This document shows, in pieces, positions 1-32,085 of a stretch of 32,085 nt of DNA. Both the position numbers and the translations under genes were made by a program. Location of the stretch: positions 499 to 32,583 of the forward strand of contig CAZYQJ010000001.1 in the NCBI GenBank assembly GCA_964649925.1. Direction: 5' to 3'. The DNA comes from an uncultured Litorilinea sp. (GTDB lineage: Bacteria > Chloroflexota > Anaerolineae > Caldilineales > Caldilineaceae). The notes under the pieces are model-generated. The model was not told the origin of the DNA, ran no database searches, and worked only from the letters and a program-made list of their open reading frames with translations. The first letter of the stretch is position 1, and each line of letters opens with the position of its first letter.

Positions 1-916
1 CCAGCGAAATCGACTGATGCCCTTCGTCAATTCGAAAGACCGCAATGCTGTCATGCCCGCGGTTGGAGACATAGACGACGCGGCCCGATGGGTGAACGTG
101 GATGTCGGCACACCAACTCTTGTCGCGGAAATCCTCCGGCAGCGCCGAGACCGTTTGGCTTTCGAGCAGCGTCCCTTTTTGCTCATCCACCTCAAAAACC
201 GTCACCGTCGAATCCAGTTCATTGGCGACAAAGGCCAGCCGCCCAGACGGGTGAAATGCCATATGCCGCGGCCCTGCCCCCGATTTGGTGCGCGCCCACG
301 GCTGCTCATGATAGGTCACCAGTTTGTACTGTTCAGCGTCCAGTTCGTAGATCAGCACCTTATCCAACCCCAAGTCCGGCACATAGACAAAACGCCCGCT
401 GGGGTCGAAATTCACCGAATGCGGGTGAGGGGCTTGCTGCCGCTGTGGATGCACGCTGGCCCCTTCATGCTGCACCAGGTCCGCCACCGCGCCGAGCGCA
501 CCGTTCTCCAGGATCGGCAGCACACACACGCTGCCGCTGCCATAGTTCGCCACCAGGAGACAACGCTGGCTCGCATCCACAGCCAGATGGCATGGCGAAA
601 GCCCATGCGTAGATTGCTGGTTGAGAAACTCAAGCGAACCGGTTGTGCGGTCTATCGCAAACGCGCTGACAGCGCCGCTGTTCTTGCCGTCGGCCCCGGT
701 CCCTTCGTTGACACAGTAGAGAAAACGACGGCTGGGATCGATGGTCAGAAAGGATGGGTTGGCAACCCCTAATGTTTTCTCCACCAGCGTCATCGCGCCC
801 GTCGCCATATCAAAGCGGAACAGATAGATCCCCTCTCCTTTGCCGCCGACATGCGTTTCGCGGCGCGTGTACGTGCCGACATAGACAAGCCGCTCGGTTT
901 TCTCAGGATTTGCCAT
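1..916 (-). CDS. Lactonase, 7-bladed beta-propeller family (6-phosphogluconolactonase/YbhE-like); 3' end lies beyond the left edge of the window
   Basis: Absent from the ORF track because no stop lies in the window. My reverse-strand translation from ATG 916-914 reads MANPEKTERLVYVGTYTRRETHVGGKGEGIYLFRFDMATGAMTLVEKTLGVANPSFLTIDPSRRFLYCVNE... and stays open to position 1 (...HPHSVNFDPSGRFVYVPDLG...MAFHPSGRLAFVANE...IHVHPSGRVVYVSNRGHDSIAVFRIDE). The repeated HP-SG-R-hYV-N blades are typical of this lactonase family. Confidence 0.8.
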   Translation of the reverse strand, partial: MANPEKTERLVYVGTYTRRETHVGGKGEGIYLFRFDMATGAMTLVEKTLGVANPSFLTIDPSRRFLYCVNEGTGADGKNSGAVSAFAIDRTTGSLEFLNQQSTHGLSPCHLAVDASQRCLLVANYGSGSVCVLPILENGALGAVADLVQHEGASVHPQRQQAPHPHSVNFDPSGRFVYVPDLGLDKVLIYELDAEQYKLVTYHEQPWARTKSGAGPRHMAFHPSGRLAFVANELDSTVTVFEVDEQKGTLLESQTVSALPEDFRDKSWCADIHVHPSGRVVYVSNRGHDSIAVFRIDEGHQSISL

Positions 917-980
917 CTGTCTCTCCAGTCCAGAAGTTGCGGGCATTACCGCCCAGAGTCATTTTGCGCTTCAGATGCAC

Positions 981-2156
981 CTAGGGTAGCGCCGCGGGCC
1001 AACCAAATCTACCGCTCGCATCCGGCAGCAAGTCAGCTACGGCAATCACGGCATGTAACGGCAGCGCGCCATAGATATGCGGAAATTGCTCCTGGGCCAA
1101 CGGGTCACCGGCAAGCGCCGGTTGCTCGTAACGCAGCGTCGATTCTATTGTGCGAAGGTCAATACACAATACCACCAATTCATCGCCAGGGGTAAAGAAA
1201 GCATTCGCTACATGCAGCATCTGTTGGCGCGTCGAGCAGTGAATAAATCCCTCCGTATCGAGAGACGCGGCCCGATACACCCCAACCGGCAGCGCGGCCA
1301 GCCACTCGCGCAGCGGCGCGATATGGTAGATCGGTTCAGGCGGGCCCGTCATCTCCTCCGGCTGCAGGGCTAGTGCCAGATCATGCCAGAAGGCCGCAGG
1401 GCTGTCTGTAACGTACCAACGCACCCCCATATCTAGAAAACGGCGCAGCGCGGCAGGCGTCACCCGAAAGGGCCGCAGTTGCAGCACCACGCCGGCATCC
1501 TGCAGACGGCGCTGCGTGTGCGCCAAGTACGCGTCGTCCAGCGCATAGACCGGTTCAGACCCTGGCTGCGCCACCTGCACATGAAGCTGTAGCTGGCTGA
1601 TCGGTGGCATACCGGAGGCCAGCCATTGATCAACACGCGCCCGGATCGCTTCTGGCGGCCCGCCCGCCCAGGTCATAGCAGGCGCACCAGGAAAGACCCG
1701 CTGTATCTCGGCCAACATCTCTGCATGGCCGCTGACAAAGATCACCTGGCCGGTCACGCCAAACTCATCCAGCTTGCCGCGCAGCACGCTCAGGTCTACC
1801 GCCTTTGGCTCGACATACAGGCGGCGGCCTGGCTGGCGCGCCATCTCGGTCAGCACGTCGTCAAACATCGGCACGCGCGCCCCGCGAAATGCCGGACTGA
1901 AACGGATGCCCGCATCCACGCGTTGTACCTCGTCCAGCATCCATTCCGCTAGCGGGCGATCCGCGACCGCCGCGGGTACATCCGTCGTGCGCGCCAGCGT
2001 GGCATCATGCACACAGACCAGCGCACCGTCCGCGGTTACACGCACATCCGTTTCCGGGATAGCGCCGGGATAACGCCATGCATGGCGAAAGGCAGGCATG
2101 GTGTTCTCCGGCGCTTCGTCCACAGCCCCACGATGAGCCTGGTAAAAGACGTCCAA
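981..2156 (-). CDS. Fusion protein: glycerophosphodiester phosphodiesterase (GDPD) domain + C-terminal DUF952 domain
   Basis: 391-aa ORF with a TTG start at 2156. The N-terminus carries the GDPD signature (YQAHRGAVDEAPENTMPAF...ETDVRVTADGALVCVHD). The C-terminal ~115 aa (IYHIAPLREW..EGFIHCSTRQQ..LRYEQP..FPHIYGALPLHAV) fit the DUF952 pattern (GFIH-ST, LR-E, FPH-YG-L). Confidence 0.8.
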   Translation of the reverse strand: MDVFYQAHRGAVDEAPENTMPAFRHAWRYPGAIPETDVRVTADGALVCVHDATLARTTDVPAAVADRPLAEWMLDEVQRVDAGIRFSPAFRGARVPMFDDVLTEMARQPGRRLYVEPKAVDLSVLRGKLDEFGVTGQVIFVSGHAEMLAEIQRVFPGAPAMTWAGGPPEAIRARVDQWLASGMPPISQLQLHVQVAQPGSEPVYALDDAYLAHTQRRLQDAGVVLQLRPFRVTPAALRRFLDMGVRWYVTDSPAAFWHDLALALQPEEMTGPPEPIYHIAPLREWLAALPVGVYRAASLDTEGFIHCSTRQQMLHVANAFFTPGDELVVLCIDLRTIESTLRYEQPALAGDPLAQEQFPHIYGALPLHAVIAVADLLPDASGRFGWPAALP

Positions 2157-2186
2157 TGCCGTTACCCCCTGATCTCCAGCCTCATC

Positions 2187-3248
2187 TCAGTTCCACCCGT
2201 TGGCATAGGCAGTTTCATACATCGCCACAATATTCTCCGGCGGGCTGACAGCCTGAATGTTATGGCACGGCGCGAGAATATAGCCGCCACCCTTGCCCAG
2301 CGTTTCCAGGTTTTCCAACACTTCAGCCTCCACCTCCTGTACCGTGCCAAAGGGGAGCGTGTGCTGGTTGTCCATCCCACCGTGCAGAACCACTTGTGAG
2401 CCAAAATCGCGCTTGAGCGCGGCTCGCTCCATCCCCGGTGACCGCCACTGGATCGGGTTCAGCACATCAATCCCTGCGGCGATCATGTCCGGGATGATCT
2501 TGCGGATCGCGCCGTCGCTGTGGAAAAAGACGTACACGCCAGCGCTGTGCGCCAGCTCCATCATGCGCTTCATGCGCGGGATAAAGAACTCACGGATGAC
2601 TGCGGGTGAAAACAACAGGCTCTCCTGCCCGCCAAAATCCTCGGCGACATAGGAGAGGTCGATTCTGCCCGGCAGTTGTTCATAGATGCGCAGCGTATTC
2701 TGGTAGGCGAAGTCAAACAGCTTGTCCAGGCAGTAATGTACCAGTTCAGGCTGCAGCACCAGGTCCATATACGCCTGCTCGCGCCCACGCAGGTCGGCAT
2801 AGATCAGGAACGGTTCAGAACCGCCCCCCTGAATCGGGTACTGCTTGCGGTTGCCACGCACCTGATATGGGATGCCCCGGTAGTCAAACCAGTCCACCGT
2901 GGGCCAGCGGTAGTTCGCCTCAATGTCCGCCACCGTGTCATATTGGGCCAGCGGGGCATTGACACACTCTTTATAGCGCCCTGACCCATAGCTCACCCAC
3001 CGGAAGCGCCTCCCATACATATCCTCAAAACGCGGCAGTTTTGCCCCCACATAGCGCGGCGCAACACTCACCACCTTGTCAATGTGCAGCCGCTCATACA
3101 TCTCCCAGCGGTTGCCCACCCCAAGGTGGCGCATCACTATGTCGGTTGCCTCCGGCGTGCCCCAATAGTCCAGGGGAACCCGGTCCGGTGTGTGCCGCGC
3201 CAGCACTGCCTGCCACCGCTCGCGCGGGGTCATGCTCTCGCGGGCCAT
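2187..3248 (-). CDS. Uroporphyrinogen-decarboxylase (URO-D) family protein, MtaA/CmuA-like corrinoid methyltransferase candidate
   Basis: 353 aa; ATG 3248 is preceded by GAGGTGA. Length and sequence pattern fit a URO-D-type TIM barrel. It starts 9 nt after the stop of a B12-binding protein gene. The position I align to the MtaA H-x-C metal motif reads FFHSDG, and a Cys lies in ILAPCHN near the C-terminus. Confidence 0.7.
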   Translation of the reverse strand: MARESMTPRERWQAVLARHTPDRVPLDYWGTPEATDIVMRHLGVGNRWEMYERLHIDKVVSVAPRYVGAKLPRFEDMYGRRFRWVSYGSGRYKECVNAPLAQYDTVADIEANYRWPTVDWFDYRGIPYQVRGNRKQYPIQGGGSEPFLIYADLRGREQAYMDLVLQPELVHYCLDKLFDFAYQNTLRIYEQLPGRIDLSYVAEDFGGQESLLFSPAVIREFFIPRMKRMMELAHSAGVYVFFHSDGAIRKIIPDMIAAGIDVLNPIQWRSPGMERAALKRDFGSQVVLHGGMDNQHTLPFGTVQEVEAEVLENLETLGKGGGYILAPCHNIQAVSPPENIVAMYETAYANGWN

Positions 3249-3257
3249 GCGCTCACC

Positions 3258-3893
3258 TCACCCGACAATTCCGTTGGCCAGCGTCGCGCACTGGCTGGCA
3301 TCCGGCGCAAACCCGTCCGCGCCGATACGCTGGGCAAATGTCTCGGTGACCGGCGCGCCGCCCACCAGTACCTTGACCCGATCGCGCAGCCCGGCGGCCT
3401 TCAACTGGTCGATCACCACCCCCATATTGGGCATGGTCGTCGTCAGCAGCGCCGACAGGGCGACGATATCAGGCTGTTCGCTCTGAACCGTCTCCACAAA
3501 TCGCTCCGGCGCAACGTTCACCCCCAGGTCGATGATCTCAAAGCCAGCGCCCTCCAGCATCATGCCCACTAGGTTCTTGCCAATGTCGTGCATGTCCCCG
3601 CGCACTGTGCCAATCACCACCTTGCCTTTTGGCTCCACCGCCGCTTCGGCCAGATGCGGTCGCAGAAGCGCCAGCCCAGCCTTCATGGCACGTGCCGACA
3701 CCAGCAGTTCTGGCACAAAATACTCACCCTCTTCAAAGAGAGCCCCCACCTCGCGCATGGCTTCGACCAACCCGTCATCCAGCAGGCTCTTGGCAGACAG
3801 GCCCGCCGCTAATCCGGCCTGGACCGCAGCTTCTGTCTCCGGCGCATTTCCGGCGATGACCGCCTCACGGACTGCATTAACATGCTCACTCAT
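3258..3893 (-). CDS. Corrinoid (cobalamin-binding) protein of a methyltransferase system
   Basis: The ORF track starts at 3965. I prefer ATG 3893 (AAGGAG 8 nt upstream), giving 211 aa. B12-binding motifs present: D-x-H-x-x-G (GDMHDIGKN), S-x-L (SALLTTT), GG (VLVGGAPV). An N-terminal helical cap domain is also present. Confidence 0.85.
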   Translation of the reverse strand: MSEHVNAVREAVIAGNAPETEAAVQAGLAAGLSAKSLLDDGLVEAMREVGALFEEGEYFVPELLVSARAMKAGLALLRPHLAEAAVEPKGKVVIGTVRGDMHDIGKNLVGMMLEGAGFEIIDLGVNVAPERFVETVQSEQPDIVALSALLTTTMPNMGVVIDQLKAAGLRDRVKVLVGGAPVTETFAQRIGADGFAPDASQCATLANGIVG

Positions 3894-3978
3894 TCGTCCA
3901 TCTCCTTTGCTGTCGAGAAATTGCGGGATGGAAACCCATCCCTCACAGGGGATATCCTCTAACACAAACAGGCATGCG

Positions 3979-4848
3979 TCAGCAGCCCGTCAAAAAGCGC
4001 GCGCCCTGCAAGATCCCTAGCTTCTCCGCATCAGGATCACGATGGAAATTGGAATCCTCCAGTTCGATTGACACCGCGCCCGCATAGCCAAACTCAACCA
4101 GCAGCCGCAAGATCTCAACCCAGCGTGCTATGCCATGACCTGGGATCGTGTAGCGCCACGTCATGCCCGAGAACGGCTGCGGCTTGGCGAACGTCGCCGG
4201 TTGCTCAGTGCCATACTCGTACAGGTTTTCCTCCAGGATCATCGTATCCTTGCCATGCACATGATAGACCCGCTCACCAAACTCACGCAGAAAACGCAGG
4301 GGGTCAATCCGCATGCGGATCAGGTGCGACGGGTCATAGTTGATCCCCATCGCAGGCGAAGCCACCTGCTCGAAGAAAGCGCGATAGCCTTCCGGCGTGC
4401 AGCAGAGCGCCCCGGGACCTGGCCAGCCCTCGATTACCAGTTTGGCATTGGCTTCCTCCAGCGTCGGTGCCAGTTCGCCAAAGCTCTCGACCATATAGCC
4501 AAAATTCTCCGCCCGCGGCAGTGCCGGGTCTTCGGGCAGCATCACCAGGAAGTGATTGACCGGCCCCAATGCGGCGCAGGCGCGGATATACTCGGCGTTG
4601 CGCGCCAGGGCTTCGGCGCGCCGCCCGCGGTCCGCTGCAATCATGCCCTTGTTGTCGGGCATGTCCACGCTGCCAATGCGCAGCCCCGCATCCACGACCG
4701 CCCGCCCGGTGACATCGCCATCGGTGCGCAGATCGATCACCTCCAGTTCATTCTCCTTCGCCCAGTTCACCAGGGCATTGAGGTCTTGTTGCCACTCCCC
4801 ACCCCCGCGCCGAAAACCGATGGGGAAACCGCCGGTTCGAGTCTTCAC
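3979..4848 (-). CDS. Sugar phosphate isomerase/epimerase, xylose isomerase-like TIM barrel
   Basis: 289 aa; GTG start with AAGGA 8 nt upstream. Pattern typical of the AP-endonuclease-2/xylose-isomerase-like barrel (..NFGYMVESFG.., ..YHVHGKD.., ..AVSIELED..). Confidence 0.7.
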   Translation of the reverse strand: MKTRTGGFPIGFRRGGGEWQQDLNALVNWAKENELEVIDLRTDGDVTGRAVVDAGLRIGSVDMPDNKGMIAADRGRRAEALARNAEYIRACAALGPVNHFLVMLPEDPALPRAENFGYMVESFGELAPTLEEANAKLVIEGWPGPGALCCTPEGYRAFFEQVASPAMGINYDPSHLIRMRIDPLRFLREFGERVYHVHGKDTMILEENLYEYGTEQPATFAKPQPFSGMTWRYTIPGHGIARWVEILRLLVEFGYAGAVSIELEDSNFHRDPDAEKLGILQGARFLTGC

Positions 4849-4893
4849 AGTCGCAATCCTTTGCTATGGTTGTAGTTCTATGCTTGTGGTGTC

Positions 4894-6459
4894 CTATGGC
4901 TCAATGGCTGGCTGTTCGGCGACGATCTCGCCAACAACCTGTCCCTGCCACTCAGGTGGAATGGGAATCCCCAGCAAGTGTAAGATCGTGGGCGCAACGT
5001 CCGTGATGTGCACAGGCTGTTGAATGATATGGTTCGCGCGCACCCCGGTTCCCCACACAATCCAGGGAATGGTCATGTCCTCGGCTTGCGCTGTGCCATG
5101 ACCGTGGTCATGCCCGCCGTGATCGGCCATGACGATACAGATAGTATCCTCCAGTTCGCCTGCGGCGTCCAGCGACGCGATCACCCTCCCGATGATTGCA
5201 TCGGACTGGGCAACCGCTTGCAGATAGGCGGACGACATCCAGCCGTAGCGATGGCCTGCGGCGTCGGTAGCTTCCAGATAGACAAAGGCAAATGTAGGCC
5301 GCTGGCGCGCGATCTCGCGTGCGGCCACGCCTCCGAGCTCCTCAGCATTGCTGGGTGAAAAACGCCGGTAGACGCTGAGATCGAGCGTGCCGGGCGGAGC
5401 CATATCGCGCAGTTGTTCCCAGGAATAAAAAGCCGCTGTGTCATATCCGCTGTCGTTGATCACCTCGATCAAACTCGGCAGCGGCGGGTCCAGCGGCGTC
5501 CAATCGTTGGTCATGATGCCGTGCTGTTCGGGATGGGCCGAGTAGAAAAGCGACGTATGGCAAGGCAGCGTGATCGAGGGCATGACCGTGCGCGCCTGAC
5601 CTGTCCATGATCCCTGGCGGCGCAGCCGGTCCATCACCGGCGCGTCGGCTGCCTCCAGCGCATCCGGGCGGCAGCCGTCCAGCATAAAGAGGATCACCCG
5701 CTTTGCCACGGGCGGCAGCGACGGGGCCTCCGCCTGCGCTGTCTCGGCGGCATACTCCGCCATCACCTGCAAGAACACATCCCCATGATCCAGGTTGATC
5801 AGGTCGGCCCCCCAGCGCAGCACTTGGCGAAAGGCCGCGGGGTCGTTCTCCGGATGATAGACCATGATCCGCAGGCCGCGCCTCCGGCATTCGTCCACCA
5901 GTGCCGCCGACATATCCTTCAGCCGCACTTCGACCAGGTTCGCCTGGTATTCCTCATCGGCGCGAATGACGTCGGCCACACTCTCCACGTTGATCTTCAA
6001 CGCCAACCTGCTGTCCAGACGCCGGAACTCGCGTGCGTCCGCATCATTGCCAAACCAGAAGAAACAGGCGTCCTGCATCTCCAACGTATGGATGAGGGCG
6101 ATCAACTCCGGCAGATTGGCCGCCTTCACATCTAGAAACACCTTCGCCTGCCCCTTGATCCAGCGCAAGAACGGCTCCAGCCGCGGCACGCGCTCCTGGG
6201 CAAAGTCGGGATGAAACCAGCTTCCGGCGTCCAGCGCGTCGATCTCGCCCGAAGTCAAGTCGCAGAAATTGCCGCGGCCATTCGTCGTCTGTTCCACCGA
6301 AGGCCCGTGCAAGAGGTAATGCACCCCATCACGGCTGAGATTGACATCGACCTCCACATAGTCAACGCCCCACGCGATACACTGCCGCGCTGCCGCATAG
6401 GTATTTTCCGGAGCAACCTTGTTTGCGCCTTTGTGACAGACGATCTCAATTCGACTCAT
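4894..6459 (-). CDS. Fusion protein: GDPD domain + nucleotide pyrophosphatase/phosphodiesterase (NPP, alkaline-phosphatase superfamily) domain
   Basis: 521 aa. N-terminus has GDPD motifs (VCHKGANKVAPENTYAA..YVEVDVNLSRDGVHYLLHG). The C-terminal half has NPP motifs (ILFMLDGCRPD; nucleophile region MPSITLPCHTSLF; metal site MADHGGHDHGHG). The start overlaps the upstream HAD stop as ATGA (6456-6459). Confidence 0.8.
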   Translation of the reverse strand: MSRIEIVCHKGANKVAPENTYAAARQCIAWGVDYVEVDVNLSRDGVHYLLHGPSVEQTTNGRGNFCDLTSGEIDALDAGSWFHPDFAQERVPRLEPFLRWIKGQAKVFLDVKAANLPELIALIHTLEMQDACFFWFGNDADAREFRRLDSRLALKINVESVADVIRADEEYQANLVEVRLKDMSAALVDECRRRGLRIMVYHPENDPAAFRQVLRWGADLINLDHGDVFLQVMAEYAAETAQAEAPSLPPVAKRVILFMLDGCRPDALEAADAPVMDRLRRQGSWTGQARTVMPSITLPCHTSLFYSAHPEQHGIMTNDWTPLDPPLPSLIEVINDSGYDTAAFYSWEQLRDMAPPGTLDLSVYRRFSPSNAEELGGVAAREIARQRPTFAFVYLEATDAAGHRYGWMSSAYLQAVAQSDAIIGRVIASLDAAGELEDTICIVMADHGGHDHGHGTAQAEDMTIPWIVWGTGVRANHIIQQPVHITDVAPTILHLLGIPIPPEWQGQVVGEIVAEQPAIEP

Positions 6460-7004
6460 ATGCGCGCCTGTTCTATTCCTTGTTCAATCATTGGGATAAC
6501 TGACAGAAGTTCCAGCGGCGTTTTGATCCGATAATCAGGCCGCTCCAAGCTGGAGATAGGCACTTTGCGGCGGCGTGGCGACCAGTCGATCCACACGCTG
6601 ACCATGCCCAACGCGTTCGCGCCTGCCACATCACGTTCCAGGTTGTTCCCCACCATGATCGTCCGCCCATAGTCCTGTGGCGCGATGCCCAGCGCATCCA
6701 GCGCATAGCAAAAGATGGCAGGGTCTGGCTTTTCCACGCCCAGCGCGCCGGAGATGGCACGGACGGCAAACCGTTCAAACAGACCGAAATGACCCAACAC
6801 GTTGCGGAAGGTGCCCACTGGGCCATCCGCCACCAACGCCAGCGGGTAGCCTTCAGCCTGCAGCGCGCACACAAGTTCCGCCGCACCGGGGATCAACTCG
6901 GCCACCTGAGTCTCGCCCGCGCTGTTTTTCACCTCCGTCGCCTCATCGACCAACGTATCGCCACTGTCCAGACAGATCGCCAGCAGCCGTCCCCTGGGTT
7001 GCAT
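6456..7004 (-). CDS. HAD-superfamily hydrolase
   Basis: 182 aa with the Rossmannoid HAD pattern (LLAICLDSGDTLVDE; ..LALVADGP..; ..MVGNNLERDVAGANALG). Motif I reads DSGDT, so the Asp+2 position is Gly by my alignment. Confidence 0.75.
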   Translation of the reverse strand: MQPRGRLLAICLDSGDTLVDEATEVKNSAGETQVAELIPGAAELVCALQAEGYPLALVADGPVGTFRNVLGHFGLFERFAVRAISGALGVEKPDPAIFCYALDALGIAPQDYGRTIMVGNNLERDVAGANALGMVSVWIDWSPRRRKVPISSLERPDYRIKTPLELLSVIPMIEQGIEQARI

Positions 7005-7015
7005 AGATGTGCGTC

Positions 7016-8368
7016 CTATCGTAGTGCTGCCGGGCCATCCGGCAGGGGCAGCAGGTCGTCCACGCGTATCAACTTGTTCGTCGCCATAGCGTGGTTGGCC
7101 GCGATCCCCATCATGATCGACGCTGCGCCGTCAATGTGTGAGGCAGCGCGCGCATACGGGTCTGCGGGTGGATTGGGGGAAAGGATCTGCTCCAACATCA
7201 CCGCATCGCCGCCACCATGCCCCCCCTTCGCTTCAGGGATCTCGACCGAGTAGGGTTTGCCAAACATGGGGAAGACGCGGATATACTTACCGCCGAACGC
7301 AGCTTCCGCCTCTTCATCACGGCGCAGCGTTTCCTCTTCCCCAGCTACAAACTGCTTGCCAACCTGCTCTACCAGTTCAATCTCCAGCCGCCCCTTGTCC
7401 CCCGTGATGGCGACCCGGTAGCCTTCCCACGGGCTGTAGGCGATCAGCGAATAGGTGAGCAGCGTGCCGTTGCGATAGCGCGCTGTCAGGCTCATCGTAT
7501 CCTCGACCGTCACATTCTGCCCAAACACGTTGCGGTCGCGCACATACCCGCTGTCTGCCTCAGCCTCCAGATAGAGGGCGCGCAGCACTGGATGCTTGTC
7601 CAAAAAGAGCGCAAACGGATCGTTCGCTGCCTCGGCATGGCCTGTATAGCGCGCGTAGCTGTAGCTTTCACCACGCCGCGCCGCGTTCTCCTCCCCATAA
7701 AAGAACAGATCCCCCATCGCAAAGACCTCTGCTGGATAGGATTGGATCCACCAGTTGATCAAGTCGAAATGGTGCGTTGCCTTGTGCACCAACAGCCCGC
7801 CTGACTTGTCCTTCTCGCGATGCCAGCGGCGGAAATAGTCGGCCCCGTGGTACGTGTCCAGCACCCACTGGAAATTGACGTGCAGCGGCCTGCCCACCAC
7901 CCCCTGCATCAATAACTCACGCACCTTAGTGCTTAACGGTGCATAGCGATAATTGAAGGTCACGCGCAATGATCGGCCCGTCCGCTCAATGGCATCAAAA
8001 ATCGCGCGCGCCTTCTCGTCGTCGATGGTCATCGGCTTTTCGGTGATGGCATCGCACCCCAGTTCCATGGCGCGGATGATGTAGTGGTGGTGGGTGACGT
8101 CCATCGAAGTCACAATCACTACATCTGGGCGGGTCTGTTCCACCATCTGGTCAAACTGGTCAGGGCGATACGTAGGCAGCGGCTCACGCCCGTATTCCTC
8201 GCGCAGTTGGGTGTTGTACCAGGCCATGCGCGTGGGGCTGAGGTCACACAACGCCACCAGTTCATTGTGTTCCGCATACGTTCCGGCAATGGCGTCAACA
8301 TACATCTTCGCACGCCCCCCTGTGCCGACAATCGCATAGCGGCGCTTTCGATCCTCACTATCCATCAT
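7016..8368 (-). CDS. Gfo/Idh/MocA-family NAD(P)-dependent oxidoreductase
   Basis: The ORF track starts at 8428. I prefer ATG 8368 or 8365 (GGGAAGGA just upstream), giving about 450 aa. N-terminal Rossmann motif [14 protein letters not shown], then the typical ..CDAITEKP.. and dimerisation domain. Confidence 0.8.
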
Positions 8369-8409
8369 CCAATCCTTCCCTGTTGGTTGCTTGGTGTGTA
8401 TGGGGAATC

Positions 8410-8430
8410 CAATGGGAACAATCCCCATTG
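8410..8430. promoter_or_regulatory. Perfect inverted repeat CAATGGG-N7-CCCATTG in the divergent control region (candidate operator or 5'-UTR hairpin)
   Basis: Read directly from the sequence: caatggg (8410-8416), aacaatc, cccattg (8424-8430). It lies about 40 nt upstream of the preferred oxidoreductase start. Confidence 0.35.
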
Positions 8431-8496
8431 CATTGGGTAATTTTCCTCACGCTTGCAGCTACACCCTAGGGTAAATCCTCATGGCGCTCCGTTCAA

Positions 8497-8507
8497 AATG
8501 GGAACAA
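8497..8507. promoter_or_regulatory. Second copy of the 11-bp motif AATGGGAACAA (first copy at 8411-8421)
   Basis: Exact 11-mer direct repeat 86 bp apart inside a ~245-bp intergenic region. The first copy overlaps one arm of the inverted repeat. Confidence 0.3.
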
Positions 8508-8613
8508 AGATGGGTCTTCAGCCCGGTGTCGCGGCTCACCATCCATGATATTGTCAACTTAGCACTAACTAGAACCATTGCGTTCTTTAGAGGTACTTAT
8601 AGAGGAGGATACC

Positions 8614-8742
8614 ATGTCACTTACTGAAGTTGGACTCGTCGCGGGCATGCTGATTGCTGTCGGCGTTGTTCGCTTTGGCATCCCGGCGGCCCTCACCTGG
8701 GCCTGCTGCCGGGTGTTACACCGCATCAATCCCGCAGGCTAG
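8614..8742 (+). CDS. 42-aa single-pass membrane protein (not in the ORF track), first gene of the cytochrome module
   Basis: ATG 8614 is preceded by AGAGGAGGA with 4-5 nt spacing; stop TAG at 8740-8742. Translation: MSLTEVGLVAGMLIAVGVVRFGIPAALTWACCRVLHRINPAG. It shares the signature VVRFG(I/V)P..LHR(I/L) with the N-terminus of the ORF at 11795. Confidence 0.6.
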   Translation: MSLTEVGLVAGMLIAVGVVRFGIPAALTWACCRVLHRINPAG

Positions 8743-8780
8743 GCTCACCCCTAGCCTTGTCCCATTCTGGAGATATTCTT

Positions 8781-9644
8781 ATGGTTGCGAACCATGTGCG
8801 CCTTGCACCCTGGGCCGGTCGCATCGCGGCGCTGCTCATCGCCGTCTGCCTCACTGGCTGGAGTTCATCGACCCTGTACGCCCAATCTGCCGCCCCTGCC
8901 CCGTCGGACGCAGTCACTTCCGAGGCGGTCCCTGCAGAGGGTGATGATGTATGCGTCTCCTGCCATGCCGACGAAAGCGCGGCGTGGGAAGCATCGCCCC
9001 ACGGTGACGGAGAAGGCGGCGGCGCATCGTGCGTAGCCTGCCACGGCGAGTATGTTAAAGGCCACCCGGCAGAAGGGCCAATGTCTCTCAAAGTGGACTC
9101 TTCCTCCTGCGAAGGCTGCCATGCCAAAACCTTCGACCAATGGAGCGAGAGCCATCACGCCGCCGAGGGCGTCCAGTGCATTAGCTGTCACAAGCCCCAC
9201 TCCCAGGAATTGCGGCTCACCGACGAGACGCTTTGCGAGAGTTGCCATCGCGAATCTGTCGAGGATCCCTTCCATACGGCCCACTGGGAAGGCGATGTGA
9301 CGTGTACCTCATGCCATCTATCCGACGCCCCGCACACGGGAGCCGTCGCCAGCGGTGATGCAGCGATTGGGTTAGCCATGGCGCCCACTCACGATTTCAC
9401 CACGGTCTCGTCTGCGAAGTGCCTTGACTGCCACCGCGAGGCGGTGACACAGACCACAACAGAGCCAACCACGGTCGCCGCGAGCCTACCCTTGACGACC
9501 ACCGACGCCGCATCATCAGAGCCAACGCCGCTCGCTACGGCCACGCTGTCGGCAGCGAATCTTGGCTTTGGCTTGGGCATCGGCGGCATCCTGGGCATCG
9601 TCTTTATGTTGATCGCCGCCACCTACGGTTTTGGGAAGAAGTAA
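8781..9644 (+). CDS. Heptaheme c-type cytochrome, secreted and C-terminally membrane-anchored
   Basis: Seven CxxCH motifs: CVSCH, CVACH, CEGCH, CISCH, CESCH, CTSCH, CLDCH. N-terminal signal-like segment (RIAALLIAVCLTGWSSSTLYA). Thr/Ser/Pro-rich linker, then a hydrophobic tail LGFGLGIGGILGIVFMLIAATYGFGKK. I prefer ATG 8781 (GGAGA 7 nt upstream) over the TTG at 8757. Confidence 0.9.
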   Translation: MVANHVRLAPWAGRIAALLIAVCLTGWSSSTLYAQSAAPAPSDAVTSEAVPAEGDDVCVSCHADESAAWEASPHGDGEGGGASCVACHGEYVKGHPAEGPMSLKVDSSSCEGCHAKTFDQWSESHHAAEGVQCISCHKPHSQELRLTDETLCESCHRESVEDPFHTAHWEGDVTCTSCHLSDAPHTGAVASGDAAIGLAMAPTHDFTTVSSAKCLDCHREAVTQTTTEPTTVAASLPLTTTDAASSEPTPLATATLSAANLGFGLGIGGILGIVFMLIAATYGFGKK

Positions 9645-9646
9645 TC

Positions 9647-10573
9647 ATGACTGCACCCGATACCTCCCGACGCACATTTTTGAAAGGCCTGGGAGCCGGT
9701 GCGCTGAGTCTGGTCGCCGTCAGCAGCCAGCTCACCCCGGCCCACGCCAGCAGCACCGTCAATACAGATGACGCCTATGGCGTGTTGATCGATCTCACCC
9801 GCTGCACCGGCTGTGATTCCTGCGTGCTGGCCTGTAAGCAGAAGAACAACCGGCCCAACCCAGACACGAGTGCCGACCGTCTCTCTAGCGATGCCTACTC
9901 TGCGCTGGAACGCTACCCGATCATCAACGCCGACGGCGCGCTGGCGGAGCAAGCAGTCAAACGCCAGTGTATGCACTGCCTCCATCCGGCCTGTGTATCC
10001 GCCTGTACCGTGGGTGCGCTGCGCAAACAGCCTAATGGCCCTGTTGTCTACGAAGCGGACAAATGTATCGGCTGTCGCTACTGCCAGTATGCATGCCCTT
10101 TCGGCGTGCCCACCTATGACTGGAACAATGCCCTCGGCCTGATCCACAAGTGTAACCTATGCGCCGACCGCCTGGCAGAAGGCGAACTGCCCGCCTGCGT
10201 AGCTTCATGCCCCAACGGTGCGCTGCGCTTCGGCAAACGCTCAGCCCTGCTGGCTCAGGCCCACGCCCAGATCAAGACCAATCCGGGCCGCTATGTCGAC
10301 CACGTCTACGGCGAAACCGAAGCGGGCGGCACATCTATGCTCTATCTCTCGGCGGTACCCTTCGCACAGCTTGGCTTCCCGGTGCTGGGCAGCAAACCCA
10401 TCCCGCAAGATGCCGAGCGGATCATGGAAAGCACGCCGATCATCGCCTTGGGGATGGCTACGCTTGCCACCTCGCTCTATTTCATCACCCGTCGCCATCG
10501 CGAATTGGCCGCCGAAAACGCCGCGGCTCAGCCCGCAGATCCAGGCGACGCGCACTCGCACCAGTCTGATTGA
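9647..10573 (+). CDS. Tat-exported four-cluster iron-sulfur subunit (NrfC/HybA/PsrB-like) with C-terminal TM helix
   Basis: Twin-arginine signal SRRTFLKGLGAGAL. Four Cys clusters: CTGCDSCVLAC, CMHCLHPACVSAC, CIGCRYCQYACP, CNLC..CVASCP. C-terminal helix IIALGMATLATSLYFI. Starts 2 nt after the cytochrome stop. Confidence 0.9.
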   Translation: MTAPDTSRRTFLKGLGAGALSLVAVSSQLTPAHASSTVNTDDAYGVLIDLTRCTGCDSCVLACKQKNNRPNPDTSADRLSSDAYSALERYPIINADGALAEQAVKRQCMHCLHPACVSACTVGALRKQPNGPVVYEADKCIGCRYCQYACPFGVPTYDWNNALGLIHKCNLCADRLAEGELPACVASCPNGALRFGKRSALLAQAHAQIKTNPGRYVDHVYGETEAGGTSMLYLSAVPFAQLGFPVLGSKPIPQDAERIMESTPIIALGMATLATSLYFITRRHRELAAENAAAQPADPGDAHSHQSD

Positions 10574-10582
10574 GAGGTACGC

Positions 10583-11737
10583 ATGGCTACCCAAGTTACC
10601 TACCGCCGTCCGACGACTTGGCAGTTCCCGATCCCGCCTCTATCCTGGGCTACGTTGGGCATCCTCGGCTTCCTGACCGTCATGGGGATCTTCGCCGGGG
10701 TCGCCCGTCTGCTGGCCGGGCTGGGGATGACCACATCGCTCACCGATCAAATCCCTTGGGGCATCTGGATCGGCTTTGACTTTACGCTCATCGCCCTCTC
10801 CGGTGCAGGCTTCACCATGGCTGCAGTCGGTCATGTCCTGCACCTGCACCGGCTGGAGGCGGCTGTACGCCCGGCCCTATTCGCAGGCTTCTTGGGCTAC
10901 ACAGCCGTCCTTCTGATCCTTGTGCTTGACCTGGGGCGTCCCGACCGCTTCTATCACTTCATCTTGTACTGGAACCTGCACTCGCCCCTGTTCGAAATCT
11001 GCTGGTGCGTGTTGCTTTATACCACAGTGCTAGTGCTTGAAGTCAGCCCGGACCTCTTGCGTTGGCTAGGCTGGGAACGGCTGCGCCGCATCTCGCAAGC
11101 GATCATGCCGGTTGTCTGCATCCTGGGCATCACGCTCTCCACGCTGCACCAGTCCACCCTGGGCACGCTGTACGTCAACATGCCGCACCGGCTCCATCCG
11201 CTGCTGTACACCCCGTTCATGCCCGTGCTGTTCTTCACCACCTCCGTGATGGCAGGCCTAAGCGTCGCCATACTCGCCTACCGGATTTCTGTCCGCATCC
11301 AAAACAAGAATGAAGACCTGGGTGTTGCTTCGGGGCTTGGCGTTGGGATAGCTGGCGTGTCGCTGATCTACCTCCTGATCAAAGGCGGTCTGCTCTGGTG
11401 GGAAGGCAAATTGCCGCTGCTGTTGGTAAATGACGCCGTTACACGCGCCTGGTGGGTCGAAATCACCGTGGGCGCAATGATTCCGCTCATTCTGCTTGCC
11501 ATTCCGAAGTTGCGCCGCCACAACCTCACCTTGTGGGTCGCGCCACTCTTGGTCATTATCGGCGTTGGCATGAATCGCTTCAACGCCACGCTGCAGGGCC
11601 AAACCCCGCCCTGGACGGAGAGTTGGAGCTACACGCCGCACATCCTCGAATGGCTTTCGACCATCGGCATCATCGCAGGGGCCGCCCTTGTCTGGTATCT
11701 TGCCATGCGTTTTCTTGTGCGCCCTGACGAGCATTAG
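10583..11737 (+). CDS. NrfD/PsrC/HybB-family polytopic membrane subunit (quinone-interacting)
   Basis: 384 aa with about 8-10 hydrophobic helices. Family-typical segment DQIPWGIWIGFDFTLIALSGAGF. Located 9 nt after the FeS gene. Confidence 0.85.
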   Translation: MATQVTYRRPTTWQFPIPPLSWATLGILGFLTVMGIFAGVARLLAGLGMTTSLTDQIPWGIWIGFDFTLIALSGAGFTMAAVGHVLHLHRLEAAVRPALFAGFLGYTAVLLILVLDLGRPDRFYHFILYWNLHSPLFEICWCVLLYTTVLVLEVSPDLLRWLGWERLRRISQAIMPVVCILGITLSTLHQSTLGTLYVNMPHRLHPLLYTPFMPVLFFTTSVMAGLSVAILAYRISVRIQNKNEDLGVASGLGVGIAGVSLIYLLIKGGLLWWEGKLPLLLVNDAVTRAWWVEITVGAMIPLILLAIPKLRRHNLTLWVAPLLVIIGVGMNRFNATLQGQTPPWTESWSYTPHILEWLSTIGIIAGAALVWYLAMRFLVRPDEH

Positions 11738-11794
11738 TGACCGCCGATCACACTGCTGGCGCACAACACCTGACCCGGCTTGGAGGTCGTACCG

Positions 11795-12181
11795 ATGCCT
11801 AGCCCACAGGTCCTGGAAATCCTTGCCCTCGTCGGCATCTTTGTGGTTCGCTTCGGTGTCCCCTTGCTCCTGAGTGCAGCCGTTGTCTGGTGGCTTCACC
11901 GCCTCGACACACGATGGAGCAAGACCACTCCAGCGGTTACAGCGATTCCGGATGATGCACCCGTCGAGGCAAGTGCGGACTACGCCCAGATTATCAGCGA
12001 ACCTTGCTGGGTCTACCGTGCCTGCCCCGAAGAGCGTCGTAATCAGTGCCCGGCCTATCTCCATCCGGAGGTTGTCTGTTGGCTGGCACGGCTGCGCTGC
12101 GATGGCCGGTTGACAAGCAACTGCCGCTGCTGCTCCGTGTTTGCCACCAGCCATGTCAACACGACCGCGGCTGCCGACTGA
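11795..12181 (+). CDS. 128-aa protein: N-terminal TM helix + C-terminal 8-Cys domain, unknown family
   Basis: ATG 11795 with GGAGG 8 nt upstream (ORF track starts at TTG 11780). Sequence MPSPQVLEILALVGIFVVRFGVPLLLSAAVVWWLHRLDTRW..., then CWVYRACPEERRNQCPAYLHPEVVCWLARLRCDGRLTSNCRCCSVF. Basic residues after the helix suggest the Cys domain is cytoplasmic. Confidence 0.65.
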   Translation: MPSPQVLEILALVGIFVVRFGVPLLLSAAVVWWLHRLDTRWSKTTPAVTAIPDDAPVEASADYAQIISEPCWVYRACPEERRNQCPAYLHPEVVCWLARLRCDGRLTSNCRCCSVFATSHVNTTAAAD

Positions 12182-12186
12182 CCGGC

Positions 12187-12840
12187 TTACCCGTTGAGCA
12201 GCCCGCGCTCAATGGCGTAGCGCACAAGCTCAGCCCGGCTGTGCAGATTCAGCTTCGCCATAATATTTTCCCGATGCCGGTCCACCGTCTTGGGACTAAT
12301 GACCAGCCGTTGTGCAATATCACGGCTGGTCAAGCCTTCTGCGGTCAAAGTCAACACCTCGCGCTCGCGTGCGGAAAGCACATCCTCCTGGCGCGTCGCA
12401 TGGCCGTCGCGCTGCAAAACATCATGCATCAGAAAACGTGCTAATGTCGCGTGCAGAAAGACATTGCCCTGATGGACCACGCGAATCGCGGCCACTAGGT
12501 CGTCTGGTGCAGCCCGCTTGGGGATATAGCCCGAAGCGCCTGCGTCGAGCATTTCAAAGAAATACTGCTCGTCTTCATGCATGGTCAGCGCCAACACCGC
12601 GACGTTTGGGTCGAGTTCCTTGATCTTGCGCGTTGCCTCGATCCCGCTCATGCCCGGCATCGCCACGTCCATGATCACCACGTCCGGGTGGAGCGTCCGC
12701 ACCGCCTCCAACGCCTCCGCGCCGCTCCCAGCCTCCGCGACGATCTCCATATCCGGTTCTGCGGCAAAGAGCATCCGCAGCCCGGCACGCACAATCTGAT
12801 GGTCATCCACCAGCAGCAGGCGGATTTGTTCGCTTGCCAC
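12187..12840 (-). CDS. NarL/LuxR-family two-component response regulator
   Basis: 217 aa. Receiver domain (LLLVDDHQ..DVVIMDVAMPGMSG) plus LuxR-type HTH (LSAREREVLTLTAEGLTSRDIAQRLVISPKTVDRHRENIMAKL). The GTG start at 12840 overlaps the kinase 3' end by 38 nt. Confidence 0.9.
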   Translation of the reverse strand: MASEQIRLLLVDDHQIVRAGLRMLFAAEPDMEIVAEAGSGAEALEAVRTLHPDVVIMDVAMPGMSGIEATRKIKELDPNVAVLALTMHEDEQYFFEMLDAGASGYIPKRAAPDDLVAAIRVVHQGNVFLHATLARFLMHDVLQRDGHATRQEDVLSAREREVLTLTAEGLTSRDIAQRLVISPKTVDRHRENIMAKLNLHSRAELVRYAIERGLLNG

Positions 12841-14467
12841 CGTTTGCCTCCTTTATCCCTCGCGTGCTGGTCAGGATCGGCTGGGCCATGCTGGGACGCA
12901 CAGGCATCCGCACCGTGACATGCGTGCCCCGTCCCGGTTCCGAGCGAATCTGTGACTCGCCACCCAACAACTGGGTACGCTCCCGAATGCCGAGCAACCC
13001 CCAGCCGCCGCCGCGGCCATCCATCACCGCCCCCGCATCAAACCCCACACCGTCATCTGATATATAGATCACCAACTCTTCAGGCGCAATATCCAGACCG
13101 ATCTCAACATTGCGTGCGTCGGCGTGCTTGGCAATATTCGTCAAAGCCTCCTGGACAATGCGGAAGAGTAGCGTTTCATATTCGGGCAATAGCCGGGACA
13201 TCTCGCCCTGCACCTCAAAACGCACCGCGATCTCAGGATGGCGATCCTGAAAGGCGCGAATATACCAGCGCAGTGCCGGAACCAGCCCCAACTCGTCCAG
13301 TTGCGGCGGGCGTAAGTCCTCGATTATGCGACGTAATTCCATCATGGCGTCGTTGGCAAACGTTTGAATCGCATCCAATTGCACAGAGTGGGGCAGCCCC
13401 TGCTCTGCCAGCGCATTTTCCAGCCCACGCAGCCCCAGCCCAATCGCACTTAACGATTGCCCAGTCGCGTCATGTAAATCCCGCGCGATCCGCTGCCGCT
13501 CCGATTCCTGTGCATCGACCACCTGGTAGAGCAGTTCAGCCAACATGCGTTCACGCGTCTGCGCCTCTCGATAGAGCCGCGCGTTCTCGATAGACAACCC
13601 CATTTGTTGGGCGATCCCAGCCAGCAATCGCAGGTCAGCCAATGACAACGGCTGGGTCTCACCCTCCACCCGCGCCAGCACAACCACCCCAACCAGATCC
13701 TGCCGGGCGATGAGCGGGAGCGCAATCGCCACCGTTGGGCTGGCATGTTGCCAACACTCGCGGCCAACCAGCACCGCGTCTAGCTCAAATTCCAGTACCG
13801 CACCGTCCGCATGGCGGCAGAGCGCCCGGCCTTTGCGAAGCGCCCCCAGCCCCAGTTCCCAGTTTGGTCCATAGCGTTCGCCGGGAAGCGCCGCCCCCTG
13901 CAAAGGGAAACCGGTCGCCGCGCCCACCATCGGCGTCGAATCCATCGCCGTCCCCAGCAGCACCAACCCGGCGTCGGCAAACGCCAGGTTCTGCACCACC
14001 TGCCGCAACGCCTGGTCCAAACGACTCGATAGCTCCACCGGCGCAGCCAGCAGATTTGAGAGATCGAGCAGCAGCGCCAGTTCGCGCGCCCGCGCATGTA
14101 GCTCCTGATTCAACCGTTCTGTCTCCTGCAGGCTGCGCCTCTCCACTGCCAGGGCACGTTCCTGGGCCGCCAGTTGTGTCTGCACCGCTTCGTCTAGACG
14201 ACGCTGATTCTCCACGCCAAACGCCTGCAGCGCCCGCACCATAAAAAAGGCCAGCACCGCAGCCATAGTCCCTCGAAACAGTTGCACCGGAATACCAAAC
14301 CATGCCAAAAAGAGCTCACTGTTAATCACCCCGCTCGGCGGGATAGGAGAGGGCTGCACGAAGGCCTGCCCGACTGCCCCATAGAAGAAGAGCGCCGTCG
14401 CCGACCAGACCAGATCGCGGCCAAACTGCGGCATATCCACCTGTCGGTATGTTCGCTGCTGTACCAT
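12803..14467 (-). CDS. Sensor histidine kinase (TM segments, coiled coil, GAF, HisKA_3, HATPase_c)
   Basis: H-box ESERQRIARDLHDATGQSL, ATPase motifs (TNIAKHA..DDGVGFD..GGWGLLGIRER), and a GAF-like middle region. The start is uncertain: TTG 14485 (ORF track), ATG 14467 or ATG 14434. Confidence 0.85.
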   Translation of the reverse strand: MVQQRTYRQVDMPQFGRDLVWSATALFFYGAVGQAFVQPSPIPPSGVINSELFLAWFGIPVQLFRGTMAAVLAFFMVRALQAFGVENQRRLDEAVQTQLAAQERALAVERRSLQETERLNQELHARARELALLLDLSNLLAAPVELSSRLDQALRQVVQNLAFADAGLVLLGTAMDSTPMVGAATGFPLQGAALPGERYGPNWELGLGALRKGRALCRHADGAVLEFELDAVLVGRECWQHASPTVAIALPLIARQDLVGVVVLARVEGETQPLSLADLRLLAGIAQQMGLSIENARLYREAQTRERMLAELLYQVVDAQESERQRIARDLHDATGQSLSAIGLGLRGLENALAEQGLPHSVQLDAIQTFANDAMMELRRIIEDLRPPQLDELGLVPALRWYIRAFQDRHPEIAVRFEVQGEMSRLLPEYETLLFRIVQEALTNIAKHADARNVEIGLDIAPEELVIYISDDGVGFDAGAVMDGRGGGWGLLGIRERTQLLGGESQIRSEPGRGTHVTVRMPVRPSMAQPILTSTRGIKEANGGKRTNPPAAGG

Positions 14468-14509
14468 CAGAGCCCAGCAGCCCAATATCGCCGCCGGGAT
14501 GCCCTACAC

Positions 14510-14968
14510 TTACCGCGCCAACACATCCGCACTCGCAATCGCATCAGGGGCTGCAAACCCATAACGCATCCCGACCGCGGCGCACAAACCGATCCATGCC
14601 AGCAGCCCGCCCGCCACCACCGTGAGGATAAGCCACCGGCGCAGTTTCGACTGGACAAGCAACAGCATGGCGAAGTGCAGGAGCATGGCGAATGACGCGG
14701 CCAGCACCGCCAGGCGCACCCACTCCTCCGCGGCAGGCGGCAACCCTCCCCCGGTTCGCAGCCGAATCTGTTGAAACATCTCGATCCACTCGTGCGCGGC
14801 GTGCAGCAGCCCAAAGGCACTCATCGGACGGATGGCCTGGACAAAGCGAAAGCCCGAGACTTGACGGCTTGCCAGGGCAAGCGCCACCCCCAGCGAAAAA
14901 AAGGTCAAGCCGTATAGAAAATAAACGTTATGCAGATTGTCCACCCAGTATTGTGCCACCGGGTTCAC
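14510..14968 (-). CDS. Polytopic membrane protein (about 4 TM), possibly the detached N-terminal sensor module of the downstream kinase
   Basis: 152 aa and hydrophobic (VYFLYGLTFFSLGVALALA; WVRLAVLAASFAMLLHFAMLLLV; WLILTVVAGGLLAWIGLCAAVGM). Same reading frame as the kinase ORF, separated from it only by TAA-GTG-TAG at 14512-14504. Confidence 0.6.
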   Translation of the reverse strand: MNPVAQYWVDNLHNVYFLYGLTFFSLGVALALASRQVSGFRFVQAIRPMSAFGLLHAAHEWIEMFQQIRLRTGGGLPPAAEEWVRLAVLAASFAMLLHFAMLLLVQSKLRRWLILTVVAGGLLAWIGLCAAVGMRYGFAAPDAIASADVLAR

Positions 14969-14988
14969 CGCGCTGCACTCCTTTGCCC

Positions 14989-16257
14989 CTAGCCGTGCAA
15001 GGGCTTATCGGGCCTGCCAATGAGGTGATCGGTCTCCCGTTCACGCACGCCTATCAAGAACAACAGCCCATCCAGCCCCAAGTTCGAAATCGCCCGGCCA
15101 GCCTTCTCGCGCACAATGGGCTTGGCATGAAACGCCACCCCCATCCCCGCAATCGTCAGCATCGGAATGTCGTTTGCGCCATCCCCCACAGCAATCGTCT
15201 GCTCCAACGACAGATTCTCCAGCCTGGCGATCTGGCGCAGCAGTTCAGCCTTGCGCTCGCCATCCACAATCTCACCCAACAGCCGCCCCGTCAAGCGGCC
15301 ATCCACGATCTCCAGACGGTTGGCGAACATATAGTCAAAGCCCAGCCGTTCCTGCAGCACGCGGCCAAAAAAGTCAAACCCGCCCGACAGGATGCCGAGT
15401 TTGTAGCCCAACCGCTTGAGCGTCCGCACCACGCGTTCGGCCCCTTCCATCAGGGGCAACCTTTGCGCCACCTCAGCCAGCACCGATTCCTCCAGCCCAG
15501 CGAGCAGTGCCACGCGGCGCGTCAAACTCTGCTTAAAGTCTAGCTCACCCCGCATCGCCGCCGCCGTAATCGCAGCCACCTCGTCACCCACCCCCGCGAT
15601 GCGCGCCAGTTCGTCGATCACCTCCACCTGGATCAGCGTCGAATCCATGTCGAACACCACCAAGCGCCGGTTGCGCCGGTAAATGTCGTCCAGATGAAAC
15701 GAGATGTCGATCTCCATCCCCTGGGCAAGTTCCATCAACTGTCGGCGCATTCCCTGCTCGTCGGCCAGGAAGCCGCTGACCGAAAACTGCACGCACGCCC
15801 TCGGCAGCACATCAGGGCGCGTCAGCGAGGTGCGACCCGATAGGCGCGTGATCACATCGATGTTCAGCCCATTCTCGGCGCAGACCGCGGTCACCGCCGC
15901 AATCTGCCCGGCGTGCAGCCGCCGTCCCATGACCGTAATGATGCGCCGTTCCTTGCCCTGCTCATCCACCCAGCGCTCATATTGATCCAGCGGCACAGGC
16001 GTGGCGCGTACCTGGACATCCAGTTCATGCGCCGCAAACAGCAGATTTTTCATCGCTTCGGCCCAAACCGCCGGTTCCGGCGCAGCCACCAGCACCCCCA
16101 GTGCCAGGTAGTCATGGATGACCGCCTGCCCGATATCCAACACACGCACATCAAAGTCGGCCAGCGCGCTCATCAACCGCGCGCTCAACCCTGGCCGGTC
16201 GCGCCCAGTCACATTGAGCAGAAAAACGTCCTCATGCCCCATCGTTTGGTCTGCCAC
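14989..16257 (-). CDS. serB: Phosphoserine phosphatase with N-terminal ACT domains
   Basis: 422 aa. ACT-like N-terminus (FLLNVTGRDRPGLSARLMSALADF). HAD SerB motifs (VVFDMDSTLIQVEVIDELA; ..LSGGF..; ..AVGDGANDIPML). A GTG start abuts the AKR stop; an alternative ATG lies at 16242. Confidence 0.85.
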   Translation of the reverse strand: MADQTMGHEDVFLLNVTGRDRPGLSARLMSALADFDVRVLDIGQAVIHDYLALGVLVAAPEPAVWAEAMKNLLFAAHELDVQVRATPVPLDQYERWVDEQGKERRIITVMGRRLHAGQIAAVTAVCAENGLNIDVITRLSGRTSLTRPDVLPRACVQFSVSGFLADEQGMRRQLMELAQGMEIDISFHLDDIYRRNRRLVVFDMDSTLIQVEVIDELARIAGVGDEVAAITAAAMRGELDFKQSLTRRVALLAGLEESVLAEVAQRLPLMEGAERVVRTLKRLGYKLGILSGGFDFFGRVLQERLGFDYMFANRLEIVDGRLTGRLLGEIVDGERKAELLRQIARLENLSLEQTIAVGDGANDIPMLTIAGMGVAFHAKPIVREKAGRAISNLGLDGLLFLIGVRERETDHLIGRPDKPLHG

Positions 16258-17217
16258 CTAGGATCGCGCCATCAAGTCCTCGATCTCGGCCATCTGGTCC
16301 TCGGTCAAGGGGCCATGCGCCAGCGCGCCCACATTCTCCTCCACCTGCTGCACCGTCTTGAACCCCGGAATTGGGATCATCACCGGGCTGCGCGCCCACA
16401 ACCAGCTCAACGCGCCCTGCGCCGGTGTGCGCTTGCCTGCCGTCAACACCTCACGCACCTGGTTGAGTGCCTCCAACCGCCGCGCCGCCTCGCCTTCACG
16501 AAAATTCCAGCCATGCCGTACATCGTCTGCAGGCAGCGCCGAGTCTGGGCGAAACTTTCCTGTCAGGATGCCCTGCGCCAGTGGGCCGCGCACCACGCTC
16601 GCCAGCCCTTCCCGCTCACACACGGCCAACGTGTCGGCGTTTCCCTCGAACAGATTGAAGCGTTGCTGGATCGCCGCACAGTGCTCACCGCGTGCAAAGG
16701 CCGCGGCCCGCACCGGGTCATCGGTGCTCCAGCCGTACCACCGGATTTTGCCTTCCTCCACCAACAACTCCAATGTCTCCAATACCTCGTCCACCCGCGC
16801 CAGGTCATAATTGCCAATGTGAAACTGGTAGAGATCAATCGTCTCCACACGCAACCGGCGCAGGCTGGCCTCACAGGCGCGGCGAATATGATCAGGGTCG
16901 CCGCTAGCGCCTGTAATGCGCCGCGTCTGCTCGTCAAATACGTTGCCAAATTTCGTCGCGATGACGACCTCATCGCGGTGACCGGCCAGAGCTTCTCCCA
17001 AATTCCGCTCGCTGTGCCCGCAGCCGTATACATCGGTCGTGTCAAAGAAGTTGATGCCCAACTCCAACGCCCGCTGCAAAGCCATCAGCGATTGACGGTC
17101 ATCCACCTCACCCCAGCCGACGGGCCGGTCACCGCGCCAGAAAGGGCCGCCAATCGCCCAGCATCCCAGCCCCAAGGCACTAACAGCCAACCCGCTTCTA
17201 CCTAGGACTCGTTGCAT
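16258..17217 (-). CDS. Aldo/keto reductase
   Basis: I prefer ATG 17217 (GGTGG upstream), giving 319 aa starting MQRVLGRSGLAVSALGLGCWAIGG; also ..INFFDTTDVYGCGHSERNLGEAL... The 56-aa Arg/Trp-rich extension in the ORF track looks non-coding. Confidence 0.85.
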   Translation of the reverse strand: MQRVLGRSGLAVSALGLGCWAIGGPFWRGDRPVGWGEVDDRQSLMALQRALELGINFFDTTDVYGCGHSERNLGEALAGHRDEVVIATKFGNVFDEQTRRITGASGDPDHIRRACEASLRRLRVETIDLYQFHIGNYDLARVDEVLETLELLVEEGKIRWYGWSTDDPVRAAAFARGEHCAAIQQRFNLFEGNADTLAVCEREGLASVVRGPLAQGILTGKFRPDSALPADDVRHGWNFREGEAARRLEALNQVREVLTAGKRTPAQGALSWLWARSPVMIPIPGFKTVQQVEENVGALAHGPLTEDQMAEIEDLMARS

Positions 17218-17278
17218 CTCGCCACCATTTCTACCCGTATTGTACCTGCTTCGTTTGGCCGCCGCAGCTCGCCGCCGC

Positions 17279-18292
17279 TCACGCCAGCCAGCAGGCGCAG
17301 CGATCCACCAGGGCCGCACCATGATCCACGCGCCAGGCCTGCCGCAGCCGCGTCTTCCCGATCCGGCCCACCTCACCCGTGACATCGCCCGCGGCCAGGC
17401 CGCGCCCCAGCCACCAGATCGTGGCTACCACATCGCGCAGCGCCATCAAGTCCGGCAGGGCAGCGACCTCTGCTGGAGTCAGACGCTGCACCGAGCCATA
17501 CCCGCGACAAAACGCCTCCGCCTGATCCCACGGCTGCGGCTGATCTTCCATACGCATGGCAGATCCCAACCCCGAAGCGATATCCATTACACGCGCATCC
17601 GGCAAAGCCAGGTCAAAGTCCAGCACCGCCGTCAGTTGATCCCCCACAAAGAGCATATTCGAAGGCACAAAGTCGCCGTGGATCACCTGGTGAGGCAGCG
17701 CGGCGTAGTGTGCCTCCACAAAGCGCGCCACCCGGCCCACCTCATCCCGCCACCAACCTAGATCATCCACCAGTGGGCCGGAATCGCCCAACCCCAGCAT
17801 CGCAGCATCCACCGCGGCGGGGTTGGGCAGCACGGGGTGTATCCGGTCGAGCGCGCCATGACCGTACAGCCCAGGCCGCGGCTGCATGGGATAATCGGCC
17901 AGCGCGCCGTGCAGCCGGGCCAAGGCCGCACCAATCTGCTCCAGTTGGCTTAAGCTCGGCGGCCAGACAGCCTCCCCCTCCAACCGCGCAAACAGCGCAT
18001 GTGCCCGGCCCTCATGCCACCACAGCGTTGCGCCTGTACGCGCTGGGTGCGGGACGGGCACACGAAACGGCAGCGGCTGGGTATTCAACCAGGCGAGCAG
18101 TCGATGCTCGTACAGGATCGTCTCTTCCCGGCTGTGGGTCTGATACTGCTTCAGCACATACGCCGCGCCGCCGCTGCGTACCTCCATCACCTGGTTGTTG
18201 ATTCCCGGCCCGCGCAAGGTCTCGACCTTCGGTTCGCCGTCGAACCCGTAGATATCGGCAAGGACTTGCGCGATTTCCACTCGACCACTCAC
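17279..18292 (-). CDS. APH-fold phosphotransferase (homoserine kinase type II / aminoglycoside phosphotransferase-like)
   Basis: Catalytic loop VIHGDFVPSNMLF followed by LDFDLA. The start is uncertain. GTG 18292 would form a GTGA overlap with the upstream stop (18289-18292). GTG 18280 is an alternative, and the ORF track gives 18343. Confidence 0.7.
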   Translation of the reverse strand: MSGRVEIAQVLADIYGFDGEPKVETLRGPGINNQVMEVRSGGAAYVLKQYQTHSREETILYEHRLLAWLNTQPLPFRVPVPHPARTGATLWWHEGRAHALFARLEGEAVWPPSLSQLEQIGAALARLHGALADYPMQPRPGLYGHGALDRIHPVLPNPAAVDAAMLGLGDSGPLVDDLGWWRDEVGRVARFVEAHYAALPHQVIHGDFVPSNMLFVGDQLTAVLDFDLALPDARVMDIASGLGSAMRMEDQPQPWDQAEAFCRGYGSVQRLTPAEVAALPDLMALRDVVATIWWLGRGLAAGDVTGEVGRIGKTRLRQAWRVDHGAALVDRCACWLA

Positions 18293-19323
18293 CTCCTCGC
18301 GGCGCGCTGGCTGCGAAACTGCGCCAACAACATCTCCACCCACGCCACATTGGCGTCGCGGGTGCGTCCCGCCAGGTGCGGCGTGTGTGCCACATTGTCG
18401 CGTCCCAACAGGGGATCGTCCAGCGGGAGCGGCTCCACGTCAAATACATCGGCGGCAAGCGCCAGTTCGTCGGCCAACACCCGCCGCCGAATCTCAGCCA
18501 TGTCACAGATGCCGGCGCGCGTCACCAGCACGACCAGGCAGCCCTTGGGCAGCGCCCGGATATGCTGCGCTGTCACCAGCCCGCGCGTCTGGTCCGTCAG
18601 CGGCAGCATCGGCGCAAAGATCTCCGCATCTTCTACCAGGTCTTCCAGCCGCCACACCCGTCGCGCCCCGGCCCGGTGAAAGCTCGGCTCCGGCGCATAG
18701 GGGTCCCATGCCGCCACGTCCGCACCCATGCCGTGGGCAAAGCTCGCATACCGGCTCCCGATATTGCCCGCGCCCACGATCCGCACACGCTTGCCAGCCA
18801 GGGTGCCATGCGTAAAGCGCACATCATCGCTGAACTGCGCCCCTCGCTGGCCCGGCCCCTGATTGCGCGCTGGACGGTAGCGATCCCACACCTCATGGCT
18901 CTCCAGCATCGCCCGGTACTGCTGGGGAATGCCCCGCAAGGCACACAGGGTCAGCGCCAGCCCAAATTCTGCCACCGACTCTCCCCAGAACCCCTCGCTG
19001 TGGTGGCGATAGACCTCGATCCCGCGTGCGGCCAGCCGCGCCTCCACTTCTGGAGTCAGGGCAGGCTGATAGACATCCATGAACACTGCCTCGCACAGAT
19101 CGGGTAGTGATTCCACGCAGCCGGCCGTCACGCGCACACCCAGCACCGCCGCACGCGTGACCCCGCGGGCATCGCCGACGACCTCCCCCAGCGGGCGCGT
19201 ATCCCCGCGCGGCAGACGCACAAAACGCGTCGGCCCCTCTGCCTGCCAGCGGCTGTGCCAGTGATCGGCCACGAACGGCCAGGTCGCATCGAAATCGGCA
19301 TGTACAACGATCAGGTTGCTCAT
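18289..19323 (-). CDS. D-isomer-specific 2-hydroxyacid dehydrogenase family protein (NAD-binding)
   Basis: 344 aa. Contains [30 protein letters not shown] and a C-terminal catalytic region ..HTPHLAG... The ATG overlaps the NadE stop as ATGA (19320-19323). Confidence 0.8.
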
Positions 19324-21389
19324 ACGCTTACCTCGTCCGGCACATTGGCGCGCAGTTCCTCCAGCCAGACTGTCGCCTCCGAATCGCTCGGCGCGCGCCA
19401 GTCACCGCGCGGCGAGAGCGAACCGCCCGAACCCACCTTCGGCCCGTTCGGCACAGCCGACCGCTTGAACTGGCTGATCTGGAAGAAACGGAATAAGAAG
19501 ACCTCAAGCCAATGCTTGATGGTCGCCAGATCATAGGCATTGCGTTTGCTTTCGGGCAGCAGCGGCGGCCATGTCCCAACCGAGACATCACGCCAGGCAC
19601 TATAACTCAGGAACGCCACCTTGCTAGGCCGGAAGCCGTAGCGCGTGATGTAGTAGAGATTGAAGTCCTGTAGCTCATAGGGGCCGATCTTGGCCTCGGT
19701 GCTTTGCGCGGGACGGTCGTTCGCCCCATCCGTATGTGGAATCAGTTCTGGCGAGATCTCAGTATCGAGGATCGACCTCAGTGTCGCCGAAGCCTCATCG
19801 CCAAACTGGTTGGTGTCAGCCACCCAGCGGATCAAATGCTGGATCAGCGTCTTGGGCACAGACCCGTTCACGTTATAGTGGGACATCTGGTCGCCTACGC
19901 CGTAGGTCGCCCAGCCCAACGCCAACTCGCTGAGGTCGCCTGTACCCAACACCAGCGCATTATGAAAATTCGCCAGCCGGAACAGATGCGACGTGCGTTC
20001 CCCGGCCTGTACATTCTCAAAGGTCACATCATACTGCGGCGTCCCCTCCGCATAGGGATGGCCGATGTCCTTGAGCATTTGCAGCGCCGATGGGCGGATG
20101 TCAATTTCGTGCGCGCTCACGCCCAACGCCTCCATCAGCCGGTGGGCGTTGCCCTTGGTCACCGTGCTGGTTGCAAAGCCCGGCATCGTATAAGCCAGCA
20201 CATTGCTGCGCGGCAGGCCTAGCCGATCCATCGTGCGTGCCGCCACGATCAAGGCCTGGGTCGAATCCAGCCCGCCCGAAACGCCGATCACCACGCGTTC
20301 GATCCCCGTCGCCTTCAGCCGCTTCATCAACCCATGCACCTGGATGTTATAGGTTTCGTAGCAGCGTTCGTCCAACAGCGCCGGTTCACTGGGCACAAAT
20401 GGAAAGCGGTCGACCGCGTGGATCAGCGGCATCTCGCCTTCGGGGATTTCAAAGGTAAAGGGCACGCGGCGCAGTTGGCGAAGTTGCTCCTTGTAGTCGC
20501 CCACCGTGTCGTTGAACGCCGTCAGCCGCATCCGGTCTTGTACAAGCCGTTCCAGGTCAACATCAGCGGCGATGAGTTGCTCGCCATCCGGAAAGCGCTC
20601 AGACTCGACCAGCAACACCCCGTTGTCATAGATCAGCGCGTGTCCATCCCACGCCAAGTCCGTTGTGGATTCGCCTGGCCCTGCCGCCGAATAGAGATAG
20701 GCGGCGACGCATTTCCCTGACTGCCCCGCACACAGGGCGCGGCGGTAATCGGCCTTGCCCACGGTGATGTTGCTCGCAGAAAGGTTCACCAACACCGTCG
20801 CGCCGCCCAGAGCCGCCAGCGTGCTGGGCGGAATCGGCGTCCACACGTCCTCACAGATCTCGGCGTGAACCGCAAACCCAGGCAGATTGGTGGCATCAAA
20901 GATCAGGTCATTGCCGAAGGGCACGCGTTGCCCCAAACACTCCACCTCTCGCGCCACGGCATCGCGCGCCGCGCTGAACTGCCGCTTCTCATAGAACTCC
21001 CGATAGTTAGGCAAATAGCTCTTGGGCACAATGCCCAACACGGATCCCCGGTAGATGACCACCGCGCAGTTGAATAACTTCTGCTCAAAGCGCAGGGGTG
21101 CGCCCACCACCACCACCGGCGTCAGCCCGACGCTGGCCGTGACGATCCGCTCCACGCCGCGTAAAACCCCCTCAAGCAGCGCATCCTGTTGGAACAGATC
21201 GTCGATGGCATAGGCAGAGATGCCAAGTTCCGGAAAGAGTACAAGCGCCGCGCCCTGATCCGAAGCGCGTTCCGCCAGCGCAATCGTCTGGTCCGTATTG
21301 TAGTTGGGTTCCGCCACCTTGAGTTGCGGCACACCCACGGCGACCCGCACAAAACCGTGCCGGTAGATCGAGTTGAACGGTAACGTCAT
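19320..21389 (-). CDS. nadE: Glutamine-dependent NAD+ synthetase, large form (nitrilase-like glutaminase domain + synthetase domain)
   Basis: ATG 21389 (GAGGAG upstream), 689 aa. CN-hydrolase N-terminus ([34 protein letters not shown]). Synthetase P-loop [12 protein letters not shown]. Confidence 0.9.
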
Positions 21390-21452
21390 AGTCTCCTCAC
21401 CTGGCGAGTGACCTGCCGACAATCCCTTTGGTAGCCGCCCGCGCCGCAGCCG

Positions 21453-22538
21453 TCAGCGCAGTTTGCCGCGTGCAGCCACCGGCCAGACCGTCTCGACCCG
21501 CCCGCCGCGCACGCCATACAGCGTATCATGCAGGCAAACAGTCGCGTCCCCATAGCCGACCAGCATGTCAAACGTATCACCCACCTGAAGCCGGTCATCT
21601 GCTTCCGGCAGCGTGATGATCCCATGTTCGGCAGAGAGGACGATCTTCGCCGTTGGGAAATCTACAGGTTTGGGCGGCGCAAAGCCGCGCGTCGCCGTTT
21701 TGAACCCGCAATCACAGATAATGCGATCCGGCGCAGGACGGCTGGTCACGCGCCCACGCAAGAACAACGCCGGTTCCAGGTCCACGCCCCAGGCCTGATA
21801 CGACTGGTCACAGAAGATGCCGCCCCCTGCCTGAATTTCAGTAAGACCGGCGATATGCGCCGTCACCCGGTAGGTTCCACTGCCCCCCGCGCTCACGATC
21901 TCGACAGGCAGCCCATGCTTGCGGCACAACTCGGCACTGTCCACCAGTTGCCCAATGCTCGCTTCGATGCCGCGGCGCTTCTCGTCCACATCGCTGAACT
22001 CAAGGTTATGCCCTTCCCACGTCATCACCCCGCGCAGACGCACACCGGGCGTCGTCTCAATCCTGCGCGCCAGGGCCAACACAGGTTCGCAGGGCTGCAC
22101 ACCGGCACGGTGCATCCCCGTATCCACCTCGATCACCAGACCGACCTCGACGCCCGCCGCGACAGCCGCCTCGCCAATCTCCGCCACGTTCGCCGCACTG
22201 TCCACCGCTACCTTCACCTCGGCGTGACGCTGGATCGCAGCCAGCCGCTGCGCCTTCTGCGGCCCTACCACCTGATTGGCGACCAGGATATCGCGGATGC
22301 CTGCAGCGGCCATCACCTCGGCCTCGCCCAGCTTGGCGCACGTCACACCGATGGCCCCCGCCTGAATCAGCTTATGCGCGATGGCCGGTGTCTTGATCCC
22401 TTTGATGTGCGGTCGCCACGCCACGCCTGCGGCGTGCAACTCCGCCGCTACATTGGCAATGTTGCGCTCCATCTTGTCCAAATCGACCCACAGCGCCGGG
22501 GTATCCAGATCTTCTTTTCGCAGTCCGATTTCGCTCAT
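21453..22538 (-). CDS. Fold-type III PLP enzyme of the D-threonine aldolase / D-serine dehydratase (DSD1) family
   Basis: 361 aa. Alanine-racemase-N-like barrel with a PLP-lysine region WRPHIKGIKTPAIAHKLIQAGAIGVTCAKLGEAEV. C-terminal beta domain. Confidence 0.75.
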   Translation of the reverse strand: MSEIGLRKEDLDTPALWVDLDKMERNIANVAAELHAAGVAWRPHIKGIKTPAIAHKLIQAGAIGVTCAKLGEAEVMAAAGIRDILVANQVVGPQKAQRLAAIQRHAEVKVAVDSAANVAEIGEAAVAAGVEVGLVIEVDTGMHRAGVQPCEPVLALARRIETTPGVRLRGVMTWEGHNLEFSDVDEKRRGIEASIGQLVDSAELCRKHGLPVEIVSAGGSGTYRVTAHIAGLTEIQAGGGIFCDQSYQAWGVDLEPALFLRGRVTSRPAPDRIICDCGFKTATRGFAPPKPVDFPTAKIVLSAEHGIITLPEADDRLQVGDTFDMLVGYGDATVCLHDTLYGVRGGRVETVWPVAARGKLR

Positions 22539-22555
22539 AACCGTCCTCTGTGCGG

Positions 22556-23461
22556 CTACTCAAACCAGATTGGGTTGGTCCAGGCGCGGCCCCCATGCGC
22601 ATCGCGCACCGTGATCCGGCAGTACGGGCTGTTGAATTTCTCCAGGTTCAACTCTACGTCCATCAGACCGTGTCCCTCCGCGGCCACAGACGCCGGCCCC
22701 TTGCCCGTGGCGAAGACCCACTCGGCGGGCGAACAGCGCACAATGGCCCGCTTGCCCGGCTCCACCTGCACATCGTGGATCTGCGGCCCTGTGCTGGAGT
22801 AAAAATGGCCTGCCTTCAGCGCCGCCAGCAGCGCATCCGGTTCCAGCCGTTCGCTCTTGACCCACACCCACCCGCGCGCAAAATCATGACGGCTGCTCTG
22901 GTTGTGAAAATCATCCGCCGCACACACCCAGTAGCGTTGACCACGCCCCAACATAATGTCAGTGATGTGCCAGCTATCGGCGCGGTCATTGTGGTCAATC
23001 GCTACGCCATTATAGACCTCAATGGCGTCCACCGGCCCCAACCCTTCCAGGTCGCGCTCTGTGAGACAGTACCACTGCGGATGCGCTGCGGCCACAAATG
23101 CCCCAGCCGCCCGCGCCCGCGCCGCCAGGCCCGTCCCGTCTTCGCCATCGGCAGGGGGCGCAAAGTCCAGCGGCAGCCCAACGGCCAGCAGATGCCACAT
23201 GCCGCCCAGTTCGGTCTCCCCCGCGTGCAGTTCTGCGCCGATCAGCGTGGTAAAGTGCTGGTTCCGAAAGGAACGGGTATCGACCACAGGATAGTCATAC
23301 CGCTCCAAAAAGTGGTCGGTCAGCGCGAGGAAATCATAGCCGTTGACAGCGTAGCGCCGCGCCACCTCCTCCGGCTCCAGGCTGCCGTCGGATCGCGTCG
23401 AATGGGCGTGCAGGTTGCCGCGCCAAAAGCGGCCCGGCTTATCAAAGGGCAGTTGGTTCAT
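22556..23461 (-). CDS. PHP-domain metal-dependent phosphoesterase (CehA/McbA-like)
   Basis: I prefer ATG 23461, giving 301 aa: [40 protein letters not shown]. These are classic PHP His/Asp motifs. Confidence 0.75.
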
Positions 23462-23536
23462 TTGTCCATTCCTTGCTGGTGTACTGTGCGGCACAGAGAC
23501 CGGCCATGCCGCCGCGTGCATTGATTGTGGATAACA

Positions 23537-24622
23537 CTACGAATTGGAGAGGGCCACACGCAACAGGCGCAGCCAGTTCTCATGCATGATGGCGCGAATA
23601 TCCTCATCAGCATACCCGCGCTTGCCCAATAACTCGCTAAACCGCTGTAGATCGGCAATGGTGTCCAGGTCCGATGGCGATTGCTCACGGCCATAGCCGC
23701 CATCCAGGTCCGTGCCGATCCCCACATGGTAGCAGTTGCCTGCCAACTGGCAGATATGGTCAATGTGATCCACCACCGTTGCCAGCGTCACCTTCTCGTT
23801 GGTGGATTGCCCCACCACCCAGCCGGGCAGCAGCATCCAGGCATCCAACGCCGCGCCGATCACGCCATTGCGCTCGATGATCGCCTTCAACTGCTCGTCG
23901 CTGAACTGCCGTTGATGCGGGACCAGGGCACGGCAGTTGTTATGGCTGGCAAGCACCGGGCCGTGATAATGATCCAACGCCTCCCAAAACGATTGGTCGG
24001 AACAGTGGGTCAAGTCCAGCAGGATGCCCAGCCGGTCCATCTCCTGCACCAGCCGCACGCCGATCTCGGTCAGCCCCAGTTCTGTGGCCGTCCCGCCCGC
24101 ATAGCGGCCTGTGCCGTAGTGGGTCGGCCCCAGCAACCGCAGCCCAGCAGCTTTCCACTCCGCCAACTGCTCTGGTGCGAGGATCGGGTCGGCCCCTTCC
24201 ATGCTGATCACAAACCCCAGCGGCGGCGTCTCTTCGCTCAGATCGGGGTGCGCTGCATCCCACGCCTGCCACTCGGCCACATGAGCATCCAACCCCGCAA
24301 CGTCGGTCAGGATGCGGACATGCCCCTGCTGCTCCAACGCCCGGTAATAGGCCAGTTGCCCGTGCGCCATCCCATACGCCTGCGCCGCGGTCGCATAGTC
24401 AATGTGCGGGGTCATCTTGCCCGTGGATCGTGCGATCAGCGTTGCCACCGAAAGAAAAATACGCCCGCGCCGCATCTCAGGGTAGGCTACGGTCCCCTGC
24501 GCCCGGCCCTTGCCCGGCACAGTCTGCTCCATCGTGCGAATCGTGTAGACCGAACGCAGCAAATCCCGGTTCCACTGCAACGCATTCATCGACAAATCCA
24601 AATGCGCGTCTACAATCAGCAT
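23537..24622 (-). CDS. Membrane (renal-type) dipeptidase, peptidase family M19
   Basis: 361 aa. Motifs MLIVDAHLDLS.., ..VISMEGADPI.., ..LLDLTHCSDQSF.., ..PVLASHNNCRALVPHQRQFSDEQLKAIIERNGVIGAAL... AGGAG lies 10 nt upstream of the ATG. Confidence 0.85.
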   Translation of the reverse strand: MLIVDAHLDLSMNALQWNRDLLRSVYTIRTMEQTVPGKGRAQGTVAYPEMRRGRIFLSVATLIARSTGKMTPHIDYATAAQAYGMAHGQLAYYRALEQQGHVRILTDVAGLDAHVAEWQAWDAAHPDLSEETPPLGFVISMEGADPILAPEQLAEWKAAGLRLLGPTHYGTGRYAGGTATELGLTEIGVRLVQEMDRLGILLDLTHCSDQSFWEALDHYHGPVLASHNNCRALVPHQRQFSDEQLKAIIERNGVIGAALDAWMLLPGWVVGQSTNEKVTLATVVDHIDHICQLAGNCYHVGIGTDLDGGYGREQSPSDLDTIADLQRFSELLGKRGYADEDIRAIMHENWLRLLRVALSNS

Positions 24623-24706
24623 CGTCCATCACTCCTGTTGGCTTAAAGTTGGCAGGGTTGGCTATCCATTCACCATCACGTAAGGACGCGAAACACATCA
24701 CAGCCG

Positions 24707-25501
24707 CTAGTTGATCGCCGCCGCAATCCAGTGGATGATGCTCTGCCCCGTGATCAATTCCATTCCGGTGACAAAAAGCATCGTGTAGATCAGCACGTTG
24801 AACCACTTCTCGTTAAAACGCTTATTGAGGAAGATGCCCAGGGTCACGCCCACATAGGCCAGCGGCGCCAGGATGAGGATCGTCGTCAGGTTGCCAACGC
24901 GCAGCAGCCCTAAGAAGGCATACGGGATCAGCTTAACCAGGTTGAGGGTGGCAAAGAAGATCACATTCGTCCCCACAAAGATATGCCGGGGAAGTTTCTG
25001 AGGCAGCAGGTAGATTGTCGCCGGAGGGCCGCCAGCATGCGCCAGCGTGGACGTGAAACCGGCGGCGGCGCCCAGCCCCACGCCAGCGGCATCCGCAGGT
25101 CTCATCTCGGTCAGCCTCCCCAGGATCAGCGTCCGAAAGACCTGGAAAGCTACAAAGGCCAGCGAGATCACCCCCAGCCCGACCTTGAGCATCCGCTCGT
25201 TGTCGCTGAAAAACCCAAAAAAGGCTGCGCCCAACGCAATGCCGATCAATGCCCCTGGGATCATCGTCCGCAGACTGTGACGGTCCCAAACGCCCCAATA
25301 GTGCCGCAACGAAAACAAGTCCGCTACGATCAGCAGCGGCAGCAGGATCGCCGCCGCATCGGCCACAGGGATCGTCAACGCCATCAAAGGGGTGGCGACT
25401 GCACCCACCCCGCCGCCAAAACCGGCCTTGGACACGCCGATCAAAATGATTGCCAAGACCGCCGTCACCCAAAAGAGTGTGGGATAATCGGGTAGACTCA
25501 C
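24707..25501 (-). CDS. TauE/SafE-family anion (sulfite/organosulfonate) exporter
   Basis: 264 aa with about 8 TM helices. Internal duplicated pattern with GxGGG (GFGGGVGAVATPLM; GGPPATIYLL). GTG start. Confidence 0.8.
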   Translation of the reverse strand: MSLPDYPTLFWVTAVLAIILIGVSKAGFGGGVGAVATPLMALTIPVADAAAILLPLLIVADLFSLRHYWGVWDRHSLRTMIPGALIGIALGAAFFGFFSDNERMLKVGLGVISLAFVAFQVFRTLILGRLTEMRPADAAGVGLGAAAGFTSTLAHAGGPPATIYLLPQKLPRHIFVGTNVIFFATLNLVKLIPYAFLGLLRVGNLTTILILAPLAYVGVTLGIFLNKRFNEKWFNVLIYTMLFVTGMELITGQSIIHWIAAAIN

Positions 25502-25597
25502 TGACTAACTTTCTAAGCTGCACACCAGGCGGTGGATACGGAAAAGACCGCGGGGAACAACCTTGTCCCGTGGACGGACATTCAGACCACCGGGTTC

Positions 25598-25627
25598 ATT
25601 GTAGTCCCGCACAGCGCCCTGCCACAA
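25598..25627 (-). promoter_or_regulatory. Candidate sigma-70-type promoter for the TauE gene: TTGTGG-N18-TACAAT
   Basis: On the minus strand, TTGTGG is at 25627-25622 and TACAAT at 25603-25598. This would leave a leader of roughly 90 nt. Confidence 0.3.
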
Positions 25628-25669
25628 AACCGCCAGCGGTGGAATGACCAAAGCAGCGGGTTCGCTTAC

Positions 25670-26761
25670 CTAGGCCTTCACTGCCGCTAACACGCCTTGC
25701 AGCACATCCATCCCCTGCTGTACCAACGCCTCGTCAGCCTGTGATCCCATGTGGCCGATGCGAAAGACCTTGTCGGCCAATGGCCCGTAGCTCCCCCCTA
25801 CCACCATGCCTTTGGCACGCAACGCCTGATCCAGCGCGCGCCACTCCCAGCCGTCCGGCACAAGCGCCGCCGTCACCGTCGGCGATGCGATCTCCTCACG
25901 CTTGGGCAGCAGGCTGACCCCCATCTCCGCCAGTCTGCGGCGGCAGAGCGCGGCCACGCGCTCATGGCGCGCATATACATTCTCCAGCCCCTCAGTCTGC
26001 AGGCTTTCTATGGCTACGCGAAGGCCTGCCATCGCCTGCCAGTTGTGCGTGTACGGCATGTAGCGCGCGGCAATGGCCGTCTGCCACGGCTTGAGCGCGT
26101 CATACCCCGCATACCCCGTCTCGTCAATGGCCTCCCAAGCACGCGCGCTAATGCTCACCATCGACAGGTCGGGCATCAAACTCAACGCCTTCTGGCTGCC
26201 CAACAGCCCCAGGTCGATCTGCCACTCGTCCACCAGTACCGGTGTCCCGCCCGCGCTGGCGACAAAATCCACATAAAAGAGCGCATCCACCTCGCGACAG
26301 ATCGCACCCAATTCCTCCAGCGGGTTGAGCGTGCCGCTCGGCGTCTCACAGTGGACCGCTGTGATCAGCCGCGGGCGGAATCGCCGCGCCGCAGCCCGCA
26401 CCTGGTCGGCATCCGCCACATCGTCATAGCCAAACCCAACCGTTTCCACCTCGGCCCCAATCGCCTGCGCCATCTCACCAATCCCATAGCCAAAGACCCC
26501 TGTCGCCACCGCCAGCACACGGTCCCCAGGCCGGATCACGCTCTTGAGCGCAGCCCACAACGCCAGCATCCCTTCGCCGGACAAGATCGCAATGTCGTTC
26601 TGCGTTGCCAAGATCTGCTGTAGGCCCTGTTCGCATTCCCTGTACAGGTCGAAAAACTCTTCTTCCAGATCGCTGCTGCCAAAATCCGTTTGATACGCGG
26701 CGCGCACGGCCTGCGGAATCGCTACCGGGCCAGGCACCAGAGGGATCGGATAGGTTTCCAT
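25670..26761 (-). CDS. Class V aminotransferase (alanine-glyoxylate / serine-pyruvate family)
   Basis: I prefer ATG 26761 (AGGAAG upstream), giving 363 aa: METYPIPLVPGPVAIPQAV..; ..ILSGEGMLALWAAL..; PLP-Lys region GSQKALSLMPDLS. The 159-aa N-terminal extension in the ORF track overlaps the divergent gene and looks spurious. Confidence 0.85.
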   Translation of the reverse strand: METYPIPLVPGPVAIPQAVRAAYQTDFGSSDLEEEFFDLYRECEQGLQQILATQNDIAILSGEGMLALWAALKSVIRPGDRVLAVATGVFGYGIGEMAQAIGAEVETVGFGYDDVADADQVRAAARRFRPRLITAVHCETPSGTLNPLEELGAICREVDALFYVDFVASAGGTPVLVDEWQIDLGLLGSQKALSLMPDLSMVSISARAWEAIDETGYAGYDALKPWQTAIAARYMPYTHNWQAMAGLRVAIESLQTEGLENVYARHERVAALCRRRLAEMGVSLLPKREEIASPTVTAALVPDGWEWRALDQALRAKGMVVGGSYGPLADKVFRIGHMGSQADEALVQQGMDVLQGVLAAVKA

Positions 26762-26772
26762 CGCTTTCTTCC

Positions 26773-26801
26773 TTGACAATCCTGGAACTTCCAATGACAA
26801 T
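26773..26801 (+). promoter_or_regulatory. Candidate promoter for the P-loop gene: TTGACA-N17-GACAAT
   Basis: A perfect -35 TTGACA at 26773-26778, a 17-nt spacer, then GACAAT at 26796-26801 preceded by T. It lies about 50 nt upstream of ATG 26852. Confidence 0.35.
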
Positions 26802-26851
26802 CGAAAGGATTCTCGACCGCAAGCGGTCACCATGCTAGATGCCGAGAACCC

Positions 26852-29026
26852 ATGGACGACACCATTGTAACTGCCCTCCAGTCCACCAACAAACTCTTTC
26901 TCTCTGGACCCTTCGGCAGCGGCAAGACCACGTTGGCCCTCGAACGCATCCGCTGGCTGCTGGGTCGCGAGCGCACGCGCGGCGACGATATCCTGGTGCT
27001 TGTGCCCCAAACGGCCTCCGCGCAGCCCTACCACCAGGCCCTGCGCGGGCGTGACAGCCGCCCCGGTGCGCCTGTTCGCATCACCACACTGGCGGGCCTG
27101 GCGCGCAACGCCATCGAACTCTACTGGCCGATGCTGGCCGCGTCCGCCGGGTTCTCTGACCCCCGGTCGGAGCCGGTCTTTCTCAACCTGGAAACCGCAC
27201 AGTATCACATGGCCCCGCTGGTGGATCGCGCCCTGCACACCGGCGACTTTGACGGCATCCGCGTCGAGCGCAACCGCATCATCAGCCAGGTGCTGGACAA
27301 CCTCAACAAAACGGCGCTCAATGGATTCAGCATCGACGAAGCCTATGCGCGCCTGGAGTTGGCCGTCCCGCCAGGCGAGTCACGTACCGGCCAACTCAAC
27401 GCCCTGCGCGCCGCCCGCCGCATCAGCGACGAGTTCCGCGCCCTCTGCCTGCGCGAGACCTTGATCGACTTCAGCCTGCAGATCGAACTCCTGACCCGCC
27501 ACATCCTCGCCAACGACTGGGGCCGTGCGCACCTCTTCCGTACCCATCGCCACCTGGTCTATGAGGATGCTGAGGAATCTACCGCCGCTGCCCACACTTT
27601 GGTGCGCCAGTGGCTGCCCCATCTGGAGAGCGCGCTGATTGTGGTGGATGAAGACGCGGGCCTGCGTCTGTTTCTTGGCGCGGACCCTGCAGGCGCGGCC
27701 CAACTGGAAGCGTTGTGCCAAACCGCAGTCCGGCTGGACACCTGCCATACCACTTCGCCTCAACTGGGCGAGATGGCGCAGCGCGTGGACGCAGCCATTC
27801 GGGGCCGGCGCCCGCAGCGGCCCAACAGCCCGATCACCTGTGCCGGTGAAGACTTTGGCCTCCCAGCCTTTGAGATGCCCGAAGGCGGCTTTCGGTACTA
27901 CCCACAGATGCTGCGCTGGGTTGTGGAACAGATCGACCGTTTGGTGCGACATGAAGGGATTGATCCAGGGTCCATTGTCCTGATCGCGCCTTTCGTCAGC
28001 GATGCGCTGCGTTTCAGCCTGCAATCCGCGCTTGACGCTCGCGACATCCCCTCCACATCGCACCGGCCTAGCCGCGCCCTCCAGTCTGAACCGGCGGCGC
28101 GCTGTCTCCTGACACTGGCCGCCCTCGCCCATCCCGATTGGCACATCCGCCCGGACCAGCATGACGTGGCGCAGGCGTTGATGCTGGCCGTGGATTCTCT
28201 GGACCCCATCCGCGCCGCCATCCTCGCCCAAAACGCCTTCCCTGCCTCACGCCCCACCATCGAACTAGGCCGTTTTGGCGAACTCCGCCCCAATAGCCAG
28301 CAGCGCATTACCTTCGCCATCGGCGAGAGTTATGAACGGCTGCGCGACTGGATCTATGCCTACCGGGCCAGCGGCGAAGTCCTGCCCCTCGACCAGTTCT
28401 TCGCCCGGCTCTTTGGCGAAGTCCTCAGCCAGCCCGGCTACGGCTTCCATGACGATTTGGACGCGGCACGCGTCGCCAACCAACTAGTCCTTTCGGCGCG
28501 TAACTTCCGCTGGGCGTTGGAAGATACCTCAGGGGCAAAGGGGGATGGATCCGTTCCGCTGACGGTGCGTCTAGGGCGCGACTATCTCAACCTGATCGAA
28601 AGCGGCGCGCTGGGTGCGCTCTACCATCCCGGCTGGCAGGCCCCTACCGACGCGGTCTTGATCGCCCCAGCCTATACCTTCCTGATGCGGAATCGTACGG
28701 TCGATGTACAGTTCTGGCTGGATATTGGTTCCACGGGCTGGTGGGAACGCCTCTACCAGCCGCTCACACACCCGCATGTGCTGTCCCCCCATTGGCCGTC
28801 CAGCCAACCGTGGACAGAGTTAGAGGAATTTCAGGCGCGCCAGGAATCGATGCGCCGCCTCTTACTGGGGCTACTGCGCCGCACGCGGCGTCAAGTCTTC
28901 TTAGGGTTGAGCGATTACGGGGAAAATGGTCTCGAACAACGCGGCGCATTGCTCAATTTGATCAACCGGCTGTTGGTTCATAGCGAAAGCCCCGGATCAA
29001 CTGGCGTCGTCCGGGGCTTTCTCTAG
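26852..29026 (+). CDS. Superfamily-1 (UvrD/AddB-like) helicase-related P-loop NTPase with degenerate motifs
   Basis: 724 aa. Walker A LSGPFGSGKTTLA, motif Ia-like ILVLVPQTA, Walker-B-like HLVYEDAEEST, and a later VLIAPAYTFLMRNRTVDVQFWLDIG reminiscent of helicase motifs V/VI. I could find no nuclease or Fe-S C-terminal domain. Confidence 0.5.
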   Translation: MDDTIVTALQSTNKLFLSGPFGSGKTTLALERIRWLLGRERTRGDDILVLVPQTASAQPYHQALRGRDSRPGAPVRITTLAGLARNAIELYWPMLAASAGFSDPRSEPVFLNLETAQYHMAPLVDRALHTGDFDGIRVERNRIISQVLDNLNKTALNGFSIDEAYARLELAVPPGESRTGQLNALRAARRISDEFRALCLRETLIDFSLQIELLTRHILANDWGRAHLFRTHRHLVYEDAEESTAAAHTLVRQWLPHLESALIVVDEDAGLRLFLGADPAGAAQLEALCQTAVRLDTCHTTSPQLGEMAQRVDAAIRGRRPQRPNSPITCAGEDFGLPAFEMPEGGFRYYPQMLRWVVEQIDRLVRHEGIDPGSIVLIAPFVSDALRFSLQSALDARDIPSTSHRPSRALQSEPAARCLLTLAALAHPDWHIRPDQHDVAQALMLAVDSLDPIRAAILAQNAFPASRPTIELGRFGELRPNSQQRITFAIGESYERLRDWIYAYRASGEVLPLDQFFARLFGEVLSQPGYGFHDDLDAARVANQLVLSARNFRWALEDTSGAKGDGSVPLTVRLGRDYLNLIESGALGALYHPGWQAPTDAVLIAPAYTFLMRNRTVDVQFWLDIGSTGWWERLYQPLTHPHVLSPHWPSSQPWTELEEFQARQESMRRLLLGLLRRTRRQVFLGLSDYGENGLEQRGALLNLINRLLVHSESPGSTGVVRGFL
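28985..29021 (+). terminator. Candidate intrinsic terminator: perfect 11-bp GC-rich stem overlapping the end of the P-loop gene
   Basis: GAAAGCCCCGG (28985-28995), a 15-nt loop, CCGGGGCTTTC (29011-29021), then TCT and the stop TAG (29024-29026). The 3' arm and tail read CUUUCUCU. Confidence 0.45.
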
Positions 29027-29071
29027 ATGCCGCCGAGGAGGGGTTCTTTGGCATCTGAACAACAGCGCAAG

Positions 29072-29153
29072 ATTAGTATCATTTTAGCAGATTAACCTGA
29101 AATTAACCTGCAATTAGAGATGGATAAGTGTTTTTCGGCGTGTTTTCGCGTTT
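29072..29153. promoter_or_regulatory. Helically phased A/T tracts (candidate curved DNA / UP-like element) containing tandem ATTAACCTG repeats
   Basis: A/T tracts start at 29072, 29081, 29091, 29102, 29113 and 29124. T-tracts follow at 29131, 29143 and 29151. ATTAACCTG occurs at 29091-29099 and 29102-29110. GTGTTTT(T)CG occurs at 29128 and 29140. Confidence 0.4.
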
Positions 29154-29180
29154 GTGCAGGACGTAACTGGGGCATATACT
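29152..29180 (+). promoter_or_regulatory. Candidate promoter TTGTGC-N17-TATACT placed to give a leaderless mRNA starting at ATG 29188
   Basis: TTGTGC at 29152-29157; TATACT at 29175-29180. Only 7 nt separate the -10 from the ATG, and there is no Shine-Dalgarno sequence. Confidence 0.4.
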
Positions 29181-29187
29181 GAAAGCC

Positions 29188-30267
29188 ATGATCGCTCGTA
29201 TGGGAAGGCTCATGGTAAGGCTTACGCGTCCGCTCATAGTCACCACGGCTCTGCTGGCCGCGGCTTTCTGGCTTCCACAGCCCGCGTTTGCCTCCCATCC
29301 CTGCGACCCGCCCAACGTAATCCCCCAACCCGTCTGCGACATGCAGAATCCGGTCGGCAGCCCGCCGCGCCAGGTGCCGAGCGGCTGGACTCCTTTCGTC
29401 CTTGCGGGCGACGTCTGGTACAACGTCGAGACATCCGACTCTGGGGCACACAGTGTCTTTGGCGCGCCAAGCCTCCGGATGCACAACAGCGGCGGCACCT
29501 TCAAGGCGGGCATCTTTACCCAAGTCCAGGTCACACCAGGCGCAGGCTACCGGGCCAGTATCGGCTGGGGTGCGCCCAACCACCCATCCCACTTTTGGCG
29601 ACAACTCGGCATTGATCCAACCGGCGGTACAGACCCAAACAGCCCCACGGTGATCTGGGGTCCCAGCCACGTCGGCGACGGTCGCATCCTGAACTACCCG
29701 CCTCCCGATGTGAACATCGACGTGAAGGCACGCGCCGTCAGTGATACCATCACCGTCTTCTTCCTGGTCGATCACCCGACCAGTGGTGGAGATGACTTTA
29801 TCTTTATTGATGCCATCGCCCTCTATCCCGATGACAGCGCACCAGAGGTAGAAATACCGCCGACGCCCGAACCCACTGCCACACCGGAACCGGAATCGCC
29901 CCCGGCGGACGCAGCCGTCGCCATGGCTGCCGCTGTCGAGGCGCAGCCAGTCATCCCCCCCACCGACACGCCAACGCCCGTCCCCACCGCGACACCAACC
30001 GAGACACCGTCACCCACGCCCACCCCGACTGCCACGGCCACTCCAAGCCCAACCCCGACACCCACCCCCACGGTGACCCCGACATGGACGCCCTGGCCTA
30101 CCGTGACCCCCATGGGCGCGGCCTTTTCGTTTGACGGCGCACAAGGTCAACTGCTTGCCATGGCGCGCAGCAGCCAGCCGCGCGGCCTGCTGGTGGTAGG
30201 GTTGCTCAGTTTTTGGGGAGCGGGGTTATTTGGTGGCTCGCTGATGTGGCTGCGGCGGCGACGCTAA
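29188..30267 (+). CDS. Secreted protein: signal peptide, ~190-aa beta-rich (jelly-roll/CBM-like) domain, Pro/Thr linker, C-terminal TM helix + RRRR
   Basis: 359 aa. Signal peptide MIARMGRLMVRLTRPLIVTTALLAAAFWLPQPAFA. Domain contains ..FKAGIFTQVQVTPGAGYRASIGWG..LGIDPTGGTDPNSPTVIWG..ITVFFLVD..FIFIDAIAL. Linker PTPEPTATPEPE...TPSPTPTPTATATPSPTPTPTPTVTP. Tail LLVVGLLSFWGAGLFGGSLMWLRRRR. Confidence 0.8.
   Translation: MIARMGRLMVRLTRPLIVTTALLAAAFWLPQPAFASHPCDPPNVIPQPVCDMQNPVGSPPRQVPSGWTPFVLAGDVWYNVETSDSGAHSVFGAPSLRMHNSGGTFKAGIFTQVQVTPGAGYRASIGWGAPNHPSHFWRQLGIDPTGGTDPNSPTVIWGPSHVGDGRILNYPPPDVNIDVKARAVSDTITVFFLVDHPTSGGDDFIFIDAIALYPDDSAPEVEIPPTPEPTATPEPESPPADAAVAMAAAVEAQPVIPPTDTPTPVPTATPTETPSPTPTPTATATPSPTPTPTPTVTPTWTPWPTVTPMGAAFSFDGAQGQLLAMARSSQPRGLLVVGLLSFWGAGLFGGSLMWLRRRR
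29858..30110 (+). repeat. Low-complexity Pro/Thr(/Ala)-coding tract (iterated CCN-ACN codons)
   Basis: Visible as ccgacgccc/acgcccacc iterations. It also creates the spurious antisense GVGVG ORF at 29823..30113. Confidence 0.75.
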
Positions 30268-31145
30268 TCGCCATCCGGCTCGTCTTGCTCATCCGCACTG
30301 TCATCGCGCGCAGCATCCGCTGTGGATGGATCATCACCTACCGGCACGGTCAACAGGATTTCGCCAAACGTGGCCTCTTGAATGGCCTGAAGTTCGTGCT
30401 GCTTGATCAGCTCCAACACGGCCAGAAACGTTACCAAAATCTCCAGCCGTGACGCCTTCCCTCCCAGCAGTTCCGAAAAACGAACCTGAACCGCTTCACG
30501 CGCGCCCGCTGCCTGCATCTGCTGGGCGATCGTCTGGCGCACGATCTCGATCTGCTCCGCCACGGTCACTGTGTACGGCTGCACCTTTGGCGGCGGCGGA
30601 TCGACCGGCATACGCTGCAACGCTTTGCGCAGCGCTGCTTGCAGGCTGGAAAGCTCCAGGTCGCCCAGATCGACCGGCAGCGGTTCGCGCTGGCTGAAAT
30701 CCAACACGCCCGGCGTCCGCCCAAAGGCGCGCATCCCCATCTCCTGGCGTGTCTGCAGGTCGCCTGCGATCCGCTTGAACTGGCGGTATTCCATCAGATG
30801 CCGGATCAGGCTGTCGGCGTCACTCTCCTCCTCTTCCTCCGCCGCGGCGACAGGCTTGGGCAGCAGCCGCGTCGACTTCAGATAGAGCAGGCGCGACGCA
30901 ACCACCAGAAAGTCCGCCAATGCTCCCGGCTGGATCTCCTCCAACTTCTCCAGACTCTGCAAGTACTGGTCGGTCACCGCCACCAGGCTGACTTCGCTGA
31001 TATCCAGTTCTTGTTTTTCGATCAGATGCAGCAACAGGTCAAGCGGGCCTTCGAACACAGGCAGCGTGACCGCATAGGCCGCGCCGTGCGTCTGGTCGCG
31101 GTTCGTGAGCCCGGCCCCTGCCGGGCCGCGTGCGCCGCTCACCAT
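30264..31145 (-). CDS. scpA: Segregation and condensation protein A (kleisin of the SMC complex)
   Basis: 293 aa. Hallmark LPVFEGPLDLLLHLIEKQELDISEVSLVAVTDQYL and FLVVASRLLYLKSTRLLP. Acidic C-terminal tail. The stop overlaps the convergent gene's stop. Confidence 0.9.
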   Translation of the reverse strand: MVSGARGPAGAGLTNRDQTHGAAYAVTLPVFEGPLDLLLHLIEKQELDISEVSLVAVTDQYLQSLEKLEEIQPGALADFLVVASRLLYLKSTRLLPKPVAAAEEEEESDADSLIRHLMEYRQFKRIAGDLQTRQEMGMRAFGRTPGVLDFSQREPLPVDLGDLELSSLQAALRKALQRMPVDPPPPKVQPYTVTVAEQIEIVRQTIAQQMQAAGAREAVQVRFSELLGGKASRLEILVTFLAVLELIKQHELQAIQEATFGEILLTVPVGDDPSTADAARDDSADEQDEPDGD

Positions 31146-31163
31146 TCGGCCACCTTGATCCCG

Positions 31164-32085
31164 CTAGAAATCCACATTGAAGGTGCGGAAGCGGCGGCCT
31201 TGATTGGCGAGTTCCGCCAACATGCGGCTAGTCTCCTCCTCATCGCGCCCTGCAATCCGCTCCACCTTACACCCGCTGTTCCGCAGCGACTTCTCCTCCG
31301 CCGCGCTGATCCCGGCTTCATTGCCCACAATCGTCACATATTCGGCGTTGCGCGCGTCCTGCACACTGAACCCCACCGCAGGCCGGAAACGCACAATATA
31401 GTGGATGGCGTTGATGAAGTCCTGCCGTGCCAACGGGCCAGGATAAGGCCGCTGCCAAAAGAGCAGATAATGGCGGATGTTCTTTACCCCCACCCCGGCC
31501 TGAATCTGCACGATCCGCTCAAAGAGAAGGTCACGCCAGCGATTGCCCAGCGTCCACTCACTCCCTGGGCAAACCGTCGTGTTATCAGGGAACTCGCGAT
31601 GCCCCCACACCCGCGCCAAGGGAATGTGTAACTCCTGCATCAGCCACGCCACCAGATGCCCCCCCGCGCGCAGTTGCGCCGAAGTCGGGATCTTGCCGTT
31701 CATAAAGCTCCCGGCAAACACCACCCCCACCGAATAGATGTTGTGCCGGTGTACATGAAAGCTGGCGGTTTCCAGATAGTTGGTCTGGTCAATCGTGCCG
31801 TCTGCGTGGATGAAATAGTGGTAGCCAATCCCCGGCCAGGCCTCCTTGCCGCGACTGGCATCCGGCGATACGTGCAATTCGGCAATACGCGTTGGGCTAA
31901 CCGTGGGCGGCGTCGCGGTATGGTGGATGGCCAGATGCGTGATCTGGCTGAGGGGCCGCCGCTCATAACGCAGCGTCGGGTGCTTGGGCAGTTGATCCAC
32001 AATCACCCGCATCGCCGGTTGCGGAATCACATAGGCCTTGTTTTCCTGCTGGCGAGCTGTGGTCGCGGCGGCCAGCCGCCCGGCA
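31164..32085 (-). CDS. N-acetylmuramoyl-L-alanine amidase (amidase_2/PGRP fold) with a C-terminal extra domain; 5' end may lie beyond the right edge
   Basis: Amidase_2 motifs HLAIHHTA, PGIGYHYFIHADGTI, SVGVVFAGSF, GHREF..TVCPG. The ORF track starts at GTG 32030, but the frame stays open to 32085 (...AGRLAAATTARQQENKAYVIPQ), so the true start may be off-window. Confidence 0.8.
   Translation of the reverse strand, partial: AGRLAAATTARQQENKAYVIPQPAMRVIVDQLPKHPTLRYERRPLSQITHLAIHHTATPPTVSPTRIAELHVSPDASRGKEAWPGIGYHYFIHADGTIDQTNYLETASFHVHRHNIYSVGVVFAGSFMNGKIPTSAQLRAGGHLVAWLMQELHIPLARVWGHREFPDNTTVCPGSEWTLGNRWRDLLFERIVQIQAGVGVKNIRHYLLFWQRPYPGPLARQDFINAIHYIVRFRPAVGFSVQDARNAEYVTIVGNEAGISAAEEKSLRNSGCKVERIAGRDEEETSRMLAELANQGRRFRTFNVDF

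Follow-up and report, generated by a model that had tools for sequence, protein, structure and literature searches.

The minus-strand gene block at positions 1 to 8368 of the window (the whole stretch of DNA that was analysed, 32,085 nt, from a compost Chloroflexi bacterium of the family Caldilineaceae) is a real operon restricted to this family, and it probably degrades fragments of the cell surface or of lipid head groups that are ester-linked and methylated. We read it, with a probability of about 0.45, as a three-module operon for catabolism and phosphorus scavenging in the cytoplasm, with optional demethylation, acting on small ester-linked glycoconjugate or head-group fragments. Module A comprises a HAD-like hydrolase and two GDPD fusions, module B a corrinoid protein and a UroD-type protein, and module C a Gfo-type dehydrogenase, a TIM barrel and a lactonase. 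The catabolic or scavenging route proposed in the first-pass annotation is partly supported: the block, its conservation and the link to head groups stood, while an obligatory linkage and inositol as substrate did not. No description of this combination of genes was found in the searchable literature.

The annotated seven genes and a lactonase gene cut by the window edge, eight co-oriented genes in all, were found among the ORF calls, and every domain named earlier scored above its Pfam gathering score. In block order they encode a Gfo/Idh/MocA-family NAD(P) sugar/polyol dehydrogenase (Gfo; 7016..8368, 450 aa from the ATG at 8368), a small, almost capless HAD-superfamily hydrolase (HAD; 6456..7004, 182 aa), a GDPD-NPP fusion (4894..6459), a metal-dependent TIM barrel of the xylose-isomerase-like AP_endonuc_2 family (3979..4848, 289 aa), a corrinoid (cobalamin-binding) methyl-carrier protein (3258..3893, 211 aa), a UroD-superfamily methyltransferase-like protein and putative MT1 (UROD; 2187..3248, 353 aa), a GDPD-DUF952 fusion (981..2156) and, as the last gene, a 7-bladed beta-propeller lactonase resembling 6-phosphogluconolactonase (1..916), whose start codon is preceded by GGAGAG. 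The HAD stop overlaps the GDPD-NPP start in an ATGA at 6456-6459, as had been noted. The Pfam corrinoid matches were obtained with the ORF at 3258-3965, before its start was corrected. Because AAGGAG lies 8 nt upstream and the orthologues are 210-211 aa long, the most likely start of the corrinoid gene is the ATG at 3893, and the TIM-corrinoid spacer becomes 85 nt, against about 13 before. The other spacers are 11, -4, 45, 9, 30 and 64 nt in block order, so that the earlier figure of 9-45 nt was only roughly right. This layout supports a tightly packed single block. The divergent intergenic region upstream of Gfo (8369..8613, ~245 nt), presumed to hold the block promoter, contained no sigma-70 consensus match; on its other side lies an oppositely oriented small-peptide/cytochrome c/NrfCD operon. 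The divergent layout upstream of Gfo also occurs in the related loci L081, L088 and L172.

Transcription was seen in compost metatranscriptome contigs along the block, which are low-depth assemblies that may include DNA. They bridge three gene junctions, Gfo/HAD (6818-7031), corrinoid/UROD (3024-3321) and UROD/GDPD-DUF952 (2001-2373), in agreement with a gene block, but none bridges the 85-nt TIM-corrinoid junction. A hairpin in that spacer was not significant (z = -0.41), and no Rfam element or terminator-like site was reported in any spacer of the block. In sister clades the TIM-corrinoid spacers measure 230-307 nt and carry -10-like sequences. Since the junction is unbridged and the sister-clade spacers are longer and carry such sequences, the corrinoid pair may be under its own promoter.

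All eight genes, or as many as a shorter contig reaches, recur among relatives in which UROD or TIM is 80-90% identical. Gene order is identical in L081 (complete set), in L088 (whose contig ends inside UROD) and, from GDPD-NPP onward, in the JGI contig of P0004. In L173, a more distant genome with a UROD 74% identical, the block is rearranged and holds GDPD-NPP, PbfA, TIM, PhnX, a CUT1 ABC transporter, the corrinoid protein, UROD, GDPD, the lactonase and a galactonate-dehydratase-like MR_MLE protein. L172 has Gfo, GDPD-NPP, PbfA, TIM, GDPD and DUF952 as separate adjoining genes, and the lactonase, without the corrinoid pair. L085-L087 combine Gfo and TIM with the corrinoid protein, UROD and the lactonase; they lack a phosphodiesterase, and two of the three have a sulfatase within the block instead. 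L171 has module A without B or C. The three modules are separable and recombine among relatives, and there is no single fixed pathway; the linkage claimed at first does recur in Caldilineaceae, but it is modular and not obligatory. Since the modules occur apart in L172, L085-L087 and L171, a single substrate that combines a diester with a methyl group need not be assumed.

The same separations would be expected of a mosaic operon, in which synteny and the shuffling of operons within Caldilineaceae put modules without a common substrate side by side: A in Pho-type phosphorus scavenging from glycerophosphodiesters and nucleotides, B as an independent methyl-utilisation pair and C as an independent sugar-oxidation pair. 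We regard this as unlikely, although several observations agree with it. UROD and TIM orthologues are mostly solitary outside Caldilineaceae; unrelated housekeeping genes are syntenic too in sister clades (NadE, AKR and SerB in L085-L087), and conserved gene order may partly be mere shared ancestry; and the longer spacer ahead of the corrinoid gene, a possible promoter, lies at the junction not crossed by RNA. Against it, varied esterase-type genes were repeatedly inserted within the block and not beside it (HAD with GDPD-NPP, GDPD with or without DUF952, sulfatase, PbfA, PhnX and an ABC transporter), while the flanking Gfo, TIM and lactonase genes were retained throughout. Furthermore, modules A and B, TIM and the lactonase are still together in the rearranged L173, and an unrelated Planctomycetota locus (L052) also has a UROD system beside Gfo and sugar-salvage genes.

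Module A is the putative ester-cleaving module. The GDPD-NPP fusion consists of a GDPD domain at about residues 1-240 (Pfam 82 bits; PDB match 1zcc, E 3.5e-41) and a short NPP-like domain of the alkaline phosphatase superfamily at about residues 250-521 (Phosphodiest, 109 bits), which matches Xanthomonas NPP (2gsn), phosphonate monoester hydrolases and sulfatases in the PDB. The sequence of the NPP domain shows the nucleophile motif T-x-P-x-H and D/H residues as metal ligands, and its GDPD partner has H-K-G where H-R-G is expected. The fusion is also found in L081, L088, L171, L172, L173 and the JGI contig, whereas nearly every one of the 80 loci retained from a JGI metagenome scan has stand-alone homologues of ~270 aa. 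In the GDPD-DUF952 fusion (82 and 90 bits) the GDPD domain is canonical, with intact HRG/ENT/ExD/HD motifs and conserved IHCS and FPHIYG; DUF952 is a domain of the Tpt1-like ADP-ribosyltransferase fold without assigned function. This fusion occurs in only about 12 protein clusters, and the few that are taxon-named are from Caldilineaceae. The HAD gene lies immediately upstream of GDPD-NPP in L081, L088 and L171. Its fold was borne out by Pfam (Hydrolase/HAD_2, 59 bits; best NCBIfam match TIGR02253, below cutoff), but motif I is D-S-G-D-T and not the canonical DxDxT, so that the Asp+2 general acid is missing and the phosphatase label is therefore only putative. The form D-[SC]-G-D-T is common to the window, L081 and L171.

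PbfA, the R-HAEP ammonia-lyase, comes directly after GDPD-NPP in two sister operons (abutting in L172, overlapping in L173; 696 and 701 bits, cutoff 525), and one of them, L173, also has PhnX (335 bits, cutoff 220). Neither gene is present in the window operon itself, and no transporter genes are present in the window. R-HAEP is known from an Acanthamoeba polysaccharide and a sphingophosphonolipid head group (PMC8154272). Both are bona fide enzymes of aminophosphonate head-group catabolism, and their linkage to GDPD-NPP in the sister operons ties module A to phosph(on)oester head groups. The phosphodiester-linked head group of the earlier annotation fits these neighbours.

Gfo and the TIM barrel had been taken for an inositol/polyol-type pair. 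The inositol reading, in which cleavage and demethylation of glycerophosphoinositol or of methylated cyclitols (pinitol, for example) would be followed by IolG- and IolE-like steps, seems very improbable to us. IolG and IolE are indeed the top NCBIfam matches of the two proteins, and the logic of Gfo, TIM barrel and demethylation is that of rhizopine (moc) catabolism. However, the scores fall far under the equivalog cutoffs (Gfo 87 bits against 355, TIM 42 against 290), and IolB, IolC, IolD and IolJ are absent from the window and the related loci. Gfo (58 bits for the N-terminal and 76 bits for the C-terminal Pfam domain) carries an EKP motif; among solved structures it is closest to DgpA1 and glucuronide-3-dehydrogenase (E about 1e-16 to 1e-12), and it lies near GFOR alongside the glycoside-3-dehydrogenases. 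Its orthologues in L081, L085-L088 and L172 are 75-89% identical. The TIM barrel (Pfam 103 bits) has E140, D172, H198 and E262 invariant among its best 120 homologues, whose identity is 67-100% and whose length is 289 aa in nearly all cases. Its predicted model (pLDDT 87) is closest in fold to 3-keto-sugar enzymes, the best matches being SCO6571, the 2-hydroxy-3-keto-glucal hydratase AtHYD, YcjR and ketose 3-epimerases. The lactonase (Pfam 341 bits) is in the matching position in L081, L083, L085-L087, L172 and L173, and a lactonase with sugar-acid (aldonate) dehydratases adjoins the cluster in L087, L171 and L173. The lactonase and these dehydratases speak for oxidation of an aldose or glycoside and not for breakdown of inositol.

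The methyl-transfer module annotated for the corrinoid pair is credible. The corrinoid protein (B12-binding_2, 72 bits; B12-binding, 105 bits) has the DxHxxG motif in GDMHDIGKN. UROD (URO-D, 75 bits) belongs to a very conserved, uncharacterised clade with orthologues 62-90% identical across phyla. In 6 of 76 loci outside the window's clade a corrinoid-protein gene lies within 4 kb of UROD; corrinoid-protein and Pterin_bind genes are near it only within that distance, and this TIM family, GDPD and the lactonase are absent from the same 76 loci up to 10 kb of flank. The order in L052 is corrinoid protein, Pterin_bind, RACo, UROD orthologue, Pterin_bind, adjoining Gfo, a GHMP sugar kinase and a nucleotidyltransferase. 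L028, from Litorilinea, has a corrinoid protein, several URO-D paralogues, the UROD orthologue, Pterin_bind, DUF1638, RACo and MTHFR. Because its orthologues lie inside these complete systems of corrinoid protein, MT2 and RACo, the most probable role of UROD is that of a substrate:corrinoid methyltransferase (MT1). The 32-kb window itself has no gene for MT2, RACo or any other methyltransferase.

The best NCBIfam matches of the corrinoid protein are of the MtgC, MtbC and MtaC types, all below cutoff, and the top one is the glycine-betaine-type MtgC (224 bits). This match would suit a methyl group on the head-group nitrogen, the choline-like variant of the first-pass annotation: GDPD, NPP and HAD would free choline, N-methylethanolamine or N-methylated aminoethylphosphonate from glycerophospho(no)diesters, and the corrinoid pair would demethylate the released amine. 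PbfA and PhnX in L172/L173 likewise show that sister operons handle aminophosphonate head groups. We consider this variant improbable. It leaves Gfo, TIM and the lactonase without a role, and the pair is present in L085-L087 without a phosphodiesterase. To our knowledge, the characterised amine and quaternary-amine MT1s are all of the MttB, MtbB or MtmB families, none of the UroD superfamily. Characterised UroD-type MT1s act on O-methyl, S-methyl or halomethane substrates (PMC13222342). On the other side, N-methyl-AEP is reported to be a common natural phosphonate that PhnW cannot process (PMC12366243).

In the three-module reading that we prefer, module A would act on small fragments with phosph(on)odiester linkages after their import. 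Head groups of phospho- or phosphonolipids, fragments resembling teichoic acid and pieces of phosphonoglycan are candidate sources, and cleavage would yield a free alcohol or sugar part and a phosphorus-bearing part. UROD, as MT1, would take the methyl off one released moiety to give CH3-Co(III) on the corrinoid protein. UroD-superfamily precedent favours an O-methyl on a sugar or polyol, and an N- or P-O-methyl head group is also possible. The methyl would then pass to tetrahydrofolate through a pterin-binding MT2, and a RACo activase would keep the corrinoid cofactor reduced, both presumably encoded elsewhere in the genome. In module C, dehydrogenation by Gfo, keto-sugar isomerisation or hydration by TIM and lactone opening by the lactonase would deliver the carbohydrate skeleton to sugar-acid catabolism.

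The direction of methyl flow would be different if UROD were of MT2 type, passing the methyl from methyl-corrinoid to a thiol or other acceptor as in a split MetH- or MtaA-like system, or serving a biosynthetic methylation. We think this quite improbable. The nearest solved relative is the thiol methylase MtaA (4ay7; phmmer E 8.5e-6, Foldseek E 7e-13, TM 0.64), MetE is also among the fold matches, the family is conserved and mostly solitary in a housekeeping-like manner, and the pterin-binding proteins of L052/L028 could conceivably charge the corrinoid protein with methyl from CH3-THF. Yet the context in L028 and L052 (URO-D paralogues, RACo, DUF1638, MTHFR) is the layout of methyl-oxidising demethylase clusters, and UROD scores 48 bits with the MtaA/CmuA model against a cutoff of 235. 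The thiol-activating His/Cys/Cys zinc ligands are not kept: where MtaA has H-x-C and C, UROD has the invariant H243-x-D245 and C328-H329, an O-ligand-friendly set that would fit the activation of an ether or alcohol oxygen.

The block consists of eight co-oriented genes on the minus strand of the window (1-8368). In order of transcription they encode a Gfo/Idh/MocA dehydrogenase (Gfo; 7016-8368), a small HAD hydrolase (6456-7004), a GDPD-NPP fusion (4894-6459), a xylose-isomerase-like TIM barrel of the AP_endonuc_2 family (TIM; 3979-4848), a corrinoid protein, a URO-D-family protein (UROD; 2187-3248), a GDPD-DUF952 fusion (981-2156) and a seven-bladed-propeller lactonase that is cut by the window edge (1-916). 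Each domain named in the first-pass annotation was borne out with a Pfam score above the gathering score, and the ATGA overlap it had described was found at 6456-6459. The corrinoid gene is present as it had reported, but the gene start was corrected. The ATG at 3893 is most likely the start, because AAGGAG lies 8 nt upstream and the product then matches orthologues of 210-211 aa. With this start the spacers, in transcription order, measure 11, -4, 45, 85, 9, 30 and 64 nt. Inspection of the translations gave no obvious signal peptide in the first residues of any of the eight proteins, so the enzymes of the block are presumably cytoplasmic.

Metatranscriptome assemblies from compost and manure hold fragments of the locus. 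RNA contigs are spread along the block at low depth and span three of its junctions: Gfo/HAD (contig span 6818-7031), corrinoid/UROD (3024-3321) and UROD/GDPD-DUF952 (2001-2373). The TIM-corrinoid junction lies outside their coverage (3713-3982 is uncovered), and the contigs are hence uninformative on bridging there. Because these contigs are assemblies and may include DNA, they are consistent with co-transcription of the block but short of proof. No terminator-like site was found in any intergenic spacer of the block, and the promoter-like matches, two in number, are as many as shuffled sequence would give. A riboswitch or other RNA element ahead of the corrinoid gene was rejected: no Rfam element was found across the whole window, and a 7-bp hairpin in the 85-nt TIM-corrinoid spacer is no better than in shuffled sequence (z = -0.41). 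The TIM-corrinoid spacers of relatives are not alignable. That of the related locus L081 (8844-8970) carries a 25-nt tandem duplication (CGTGCTCAYGCACGCACTGCGTGA, twice) which is absent in the window.

The gene context of relatives was taken from metagenomic contigs throughout. Among the closest genome records are the Chloroflexi MAG CFX7 (L001), with a UROD 89% identical to that of the window, and the Caldilineaceae MAG GCA_020845455.1 (L088), with operon proteins 84-89% identical; near-identical DNA occurs in metagenomes of compost, manure, digester and invertebrate gut, and 94% of the sampled sequence words of the locus are present in compost assemblies. The full gene set is present in L081, and gene order is kept in L088 and in the JGI contig of P0004, another relative, as far as these contigs extend. 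Partial sets are kept elsewhere. L083 has UROD, GDPD-DUF952 and lactonase with an MFS transporter. L085, L086 and L087 (UROD 72-73% identical) have Gfo, TIM, corrinoid protein, UROD and lactonase, with a sulfatase in two of the three, and no phosphodiesterase on any of these contigs. L172 (Gfo 75%, TIM 76%) encodes Gfo, GDPD-NPP, a class-III aminotransferase-fold protein, TIM, GDPD, a separate DUF952 and lactonase; the corrinoid pair is absent. L173 (TIM 71%, UROD 74%) encodes GDPD-NPP, the aminotransferase-fold protein common with L172, TIM, a 276-aa HAD, a CUT1 ABC transporter, corrinoid protein, UROD, GDPD, lactonase, an MR_MLE dehydratase and an MFS transporter. Its UROD orthologue (8938-9997) appears near the 3' end as two overlapping ORFs, by frameshift or assembly error. 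L171, assembled from a Litorilinea aerophila run, has HAD, GDPD-NPP, an IlvD/Edd-type dehydratase and GDPD with sugar-acid genes alongside, and lacks Gfo, TIM and the corrinoid pair. The lactonase is always the last gene of the block.

The block is made up of three modules: A, HAD/GDPD-NPP/GDPD with or without DUF952; B, corrinoid protein/UROD; and C, Gfo/TIM/lactonase. Among the best 80 GTDB UROD loci, the window's neighbours are common only to the closest loci, and outside the Caldilineaceae-type group UROD and TIM orthologues are mostly solitary. The linkage of the gene set, for which the first-pass annotation had proposed a comparative-genomics check, is thus conserved in L081, L088 and the P0004 contig, yet family-restricted and modular, as the partial sets of L085-L087, L171 and L172 and the solitary orthologues elsewhere indicate. 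The separability of modules A, B and C, together with a possible own promoter ahead of the corrinoid gene in sister clades, speaks for a mosaic operon without shared substrate, in which case the locus would be an ordinary assortment of scavenging genes. We weigh this explanation seriously but think it rather unlikely.

In the corrinoid protein the Pfam domains B12-binding_2 (72 bits) and B12-binding (105 bits) were recognised, and the DxHxxG motif reads 'GDMHDIGKN' in the translation. The UROD gene follows 9 nt downstream. Its family is strongly conserved: identity is 62-90% for the relatives listed, relatives are encoded by at least 591 GTDB species, and the best 80 loci belong to Chloroflexota, Planctomycetota, Poribacteria, KSB1, Aerophobetes, Abditibacteriales, Spirochaetaceae and Bathyarchaeia. 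The nearest solved relative of UROD is MtaA (phmmer E 8.5e-6; Foldseek E 7e-13, TM 0.64, model pLDDT 89), with UroD and MetE as the next matches; the protein is remote from every solved structure. No solved substrate:corrinoid methyltransferase (MT1) of the UROD clade was found, phmmer against PDB chains with E up to 1 giving only MtaA (~20% identity) and UroD proteins. Against the MtaA/CmuA family model TIGR01463, UROD scored 48 bits, below the cutoff of 235, and against the MtaA equivalog 30 bits versus 400. In the phmmer alignment with 4ay7 the zinc ligands of MtaA, His-x-Cys...Cys, are not kept: FH243-S-D245-G stands opposite H-I-C-G, and C328-H329 opposite G-C. H243-x-D245 and C328-H329 are invariant in 20 UROD orthologues, and such an H/D/(C)H ligand set would fit the activation of an oxygen leaving group.

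Neither a second methyltransferase (MT2, pterin-binding or MtaA-type) nor an ATP-dependent activase (RACo/RamA) is encoded in the 32-kb window. In the Planctomycetota locus L052, which has a 63%-identical UROD orthologue, the gene order is corrinoid protein, Pterin_bind, RACo, UROD, Pterin_bind, and the adjacent genes encode two more URO-D paralogues, Gfo, a GHMP sugar kinase and a sugar-1-phosphate nucleotidyltransferase. L028, from a Litorilinea MAG (4179-16354), encodes a corrinoid protein, a Pfam-less protein, several URO-D paralogues, UROD, Pterin_bind, DUF1638, RACo and MTHFR. The Pfam-less protein (368 aa), located between corrinoid protein and methyltransferases and also found in L007 and L032, may be a new component. 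RACo was confirmed by Pfam in L052 and L028 and matched by BLAST/HMM in L061 and L064. In loci outside the clade of the window, genes for corrinoid proteins and Pterin_bind were found only within 4 kb of UROD; an enrichment of Gfo beside UROD in these loci is too weak to be of use (about 10 hits in 495 kb near UROD versus 7 in 554 kb farther away). RACo matches were seen in four loci.

By gene content, the two independent clusters of L052 and L028 are complete methyl-to-tetrahydrofolate systems of the O-demethylase type, and their URO-D proteins would be substrate-side MT1s because the pterin-binding protein is their MT2. Since UROD orthologues sit in these complete systems, the pair of the window is most likely an MT1 with its corrinoid protein, MT2 and activase being encoded outside the window. 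UROD might otherwise act in an MT2-type or split-MetH-like role; MtaA and MetE among its matches would fit this, while the low MtaA scores and the pterin-binding MT2 beside its orthologues in L052 and L028 speak against it. We consider such a role very unlikely.

With UROD as MT1, the favoured methyl group is an O-methyl on the carbohydrate. This preference draws on three points: characterised UroD-type MT1s, to our knowledge, use O-, S- or halide-bound methyl groups; the H/D/(C)H ligands would suit an oxygen leaving group; and the UROD system adjoins sugar genes in Planctomycetota too. The first-pass annotation had offered, as one variant, the demethylation of an N-methyl head group, choline-like and released from a glycerophosphodiester. 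The methyl would here be bound to nitrogen, and we judge this variant quite unlikely.

The same annotation had taken Gfo and TIM as a pair typical of inositol/polyol catabolism. The inositol pathway was rejected on the low scores of Gfo for IolG (87 bits versus 355) and of TIM for IolE (42 bits versus 290) and on the missing partner genes, none of IolB, IolC, IolD and IolJ being found in the window or the related loci. The nearest solved relatives of Gfo are the glycoside/C-glycoside 3-dehydrogenases DgpA and a glucuronide-3-dehydrogenase, followed by GFOR and inositol dehydrogenases. Catabolism of a methyl-inositol is given very little credence. In the TIM barrel the E-D-H-E metal site is intact, and the closest folds are SCO6571, the 2-hydroxy-3-keto-glucal hydratase AtHYD, the 3-keto-glucoside epimerase YcjR and ketose 3-epimerases. 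Relatives of the block add a galactonate-dehydratase-like MR_MLE protein, IlvD/Edd-type aldonate dehydratases, a KDPG-type aldolase and a PfkB kinase. Taken together, the nearest relatives of Gfo and TIM, the terminal lactonase and these sugar-acid genes suggest that module C would oxidise aldoses or glycosides in the direction of sugar acids rather than break down inositol.

In module A, the NPP domain scored 109 bits for Pfam Phosphodiest, and its translation holds 'SITLPCHTS', 'MLDGCR', 'TDAAGH' and 'ADHGGH'. The Thr nucleophile (T-x-P-x-H) and the Asp/His metal ligands are present, and the sulfatase motif C-x-P-x-R is absent from the domain. PDB matches of the GDPD-NPP fusion include phosphonate monoester hydrolases, which are found among the NPP-type enzymes of the alkaline phosphatase superfamily. 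Both GDPD domains scored 82 bits against a Pfam cutoff of 23.6. The one in the GDPD-DUF952 fusion has all four motifs, H-R-G, E-N-T, E-x-D and H-D; that of GDPD-NPP matches the Agrobacterium GDPD 1zcc (E 3.5e-41), and its predicted activity is less certain because its motifs read H-K-G and L-H-G instead of the canonical ones. The HAD protein has the nucleophile Asp, and motifs II-IV match the Pfam model. Its motif I reads D-S-G-D-T (D-[SC]-G-D-T when orthologues are included), not DxDx(T/V), and lacks the Asp+2 general acid, a deviation kept in three orthologues and seen in L081 and L171. The protein is almost capless, with ~25 residues at the cap position, and its chemistry may differ from that of a standard phosphatase.

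A scan of JGI metagenomes did not show the GDPD-NPP fusion: of 80 retained loci, nearly all encode stand-alone NPP-like proteins of ~270 aa, and no conserved partner gene was found around 80 such homologues. The GDPD-DUF952 fusion is confined to ~12 protein clusters, the few with a taxon name being Caldilineaceae. DUF952 has a Tpt1-like ADP-ribosyltransferase fold. It is fused to GDPD in the window (981-2156) and is a separate gene directly after the orthologous GDPD in L172 (10001-11206). This Rosetta-stone pattern, fusion in the window's clade and adjacency in L172, suggests that DUF952 may act on the GDPD substrate or product.

The aminotransferase-fold protein of L172 (7516-8928) and L173 (987-2360) was identified as the R-HAEP ammonia-lyase PbfA (696 and 701 bits; NCBIfam cutoff 525), and the 276-aa HAD of L173 (3454-4284) as the phosphonoacetaldehyde hydrolase PhnX (335 bits; cutoff 220). 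The PbfA gene abuts or overlaps the orthologous GDPD-NPP gene in both loci. According to PMC8154272 and PMC12366243, PbfA converts R-HAEP to phosphonoacetaldehyde, which is then cleaved by PhnX; the former source gives R-HAEP as known from Acanthamoeba membrane polysaccharide and a sphingophosphonolipid head group. Natural phosphonates are mainly phosphonolipids and phosphonoglycans. The location of PbfA immediately after GDPD-NPP suggests that in the L172 and L173 genomes GDPD-NPP could free HAEP-type head groups from an ester. In the window's operon the position held by PbfA in the sister operons is taken by the capless HAD, and the PhnX and PbfA models are not among the listed NCBIfam matches of its proteins; the class-V aminotransferase of the window (25670-27238) scored 156 bits versus 360 for PhnW. 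With PbfA and PhnX lacking from this operon, only the head-group-ester theme carries over from the sister operons. The racemase PbfF was rejected as a relative of Gfo, since PMC12366243 assigns it to the family of 2-hydroxyacid dehydrogenases.

An operon on the plus strand, divergent from Gfo, encodes a 42-aa membrane peptide (8614-8742), a multihaem cytochrome c (8757-9644), an NrfC-like 4Fe-4S protein (9647-10573) and NrfD (10583-11737). L081, L088 and L172 show this divergent layout too, so the cytochrome/NrfCD operon travels with the block. Beside it on the minus strand (12187-14485) are a GAF and HisKA_3 histidine kinase and a NarL/LuxR-type response regulator, which could control either of the neighbouring gene groups; the response regulator, at least, was seen in L088 and L172, and part of the kinase also in L088. 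The minus-strand stretch 14989-21422 holds a SerB-like ACT-HAD protein (14989-16257), an aldo-keto reductase (16258-17385) and a glutamine-dependent NAD synthase (19320-21422), as well as an APH/homoserine-kinase-like protein and a 2-hydroxyacid dehydrogenase. In L085-L087 the reductase and SerB genes lie directly ahead of Gfo, with NAD-synthase genes farther upstream in L085 and L087, and in view of this layout the lineage of the window seems to have gained its kinase/regulator and cytochrome genes by insertion. A BhcC-like protein of the aldolase/D-Ser-dehydratase fold (21453-22538, minus strand) and the long class-V aminotransferase (minus strand; BhcA-, PhnW- and pyridoxamine-transaminase-like) are both below curated cutoffs, and between them lie an M19 dipeptidase, a CehA/McbA-type PHP hydrolase and a TauE exporter. 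The long ORFs 26852-29026 (plus strand) and 11258-12154 (minus strand) have no Pfam match, overlap well-supported genes on the opposite strand and are probably spurious high-GC ORFs.

We propose, with a probability of roughly 0.45 and with every catalytic step inferred, that modules A, B and C act on imported ester-linked fragments. Small fragments would enter through an MFS or ABC importer, seen in relatives and absent from the window. Module A would cut a diester or phosphonate monoester, and the HAD-like enzyme would take off residual phosphate. Module B would strip the methyl group as CH3-Co(III) and pass it to tetrahydrofolate via a distal MT2, and module C would oxidise the carbohydrate part. 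A bolder, joint version, which we hold to be unlikely, makes UROD the MT1 of a new class of corrinoid demethylases for a non-aromatic substrate, either a methyl phosph(on)ate ester or an aliphatic methyl ether such as that of an O-methylated sugar or cyclitol. This MT1 would be tied, in Caldilineaceae, into a pathway in which GDPD-NPP and GDPD-DUF952 free head groups, among them hydroxy-aminoethylphosphonate in the sister operons, from phosphonolipid or phosphonoglycan fragments. Actinomycete phosphonoglycans reportedly carry glycerol-phosphonate esters and O-methylgalactose, which is not used as evidence here.

We know of no enzyme for anaerobic carbohydrate demethylation, or for the release of conjugated phosphonates upstream of PbfA/PhnX; the bolder version would supply both steps. 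If the proposal is true, it would give a function to a conserved, widespread and so far uncharacterised UroD-superfamily clade and extend corrinoid demethylation past aromatic ethers, halomethanes, methanol, amines and thiols. It would also point to the enzymes that free phosphonate/phosphate head groups from lipids and glycans ahead of the known PbfA/PhnX steps. Candidates for these are one GDPD in fusion with an NPP-type (phosphonate-)monoester hydrolase and another coupled to DUF952, and DUF952, a domain without known function, would gain a first metabolic context. Head-group release bears on phosphorus turnover in soil and compost. No description of this gene combination, or of corrinoid-dependent carbohydrate/sugar demethylation, was found in the literature searched; the system is built from known families.

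The O-demethylase-type MT1-CP-MT2-AE systems (OdmABCD, Vdm, MtvABC, MtoABCD, CdmBCA) resemble the window's locus in that a corrinoid-protein gene adjoins a UroD-superfamily methyltransferase, and the orthologous loci L028 and L052 share with them a pterin-binding MT2 and RACo, L028 also MTHFR. Unlike them, the window's locus has no MT2 or activase, and its pair stands amid sugar and phosphodiesterase genes, not aromatic catabolism. The methanogen CoM methyltransferases MtaA/MtbA/MtsA share the UroD fold, the nearest solved structure and the pairing with a corrinoid protein; however, UROD falls short of their family model (48 bits versus 235) and does not keep the H-x-C and C zinc ligands. A type 1 mlp cluster, which needs at least two Mlp paralogues and a Ram/RACE gene (Kountz & Balskus, PMC10418091), was rejected, as the window has one URO-D gene and no activase. 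The bathyarchaeial MtgB O-demethylases were likewise rejected as the family of UROD on their description as ~300-aa proteins reported without homology to known MT1s and from Bathyarchaeia only (PMC10989822).

Hydrolytic aminophosphonate clusters (PhnW/PhnX with PbfA) are matched by the sister operons L172 and L173, which hold PbfA, and by L173 with PhnX, whereas the window's operon has none of PbfA, PhnX and PhnW. For such clusters, the papers searched for these terms, among them PMC8154272 and PMC12366243, make no mention of a GDPD/NPP esterase, Gfo/TIM/lactonase genes or a corrinoid pair. The glycoside 3-dehydrogenase/3-keto-glycoside pathways (DgpA, glucuronide-3-dehydrogenase, AtHYD, YcjR) likewise pair a Gfo protein with a xylose-isomerase-like TIM barrel, but identities are ~15-20%, and the block has no second TIM-barrel lyase and does have a lactonase.

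In scavenging by UgpQ/GlpQ and by agrocinopine AccF/AccG, a cytoplasmic GDPD-type diesterase is followed by a phosphatase. The block shares this diesterase-then-phosphatase logic, the 1zcc match and, in L173, a CUT1-type ABC transporter. It differs in two GDPD paralogues that both carry a further catalytic-type domain by fusion (NPP in one, DUF952 in the other), in the absence of ugp/pst genes nearby and in the coupling to sugar-oxidation and corrinoid genes. Rhizopine (moc) catabolism uses MocA of the Gfo family, the TIM barrel MocC and the oxygenase demethylation system MocDEF. Compared by description, the moc system demethylates by an oxygenase rather than a corrinoid protein and is without phosphodiesterases, but the logic is alike: a dehydrogenase, a TIM barrel and a demethylation step serve the use of a methylated cyclitol.

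Follow-up and report, generated by a model that had tools for sequence, protein, structure and literature searches.

A corrinoid protein gene coupled to a gene of an uncharacterized MtaA-like URO-D-fold clade in a compost Chloroflexi bacterium: a candidate methyl-transfer module

Results and Discussion

A closely spaced corrinoid protein and URO-D-fold gene pair

The window (the whole stretch of DNA analyzed here, 32,085 nucleotides) encodes on its minus strand a corrinoid protein and, 9 nt later, a single protein of the URO-D family. A previous interpretation of the locus from its letters and open reading frames (the sequence-only reading) had described this arrangement, and the coordinates, Pfam domains and motifs agree with it. 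The pair and its same-strand neighbors comprise the following features, in the order of transcription.

7016–8428, minus strand: GFO/IDH/MocA oxidoreductase, head of the same-strand gene run (family matches)
3979–4848, minus strand: xylose-isomerase-like TIM-barrel gene, upstream, 85 nt from the corrinoid gene (Pfam, synteny)
3258–3893, minus strand: corrinoid (cobalamin-binding) methyl-carrier protein, 211 aa, MtbC/MttC/MtgC type (Pfam and NCBIfam)
3579–3596, minus strand: D-x-H-x-x-G motif (DMHDIG, aa 100–105) of the base-off/His-on cobalamin ligand (regular expression on the translation)
3447–3455, minus strand: S-x-L motif (SAL, aa 147–149) of the corrinoid protein (regular expression on the translation)
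3357–3362, minus strand: G-G motif (aa 178–179) of the corrinoid protein (regular expression on the translation)
3249–3257, minus strand: 9-nt spacer GGTGAGCGC from the corrinoid stop to the URO-D start, Shine-Dalgarno-like (sequence)
2187–3248, minus strand: URO-D-fold, MtaA-like methyltransferase-like protein, 353 aa, of a large uncharacterized clade (Pfam, NCBIfam, AF2, Foldseek, profile against the PDB)
981–2156, minus strand: GDPD phosphodiesterase fused to DUF952, 30 nt downstream of the URO-D gene (Pfam)

The corrinoid gene begins with an ATG at 3893, just 3' of an AAGGAG, and close homologs of its product are 211 aa long in every case. The protein has the architecture of the MtbC/MttC/MtgC type, with a B12-binding_2 cap (Pfam, 2.7e-20), a Rossmann-like B12-binding domain (3.2e-30) and the DxHxxG...SxL...GG series of motifs. 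Its scores lie below the curated NCBIfam cutoffs of both TIGR02370 (197.3 bits; cutoff 215.3) and MtgC_2 (225 bits; cutoff 370), and we regard it, judged by these family models, as a near miss to TIGR02370 that shares the architecture and falls in no named subfamily.

The corrinoid stop codon (TGA, 3258–3260) and the URO-D start codon (ATG at 3248) flank the spacer, whose Shine-Dalgarno-like sequence implies coupled expression of the two genes. Their adjacency is more than chance. Corrinoid genes are paired with orthologs of the URO-D gene in seven loci besides the window. The coupling is conserved in a clade of six loci, recurring at 9–24 nt in L010, L011, L090, L091 and L092 (9–24 nt within L090–L092 alone); L015, with a spacer of 17 nt, is an independent case in an unrelated Anaerolineae locus amid housekeeping genes; and in L093 the two genes are adjacent, the URO-D gene being called short. 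The locus turns up in metagenomes of compost and manure. Metatranscriptome contigs from compost also cover it, one (3024–3321) crossing the corrinoid/URO-D junction and two (2001–2373 and 2161–2316) the URO-D/GDPD junction, although these RNA contigs are shallow and DNA carry-over is possible. The GDPD-DUF952 gene is probably cotranscribed with the URO-D gene; its downstream position is conserved in L010 alone. A promoter and terminator scan of positions 700–8900 was uninformative, with one promoter-like site against 3.3 expected and weak terminator-like hairpins, and neither a cobalamin riboswitch nor any other Rfam family was detected anywhere in the window.

A complete corrinoid system comprises an MT I, a corrinoid protein, an MT II, and a reductive activase, of which the window holds the corrinoid protein and one methyltransferase. 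Pfam scans of the other open reading frames of at least 150 aa in the window returned no MttB/MtaB, Pterin_bind or RamA/RACo match, which bears out the earlier observation that a second methyltransferase and an activase are absent from it. The order GFO, TIM barrel, corrinoid protein, URO-D is kept in the window's Chloroflexi clade, and the best solved relatives of the GFO/IDH/MocA protein are glycoside 3-dehydrogenases. The association of this gene with the pair is nevertheless uncertain, and we did not adopt a functional link of either upstream gene to the pair because the whole block of >20 kb is syntenic in the lineage, the gap between the xylose-isomerase-like and corrinoid genes measures 190–290 nt in relatives and GFO-family neighbors occur at ~12% of loci, close to the copy-number expectation by a rough estimate. 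The position of the xylose-isomerase-like gene beside the corrinoid gene may thus reflect synteny and not function.

An MtaA-like fold with an altered metal motif

The URO-D protein matches PF01208 (8.5e-21), its AF2 model is of high confidence (pLDDT 97.5), and the best Foldseek match of that model is the methyltransferase MtaA (4AY7/4AY8; TM 0.69–0.72); all three place it in the URO-D-type TIM-barrel fold of the MtaA/CmuA family. MtaA is also the nearest solved relative in a profile search of the PDB (E 1e-14), at ~20% identity, and the N-terminus is MtaA-like (R-x10-DRxP). Scores against the MtaA/CmuA model TIGR01463 (48.1 bits; cutoff 235.4) and NF004889 (46 bits; cutoff 244) nonetheless lie well below the cutoffs. 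Public annotations name the protein "uroporphyrinogen decarboxylase." Three segments carry the candidate active-site residues.

2631–2645, minus strand: AEDFG (aa 202–206), at a strand end, with Asp204 as another candidate for the active site or for metal binding (family alignment, AF2)
2511–2528, minus strand: FFHSDG (aa 241–246), C-terminal end of a barrel strand; His243 and Asp245 align with the H-x-C zinc ligands of MtaA (HMMER alignments, AF2)
2259–2273, minus strand: APCHN (aa 326–330), with His329 aligned to the second zinc Cys of MtaA (a position that is also His in HemE) and Cys328 its clade-specific neighbor (HMMER alignments)

The zinc motif of the MtaA/CmuA family, H-x-C-x(n)-C, is replaced here by H243-S-D245 followed by His329. 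Single-sequence and profile HMMER alignments both pair FFHSDG with the MtaA segment LHICGN, hence the reading of H-x-C as H-S-D, and both align the second zinc Cys of MtaA (APGCGI) to His329 and not to Cys328, a register that is fixed by the flanking A-P, I, P and E-N, which match without gaps. The departure from the canonical ligands that had been noticed by eye is therefore real, whereas the Cys of APCHN that had been taken as retained lies one residue before the aligned position. Nor is the altered motif peculiar to this locus: it typifies an orthologous group of very large size and is seen again in paralogs, and on the alignments it is best described as a family trait. Among 118 diverse relatives, His243 is present in all, position 245 is Cys in 88 and Asp in 30, and His329 is found in 97, with S, T, C or A at position 328; Asp204 is invariant in the family alignment, preceded by Asp or Glu at 203. 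The C328-H329 pair accompanies H-x-D in 17 of 30 sequences, compared with 6 of the 88 with H-x-C, a pattern by which Cys328 is clade-specific and covaries with the change of Cys245 to Asp. All of the conserved URO-D motifs lie at the C-terminal ends of the barrel strands in the AF2 model; this location, together with homology to the three zinc-ligand positions of MtaA, suggests that His243, Asp245 and His329 cluster in a putative site.

The sequence-only reading had gone on to propose a non-thiol substrate. The site still offers His, Asp and Cys/His, and such a substrate is not deducible from the ligands alone, because similar variant zinc sites are associated with thiol-alkylating enzymes. 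Protein farnesyltransferase, a thiol-alkylating enzyme, has an Asp/Cys/His zinc site. His also replaces a Cys zinc ligand in the MesC core methionine synthases, whose function is itself predicted (PMC7857596).

A large clade with few linked corrinoid genes

Orthologs of the URO-D protein form a huge unnamed clade of over 7,000 matches, with members 62–70% identical across Chloroflexota, Poribacteria, Latescibacterota, Armatimonadota and Planctomycetota; the clade is absent from the literature found by full-text search. We compiled neighbor statistics for 84 nonredundant ortholog loci by all-versus-all clustering of open reading frames and Pfam counts of first and second neighbors, having dropped the top neighbor clusters, which were frame-shadow reading frames within the conserved gene. 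No partner or neighbor is conserved across the 84 loci, ~90% of which lack corrinoid, RACo and pterin-methyltransferase genes within 10 kb. The commonest real neighbors are a PurO-like IMP-cyclohydrolase gene (11 loci) and a FucI-like gene (7 loci); URO-D paralogs, ABC sugar permeases and GH4 are also frequent, and many orthologs lie amid housekeeping genes (rpoB/C, a tRNA synthetase, the PurO-like gene).

A few loci do place an ortholog beside corrinoid machinery. A RACo activase gene overlaps the start of the ortholog in L007, a complete operon (MTHFR-like, pterin-binding methyltransferase, corrinoid protein, second URO-D, RACo) adjoins it in L049, and corrinoid-system genes lie in its proximity in L056. 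DUF1638, which is common in corrinoid methyltransferase clusters, occurs near the orthologs of L001 and L069. On the side of the corrinoid protein, relatives that are 60–63% identical to that of the window reside in hexuronate-utilization loci with three URO-D-like genes (L094, L095), whose products are at best remotely related to the window's URO-D protein, and an orphan corrinoid protein occurs in L096.

Comparison with characterized systems

MtaA and MtbA (MT II; PDB 4AY7/4AY8; TIGR01463), the best sequence and fold match, share with the URO-D protein the TIM barrel, a similar N-terminal R...DRxP region and the first zinc ligand, His, and they work with a corrinoid protein of the MtaC/MtbC type, as the corrinoid gene 9 nt upstream would suggest here. 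They differ in identity (~20%), in reading H-x-C where the window protein has H-S-D and in the second zinc Cys, here His329 beside Cys328. Coenzyme M is an unlikely acceptor in a compost bacterium of the Chloroflexi.

The core (folate-independent) methionine synthases MesA–MesD, small zinc enzymes with a TIM barrel, belong to the same clan as the URO-D protein. They tolerate ligand substitutions and take their methyl group from methylcobalamin or a corrinoid protein, and MesB occurs in Chloroflexi (PMC7857596, PMC7005905). However, they are PF01717 proteins that keep H-x-C/H...E/D...C, whereas the window protein has H, D and H/C at the ligand positions and no demonstrated homocysteine-binding residues; we rejected membership among them because its sole Pfam match, PF01208, is to a different family (PMC7857596).

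The UroD-superfamily MT I enzymes of O-demethylase and dehalogenase systems, which act on ethers and haloalkanes, are documented to have zinc sites that vary or are missing, and their methyl donors are non-thiol compounds (PMC13222342). OdmB, VdmB, MtvB, MtoB and CdmB belong to this superfamily and have an adjacent corrinoid gene, but the genes for MT I, corrinoid protein and MT II usually occur together in those systems, sometimes with one for an activating enzyme (PMC13222342), whereas the window has neither MT II nor activase. In CdmB (9RUI), the one member compared by sequence, the profile aligned through residues 280–349 alone, the last ~70 (E 1.6e-4). The widespread Type 1 mlp clusters combine UroD-superfamily methyltransferase homologs and a corrinoid protein without a tetrahydrofolate methyltransferase (Kountz and Balskus, PMC10418091). 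These nevertheless encode a Ram/RACE activase along with two or three Mlps, which branch with SCMTs, and belong to strict anaerobes, mainly Firmicutes (PMC10418091), in contrast to the window's one distant UroD homolog with an H-x-D motif, without an activase, in Chloroflexota.

A proposed methyl-transfer module and its alternatives

We hypothesize that the two genes encode a corrinoid-dependent methyl-transfer module whose second methyltransferase and activase are encoded elsewhere, and consider this reading probable. It rests on the corrinoid domains and motifs, the MtaA-best URO-D fold, the conserved 9-nt coupling and the contexts of L007 and L049; the domains, motifs, tight coupling, MtaA homology and transcription are direct observations. 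The 211-aa carrier would bind cobalamin base-off/His-on and carry a methyl group on its cobalt, cycling between Co(I) and CH3-Co(III), and the 353-aa TIM-barrel, MtaA-like methyltransferase would dock on it and shuttle the methyl group between cobalt and a small molecule held at the barrel mouth by a metal or acid–base site (His243, Asp245, Cys328/His329, Asp204); this site may bind a metal. A methyl-corrinoid:acceptor enzyme and an ATP-dependent reductive activase would be supplied from other parts of the genome. The sequence-only reading had held that the missing partners are either encoded elsewhere or unnecessary; orthologs that adjoin RACo (L007) or a full operon (L049) favor the former and make the latter less likely. 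Overall, its observation is confirmed and its interpretation partly supported.

Within the module reading, the URO-D protein may act as MT I, taking the methyl group off an O-methyl ether; we hold this direction and substrate class tentatively, at slightly less than even confidence. An O-methyl ether donor is slightly favored, the MT I enzymes of the UroD superfamily being a precedent (PMC13222342). Candidate donors, each of them abundant in compost, are methylated sugars, uronates and cyclitols and the methoxy compounds of the lignin type. The hexuronate loci of the corrinoid protein's relatives (L094, L095) led us to consider a carbohydrate O-methyl donor specifically, which we judge unlikely: the link is built on corrinoid-protein relatives whose URO-D partners are remote, and on a GFO/XI-TIM synteny that is indistinguishable from lineage-wide synteny. 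Against the module and the MT I direction alike stands the scarcity of corrinoid-system genes, and of any conserved neighbor, across the 84 ortholog loci.

The unlinked housekeeping context suits a general MT II, of the kind of mtaA or mtbA, no less than a substrate-specific MT I. The same proteins could work in the opposite direction, the URO-D protein transferring methyl from the methylated corrinoid protein to a common acceptor, probably a thiol such as homocysteine (in the manner of a core methionine synthase) or another cellular or sulfur compound, with MT I as the missing enzyme. The nearest characterized relative, MtaA, is an MT II, and the orthologs are conserved at 62–70% identity across phyla while mostly unlinked to corrinoid genes and often set amid housekeeping genes. 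In Methanosarcina, mtaA and mtbA are likewise unlinked. The site also keeps one Cys, that at 328 appearing with the loss of Cys245, and precedents exist both in core methionine synthases that depend on methylcobalamin and have variant zinc ligands, a Chloroflexi enzyme among them (PMC7857596, PMC7005905), and in the methyl-sulfur or methyl-selenium substrates proposed for the mlp clusters of UroD homologs that lack a THF methyltransferase (PMC10418091). We nevertheless find this direction possible but rather doubtful, as the canonical Cys2His thiol-activating site is absent, the protein matches PF01208 and not the MetE catalytic family PF01717, the ortholog in L049 already has a pterin-binding MT II alongside and would have less need of a second, and no thiol-metabolism neighbors were seen.

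Both directions presuppose a cobalamin partner. The absence of a corrinoid gene from most ortholog loci, the His329 shared with HemE, the synteny of the whole block (by which the adjacency might simply be inherited) and the existence of orphan corrinoid proteins (L096) would also suit a B12-independent enzyme, such as a sugar-acid decarboxylase or another TIM-barrel activity, beside a carrier that serves an unlinked methyltransferase. This is improbable given the independent pairing in L015, the RACo overlap in L007, the proximity of corrinoid systems in L049, L056, L001 and L069, the 9-nt coupling with its junction-spanning RNA contig, and the MtaA-like rather than HemE-like H-x-[C/D] positions in a protein that lacks the N-terminal substrate motif of HemE. 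A true uroporphyrinogen decarboxylase (HemE) of heme or chlorophyll synthesis, which the Pfam family name and the public annotations would suggest, is so improbable that we treat it as ruled out. The fold is shared (TM ~0.65), as is a His at the His329 position, but no NCBIfam hemE model matches at E ≤ 1e-3 while MtaA-type models do; the profile matches HemE at 1.2e-5 and MtaA at 1e-14; the carboxylate-binding N-terminal motif, RQAGR, is missing; HemE has Phe-Thr-Lys where this clade has its invariant His-x-Cys/Asp; and the gene is corrinoid-coupled. The protein hence stands apart from HemE, as the sequence-only reading had supposed.

Implications for the clade

Returning to the module reading and its MT I direction, the H-x-D...C-H clade may represent a new class of corrinoid-dependent demethylases for carbohydrate or cyclitol methyl ethers, a quite unlikely extension that we offer as speculation. 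Substrates of such enzymes may include 4-O-methyl-glucuronate from xylan and O-methyl hexoses, and their hosts may be saccharolytic Chloroflexota, Armatimonadota, Poribacteria, Latescibacterota and Planctomycetota. If it were true, the P450 sugar demethylases would have an oxygen-independent counterpart in this class, which would also account for the many "uroporphyrinogen decarboxylase" paralogs in these genomes. The literature found by full-text search nowhere links corrinoid methyltransferases to O-methyl sugars. More broadly, demethylation of O-methyl sugars or lignin-type ethers by the clade would mean that methyl-ether carbon can be used through B12 in compost, sludge, sponges and sediments, and would connect the need of these organisms for B12 with the breakdown of polymers, whereas a general methyl-corrinoid:acceptor enzyme would be a new MT II outside the methanogens.

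Thousands of genes of this uncharacterized clade are annotated as uroporphyrinogen decarboxylases in uncultured, polymer-degrading phyla, and the locus is one of few sites that physically couple one of them to its likely partner, a corrinoid protein. The coupled pair is a convenient biochemical entry point because it consists of two small soluble proteins with a clear spectroscopic assay. The apparent move of the Cys ligand from 245 to 328 is, in addition, a small, testable case of metal-site remodeling within one fold. The closest genome contig, CFX7 (89% identity), is 5 kb long.

Gene Layout and the Corrinoid Protein

Every gene from 8428 down to 981 in the window lies on the minus strand, and the feature under study corresponds exactly to two genes of this run:

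3258-3893, minus strand, corrinoid protein gene, 211 aa, identified by Pfam domains and motifs
2187-3248, minus strand, URO-D-like protein gene, 353 aa, ATG start, identified by Pfam URO-D

The 211-aa protein combines a B12-binding_2 cap (Pfam, 2.7e-20) with a B12-binding Rossmann-like domain (3.2e-30) and carries the motifs DMHDIG (residues 100-105), SAL (residue 147) and GG (residue 178). In NCBIfam it comes closest to glycine-betaine, dimethylamine and "pyl" corrinoid proteins, each just under cutoff (MtgC_2, 225 vs 370 bits; TIGR02370, 197 vs 215 bits). A longer GTG-initiated ORF (to 3965) was rejected as the corrinoid gene because the ATG at 3893 has AAGGAG in front of it and close homologues are all 211 aa. 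The TGA stop is separated from the ATG of the URO-D-like gene by a 9-nt spacer, GGTGAGCGC; the two genes, their motifs and the spacer are all as the sequence-only reading described them. Pfam scans of all other large ORFs in the 32 kb window returned no MttB/MtaB-type methyltransferase, pterin-binding methyltransferase or RamA/RACo activase, which bears out its remark that a second methyltransferase and an activase are missing from the window. Rfam gave no match in the window, which hence lacks a cobalamin riboswitch.

Identity of the URO-D-Like Protein

URO-D is the sole Pfam match of the 353-aa protein (8.5e-21), and its NCBIfam matches comprise MtaA/CmuA-type models only (best 9.6e-13, far under cutoff), with no hemE model among them. 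A single-sequence search of PDB sequences placed Methanosarcina mazei MtaA (4AY7) first (8.5e-6), and a profile of 102 relatives matched MtaA at 1e-14, HemE at 1.2e-5 and CdmB at 1.6e-4, the last over the C-terminal 70 residues only. The AlphaFold2 model, built on the relatives' alignment, is a TIM barrel (pLDDT 97.5, pTM 0.93) for which Foldseek ranked MtaA (TM 0.69-0.72, 20% identity) ahead of HemE structures (~0.65) and MetE. The MtaA N-terminus also aligns with R11...D22-R23-x-P25 of the protein, which contains no RQAGR-type HemE motif. The absent hemE model, the profile's preference for MtaA and the lack of this motif lead us to reject a HemE identity; MtaA outranks HemE in sequence, profile and fold searches alike, and clustering with true HemE, a possibility raised earlier, is not seen.

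The relatives form a very large group. A word-indexed search gave 7,341 proteins; the best 120 are all 65-90% identical over their full length and bear names no more specific than "uroporphyrinogen decarboxylase (family/-like)". When representatives at 50% identity were searched exhaustively, 843 clusters matched at E<=1e-30 and 4,794 at E<=1e-10. Among GTDB species genomes a relative is encoded at 501 loci, the closest in Chloroflexi bacterium CFX7 (89%); the best 80 of these loci span Chloroflexota (Anaerolineae, Caldilineae, Thermoflexales, Dehalococcoidia), Poribacteria, Latescibacterota, KSB1, Zipacnadia, Armatimonadota, Planctomycetota, Spirochaetota, Aminicenantes, Acidobacteriota and Bacillota. 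A full-text literature search found no publications on this clade. We class the pair as a variant among the UroD-superfamily systems for corrinoid-dependent methyl transfer; with only two proteins, it gives tractable access to an enzyme clade that is very large and uncharacterised.

A Variant of the MtaA Zinc Motif

Both HMMER alignments pair FFHSDG with LHICGN of MtaA, and APCHNI with APGCGI, ungapped. MtaA His246, Cys248 and Cys325 (chain numbering), whose spacing of 77 fits the known H-x-C-x(n)-C zinc ligands, are thereby aligned with His243, Asp245 and His329. The canonical set is accordingly replaced by H243-S-D245...H329. Because MtaA Cys248 and Cys325 are paired with Asp245 and His329, the sequence-only reading called H-S-D correctly but was mistaken in regarding the Cys of APCHN as a retained ligand: Cys328 aligns with a glycine in MtaA. 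HemE differs in having Phe-Thr-Lys at the H-x-[C/D] positions, but shares the His at position 329.

Sixteen orthologues drawn from several phyla all share His243, Asp245, Cys328, His329, Glu203 and Asp204. In a wider set of 118 full-length representatives (31-55% identity), every sequence keeps His243 and Asp204 and nearly every one Gln267; residue 245 is a Cys in 88 of them and an Asp in 30, residue 329 a His in 97, a Gln in 13 and an Asn in 7, and residue 328 varies among Ser, Thr, Cys and Ala. Cys328-His329 accompanies H-x-D in 17/30 sequences and H-x-C in 6/88 (Fisher p = 4e-8, uncorrected for kinship, the H-x-D sequences being mostly nearest relatives); sequences with Cys245 typically carry Ser/Thr/Ala328-His329. 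All of the conserved motifs map to the C-terminal ends of barrel strands in the AlphaFold2 model, where the active sites of TIM barrels lie. We infer that a metal or acid-base site made up of His, one Cys, His and a carboxylate persists in the clade, and that the window protein and its orthologues have had their Cys shifted from position 245 to 328, the thiolate ligand seemingly relocating to a neighbouring strand end. Since paralogues from other loci also have H-[ST]-D-G, the H-x-D variant is widespread; the motif is indeed altered, as first proposed, but is the trait of a huge clade, present in orthologues and paralogues, rather than a local oddity.

Corrinoid Linkage across Loci

We surveyed 10 kb around the URO-D orthologue at 84 non-redundant loci (L numbers denote those of other genomes and contigs). 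No neighbour family is conserved overall, and within this distance a homologue of the window's corrinoid protein is detectable only in the window, L010, L011 and L015, where it lies directly upstream, and in L049, 5.6 kb off. A neighbour-joining tree unites the window, L010, L011, L090, L091 and L092 in one clade, and L093 has the same arrangement; in all of these the corrinoid gene is directly upstream (gap 9-24 nt in L090-L092).

The order GFO, xylose-isomerase-like TIM, corrinoid protein, URO-D is conserved in the window clade, and the best solved relatives of the GFO protein are glycoside and glucuronide 3-dehydrogenases. We set this order aside as functional evidence because relatives are syntenic with the window over the whole region (UvrD-like protein, class-V aminotransferase, TauE and NAD synthase, with SerB-like phosphatase and AKR in L090 and L092) and their TIM-to-corrinoid gaps are 190-290 nt.

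Other contexts support the corrinoid link independently. In L015 (Anaerolineae, another branch) the pair, 17 nt apart, is a stand-alone unit among RtcA, MBL-fold protein and PSP1 genes, and in L007 (a Latescibacterota contig) a RACo activase overlaps the start of the orthologue. In L049 (a Planctomycetota contig, 8674-18892) only an AraC regulator carrying a PocR sensory domain separates the orthologue from what looks like a full corrinoid demethylase operon (DUF5981/MTHFR-like, Pterin_bind methyltransferase, amidohydrolase, corrinoid protein, a second URO-D-like protein of 400 aa and RACo). In L056 the orthologue and RACo are 9 kb apart, and DUF1638 is near the orthologue in L001 and L069. 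Three independent adjacency events in ~80 loci are well above chance, roughly estimated as direct same-strand adjacency to a corrinoid-system gene at ~0.5% of loci.

The locus has low-depth coverage by compost metatranscriptome contigs: a 298-nt contig (3024-3321) spans the corrinoid/URO-D junction and two others (2001-2373, 2161-2316) the URO-D/GDPD junction, consistent with co-transcription, although these are shallow contig data with possible DNA carry-over. Because the pairing recurs above chance and RNA contigs span the junctions, we take the pair to be a genuine, if predicted, corrinoid methyl-transfer module. The acceptor-side (MT II) or substrate-side (MT I) methyltransferase and the activase that the window lacks most likely have their genes elsewhere in the genome, as orthologue contexts show.

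Two neighbourhoods merit separate description. L001:10001-18318 (Caldilineaceae, 14.3-Mb contig) encodes, in order, the orthologue, two URO-D-like proteins, a GH4 glycosidase, DUF1638, PEPCK, a fourth URO-D-like protein and malic enzyme, with no corrinoid protein within 10 kb of the orthologue. The commonest real neighbour is a PurO-like IMP-cyclohydrolase-like gene (PF07826, ~190 aa), on the same strand ~20-90 nt downstream at 11 Anaerolineae loci (L021, L022, L036, L048, L052, L057, L060, L063, L066, L080, L083); no explanation ties it to methyl transfer. Metagenomes from manure, compost, invertebrate guts, soil and anaerobic digesters contain window positions 700-8800 at 98-100% word identity, and metatranscriptome contigs from compost and manure cover part of this stretch.

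Substrate Side or Acceptor Side

Within such a module, it is plausible, if short of probable, that the URO-D-like protein would be the MT I enzyme, acting on an O-methyl ether. Its ligands make a harder set than Cys2His, the UroD superfamily includes MT I enzymes whose zinc sites vary or are absent (PMC13222342), and a pterin MT II already stands beside the orthologue in L049. The source DNA occurs in compost, manure and digester metagenomes, habitats rich in methoxylated plant polymers, and corrinoid proteins 60-63% identical to that of the window are found within hexuronate-utilisation loci of Thermoflexales and a sludge Chloroflexi contig, although the URO-D partners there bear only a remote relationship to the window's URO-D-like protein. 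The non-thiol substrate first proposed is plausible, but the ligands alone do not imply it.

An MT II role appears rather unlikely, yet several observations speak for it: MtaA is the nearest characterised relative, the site keeps a Cys, and the orthologues, well conserved from phylum to phylum, usually have no linkage to corrinoid genes and often sit in housekeeping surroundings. The mtaA/mtbA genes of methanogens show the same unlinked, conserved pattern. Precedent also comes from methylcobalamin-dependent "core" methionine synthases with variant ligands (PMC7857596).

The hexuronate loci (L094:1006-18037, Thermoflexales MAG; L095:1-16642, sludge Chloroflexi contig) place the corrinoid gene with three divergent URO-D-like genes, LacI, an Opp-type ABC transporter, UxaC, UxaE, SDR, LarA-like, 6PGD, PfkB, GDSL esterase and amidohydrolase; the 16-20 kb read contain no pterin methyltransferase or activase. 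They are candidate O-methyl-uronate (e.g., 4-O-methyl-glucuronate) demethylase loci.

Other Genes of the Window

The remaining Pfam-annotated ORFs encode two GDPD fusions, a xylose-isomerase-like TIM barrel, HAD hydrolase, GFO/IDH/MocA oxidoreductase, a multihaem cytochrome + FeS + NrfD module, a two-component system, SerB-like phosphatase, AKR, APH-like kinase, 2-hydroxyacid dehydrogenase, NAD synthase, D-Ser-dehydratase-like protein, M19 dipeptidase, TauE, class-V aminotransferase, ScpA and amidase. The GDPD fusions, both unusual, flank the pair: GDPD phosphodiesterase + DUF952 (981-2156), replaced in relatives by a sulfatase and lactonase downstream of the URO-D gene, and GDPD + alkaline-phosphatase-superfamily (Phosphodiest/Sulfatase) domain (4894-6459), which the HAD hydrolase gene (6456-7004) overlaps by 4 nt. 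An alternative-complex-III or polysulfide-reductase-like module (8757-11737, plus strand; multihaem cytochrome c with several CxxCH, 4Fe-4S dicluster protein, NrfD-like membrane protein) adjoins a GAF histidine kinase/LuxR response-regulator pair (12187-14485, minus strand), and the module is an insertion relative to the L090-L093 synteny. For a 724-aa protein (26852-29026, plus strand; no Pfam match at 1e-4), 7 other Chloroflexi loci have a homologue <=3 kb from the URO-D orthologue, beside a UvrD-type helicase; that of L093 gives a faint UvrD-helicase signal, and the protein may be an AddB/RecB-like partner whose closeness to the orthologue probably reflects synteny rather than function. Two further ORFs lack Pfam matches, one of 321 aa (22556-23521, minus strand) and one of 359 aa (29188-30267, plus strand) with a signal-like N-terminus, a long linker rich in Pro and Thr, and a hydrophobic segment at the C-terminus.

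Follow-up and report, generated by a model that had tools for sequence, protein, structure and literature searches.

The question raised by this locus is what a multiheme cytochrome, an iron–sulfur protein and an NrfD-family membrane subunit might accomplish together when no enzyme for them to serve is encoded alongside. The window considered here, that is, the whole stretch of 32,085 nt analysed from an uncultured Litorilinea sp. (Chloroflexota), contains five plus-strand genes, denoted g1 to g5 and separated by gaps of 38, 2, 9 and 57 nt. Their number, spacing and motifs, as given by the list of open reading frames and by direct reading of the sequence, agree with a first-pass annotation of the same DNA. 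This annotation had also stated that the window holds no catalytic partner, and Pfam scans of 29 flanking ORFs in the 32-kb window indeed turned up neither a molybdopterin enzyme nor a hydrogenase, an NrfA or an oxidase. Among the ORFs of the window only g2 carries CxxCH motifs, and there is no second cytochrome. A cytochrome pattern scan of genomes yielded 80 loci, about 75 of them from Chloroflexota (Caldilineaceae, Litorilinea, Anaerolineae), and their comparison at the sequence level places the five genes in a conserved, undescribed Chloroflexota gene set, which also includes the kinase and regulator treated below. When all neighbouring ORFs were subjected to unsupervised clustering, over ~20 kb per locus, few recurrent partners emerged: this kinase (42 loci) and regulator (39), g5, and several multiheme cytochromes (18, 13, 8 and 4). 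No catalytic enzyme recurred beside the module in ~70 homologous loci. It had been proposed beforehand that an enzyme always present beside the homologous loci, or a lack of conservation of the two small ORFs, would reduce the module to an ordinary one; since no enzyme recurs and the small ORFs are both conserved (g1-type proteins in ~65 of 74 loci, the g5 family in ~420 clusters) and mutually related, such a reduction does not follow.

The trio formed by g2, g3 and g4 had been taken as a quinone-coupling core of cytochrome, NrfC-like and NrfD-like subunits, and the profile and family matches support this assignment, while the features ascribed to the individual products of g2 to g5 were borne out by the ORF list, Pfam and motif counts. 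The g2 product (8781–9644, plus strand, 287 aa; an alternative TTG start lies at 8757) is, judging from its sequence, an NrfB/MtrA-like heptaheme c-type cytochrome with ~110 homologous clusters from Caldilineaceae and Anaerolineae. It contains an N-terminal signal-like helix, seven CxxCH motifs, a stalk of ~40 residues rich in Thr, Ser and Pro, and a C-terminal hydrophobic helix that forms a glycine-zipper transmembrane anchor, kept in 65 of 66 orthologues. Besides the seven CxxCH motifs, the family has seven further invariant histidines; all seven hemes thus appear bis-His ligated, which argues for a wire and not a catalyst. In profile searches against the PDB, the heme domain was closest to MtrA (6r2q_A, 6e-17), followed by OcwA from the monoderm Thermincola (6i5b, 6e-13) and NrfB (2ozy, 2e-10). 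The g3 product (9647–10573, plus strand, 308 aa; Pfam Fer4_11, 3e-22) is predicted to be a Tat-exported four-cluster [4Fe-4S] protein of the HybA/HmcB type, with a twin-arginine motif (SRRTFLK) and a TAT_signal match, sixteen cluster cysteines in four groups and a C-terminal transmembrane helix. Its best PDB match is FdnH (1kqf_B, 1.4e-32), and its NCBIfam scores are highest for HmcB (276 bits, cut-off 420) and HybA (238 bits, cut-off 263), falling to 104 bits for the NrfC model TIGR03149 (cut-off 378). Finally, g4 (10583–11737, plus strand, 384 aa; Pfam NrfD, PF03916, 2.6e-25) scores best against HmcC (220 bits, cut-off 550) and HybB (207 bits), followed by QrcD (140 bits), all below cut-off, and aligns end to end with E. 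coli HybB (28% identity over the full length). The HybB residues R89, Y99, E148 and H184, whose mutation impairs coupled H2 oxidation (PMC8076601), are invariant across the g4 orthologues. These features are those predicted for a cofactor-less, quinone-interacting NrfD-family subunit of the HybB/HmcC/NhcC type.

To judge from its sequences, the module follows the architecture of NhcABCD, of NrfBCD or of the HybAB half of hydrogenase-2 and is distinct from each. It shares its overall plan with NhcABCD, the nine-heme cytochrome complex of Desulfovibrio (with HmcABCDEF as larger relative), which comprises a periplasmic multiheme cytochrome, a tail-anchored four-cluster FeS protein, a ten-helix NrfD-type subunit and a tiny hydrophobic subunit, with no catalytic subunit (PMC8076601). 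Although HmcB and HmcC are the best NCBIfam models for g3 and g4, their cut-offs are missed by far, and neither HmcE nor HmcF is present. In contrast to the Nhc and Hmc cytochromes, that of the module has seven hemes, is NrfB/MtrA-like instead of c3-like and is anchored at its C-terminus; the module further differs in having two small proteins, one with a predicted Cys-rich cytoplasmic domain, and a dedicated two-component system with a putative operator. In addition, the host phylum, Chloroflexota, is absent from the list of NhcC phyla (PMC8076601). The NrfB-like heme wire, NrfC-like FeS protein and NrfD-family subunit recall E. coli-type NrfABCD, but NrfA is missing both from the window and from related loci, the cytochrome has seven hemes instead of five, both the cytochrome and the FeS subunit are tail-anchored, and g4 matches the ten-helix HybB type and not the eight-helix NrfD type (helix numbers from PMC8076601). 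The likeness to HybA and HybB of E. coli hydrogenase-2 extends to the four retained HybB residues, whereas HybO and HybC are missing throughout the loci and a multiheme cytochrome takes their place. The tetrathionate reductase locus ttrRS-ttrBCA likewise sets an NrfC/NrfD-type module next to its own sensor kinase and LuxR/NarL-type regulator, which presumably control it; here, in contrast, the molybdopterin catalytic subunit is lacking and the kinase has a different, unclassified multi-TM sensor domain. As for MtrA, the module comes with no porin, and g2 scores only 48 bits against the DmsE/MtrA family model TIGR03508 (cut-off 192). Unlike CbcL and ImcH, the module would couple to quinone through an NrfCD pair and not through a NapC/NirT-type or cytochrome b domain, and no NrfCD-coupled class figures among the extracellular-electron-transfer quinol oxidases surveyed in PMC6295460. 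The earlier statement that the module matches no named complex therefore holds: none of the NCBIfam equivalog models for Nrf, Hyb, Hmc, Qrc and Dsr subunits reached its cut-off.

Pfam and NCBIfam searches assigned neither of the two small proteins to a family. The g1 product (8614–8742, plus strand, 42 aa) starts with ATG, preceded by the strong Shine–Dalgarno sequence AGAGGAGGA, and is a single-pass protein with the helix motif VRFGIP; its homologues, 40–43 aa long and marked by an LRFG[VI]P helix, immediately precede the cytochrome gene in the loci counted above. The g5 product (11795–12181, plus strand, 128 aa, preceded by GGAGG) has a g1-like transmembrane helix (VRFGVP), a juxtamembrane RLDxRW motif and, after a linker, a six-Cys domain of pattern CW-x4-C-x7-CP-x8-CW-x13-C-x2-C. 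Six of its eight cysteines are invariant in an unnamed family of 424 representative clusters (E<=1e-3). The paralogy of g1 and g5 proposed earlier was confirmed by BLASTP (44% identity over 27 residues, E 3e-5) and by a profile of the g5 N-terminal helix, which finds g1-type ORFs in dozens of loci. From the charge bias of their tails, both g1 and g5 are predicted to be oriented N-out/C-in; for g1-type proteins the counts are 3 K+R vs 37 D+E in the N-tail and 61 K+R vs 18 D+E in the C-tail. The six-Cys domain of g5 would then probably be cytoplasmic, with a metal or an Fe-S cluster as its probable ligand. An AF2 model of g5 (pLDDT 83) gave no fold match in the PDB.

Directly downstream, and unmentioned in the first-pass annotation, a two-component system occupies 12187–14968 on the minus strand. 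It consists of a NarL/LuxR-type response regulator (12187–12840; Pfam Response_reg 1.6e-32, GerE 2.7e-22), convergent with g5 across a 5-nt gap, and a HisKA_3 histidine kinase (12803–14968; Pfam HisKA_3, HATPase_c, GAF), which carries, besides its GAF domain, a multi-TM sensor domain of ~280 aa with an invariant HxxHEW..M.Q motif and no Pfam match. The module is tied to this dedicated NarL-type two-component system and to a conserved promoter palindrome. Among 42 loci in which the core is complete and flanked on either side by 6 kb or more, a regulator orthologue occurs in 34, and g5, regulator and kinase occur together in 28; overall, the system is present in ~80% of loci and missing from about a fifth of the well-flanked ones. 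This sensor domain also recurs with the module in the distant loci L095, L096, L049, L057 and L066. The palindrome, an 18-bp ATGGGG-N6-CCCCAT, marks module promoters family-wide: allowing up to one mismatch, 1.36 Mb of related loci contain 73 copies of it, versus ~3 expected, at sites 90–290 nt upstream of g1 and in the regulator–g5 intergenic region. From this co-localisation we infer that it is a putative operator of the adjacent NarL-type regulator. The copy in the window (AATGGGAACAATCCCCAT, 8411–8428), 203 nt upstream of g1, has two mismatches and alone is not significant, yet its position is conserved with L003 and L010, and the upstream alignment of these three regions also reveals a second conserved element, AAAATGGGAACAAAGATGGG (8495–8514), with the same TGGG half-site theme. 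The window kinase gene contains two in-frame stops (TAA at 14510–14512, TAG at 14504–14506), so that it reads *V* where full-length orthologues of 700–720 aa read YLL. The broken kinase and the degenerate palindrome may mean that control of the module is impaired here, or may point to an assembly error.

These observations can be integrated by assuming that the module is a lineage-wide respiratory unit of Chloroflexota, a stand-alone quinone:multiheme-cytochrome oxidoreductase under its own two-component control, a reading to which we assign a probability of about 0.6. Electrons would most likely be exchanged between the quinone pool of the membrane and the cell exterior, with no catalytic enzyme involved. 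Briefly, g4 would bind menaquinone or menaquinol, the conserved HybB residues serving proton-coupled turnover; the tail-anchored g3, as its family relationships suggest, would wire the quinone site to g2; and g2 would act as a heme wire held on its stalk above the membrane. The g1 protein, probably a small subunit of the complex, would pack against the transmembrane anchors and NrfD, in the manner of NhcD and HmcD, and g5 would be either a second small subunit or a regulon-encoded feedback adaptor reporting to the kinase. The latter may sense a membrane-level signal through its HxxHEW sensor domain, and the regulator would bind the palindrome upstream of g1 and, elsewhere, upstream of g5 too. 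The quinone pool would thus exchange electrons with carriers outside the cytoplasm, which in many relatives would be large multiheme cytochromes.

Whether such carriers lead beyond the cell wall is a different matter. The first-pass annotation had seen in the module a conduit to the cell exterior, but large multiheme cytochromes of the kind typical for extracellular electron transfer lie beside the module in only about one third of the loci, and not in the window. A role in such electron transfer, in which the module would oxidise quinol or reduce quinone at the inner membrane and so give electrons to, or draw them from, insoluble substrates beyond the wall of a monoderm filament, is therefore credible but doubtful. 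The MtrA/OcwA-like heme domain of g2 and its stalk agree with it, as does the presence next to the module of a decaheme protein of ~740 aa (18 loci), a NapC/NirT-type decaheme protein of ~635 aa (13 loci), a cytochrome b561-c fusion (8 loci) or a decaheme protein of ~364 aa (4 loci). The fusion resembles CbcL in architecture only, as compared with the description in PMC6295460, and large multiheme cytochromes are reported to abound in the genomes of Anaerolineae (bioRxiv 10.1101/2021.08.23.457424). However, the closest relatives (L003, L005, L011, L012), like the window, have no other cytochrome near the module, some hosts are aerobic heterotrophs, and no wall-spanning component has been identified in the lineage. 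That several hosts are aerobes (e.g., Litorilinea) also makes an ordinary respiratory role conceivable. Alternatively, in an ordinary role like that of NrfBCD, hydrogenase-2 or ACIII, the module would provide the membrane anchor and the entry point of electrons for a soluble or separately encoded enzyme, with the partner gene elsewhere: an NrfA-type nitrite reductase, a periplasmic hydrogenase or formate dehydrogenase, or an oxidase reached via a small carrier. The closest named relatives (NrfB, HybA/HybB, HmcB/HmcC) would suit this role, the neighbourhood survey spanned the ~20 kb given above, bc-type cytochrome b genes lie downstream in six loci, and in L095 genes for cytochrome c maturation and for a cbb3-type cytochrome come after the cassette. 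We nevertheless consider it unlikely, given that neighbour clustering found no recurrent enzyme in ~70 loci and that the equivalog cut-offs were all missed; moreover, g2 is itself membrane-tethered and the g2-g3-g4 order is invariant, which suggests a self-contained unit.

A further alternative concerns g5. Since its distribution follows that of the kinase and regulator no less closely than that of the complex, it may act as a regulatory adaptor, either in place of a structural role or in addition to one. In the strong form of this view, to which we give a little under even odds, g5 would itself belong to the regulon and act on the kinase as a feedback modulator or co-sensor, its cysteine domain reading cytoplasmic redox state or metal status, and only g1 would be structural; MgrB acts on PhoQ, and CpxP on CpxA, by the same logic. 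In 20 loci full-length g5 comes after the regulator gene, in 14 after NrfD, and the palindrome stands directly upstream of g5 where it is regulator-linked. Distant g5 relatives occur in kinase–regulator–small ORF–g5–cytochrome–FeS–NrfD cassettes (L092/L093, L095, L096, L008), while L097 has a g5 homologue beside kinase and regulator with no cytochrome, and L090/L091 have one with neither alongside. Conversely, about a quarter of the well-flanked loci have no g5 nearby, and g1 is kept even where both g5 and the two-component system are absent. Some lineages (L052, L061, L062) have a g5 that lacks the Cys domain, which is thus dispensable for electron transfer. The g5 protein also bears a weak likeness to the two-CW domain (NF045718), which we take to be one found in sensor proteins, but these matches are far below significance (best E 0.21). 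Against a purely regulatory g5, its helix motif is shared with g1, and a cytochrome gene lies immediately 3' of 74 of ~96 (77%) g1/g5-type ORFs, which fits a stoichiometric partner of the cytochrome; besides, in L049, L057 and L066, which have no g5, the kinase sensor domain still occurs with the module. In one locus (L073), a g1-like helix is apparently fused to the N-terminus of NrfD, a weak match (E 0.007).

The five genes on the plus strand that the first-pass annotation had described as closely packed (8614-12181) were recovered as such from the ORF list and the DNA, with gaps of 38, 2, 9 and 57 nt. The first, g1 (8614-8742), encodes a 42-aa microprotein, its ATG start being preceded by AGAGGAGGA, and is followed by g2 (8781-9644; a TTG upstream, at 8757, is also open), whose 287-aa product is a cytochrome with seven CxxCH motifs that has a signal-like helix at its N-terminus and a hydrophobic one at its C-terminus. 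The FeS protein g3 (9647-10573; 308 aa) presents the sequence SRRTFLK, 16 cysteines arranged in four groups and a C-terminal helix, g4 (10583-11737; 384 aa) is an NrfD-type subunit, and g5 (11795-12181; 128 aa), whose start is preceded by GGAGG, combines a single TM helix with eight cysteines. The main features had been anticipated in that annotation, and so had the kinship between the two small membrane proteins: g1 and the g5 helix share 44% identity over 27 residues (E 3e-5). With a probability of about 0.6, the module can be interpreted as a regulated oxidoreductase acting between quinone and a multiheme cytochrome, akin to Nhc, NrfBCD and HybAB.

No catalytic partner had been seen in the window at first, and the Pfam scan of its 29 other ORFs detected no molybdoenzyme, hydrogenase, NrfA or oxidase; the functions assigned to them were sugar/phosphodiester, corrinoid, amino-acid and housekeeping ones, and the CxxCH motif occurs among the window ORFs only in g2. 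Just downstream of g5, on the minus strand, the scan revealed two-component genes absent from the first-pass annotation, specifically a regulator (12187-12840) made of a receiver and a GerE HTH domain (NarL/LuxR-type), and a kinase (12803-14485 plus 14510-14968) containing HisKA_3, HATPase_c and GAF domains. Simple scans of 8300-12400 for sigma-70 promoters and terminators returned sites no more commonly than in shuffled sequences. The minus-strand genes at 981-8428 encode a GDPD-DUF952 fusion, a URO-D-like protein, a B12-binding protein, a xylose-isomerase-like TIM barrel, a GDPD-phosphodiesterase/sulfatase fusion, a HAD hydrolase and a Gfo/Idh/MocA oxidoreductase, and this block, which looks like an unrelated catabolic cluster, is syntenic with the homologous locus L003 from the B12-binding gene on (the L003 contig stops before the first genes). 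Long ORFs of the window that match no Pfam family are found at 26852-29026 (+), 22556-23521 (-), 17-772 (+) and 29092-30267; the 724-aa ORF among them may not be real, because it overlaps an aminotransferase gene on the opposite strand.

The membrane core was compared with named families. When ranked against NCBIfam, g3 scored best with HmcB (276 bits, cut-off 420) and then with HybA (238 bits, cut-off 263), and g4 with HmcC (220 bits, cut-off 550), HybB (207 bits, NF008133 cut-off 450) and QrcD (140 bits); none of the module proteins reached an NCBIfam equivalog cut-off. The placement of g4 in the NrfD / PsrC superfamily of polytopic, cofactor-less membrane subunits (Pfam PF03916) is clear, its score of 90.1 bits (E 2.6e-25) exceeding the gathering cut-off of 25.8, and its phmmer search against PDB sequences returned nothing at E<=0.01. 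The protein can be aligned with E. coli HybB over its whole length (28% identity), and the HybB residues R89, Y99, E148 and H184 are all invariant when the E. coli sequence is aligned with 10 Chloroflexota orthologues. According to a passage of PMC8076601 that cites other work, the mutation of these four residues impairs coupled hydrogen oxidation.

The relationships of the cytochrome emerged from a profile of its family, which matched MtrA (6r2q_A, 6e-17), OcwA from Thermincola (6i5b, 6e-13) and NrfB (2ozy, 2e-10) among PDB sequences, and the 16-heme cytochrome 1z1n at E 0.006 only. This sequence-profile relationship was relied upon because the AF2 model, built with no hemes (pLDDT 66), gave nothing below E 0.35 in a fold search. 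The family alignment contains the seven heme motifs and seven additional invariant histidines; since both numbers coincide, g2 would carry seven bis-His hemes and behave as an electron wire, and a catalytic cytochrome was discarded on the same basis. Heme number, seven in g2, ranges from 6 to 8 among orthologues, and the C-terminal TM anchor is present in 65 of 66 of them, with a strongly conserved glycine zipper (LGFGxGIGGxLGIVFML). The homologues form about 110 clusters, the named ones coming from Caldilineaceae and Anaerolineae, and are publicly annotated as 'hypothetical protein' or 'cytochrome c3 family protein'.

A lack of conservation of the two small ORFs would have counted against the first-pass description, and both proved to be conserved. 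A word-indexed search retrieved only 12 relatives of g5, but a full profile search yielded 424 representative clusters at E<=1e-3 (188 at E<=1e-10), all of about 100-170 aa and sharing a common plan: an N-terminal helix (near-invariant R19 and P23; LRFGVP), an RLDxRW motif, a variable linker and a Cys domain with six invariant cysteines (C71-W72, C77, C85, C95-W96, C110 and C113). The protein matches no Pfam or NCBIfam family. The NCBIfam model NF045718 (two_CW_domain) gave sub-threshold matches in 7 of 35 family members (best E 0.21) and none with the window g5, so that the pattern CW...C...CP...CW...CxxC, which looks common to g5 and two-CW proteins, is to be taken as a lead only. In the AF2 model of g5 (pLDDT 83), a helix of 40 residues is joined by a disordered linker to a small, helical Cys domain; the model has no fold match in the PDB.

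As for g1, a profile of the g5 helix identified, in 47 loci, an ORF of 40-43 aa that directly precedes the cytochrome gene; all of these ORFs have a Shine-Dalgarno sequence of the GGAGG type and bear LRFG[VI]P around residues 18-23. A regex check added about 18 loci, raising the total to about 65 of the 74 loci with room upstream; g1 has no match in Pfam or NCBIfam. Conservation, constant length and Shine-Dalgarno sequences speak against chance ORFs, and a cytochrome gene lies immediately 3' of 74 of about 96 g1/g5-type ORFs. The charge distribution is biased in the g1 family (N-tail, 3 K+R versus 37 D+E; C-tail, 61 K+R versus 18 D+E) and in the g5 family (N-tail, 8 K+R versus 18 D+E; 115 K+R in the 15 residues after the helix). 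Both families are hence predicted to be N-out/C-in, which would probably place the Cys domain of g5 in the cytoplasm. An adjacent Cys-Cys pair just past the helix, on the predicted cytoplasmic side, is seen in many g1 proteins (WACCRVLH, KGCCLLE, FFCCRVLH), although not universally; carriers include the window g1 (8614-8742) and its orthologues in L003, L010, L012, L013, L014, L024, L043, L044, L047, L049, L053, L054 and L058. In L073 (8502-9785), the NrfD ORF begins with an in-frame g1-like helix (LRVIVP; weak profile match, E 0.007), which may represent a fusion of the microprotein to NrfD and offers a weak hint of physical association.

The distribution of the module was explored by scanning one genome per species with the cytochrome alignment (A4) as the pattern, g5 being sought afterwards inside the returned loci. 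Eighty loci were obtained, about 75 of them from Chloroflexota, the carriers comprising Caldilineaceae, Litorilinea aerophila, Anaerolineae and Ca. Fredericiella danica. Two of the loci (L029 and L037) belong to MAGs assigned to L. aerophila, a species with a cultured type strain. Seven window proteins were mapped onto every locus and, separately, all neighbouring ORFs were clustered without supervision. This clustering recovered the cytochrome in 69 loci, NrfD and FeS proteins in 60 each, the kinase in 42, the regulator in 39 and g5 in 22 for its main cluster (more by profile), followed by multiheme cytochromes with 10 hemes, of about 740 aa (18 loci), about 635 aa with a NapC/NirT-like N-terminus (13 loci) and about 364 aa (4 loci), and by a cytochrome b561-c fusion (8 loci). 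No other neighbour recurred in more than 8 loci and no catalytic enzyme was recurrent across about 70 loci; therefore, the possibility contemplated in the first-pass annotation that homologous loci always sit beside a known enzyme does not hold. In a subset of Anaerolineae and Caldilineae, large multiheme cytochrome clusters, made of the decaheme proteins of about 364, 635 and 740 aa and the b561-c fusion, lie immediately 5' of the module (L006/L007, 2231-9336; L034, L035, L042, L044, L054, L057, L059 and L066).

Co-occurrence was counted in 42 non-redundant loci whose core was complete and flanked on either side by 6 kb or more: g5 was present in 32, the regulator in 34, and g5, regulator and kinase together in 28. 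Gene order follows one of four layouts. In layout A, g1-g2-g3-g4-g5 converges with regulator-kinase (window, L003, L011, L012, L015, L019, L021, L023, L025 and L032). In the commonest one, B, g1-g2-g3-g4 converges with kinase-regulator-g5-g2', where g2' is a different, eight-heme cytochrome of about 260 aa that the window lineage lacks and that has a signal-anchor at its N-terminus but no helix at its C-terminus. This g2' follows g5 in L014, L024, L026, L028-L030, L033, L034, L037, L043, L044, L052-L054, L061-L065 and L081 (for instance, L028:13261-14067, minus strand). Layout C places kinase-regulator-g5-(g1)-g2-g3-g4 on a single strand (L040, L073, L076), and layout D consists of g5, a short g5-like ORF and g2-g3-g4. 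Distant g5 relatives (25-30% identity) occur in layout C in L092/L093, L095 and L096, which suggests that this arrangement is probably ancestral; another, in L008, lies next to cytochrome-FeS-NrfD.

The gene preceding full-length g5 is the regulator in 20 loci and NrfD in 14. Moreover, g1 is retained in loci devoid of g5 and of the two-component system, some Anaerolinea-type loci encode a 67-aa g5 that lacks the Cys domain, and in L090/L091 a g5 homologue is accompanied by neither kinase/regulator nor cytochromes. On these grounds, g1 is a better candidate than g5 for a structural microsubunit, and g5 is ambiguous, either a subunit or a regulatory adaptor.

Evidence for regulation of the module came from an enumerative motif search restricted to the 240 nt that precede g1, in which TGGGG-N6-CCCCA was found in 18 of 47 loci (at most 2 in shuffled sequences). 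The extended 18-bp palindrome ATGGGG-N6-CCCCAT, with up to one mismatch, occurs 73 times in 1.36 Mb of loci versus about 3 expected; the copies lie either 90-290 nt ahead of g1 or in the intergenic region between the regulator and g5. Copies with two mismatches appear at about chance frequency, and were counted as evidence only at the two conserved promoter positions. The window carries a degenerate copy, AATGGGAACAATCCCCAT (8411-8428), not significant alone, as well as a second conserved element, TGGG-rich, at 8495-8514; L003 and L010 also carry the palindrome, at about -225 and -272, and the MAFFT alignment did not bring the window copy into register with these. The palindrome resembles the kind of site that a GerE-type dimer would bind and, given their co-localisation, it is a putative target of the adjacent regulator.

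The kinase begins with a multi-TM domain of about 280 aa that matches no Pfam family. The alignment of this sensor domain (A6; window 14510-14968 on the minus strand, L003:11757-12656 and 23 other loci) contains the invariant residues H56, H59, E60, W61, M64 and Q66, and the resulting H-x2-H-E-W-x2-M-x-Q motif is a possible metal, heme or quinone site. The HxxHEW domain is found with the module in distant loci too, as well as in those without g5. In the window, the kinase gene is interrupted at 14504-14512 (minus strand) by TAA-GTG-TAG, that is, two in-frame stops where full-length orthologues have Tyr-Leu-Leu, leaving a 152-aa N-terminal and a 560-aa C-terminal ORF, as would result from either a pseudogene or a local assembly error.

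The first-pass annotation knew of no named complex that the module would fit, and the comparison with the defining features of Hmc, Nhc, Nrf, hydrogenase-2, alternative complex III and the MtrA family led to the same outcome. Hmc, Nrf, Hyd-2, Qrc, Dsr, Ttr and ACIII were each rejected, as cut-offs or defining subunits were missed. HmcABCDEF provides the best family scores, albeit below the HmcB and HmcC cut-offs, but HmcA is a sixteen-heme protein, in contrast to the seven CxxCH motifs of g2, and Pfam scans found neither an HmcE-type cytochrome b nor an HmcF CCG-type protein in the window. In hydrogenase-2 (HybOABC), [NiFe] small and large subunits stand beside HybAB, whereas none is found in the window or among recurrent neighbours of about 70 loci. 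The NrfABCD operon includes the pentaheme nitrite reductase NrfA, whereas the window has no second cytochrome and the loci no NrfA-like recurrent neighbour; the NrfC equivalog (TIGR03149) scored 104 bits against a cut-off of 377.6. Alternative complex III is built from ActB (a molybdopterin-like and FeS fusion), the NrfD-like ActC and ActF, the N-anchored pentaheme ActA and the monoheme ActE, unlike the window module, with its single NrfD gene and 308-aa FeS protein; ActB chains match g3 through their FeS domain alone (6f0k_B, 3.7e-16; 6btm_B, 2.5e-11). The score of the decaheme DmsE/MtrA family (TIGR03508), 47.6 bits against a cut-off of 192.2 and for seven hemes instead of ten, denotes kinship at the profile level only. 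By architecture, the closest named system is NhcABCD; PMC8076601 describes it as a cytochrome c3:quinone oxidoreductase that includes a small subunit, NhcD. NhcA is a soluble, c3-type nine-heme protein, whereas g2 is seven-heme, NrfB/MtrA-like and C-terminally anchored, and g1 may be viewed only as a positional and functional analogue of the small hydrophobic NhcD. By sequence, HmcB/HmcC and HybA/HybB are closest for g3/g4, and NrfB/MtrA for g2.

All these observations could be integrated in a model in which the module products form a quinone:multiheme-cytochrome oxidoreductase complex. In such a complex, g4 would be the quinone and proton-pathway subunit, g3 would conduct electrons through its four clusters, and g2, a heptaheme cytochrome on a stalk, would let them out or in at the outer face, depending on the direction of flow; g1, and perhaps g5 too, would be single-helix subunits, and the dedicated kinase and regulator would switch the whole module via the palindrome. 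The conduit to the cell exterior initially proposed is retained in part: that the module specifically serves extracellular electron transfer is favored by the likeness of g2 to MtrA/OcwA and by the large multiheme cytochromes adjoining it in about one third of the loci, but the window itself gives no support and some hosts are aerobic, so that this specialization is put forward only tentatively. Less probable still is that the physiological partner is an enzyme encoded elsewhere, to which the module would serve as an anchor.

A further and equally doubtful extension of the oxidoreductase reading concerns the small proteins. In it, g1 and g5 would be a new class of partners docking on tail-anchored multiheme cytochromes and NrfD, and g5 a membrane-tethered metal/Fe-S-cysteine sensor physically coupling the working complex to its own kinase, the HxxHEW membrane domain of which would be new as well; the cell would thereby tune the expression of an enzyme-less conduit by the redox load of the conduit itself, for extracellular electron exchange in monoderm filamentous Chloroflexota. 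If true, this would be a respiratory complex that incorporates its own three-component signalling circuit.

The filamentous Caldilineae and Anaerolineae abound in activated sludge and anaerobic digesters, and likewise in sediments, hot springs and sponges. Little is understood of how their quinone pool is linked to redox partners outside the membrane. The known quinol oxidases for extracellular electron transfer (CymA, CbcL, ImcH) are nearly absent from Chloroflexi, a survey listing one ImcH homologue, zero CymA and zero CbcL (PMC6295460). The cassette represents a concrete, phylum-wide candidate for this link, an NrfCD-based quinone-cytochrome module, of relevance to the bioenergetics and ecology of filamentous Chloroflexota. 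Besides this core, it supplies two small proteins that lack annotation and, as predictions, a regulator and an operator sequence, all of which lend themselves to direct tests. The literature searched on Chloroflexi/Anaerolineae/Caldilineae and on the two-CW domain yielded no earlier description of the cassette, the g1/g5 family or the operator, and the microprotein, the Cys-rich membrane protein family, the kinase sensor domain and the operator are considered new accessory parts. The family of about 420 clusters of Cys-rich small membrane proteins and the unclassified sensor domain add to the uncharacterised signalling parts associated with respiration.

Two of the more distant loci deserve mention. 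In L097 (784-6229), a g5 homologue preceded by a 38-aa ORF lies near a GAF-HisKA_3 kinase devoid of the HxxHEW sensor domain, a NarL-type regulator and a Fer4 and CCG protein pair, with no cytochrome. In L095 (7981-12872), an ORF of 119 aa with no Pfam match comes after the NrfD gene; next are genes of cytochrome c maturation (CcmE, CcmF, CcmH and a thioredoxin-like protein) and, further on, an ORF of 173 aa resembling a zinc ribbon and a gene for a protein with a cbb3-type cytochrome c domain.

Follow-up and report, generated by a model that had tools for sequence, protein, structure and literature searches.

Multihaem cytochrome/FeS/NrfD modules are the main devices that couple quinones to anaerobic respiration and to the transfer of electrons to external acceptors, and their sensing and regulation are poorly known, especially in the Chloroflexota, a phylum abundant in sediments, groundwater and wastewater. 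The window analyzed here, a stretch of 32,085 nucleotides from an uncultured Litorilinea sp. (GCA_964649925.1 CAZYQJ010000001.1:499-32583), carries such a module, a two-component system and two small open reading frames, one of 42 codons at the head of the respiratory operon and one of 128 codons at its end. The locus raises the question of what these two small proteins are, how they are related to one another, on which side of the membrane the cysteine-rich part of the longer one lies, and what connects them to the respiratory complex and to the sensor kinase. The features concerned are the following:

8614–8742, plus strand: 42-residue helix-only peptide with R20-x3-P24 and a basic C-terminal flank (GGAGG at 8604–8608; mostly third-position and synonymous changes relative to locus L001; peptide family)
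8757–9644, plus strand: multihaem cytochrome c; seven CxxCH motifs, signal sequence at the N-terminus, membrane anchor at the C-terminus (Paired_CXXCH_1, Cytochrome_C7; MtrC/MtrF-like)
9647–10573, plus strand: Tat-exported four-cluster FeS subunit, HmcB/HybA-like, with a C-terminal membrane helix (Fer4_11; weak TAT_signal)
10583–11737, plus strand: NrfD-type quinone-interacting membrane subunit, HmcC/HybB-like (PF03916 NrfD, E = 2.6e-25)
11795–12181, plus strand: 128-residue membrane-anchored six-cysteine protein, whole gene (GGAGG at 11782–11786)
11804–11926, plus strand: long helix of this protein, residues 4–44, with R19, P23 and juxtamembrane LHRLDTRW (AlphaFold, conservation, positive-inside statistics)
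12002–12142, plus strand: Cys6 domain of this protein, residues 70–116, predicted cytoplasmic and weakly two-CW-like (conservation, spacing, pLDDT 92–95, NF045718)
12187–12840, minus strand: NarL/LuxR-type response regulator, convergent with the Cys gene, stop codons 5 nt apart (domain matches; conserved neighbour)
12803–14968, minus strand: HisKA_3 kinase with a polytopic membrane domain of ~260 aa, GAF, HisKA_3 and HATPase (domain matches)

Two small genes that share a helix

The 128-codon ORF runs from the ATG at 11795 to the stop codon at 12179–12181, and GGAGG is located 8 nt 5′ of the start. The ATG is preferred to the TTG at 11780 as the start codon because all homologues begin with M-x-S-P-Q. 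A word-indexed protein search returned 12 close relatives of 57–90% identity, and an exhaustive phmmer search with the 128-residue protein against 1.84 billion cluster representatives returned 256 clusters (50% identity) at E ≤ 1e-3, nearly all of which are 100–170 aa in length and have the same architecture as the window protein. These relatives, together with the coordinates and the GGAGG, bear out the proposal of a first-pass annotation of the window that this ORF is a gene. The family members bearing database names, all of them named "hypothetical protein" and originating from Chloroflexi, Anaerolineae or Chloroflexota MAGs, have a precomputed Pfam domain in no case. An antisense ORF at 11258–12154 was considered as a gene and rejected; conservation tracks the plus-strand frame. 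A promoter and terminator scan of positions 8300–12400 gave background level only.

The 42-codon ORF is preceded at 5 nt by GGAGG in the window, and GGAGG or GGGGG occurs at this distance in the window and in a syntenic locus, L001, from a Caldilineaceae MAG. Between window and L001, 35 nt of this ORF differ, 22 of them at third codon positions, and the changed codons comprise 16 synonymous and 11 non-synonymous ones. Because both small ORFs are conserved and have Shine-Dalgarno sequences, and the 42-codon one shows coding-type substitutions relative to L001, they are taken to be real genes, and homologues of both are found in related loci. Searches of the 42-residue product against Pfam and NCBIfam gave chance-level matches only.

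The first-pass annotation had also described the N-terminal helices of the two proteins as paralogous on the basis of an ungapped alignment having 13 identities. This number lies above anything obtained in 20,000 composition-preserving shuffles, which have a mean of 6.9 (sd 1.0) and a maximum of 12; the BLOSUM62 segment score of the two N-termini is 58 compared with 21 ± 4 for the shuffles, and BLASTP of the 42-residue against the 128-residue protein gives E = 2e-5, indicating that the likeness exceeds what shared hydrophobic composition would produce. A helix HMM built from the first 42 residues of the Cys family and used to scan related loci matches short ORFs of 35–51 aa; an arginine and, four residues on, a proline are kept in all 32 distinct helix peptides, and a G-E-W motif and an RR(R)E flank are present in most of them. 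Alignment of these 32 peptides with 50 Cys-protein N-termini by hhalign gives a probability of 96.8% and E = 2.6e-10, a value that is inflated because the peptides were found with a model of those same N-termini; the window-only tests (shuffles and BLASTP) and the constant gene position support paralogy independently of that selection. As judged from these comparisons, the 42-residue ORF is a truncated paralogue of the Cys-protein N-terminus, comprising the helix and juxtamembrane segment only, and the proposed paralogy is upheld.

Helix ORFs are present in about 43 related loci and lie directly 5′ of the Cys gene in about 35 (in 31 the helix motif ends 10–100 nt before the Cys-protein helix, and there are 4 further adjacent cases), counts that are not an unbiased census, since all loci with adjacent helix ORFs were found via similarity to the Cys/helix family. 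In 8 loci, including the window, L001, L005/6, L028/29, L087 and the decayed L054, the helix ORF heads the cytochrome–FeS–NrfD operon. Independent gene callers have annotated helix ORFs of 39–42 aa in L083, L086 and L087, and the NCBI record from which L082 derives, the single annotated MAG record inspected, has no gene call at the helix ORF. Short hydrophobic ORFs are frequent in GC-rich DNA and the 42-residue ORF has no library family, so that the helix similarity could be put down to chance or the ORF dismissed as a non-gene. This explanation is already contradicted by the shuffles, by the mostly synonymous and third-position changes behind a strong Shine-Dalgarno sequence, by the ~43 loci with a helix ORF at a fixed position and by the invariance of R and P in the peptides, and its probability is negligible. 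As a pair, the helix-peptide gene and the Cys gene are conserved, and this pair is so far known from Chloroflexota only.

A six-cysteine domain of fixed spacing

The C-terminal part of the longer protein is a compact domain of about 48 residues having the pattern P-C-W-x4-C-x7-C-P-x8-C-W-x13-C-x2-C-x2-F. Among 95 diverse family members C71, C77, C85, C95, W96, C110 and C113 are invariant, R19, P23 and W72 occur in at least 90%, and 249 of 299 distinct domains share exactly the spacing C-x5-C-x7-C-x9-C-x14-C-x2-C. The window protein has the eight cysteines originally counted in it, of which six are invariant family-wide; because C102 and C112 are lineage-specific, the family is described as having six conserved cysteines and not eight.

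The first-pass annotation could not assign the cysteine spacing to a known family, and this holds for all well-known ones: no Pfam, NCBIfam or PDB search gave a confident match to a well-known Cys-rich family. It holds less strictly in that one faint, sub-threshold relative exists, the NCBIfam two-CW domain. For the window protein and the 95 members, Pfam yields no family, with one chance-level match to Fer4_RLI (E = 0.089), and NCBIfam yields none beyond the weak two-CW signal. A PDB sequence-profile search with the Cys protein gave chance helix matches to rhodopsin only, Foldseek against the PDB returned nothing for the full model or for a domain-only model, and a word-indexed protein search with a 54-residue domain alignment returned nothing. 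A tblastn search with the Cys-domain consensus against plasmids gave chance matches only, with no real two-CW sequences among them, and no second copy of the domain occurs in the kinases or other ORFs of 81 loci. The WhiB-like (C-xn-C-x2-C-x5-C), CCG HdrD/DsrK-type (CxnCCGxmCxxC) and ferredoxin-type (CxxCxxCxxxCP) patterns agree with the domain neither in spacing nor by family model. The H-x3-C-x2-C motif of ZAS proteins is absent, there being no histidine four residues before the C-x2-C (...LTSNCRCC); moreover, in ZAS proteins the cytoplasmic domain precedes the membrane helix, whereas in the Cys protein the order is reversed with the helix first, and no Pfam or NCBIfam match links the two.

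The two-CW model, NF045718, is the sole or top match among 18,950 NCBIfam models for 14 of 16 Cys domains and consensus sequences, with E values of 0.007–4.4 and scores of 8–17 bits relative to a curated cut-off of 35 bits. All scores stay below that cut-off, with 8.2 bits (E = 3.1) for the window domain, 14 bits for the highest-scoring natural member and 16.7 bits for the consensus of the family, and just 1 of the 95 full-length proteins has E < 0.1. The likeness consists in the motif order CW, C, C, CW, C-x2-C, and some alignments extend over query residues 4–51 and profile positions 2–75 of 80, with much shorter loops in the Cys6 domain. Unlike the 80-residue profile, the Cys6 domain has ~48 residues and stands alone on a single membrane helix. 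It is plausible from this pattern that the Cys6 domain is a remote relative or shortened version of two-CW and not a member of that family; alternatively, the likeness could be a convergent Cys/Trp pattern. We take NF045718 to be typical of signalling proteins. The likeness brings no function with it, because the literature searched has no mention of the two-CW domain; conversely, a two-CW-like fold would here gain a first defined genetic context.

Predicted topology

The Cys protein is bitopic, with a short acidic or neutral N-terminus, a long helix, a basic juxtamembrane motif (RRLDxRW in the family consensus, LHRLDTRW in the window), a variable linker and the Cys6 domain. An AlphaFold2 model of the 128-residue protein, calculated with the 95-sequence alignment as input, has a mean pLDDT of 86.7 and shows one continuous helix over residues 4–44 (pLDDT 93–98 over residues 1–40), a linker of low confidence and a compact Cys domain of short helices (pLDDT 92–95). 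Lysines and arginines average 0.1 before the hydrophobic stretch and about 3 in the 12 residues after it across the Cys family, and the charge pattern of the helix-only peptides is the same (0.1 versus about 3). Because the flank charges reverse those of a signal peptide, the helix is predicted to be an N-out/C-in anchor and the Cys domain to be cytoplasmic; a signal peptide was rejected as an identity for the N-terminus on the same charge distribution. The cytoplasmic location put forward in the first-pass annotation is thus also the one predicted here, and the NrfD fusion described below is consistent with it.

If the N-terminus were a secretion signal or an N-in anchor, the Cys domain would lie outside, as a disulfide-rich domain beside the haems. 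Six cysteines could indeed make three disulfides, and the partner subunits are all extracytoplasmic. Nevertheless, the charge asymmetry of the flanks is the opposite of that of a signal peptide, the AlphaFold helix is unbroken over ~40 residues without a cleavage-type break, and both the NrfD fusion and the read-through in locus L077 fit only a cytoplasmic C-terminus, which makes an external Cys domain very improbable.

In L077 (224–1534) the Cys ORF runs in frame into the downstream multihaem cytochrome to give 436 aa, the TAA stop present in L079 and L069 being absent; this is a single case that could be an assembly error and, if real, has a topology that fits a cytoplasmic Cys domain.

A conserved module of respiratory and regulatory genes

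The FeS subunit of the window scores 276 bits with HmcB (equivalog cut-off 420) and 238 bits with HybA (263), and the NrfD subunit scores 220 bits with HmcC (550) and 207 bits with HybB (450), all four values being below the cut-offs; membership at the level of Pfam domains is found for Fer4_11 in the FeS subunit and for NrfD in the membrane subunit. The gene order of the window is identical to that of L001. Synteny extends into the flanks (6456–8428 and 14989–16257 in the window, 4022–5988 and 12659–13930 in L001), where the shared genes encode a HAD hydrolase, a Gfo/Idh/MocA oxidoreductase and a SerB-like phosphatase; by this synteny the window belongs to Caldilineae or close to them.

Gene context was compared in 80 metagenome loci, obtained by a scan with 12 closer sequences, and in 7 loci from exact-protein look-ups. 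The 80 metagenome loci display three gene orders combining the same genes: kinase–regulator–Cys–cytochrome convergent with helix–cytochrome–FeS–NrfD; kinase–regulator–helix–Cys–cytochrome–FeS–NrfD; and the window type, helix–cytochrome–FeS–NrfD–Cys convergent with regulator–kinase. An order without the cytochrome is helix–Cys–FeS–NrfD–kinase–regulator. The Cys stop codon is 4–40 nt from the next cytochrome gene, whose Shine-Dalgarno sequence is contained in the 3′-terminal part of the Cys gene; regulator and Cys genes are separated by 130–300 nt. Of the 15 loci having at least 4 kb on both sides, 13 have kinase and regulator within 7 kb and 11 have FeS and NrfD. Unlike the GAF domain, the membrane domain of the kinase, of ~260 aa, is conserved in all cluster types; Pfam has no family for this membrane domain, which is without large external loops or a known sensor domain. 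The module is thus composed of a polytopic kinase, a NarL-type regulator, an FeS–NrfD quinone module and usually a multihaem cytochrome c, plus the pair, and the two partners suggested in the first-pass annotation, respiratory complex and two-component system, are both conserved neighbours.

Several loci depart from this composition. L046 consists of kinase, regulator and Cys gene only, the rest of the module being absent nearby. In L088 (8001–11290) the Cys gene is directly 5′ of the kinase and regulator genes, amid genes for Rieske/cytochrome b and large MtrC-like multihaem cytochromes, with NrfD, FeS and helix ORF absent within 8 kb; the exact Cys protein of this locus is found on 24 contigs. 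L084 (9001–9390) is an orphan Cys paralogue among unrelated genes in MAG GCA_016208315.1, which also carries the full cluster L082. L054 (3502–4666) is a decayed cluster of helix ORF, NrfD fragments and Cys gene between unrelated flanking genes, with cytochrome, FeS, kinase and regulator absent. A second, shorter multihaem cytochrome directly follows the Cys gene in L005 (479–1270) and in many kinase–regulator–Cys–cytochrome loci, which also have the cytochrome of the convergent helix–cytochrome–FeS–NrfD operon; the window and L001 are without the second one. The literature searched for this cluster in Anaerolineae or Ardenticatena, and for MctS/MctR, contains nothing specific, and MctS/R was rejected as a relative, being an unrelated rhizobial system.

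A natural fusion of the helix to NrfD

In one lineage, represented by L082/L083 and L086, the NrfD subunit has an N-terminal extension of ~100 aa (coordinates 10325–11797 in L082, 1998–3470 in L083 and from 9335 onward in L086). The order is one extra helix, the family helix (...AVLAYMFFLRIGVPVILVVGIGAWLKRKLDPDEE...), a basic linker and the canonical first transmembrane helix of NrfD, so that the family helix is consistent with an N-out/C-in orientation only. The fusion argues that the R-x3-P helix type works next to NrfD. The fusion loci keep the free helix peptide and the Cys protein, and since three copies of the helix coexist in them, a model of helix–helix association is allowed as well. 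The fusion clusters are without a multihaem cytochrome gene, and L082/L083 have an ORF for a 64-residue soluble protein between the NrfD and kinase genes.

Proposed function of the pair and alternatives

The reading we favour, with a probability of roughly 0.45, is that the pair are helix-docked accessory subunits and that the Cys domain is a putative kinase-linked sensor in the cytoplasm, of the metal or Fe-S type. The shared helix would be a docking element, packed within the membrane on the NrfD subunit or on further copies of the same helix, and would keep the Cys6 domain on the cytoplasmic side of a complex that has all its redox centres outside. The six cysteines may bind a metal or Fe-S cofactor, and the domain would inform the adjacent kinase of the redox or metal state of the cytoplasm, or of the state of the complex; the kinase would in turn set operon expression through the regulator. 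The helix-only peptide would be a second small subunit that may fill an equivalent site or compete for the same one.

A cofactor-binding type of domain is supported by the six invariant cysteines, their rigid spacing, the confident compact model and two-CW as the only relative in the libraries. To our knowledge no electron path leads from NrfD-type modules to the cytoplasm, and a cytoplasmic redox domain would have no obvious partner within the complex. NrfD subunits are without a cofactor and the known redox centres of the complex face outward (PMC8076601). For these reasons an electron-transfer role of the cytoplasmic domain is unlikely, and a sensory or regulatory role is favoured. Against a sensor stands the observation that in most loci the Cys gene shares an operon with the structural genes and not with the kinase genes, which fits a structural or assembly role too, and against docking and sensing combined stand the orphan copy L084 and the limitation of the NrfD fusion to one lineage. 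The first-pass annotation had offered a choice between a redox module docked to the complex and a regulator communicating with the two-component system; gene context supports both, and sequence data cannot separate them.

One alternative gives the pair a role in the structure or assembly of the cytochrome–FeS–NrfD complex only, kinase and regulator merely controlling the operon and the pair having no signalling role. The Cys6 domain would then be a structural zinc knot or an aid to cofactor insertion or export of the partner subunits, and the pair would find its analogues in additional small subunits like NhcD or the single-helix ones of alternative complex III. The tight spacing to the helix and cytochrome genes, with a Shine-Dalgarno sequence within the 3′ end of the Cys gene, is what such subunits would lead one to expect, as are the fusion of the helix to NrfD, the helix ORF as first gene of the structural operon in the window, L001, L005/6, L028/29 and L087, and the precedent of NhcABCD, which has a fourth subunit, NhcD (PMC8076601). 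L046 and L088 are difficult to reconcile with it, however, because they keep the Cys gene with kinase and regulator while NrfD and FeS are absent within 4–10 kb, and so is the orphan L084. In the complexes known from this class the peripheral subunits face outward and nothing corresponds to a cytoplasmic domain, and neither small protein has a sequence relation to any known small subunit in Pfam or NCBIfam. We regard a solely structural pair as unlikely.

The same two loci, one with Cys–kinase–regulator (L088) and one with kinase–regulator–Cys (L046) and both without NrfD, would be expected if the Cys protein were an accessory co-sensor of the kinase alone. Its helix would dock on the polytopic kinase domain, as small membrane proteins do on intramembrane-sensing kinases, the Cys6 domain would be the redox or metal sensor, and the helix peptide would be a decoy competing for the same site. 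Kinase and regulator are the most persistent neighbours (13 of the 15 well-flanked loci), the kinase membrane domain lacking large external loops or a known sensor domain is part of every cluster type, and the one library model that the Cys domain resembles is named for multi-domain proteins. Yet the same helix is fused to NrfD and not to the kinase, the helix model gives no match to the kinase, and the regulator–Cys gaps measure 130–300 nt, in contrast to the tight coupling of Cys and cytochrome genes; a role confined to the kinase is quite unlikely. The context data support elements both of this explanation and of the structural one, without separating the two.

The favoured reading of docked subunits with a kinase-linked sensor can be extended. 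The R-x3-P helix occurs in three forms, as a free peptide, as the anchor of the Cys6 protein and fused to NrfD, and it might be a portable docking tag that makes a cytoplasmic metal or Fe-S sensor part of an outward-facing quinone–cytochrome complex wired to a dedicated kinase. This bolder proposal is at present doubtful. If it were true, the respiratory complex itself would be the sensory input of a two-component system, which has not been described for NrfD-type complexes.

Comparison with known systems

Small membrane proteins that modulate sensor kinases are known in the pairs MgrB–PhoQ and LiaF–LiaS, and NreB is an Fe-S oxygen sensor kinase. The Cys protein resembles MgrB and LiaF in concept, as a small bitopic protein encoded beside a kinase without an obvious external sensor domain, and the window kinase is of the HisKA_3/NarL class, like LiaS and NreB. 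No sequence relation is known, however, between the Cys protein and MgrB, LiaF or NreB. The functional cysteines of MgrB are periplasmic, whereas the Cys domain here is predicted to be cytoplasmic, and NreB carries its cluster in cis; unlike all three, the Cys protein is also tied to a respiratory complex.

On the respiratory side, the closest systems are NhcABCD, HmcABCDEF, HybA–HybB of Hyd-2 and alternative complex III. The window FeS and NrfD subunits score best with HmcB/HybA and HmcC/HybB, and a multihaem cytochrome is encoded next to them, as in this class, although all scores are below the equivalog cut-offs. Extra small membrane subunits, for example NhcD, are known in the class (PMC8076601). 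The small proteins of the window have no match to known NrfD-complex subunits of the HmcD/NhcD type in Pfam and NCBIfam, so that the analogy is one of position and size only, and no NrfD-type complex is described as having a Cys-rich cytoplasmic subunit that is tethered to the membrane and accompanied by a helix-only paralogue. The Chloroflexi are not named in a review's taxonomic list of NhcC and HybB carriers (PMC8076601).

Neither the respiratory module nor the type of two-component system is new in kind; the pair of helix peptide and Cys6 protein and the helix–NrfD fusion are not described in the libraries or literature searched. An unannotated, widespread pair of small proteins genetically locked to a quinone module and a specific sensor kinase is hereby defined, and the R-x3-P helix, the six-cysteine domain of fixed spacing and the natural helix–NrfD fusion offer experimental handles on it.

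Two further observations concern the window itself. The helix peptide has a Cys-Cys pair, C31-C32 (8704–8709), at the cytoplasmic end of the helix, which is conserved in window-type peptides (TWACCRVL in the window, TWTCCRVL in L001 at 6296–6424) at the place where other helix peptides have G-E-W. The kinase gene is interrupted by an in-frame TAA at 14512–14510 and a TAG at 14506–14504, three codons apart, where L001 reads Y-L-L; the orthologue in L001 is one intact ORF of 721 aa, to which both halves of the window gene are highly similar. The interrupted gene could be a recent pseudogene, a split kinase, for which a TTG at 14485 is a possible restart, or an assembly error.
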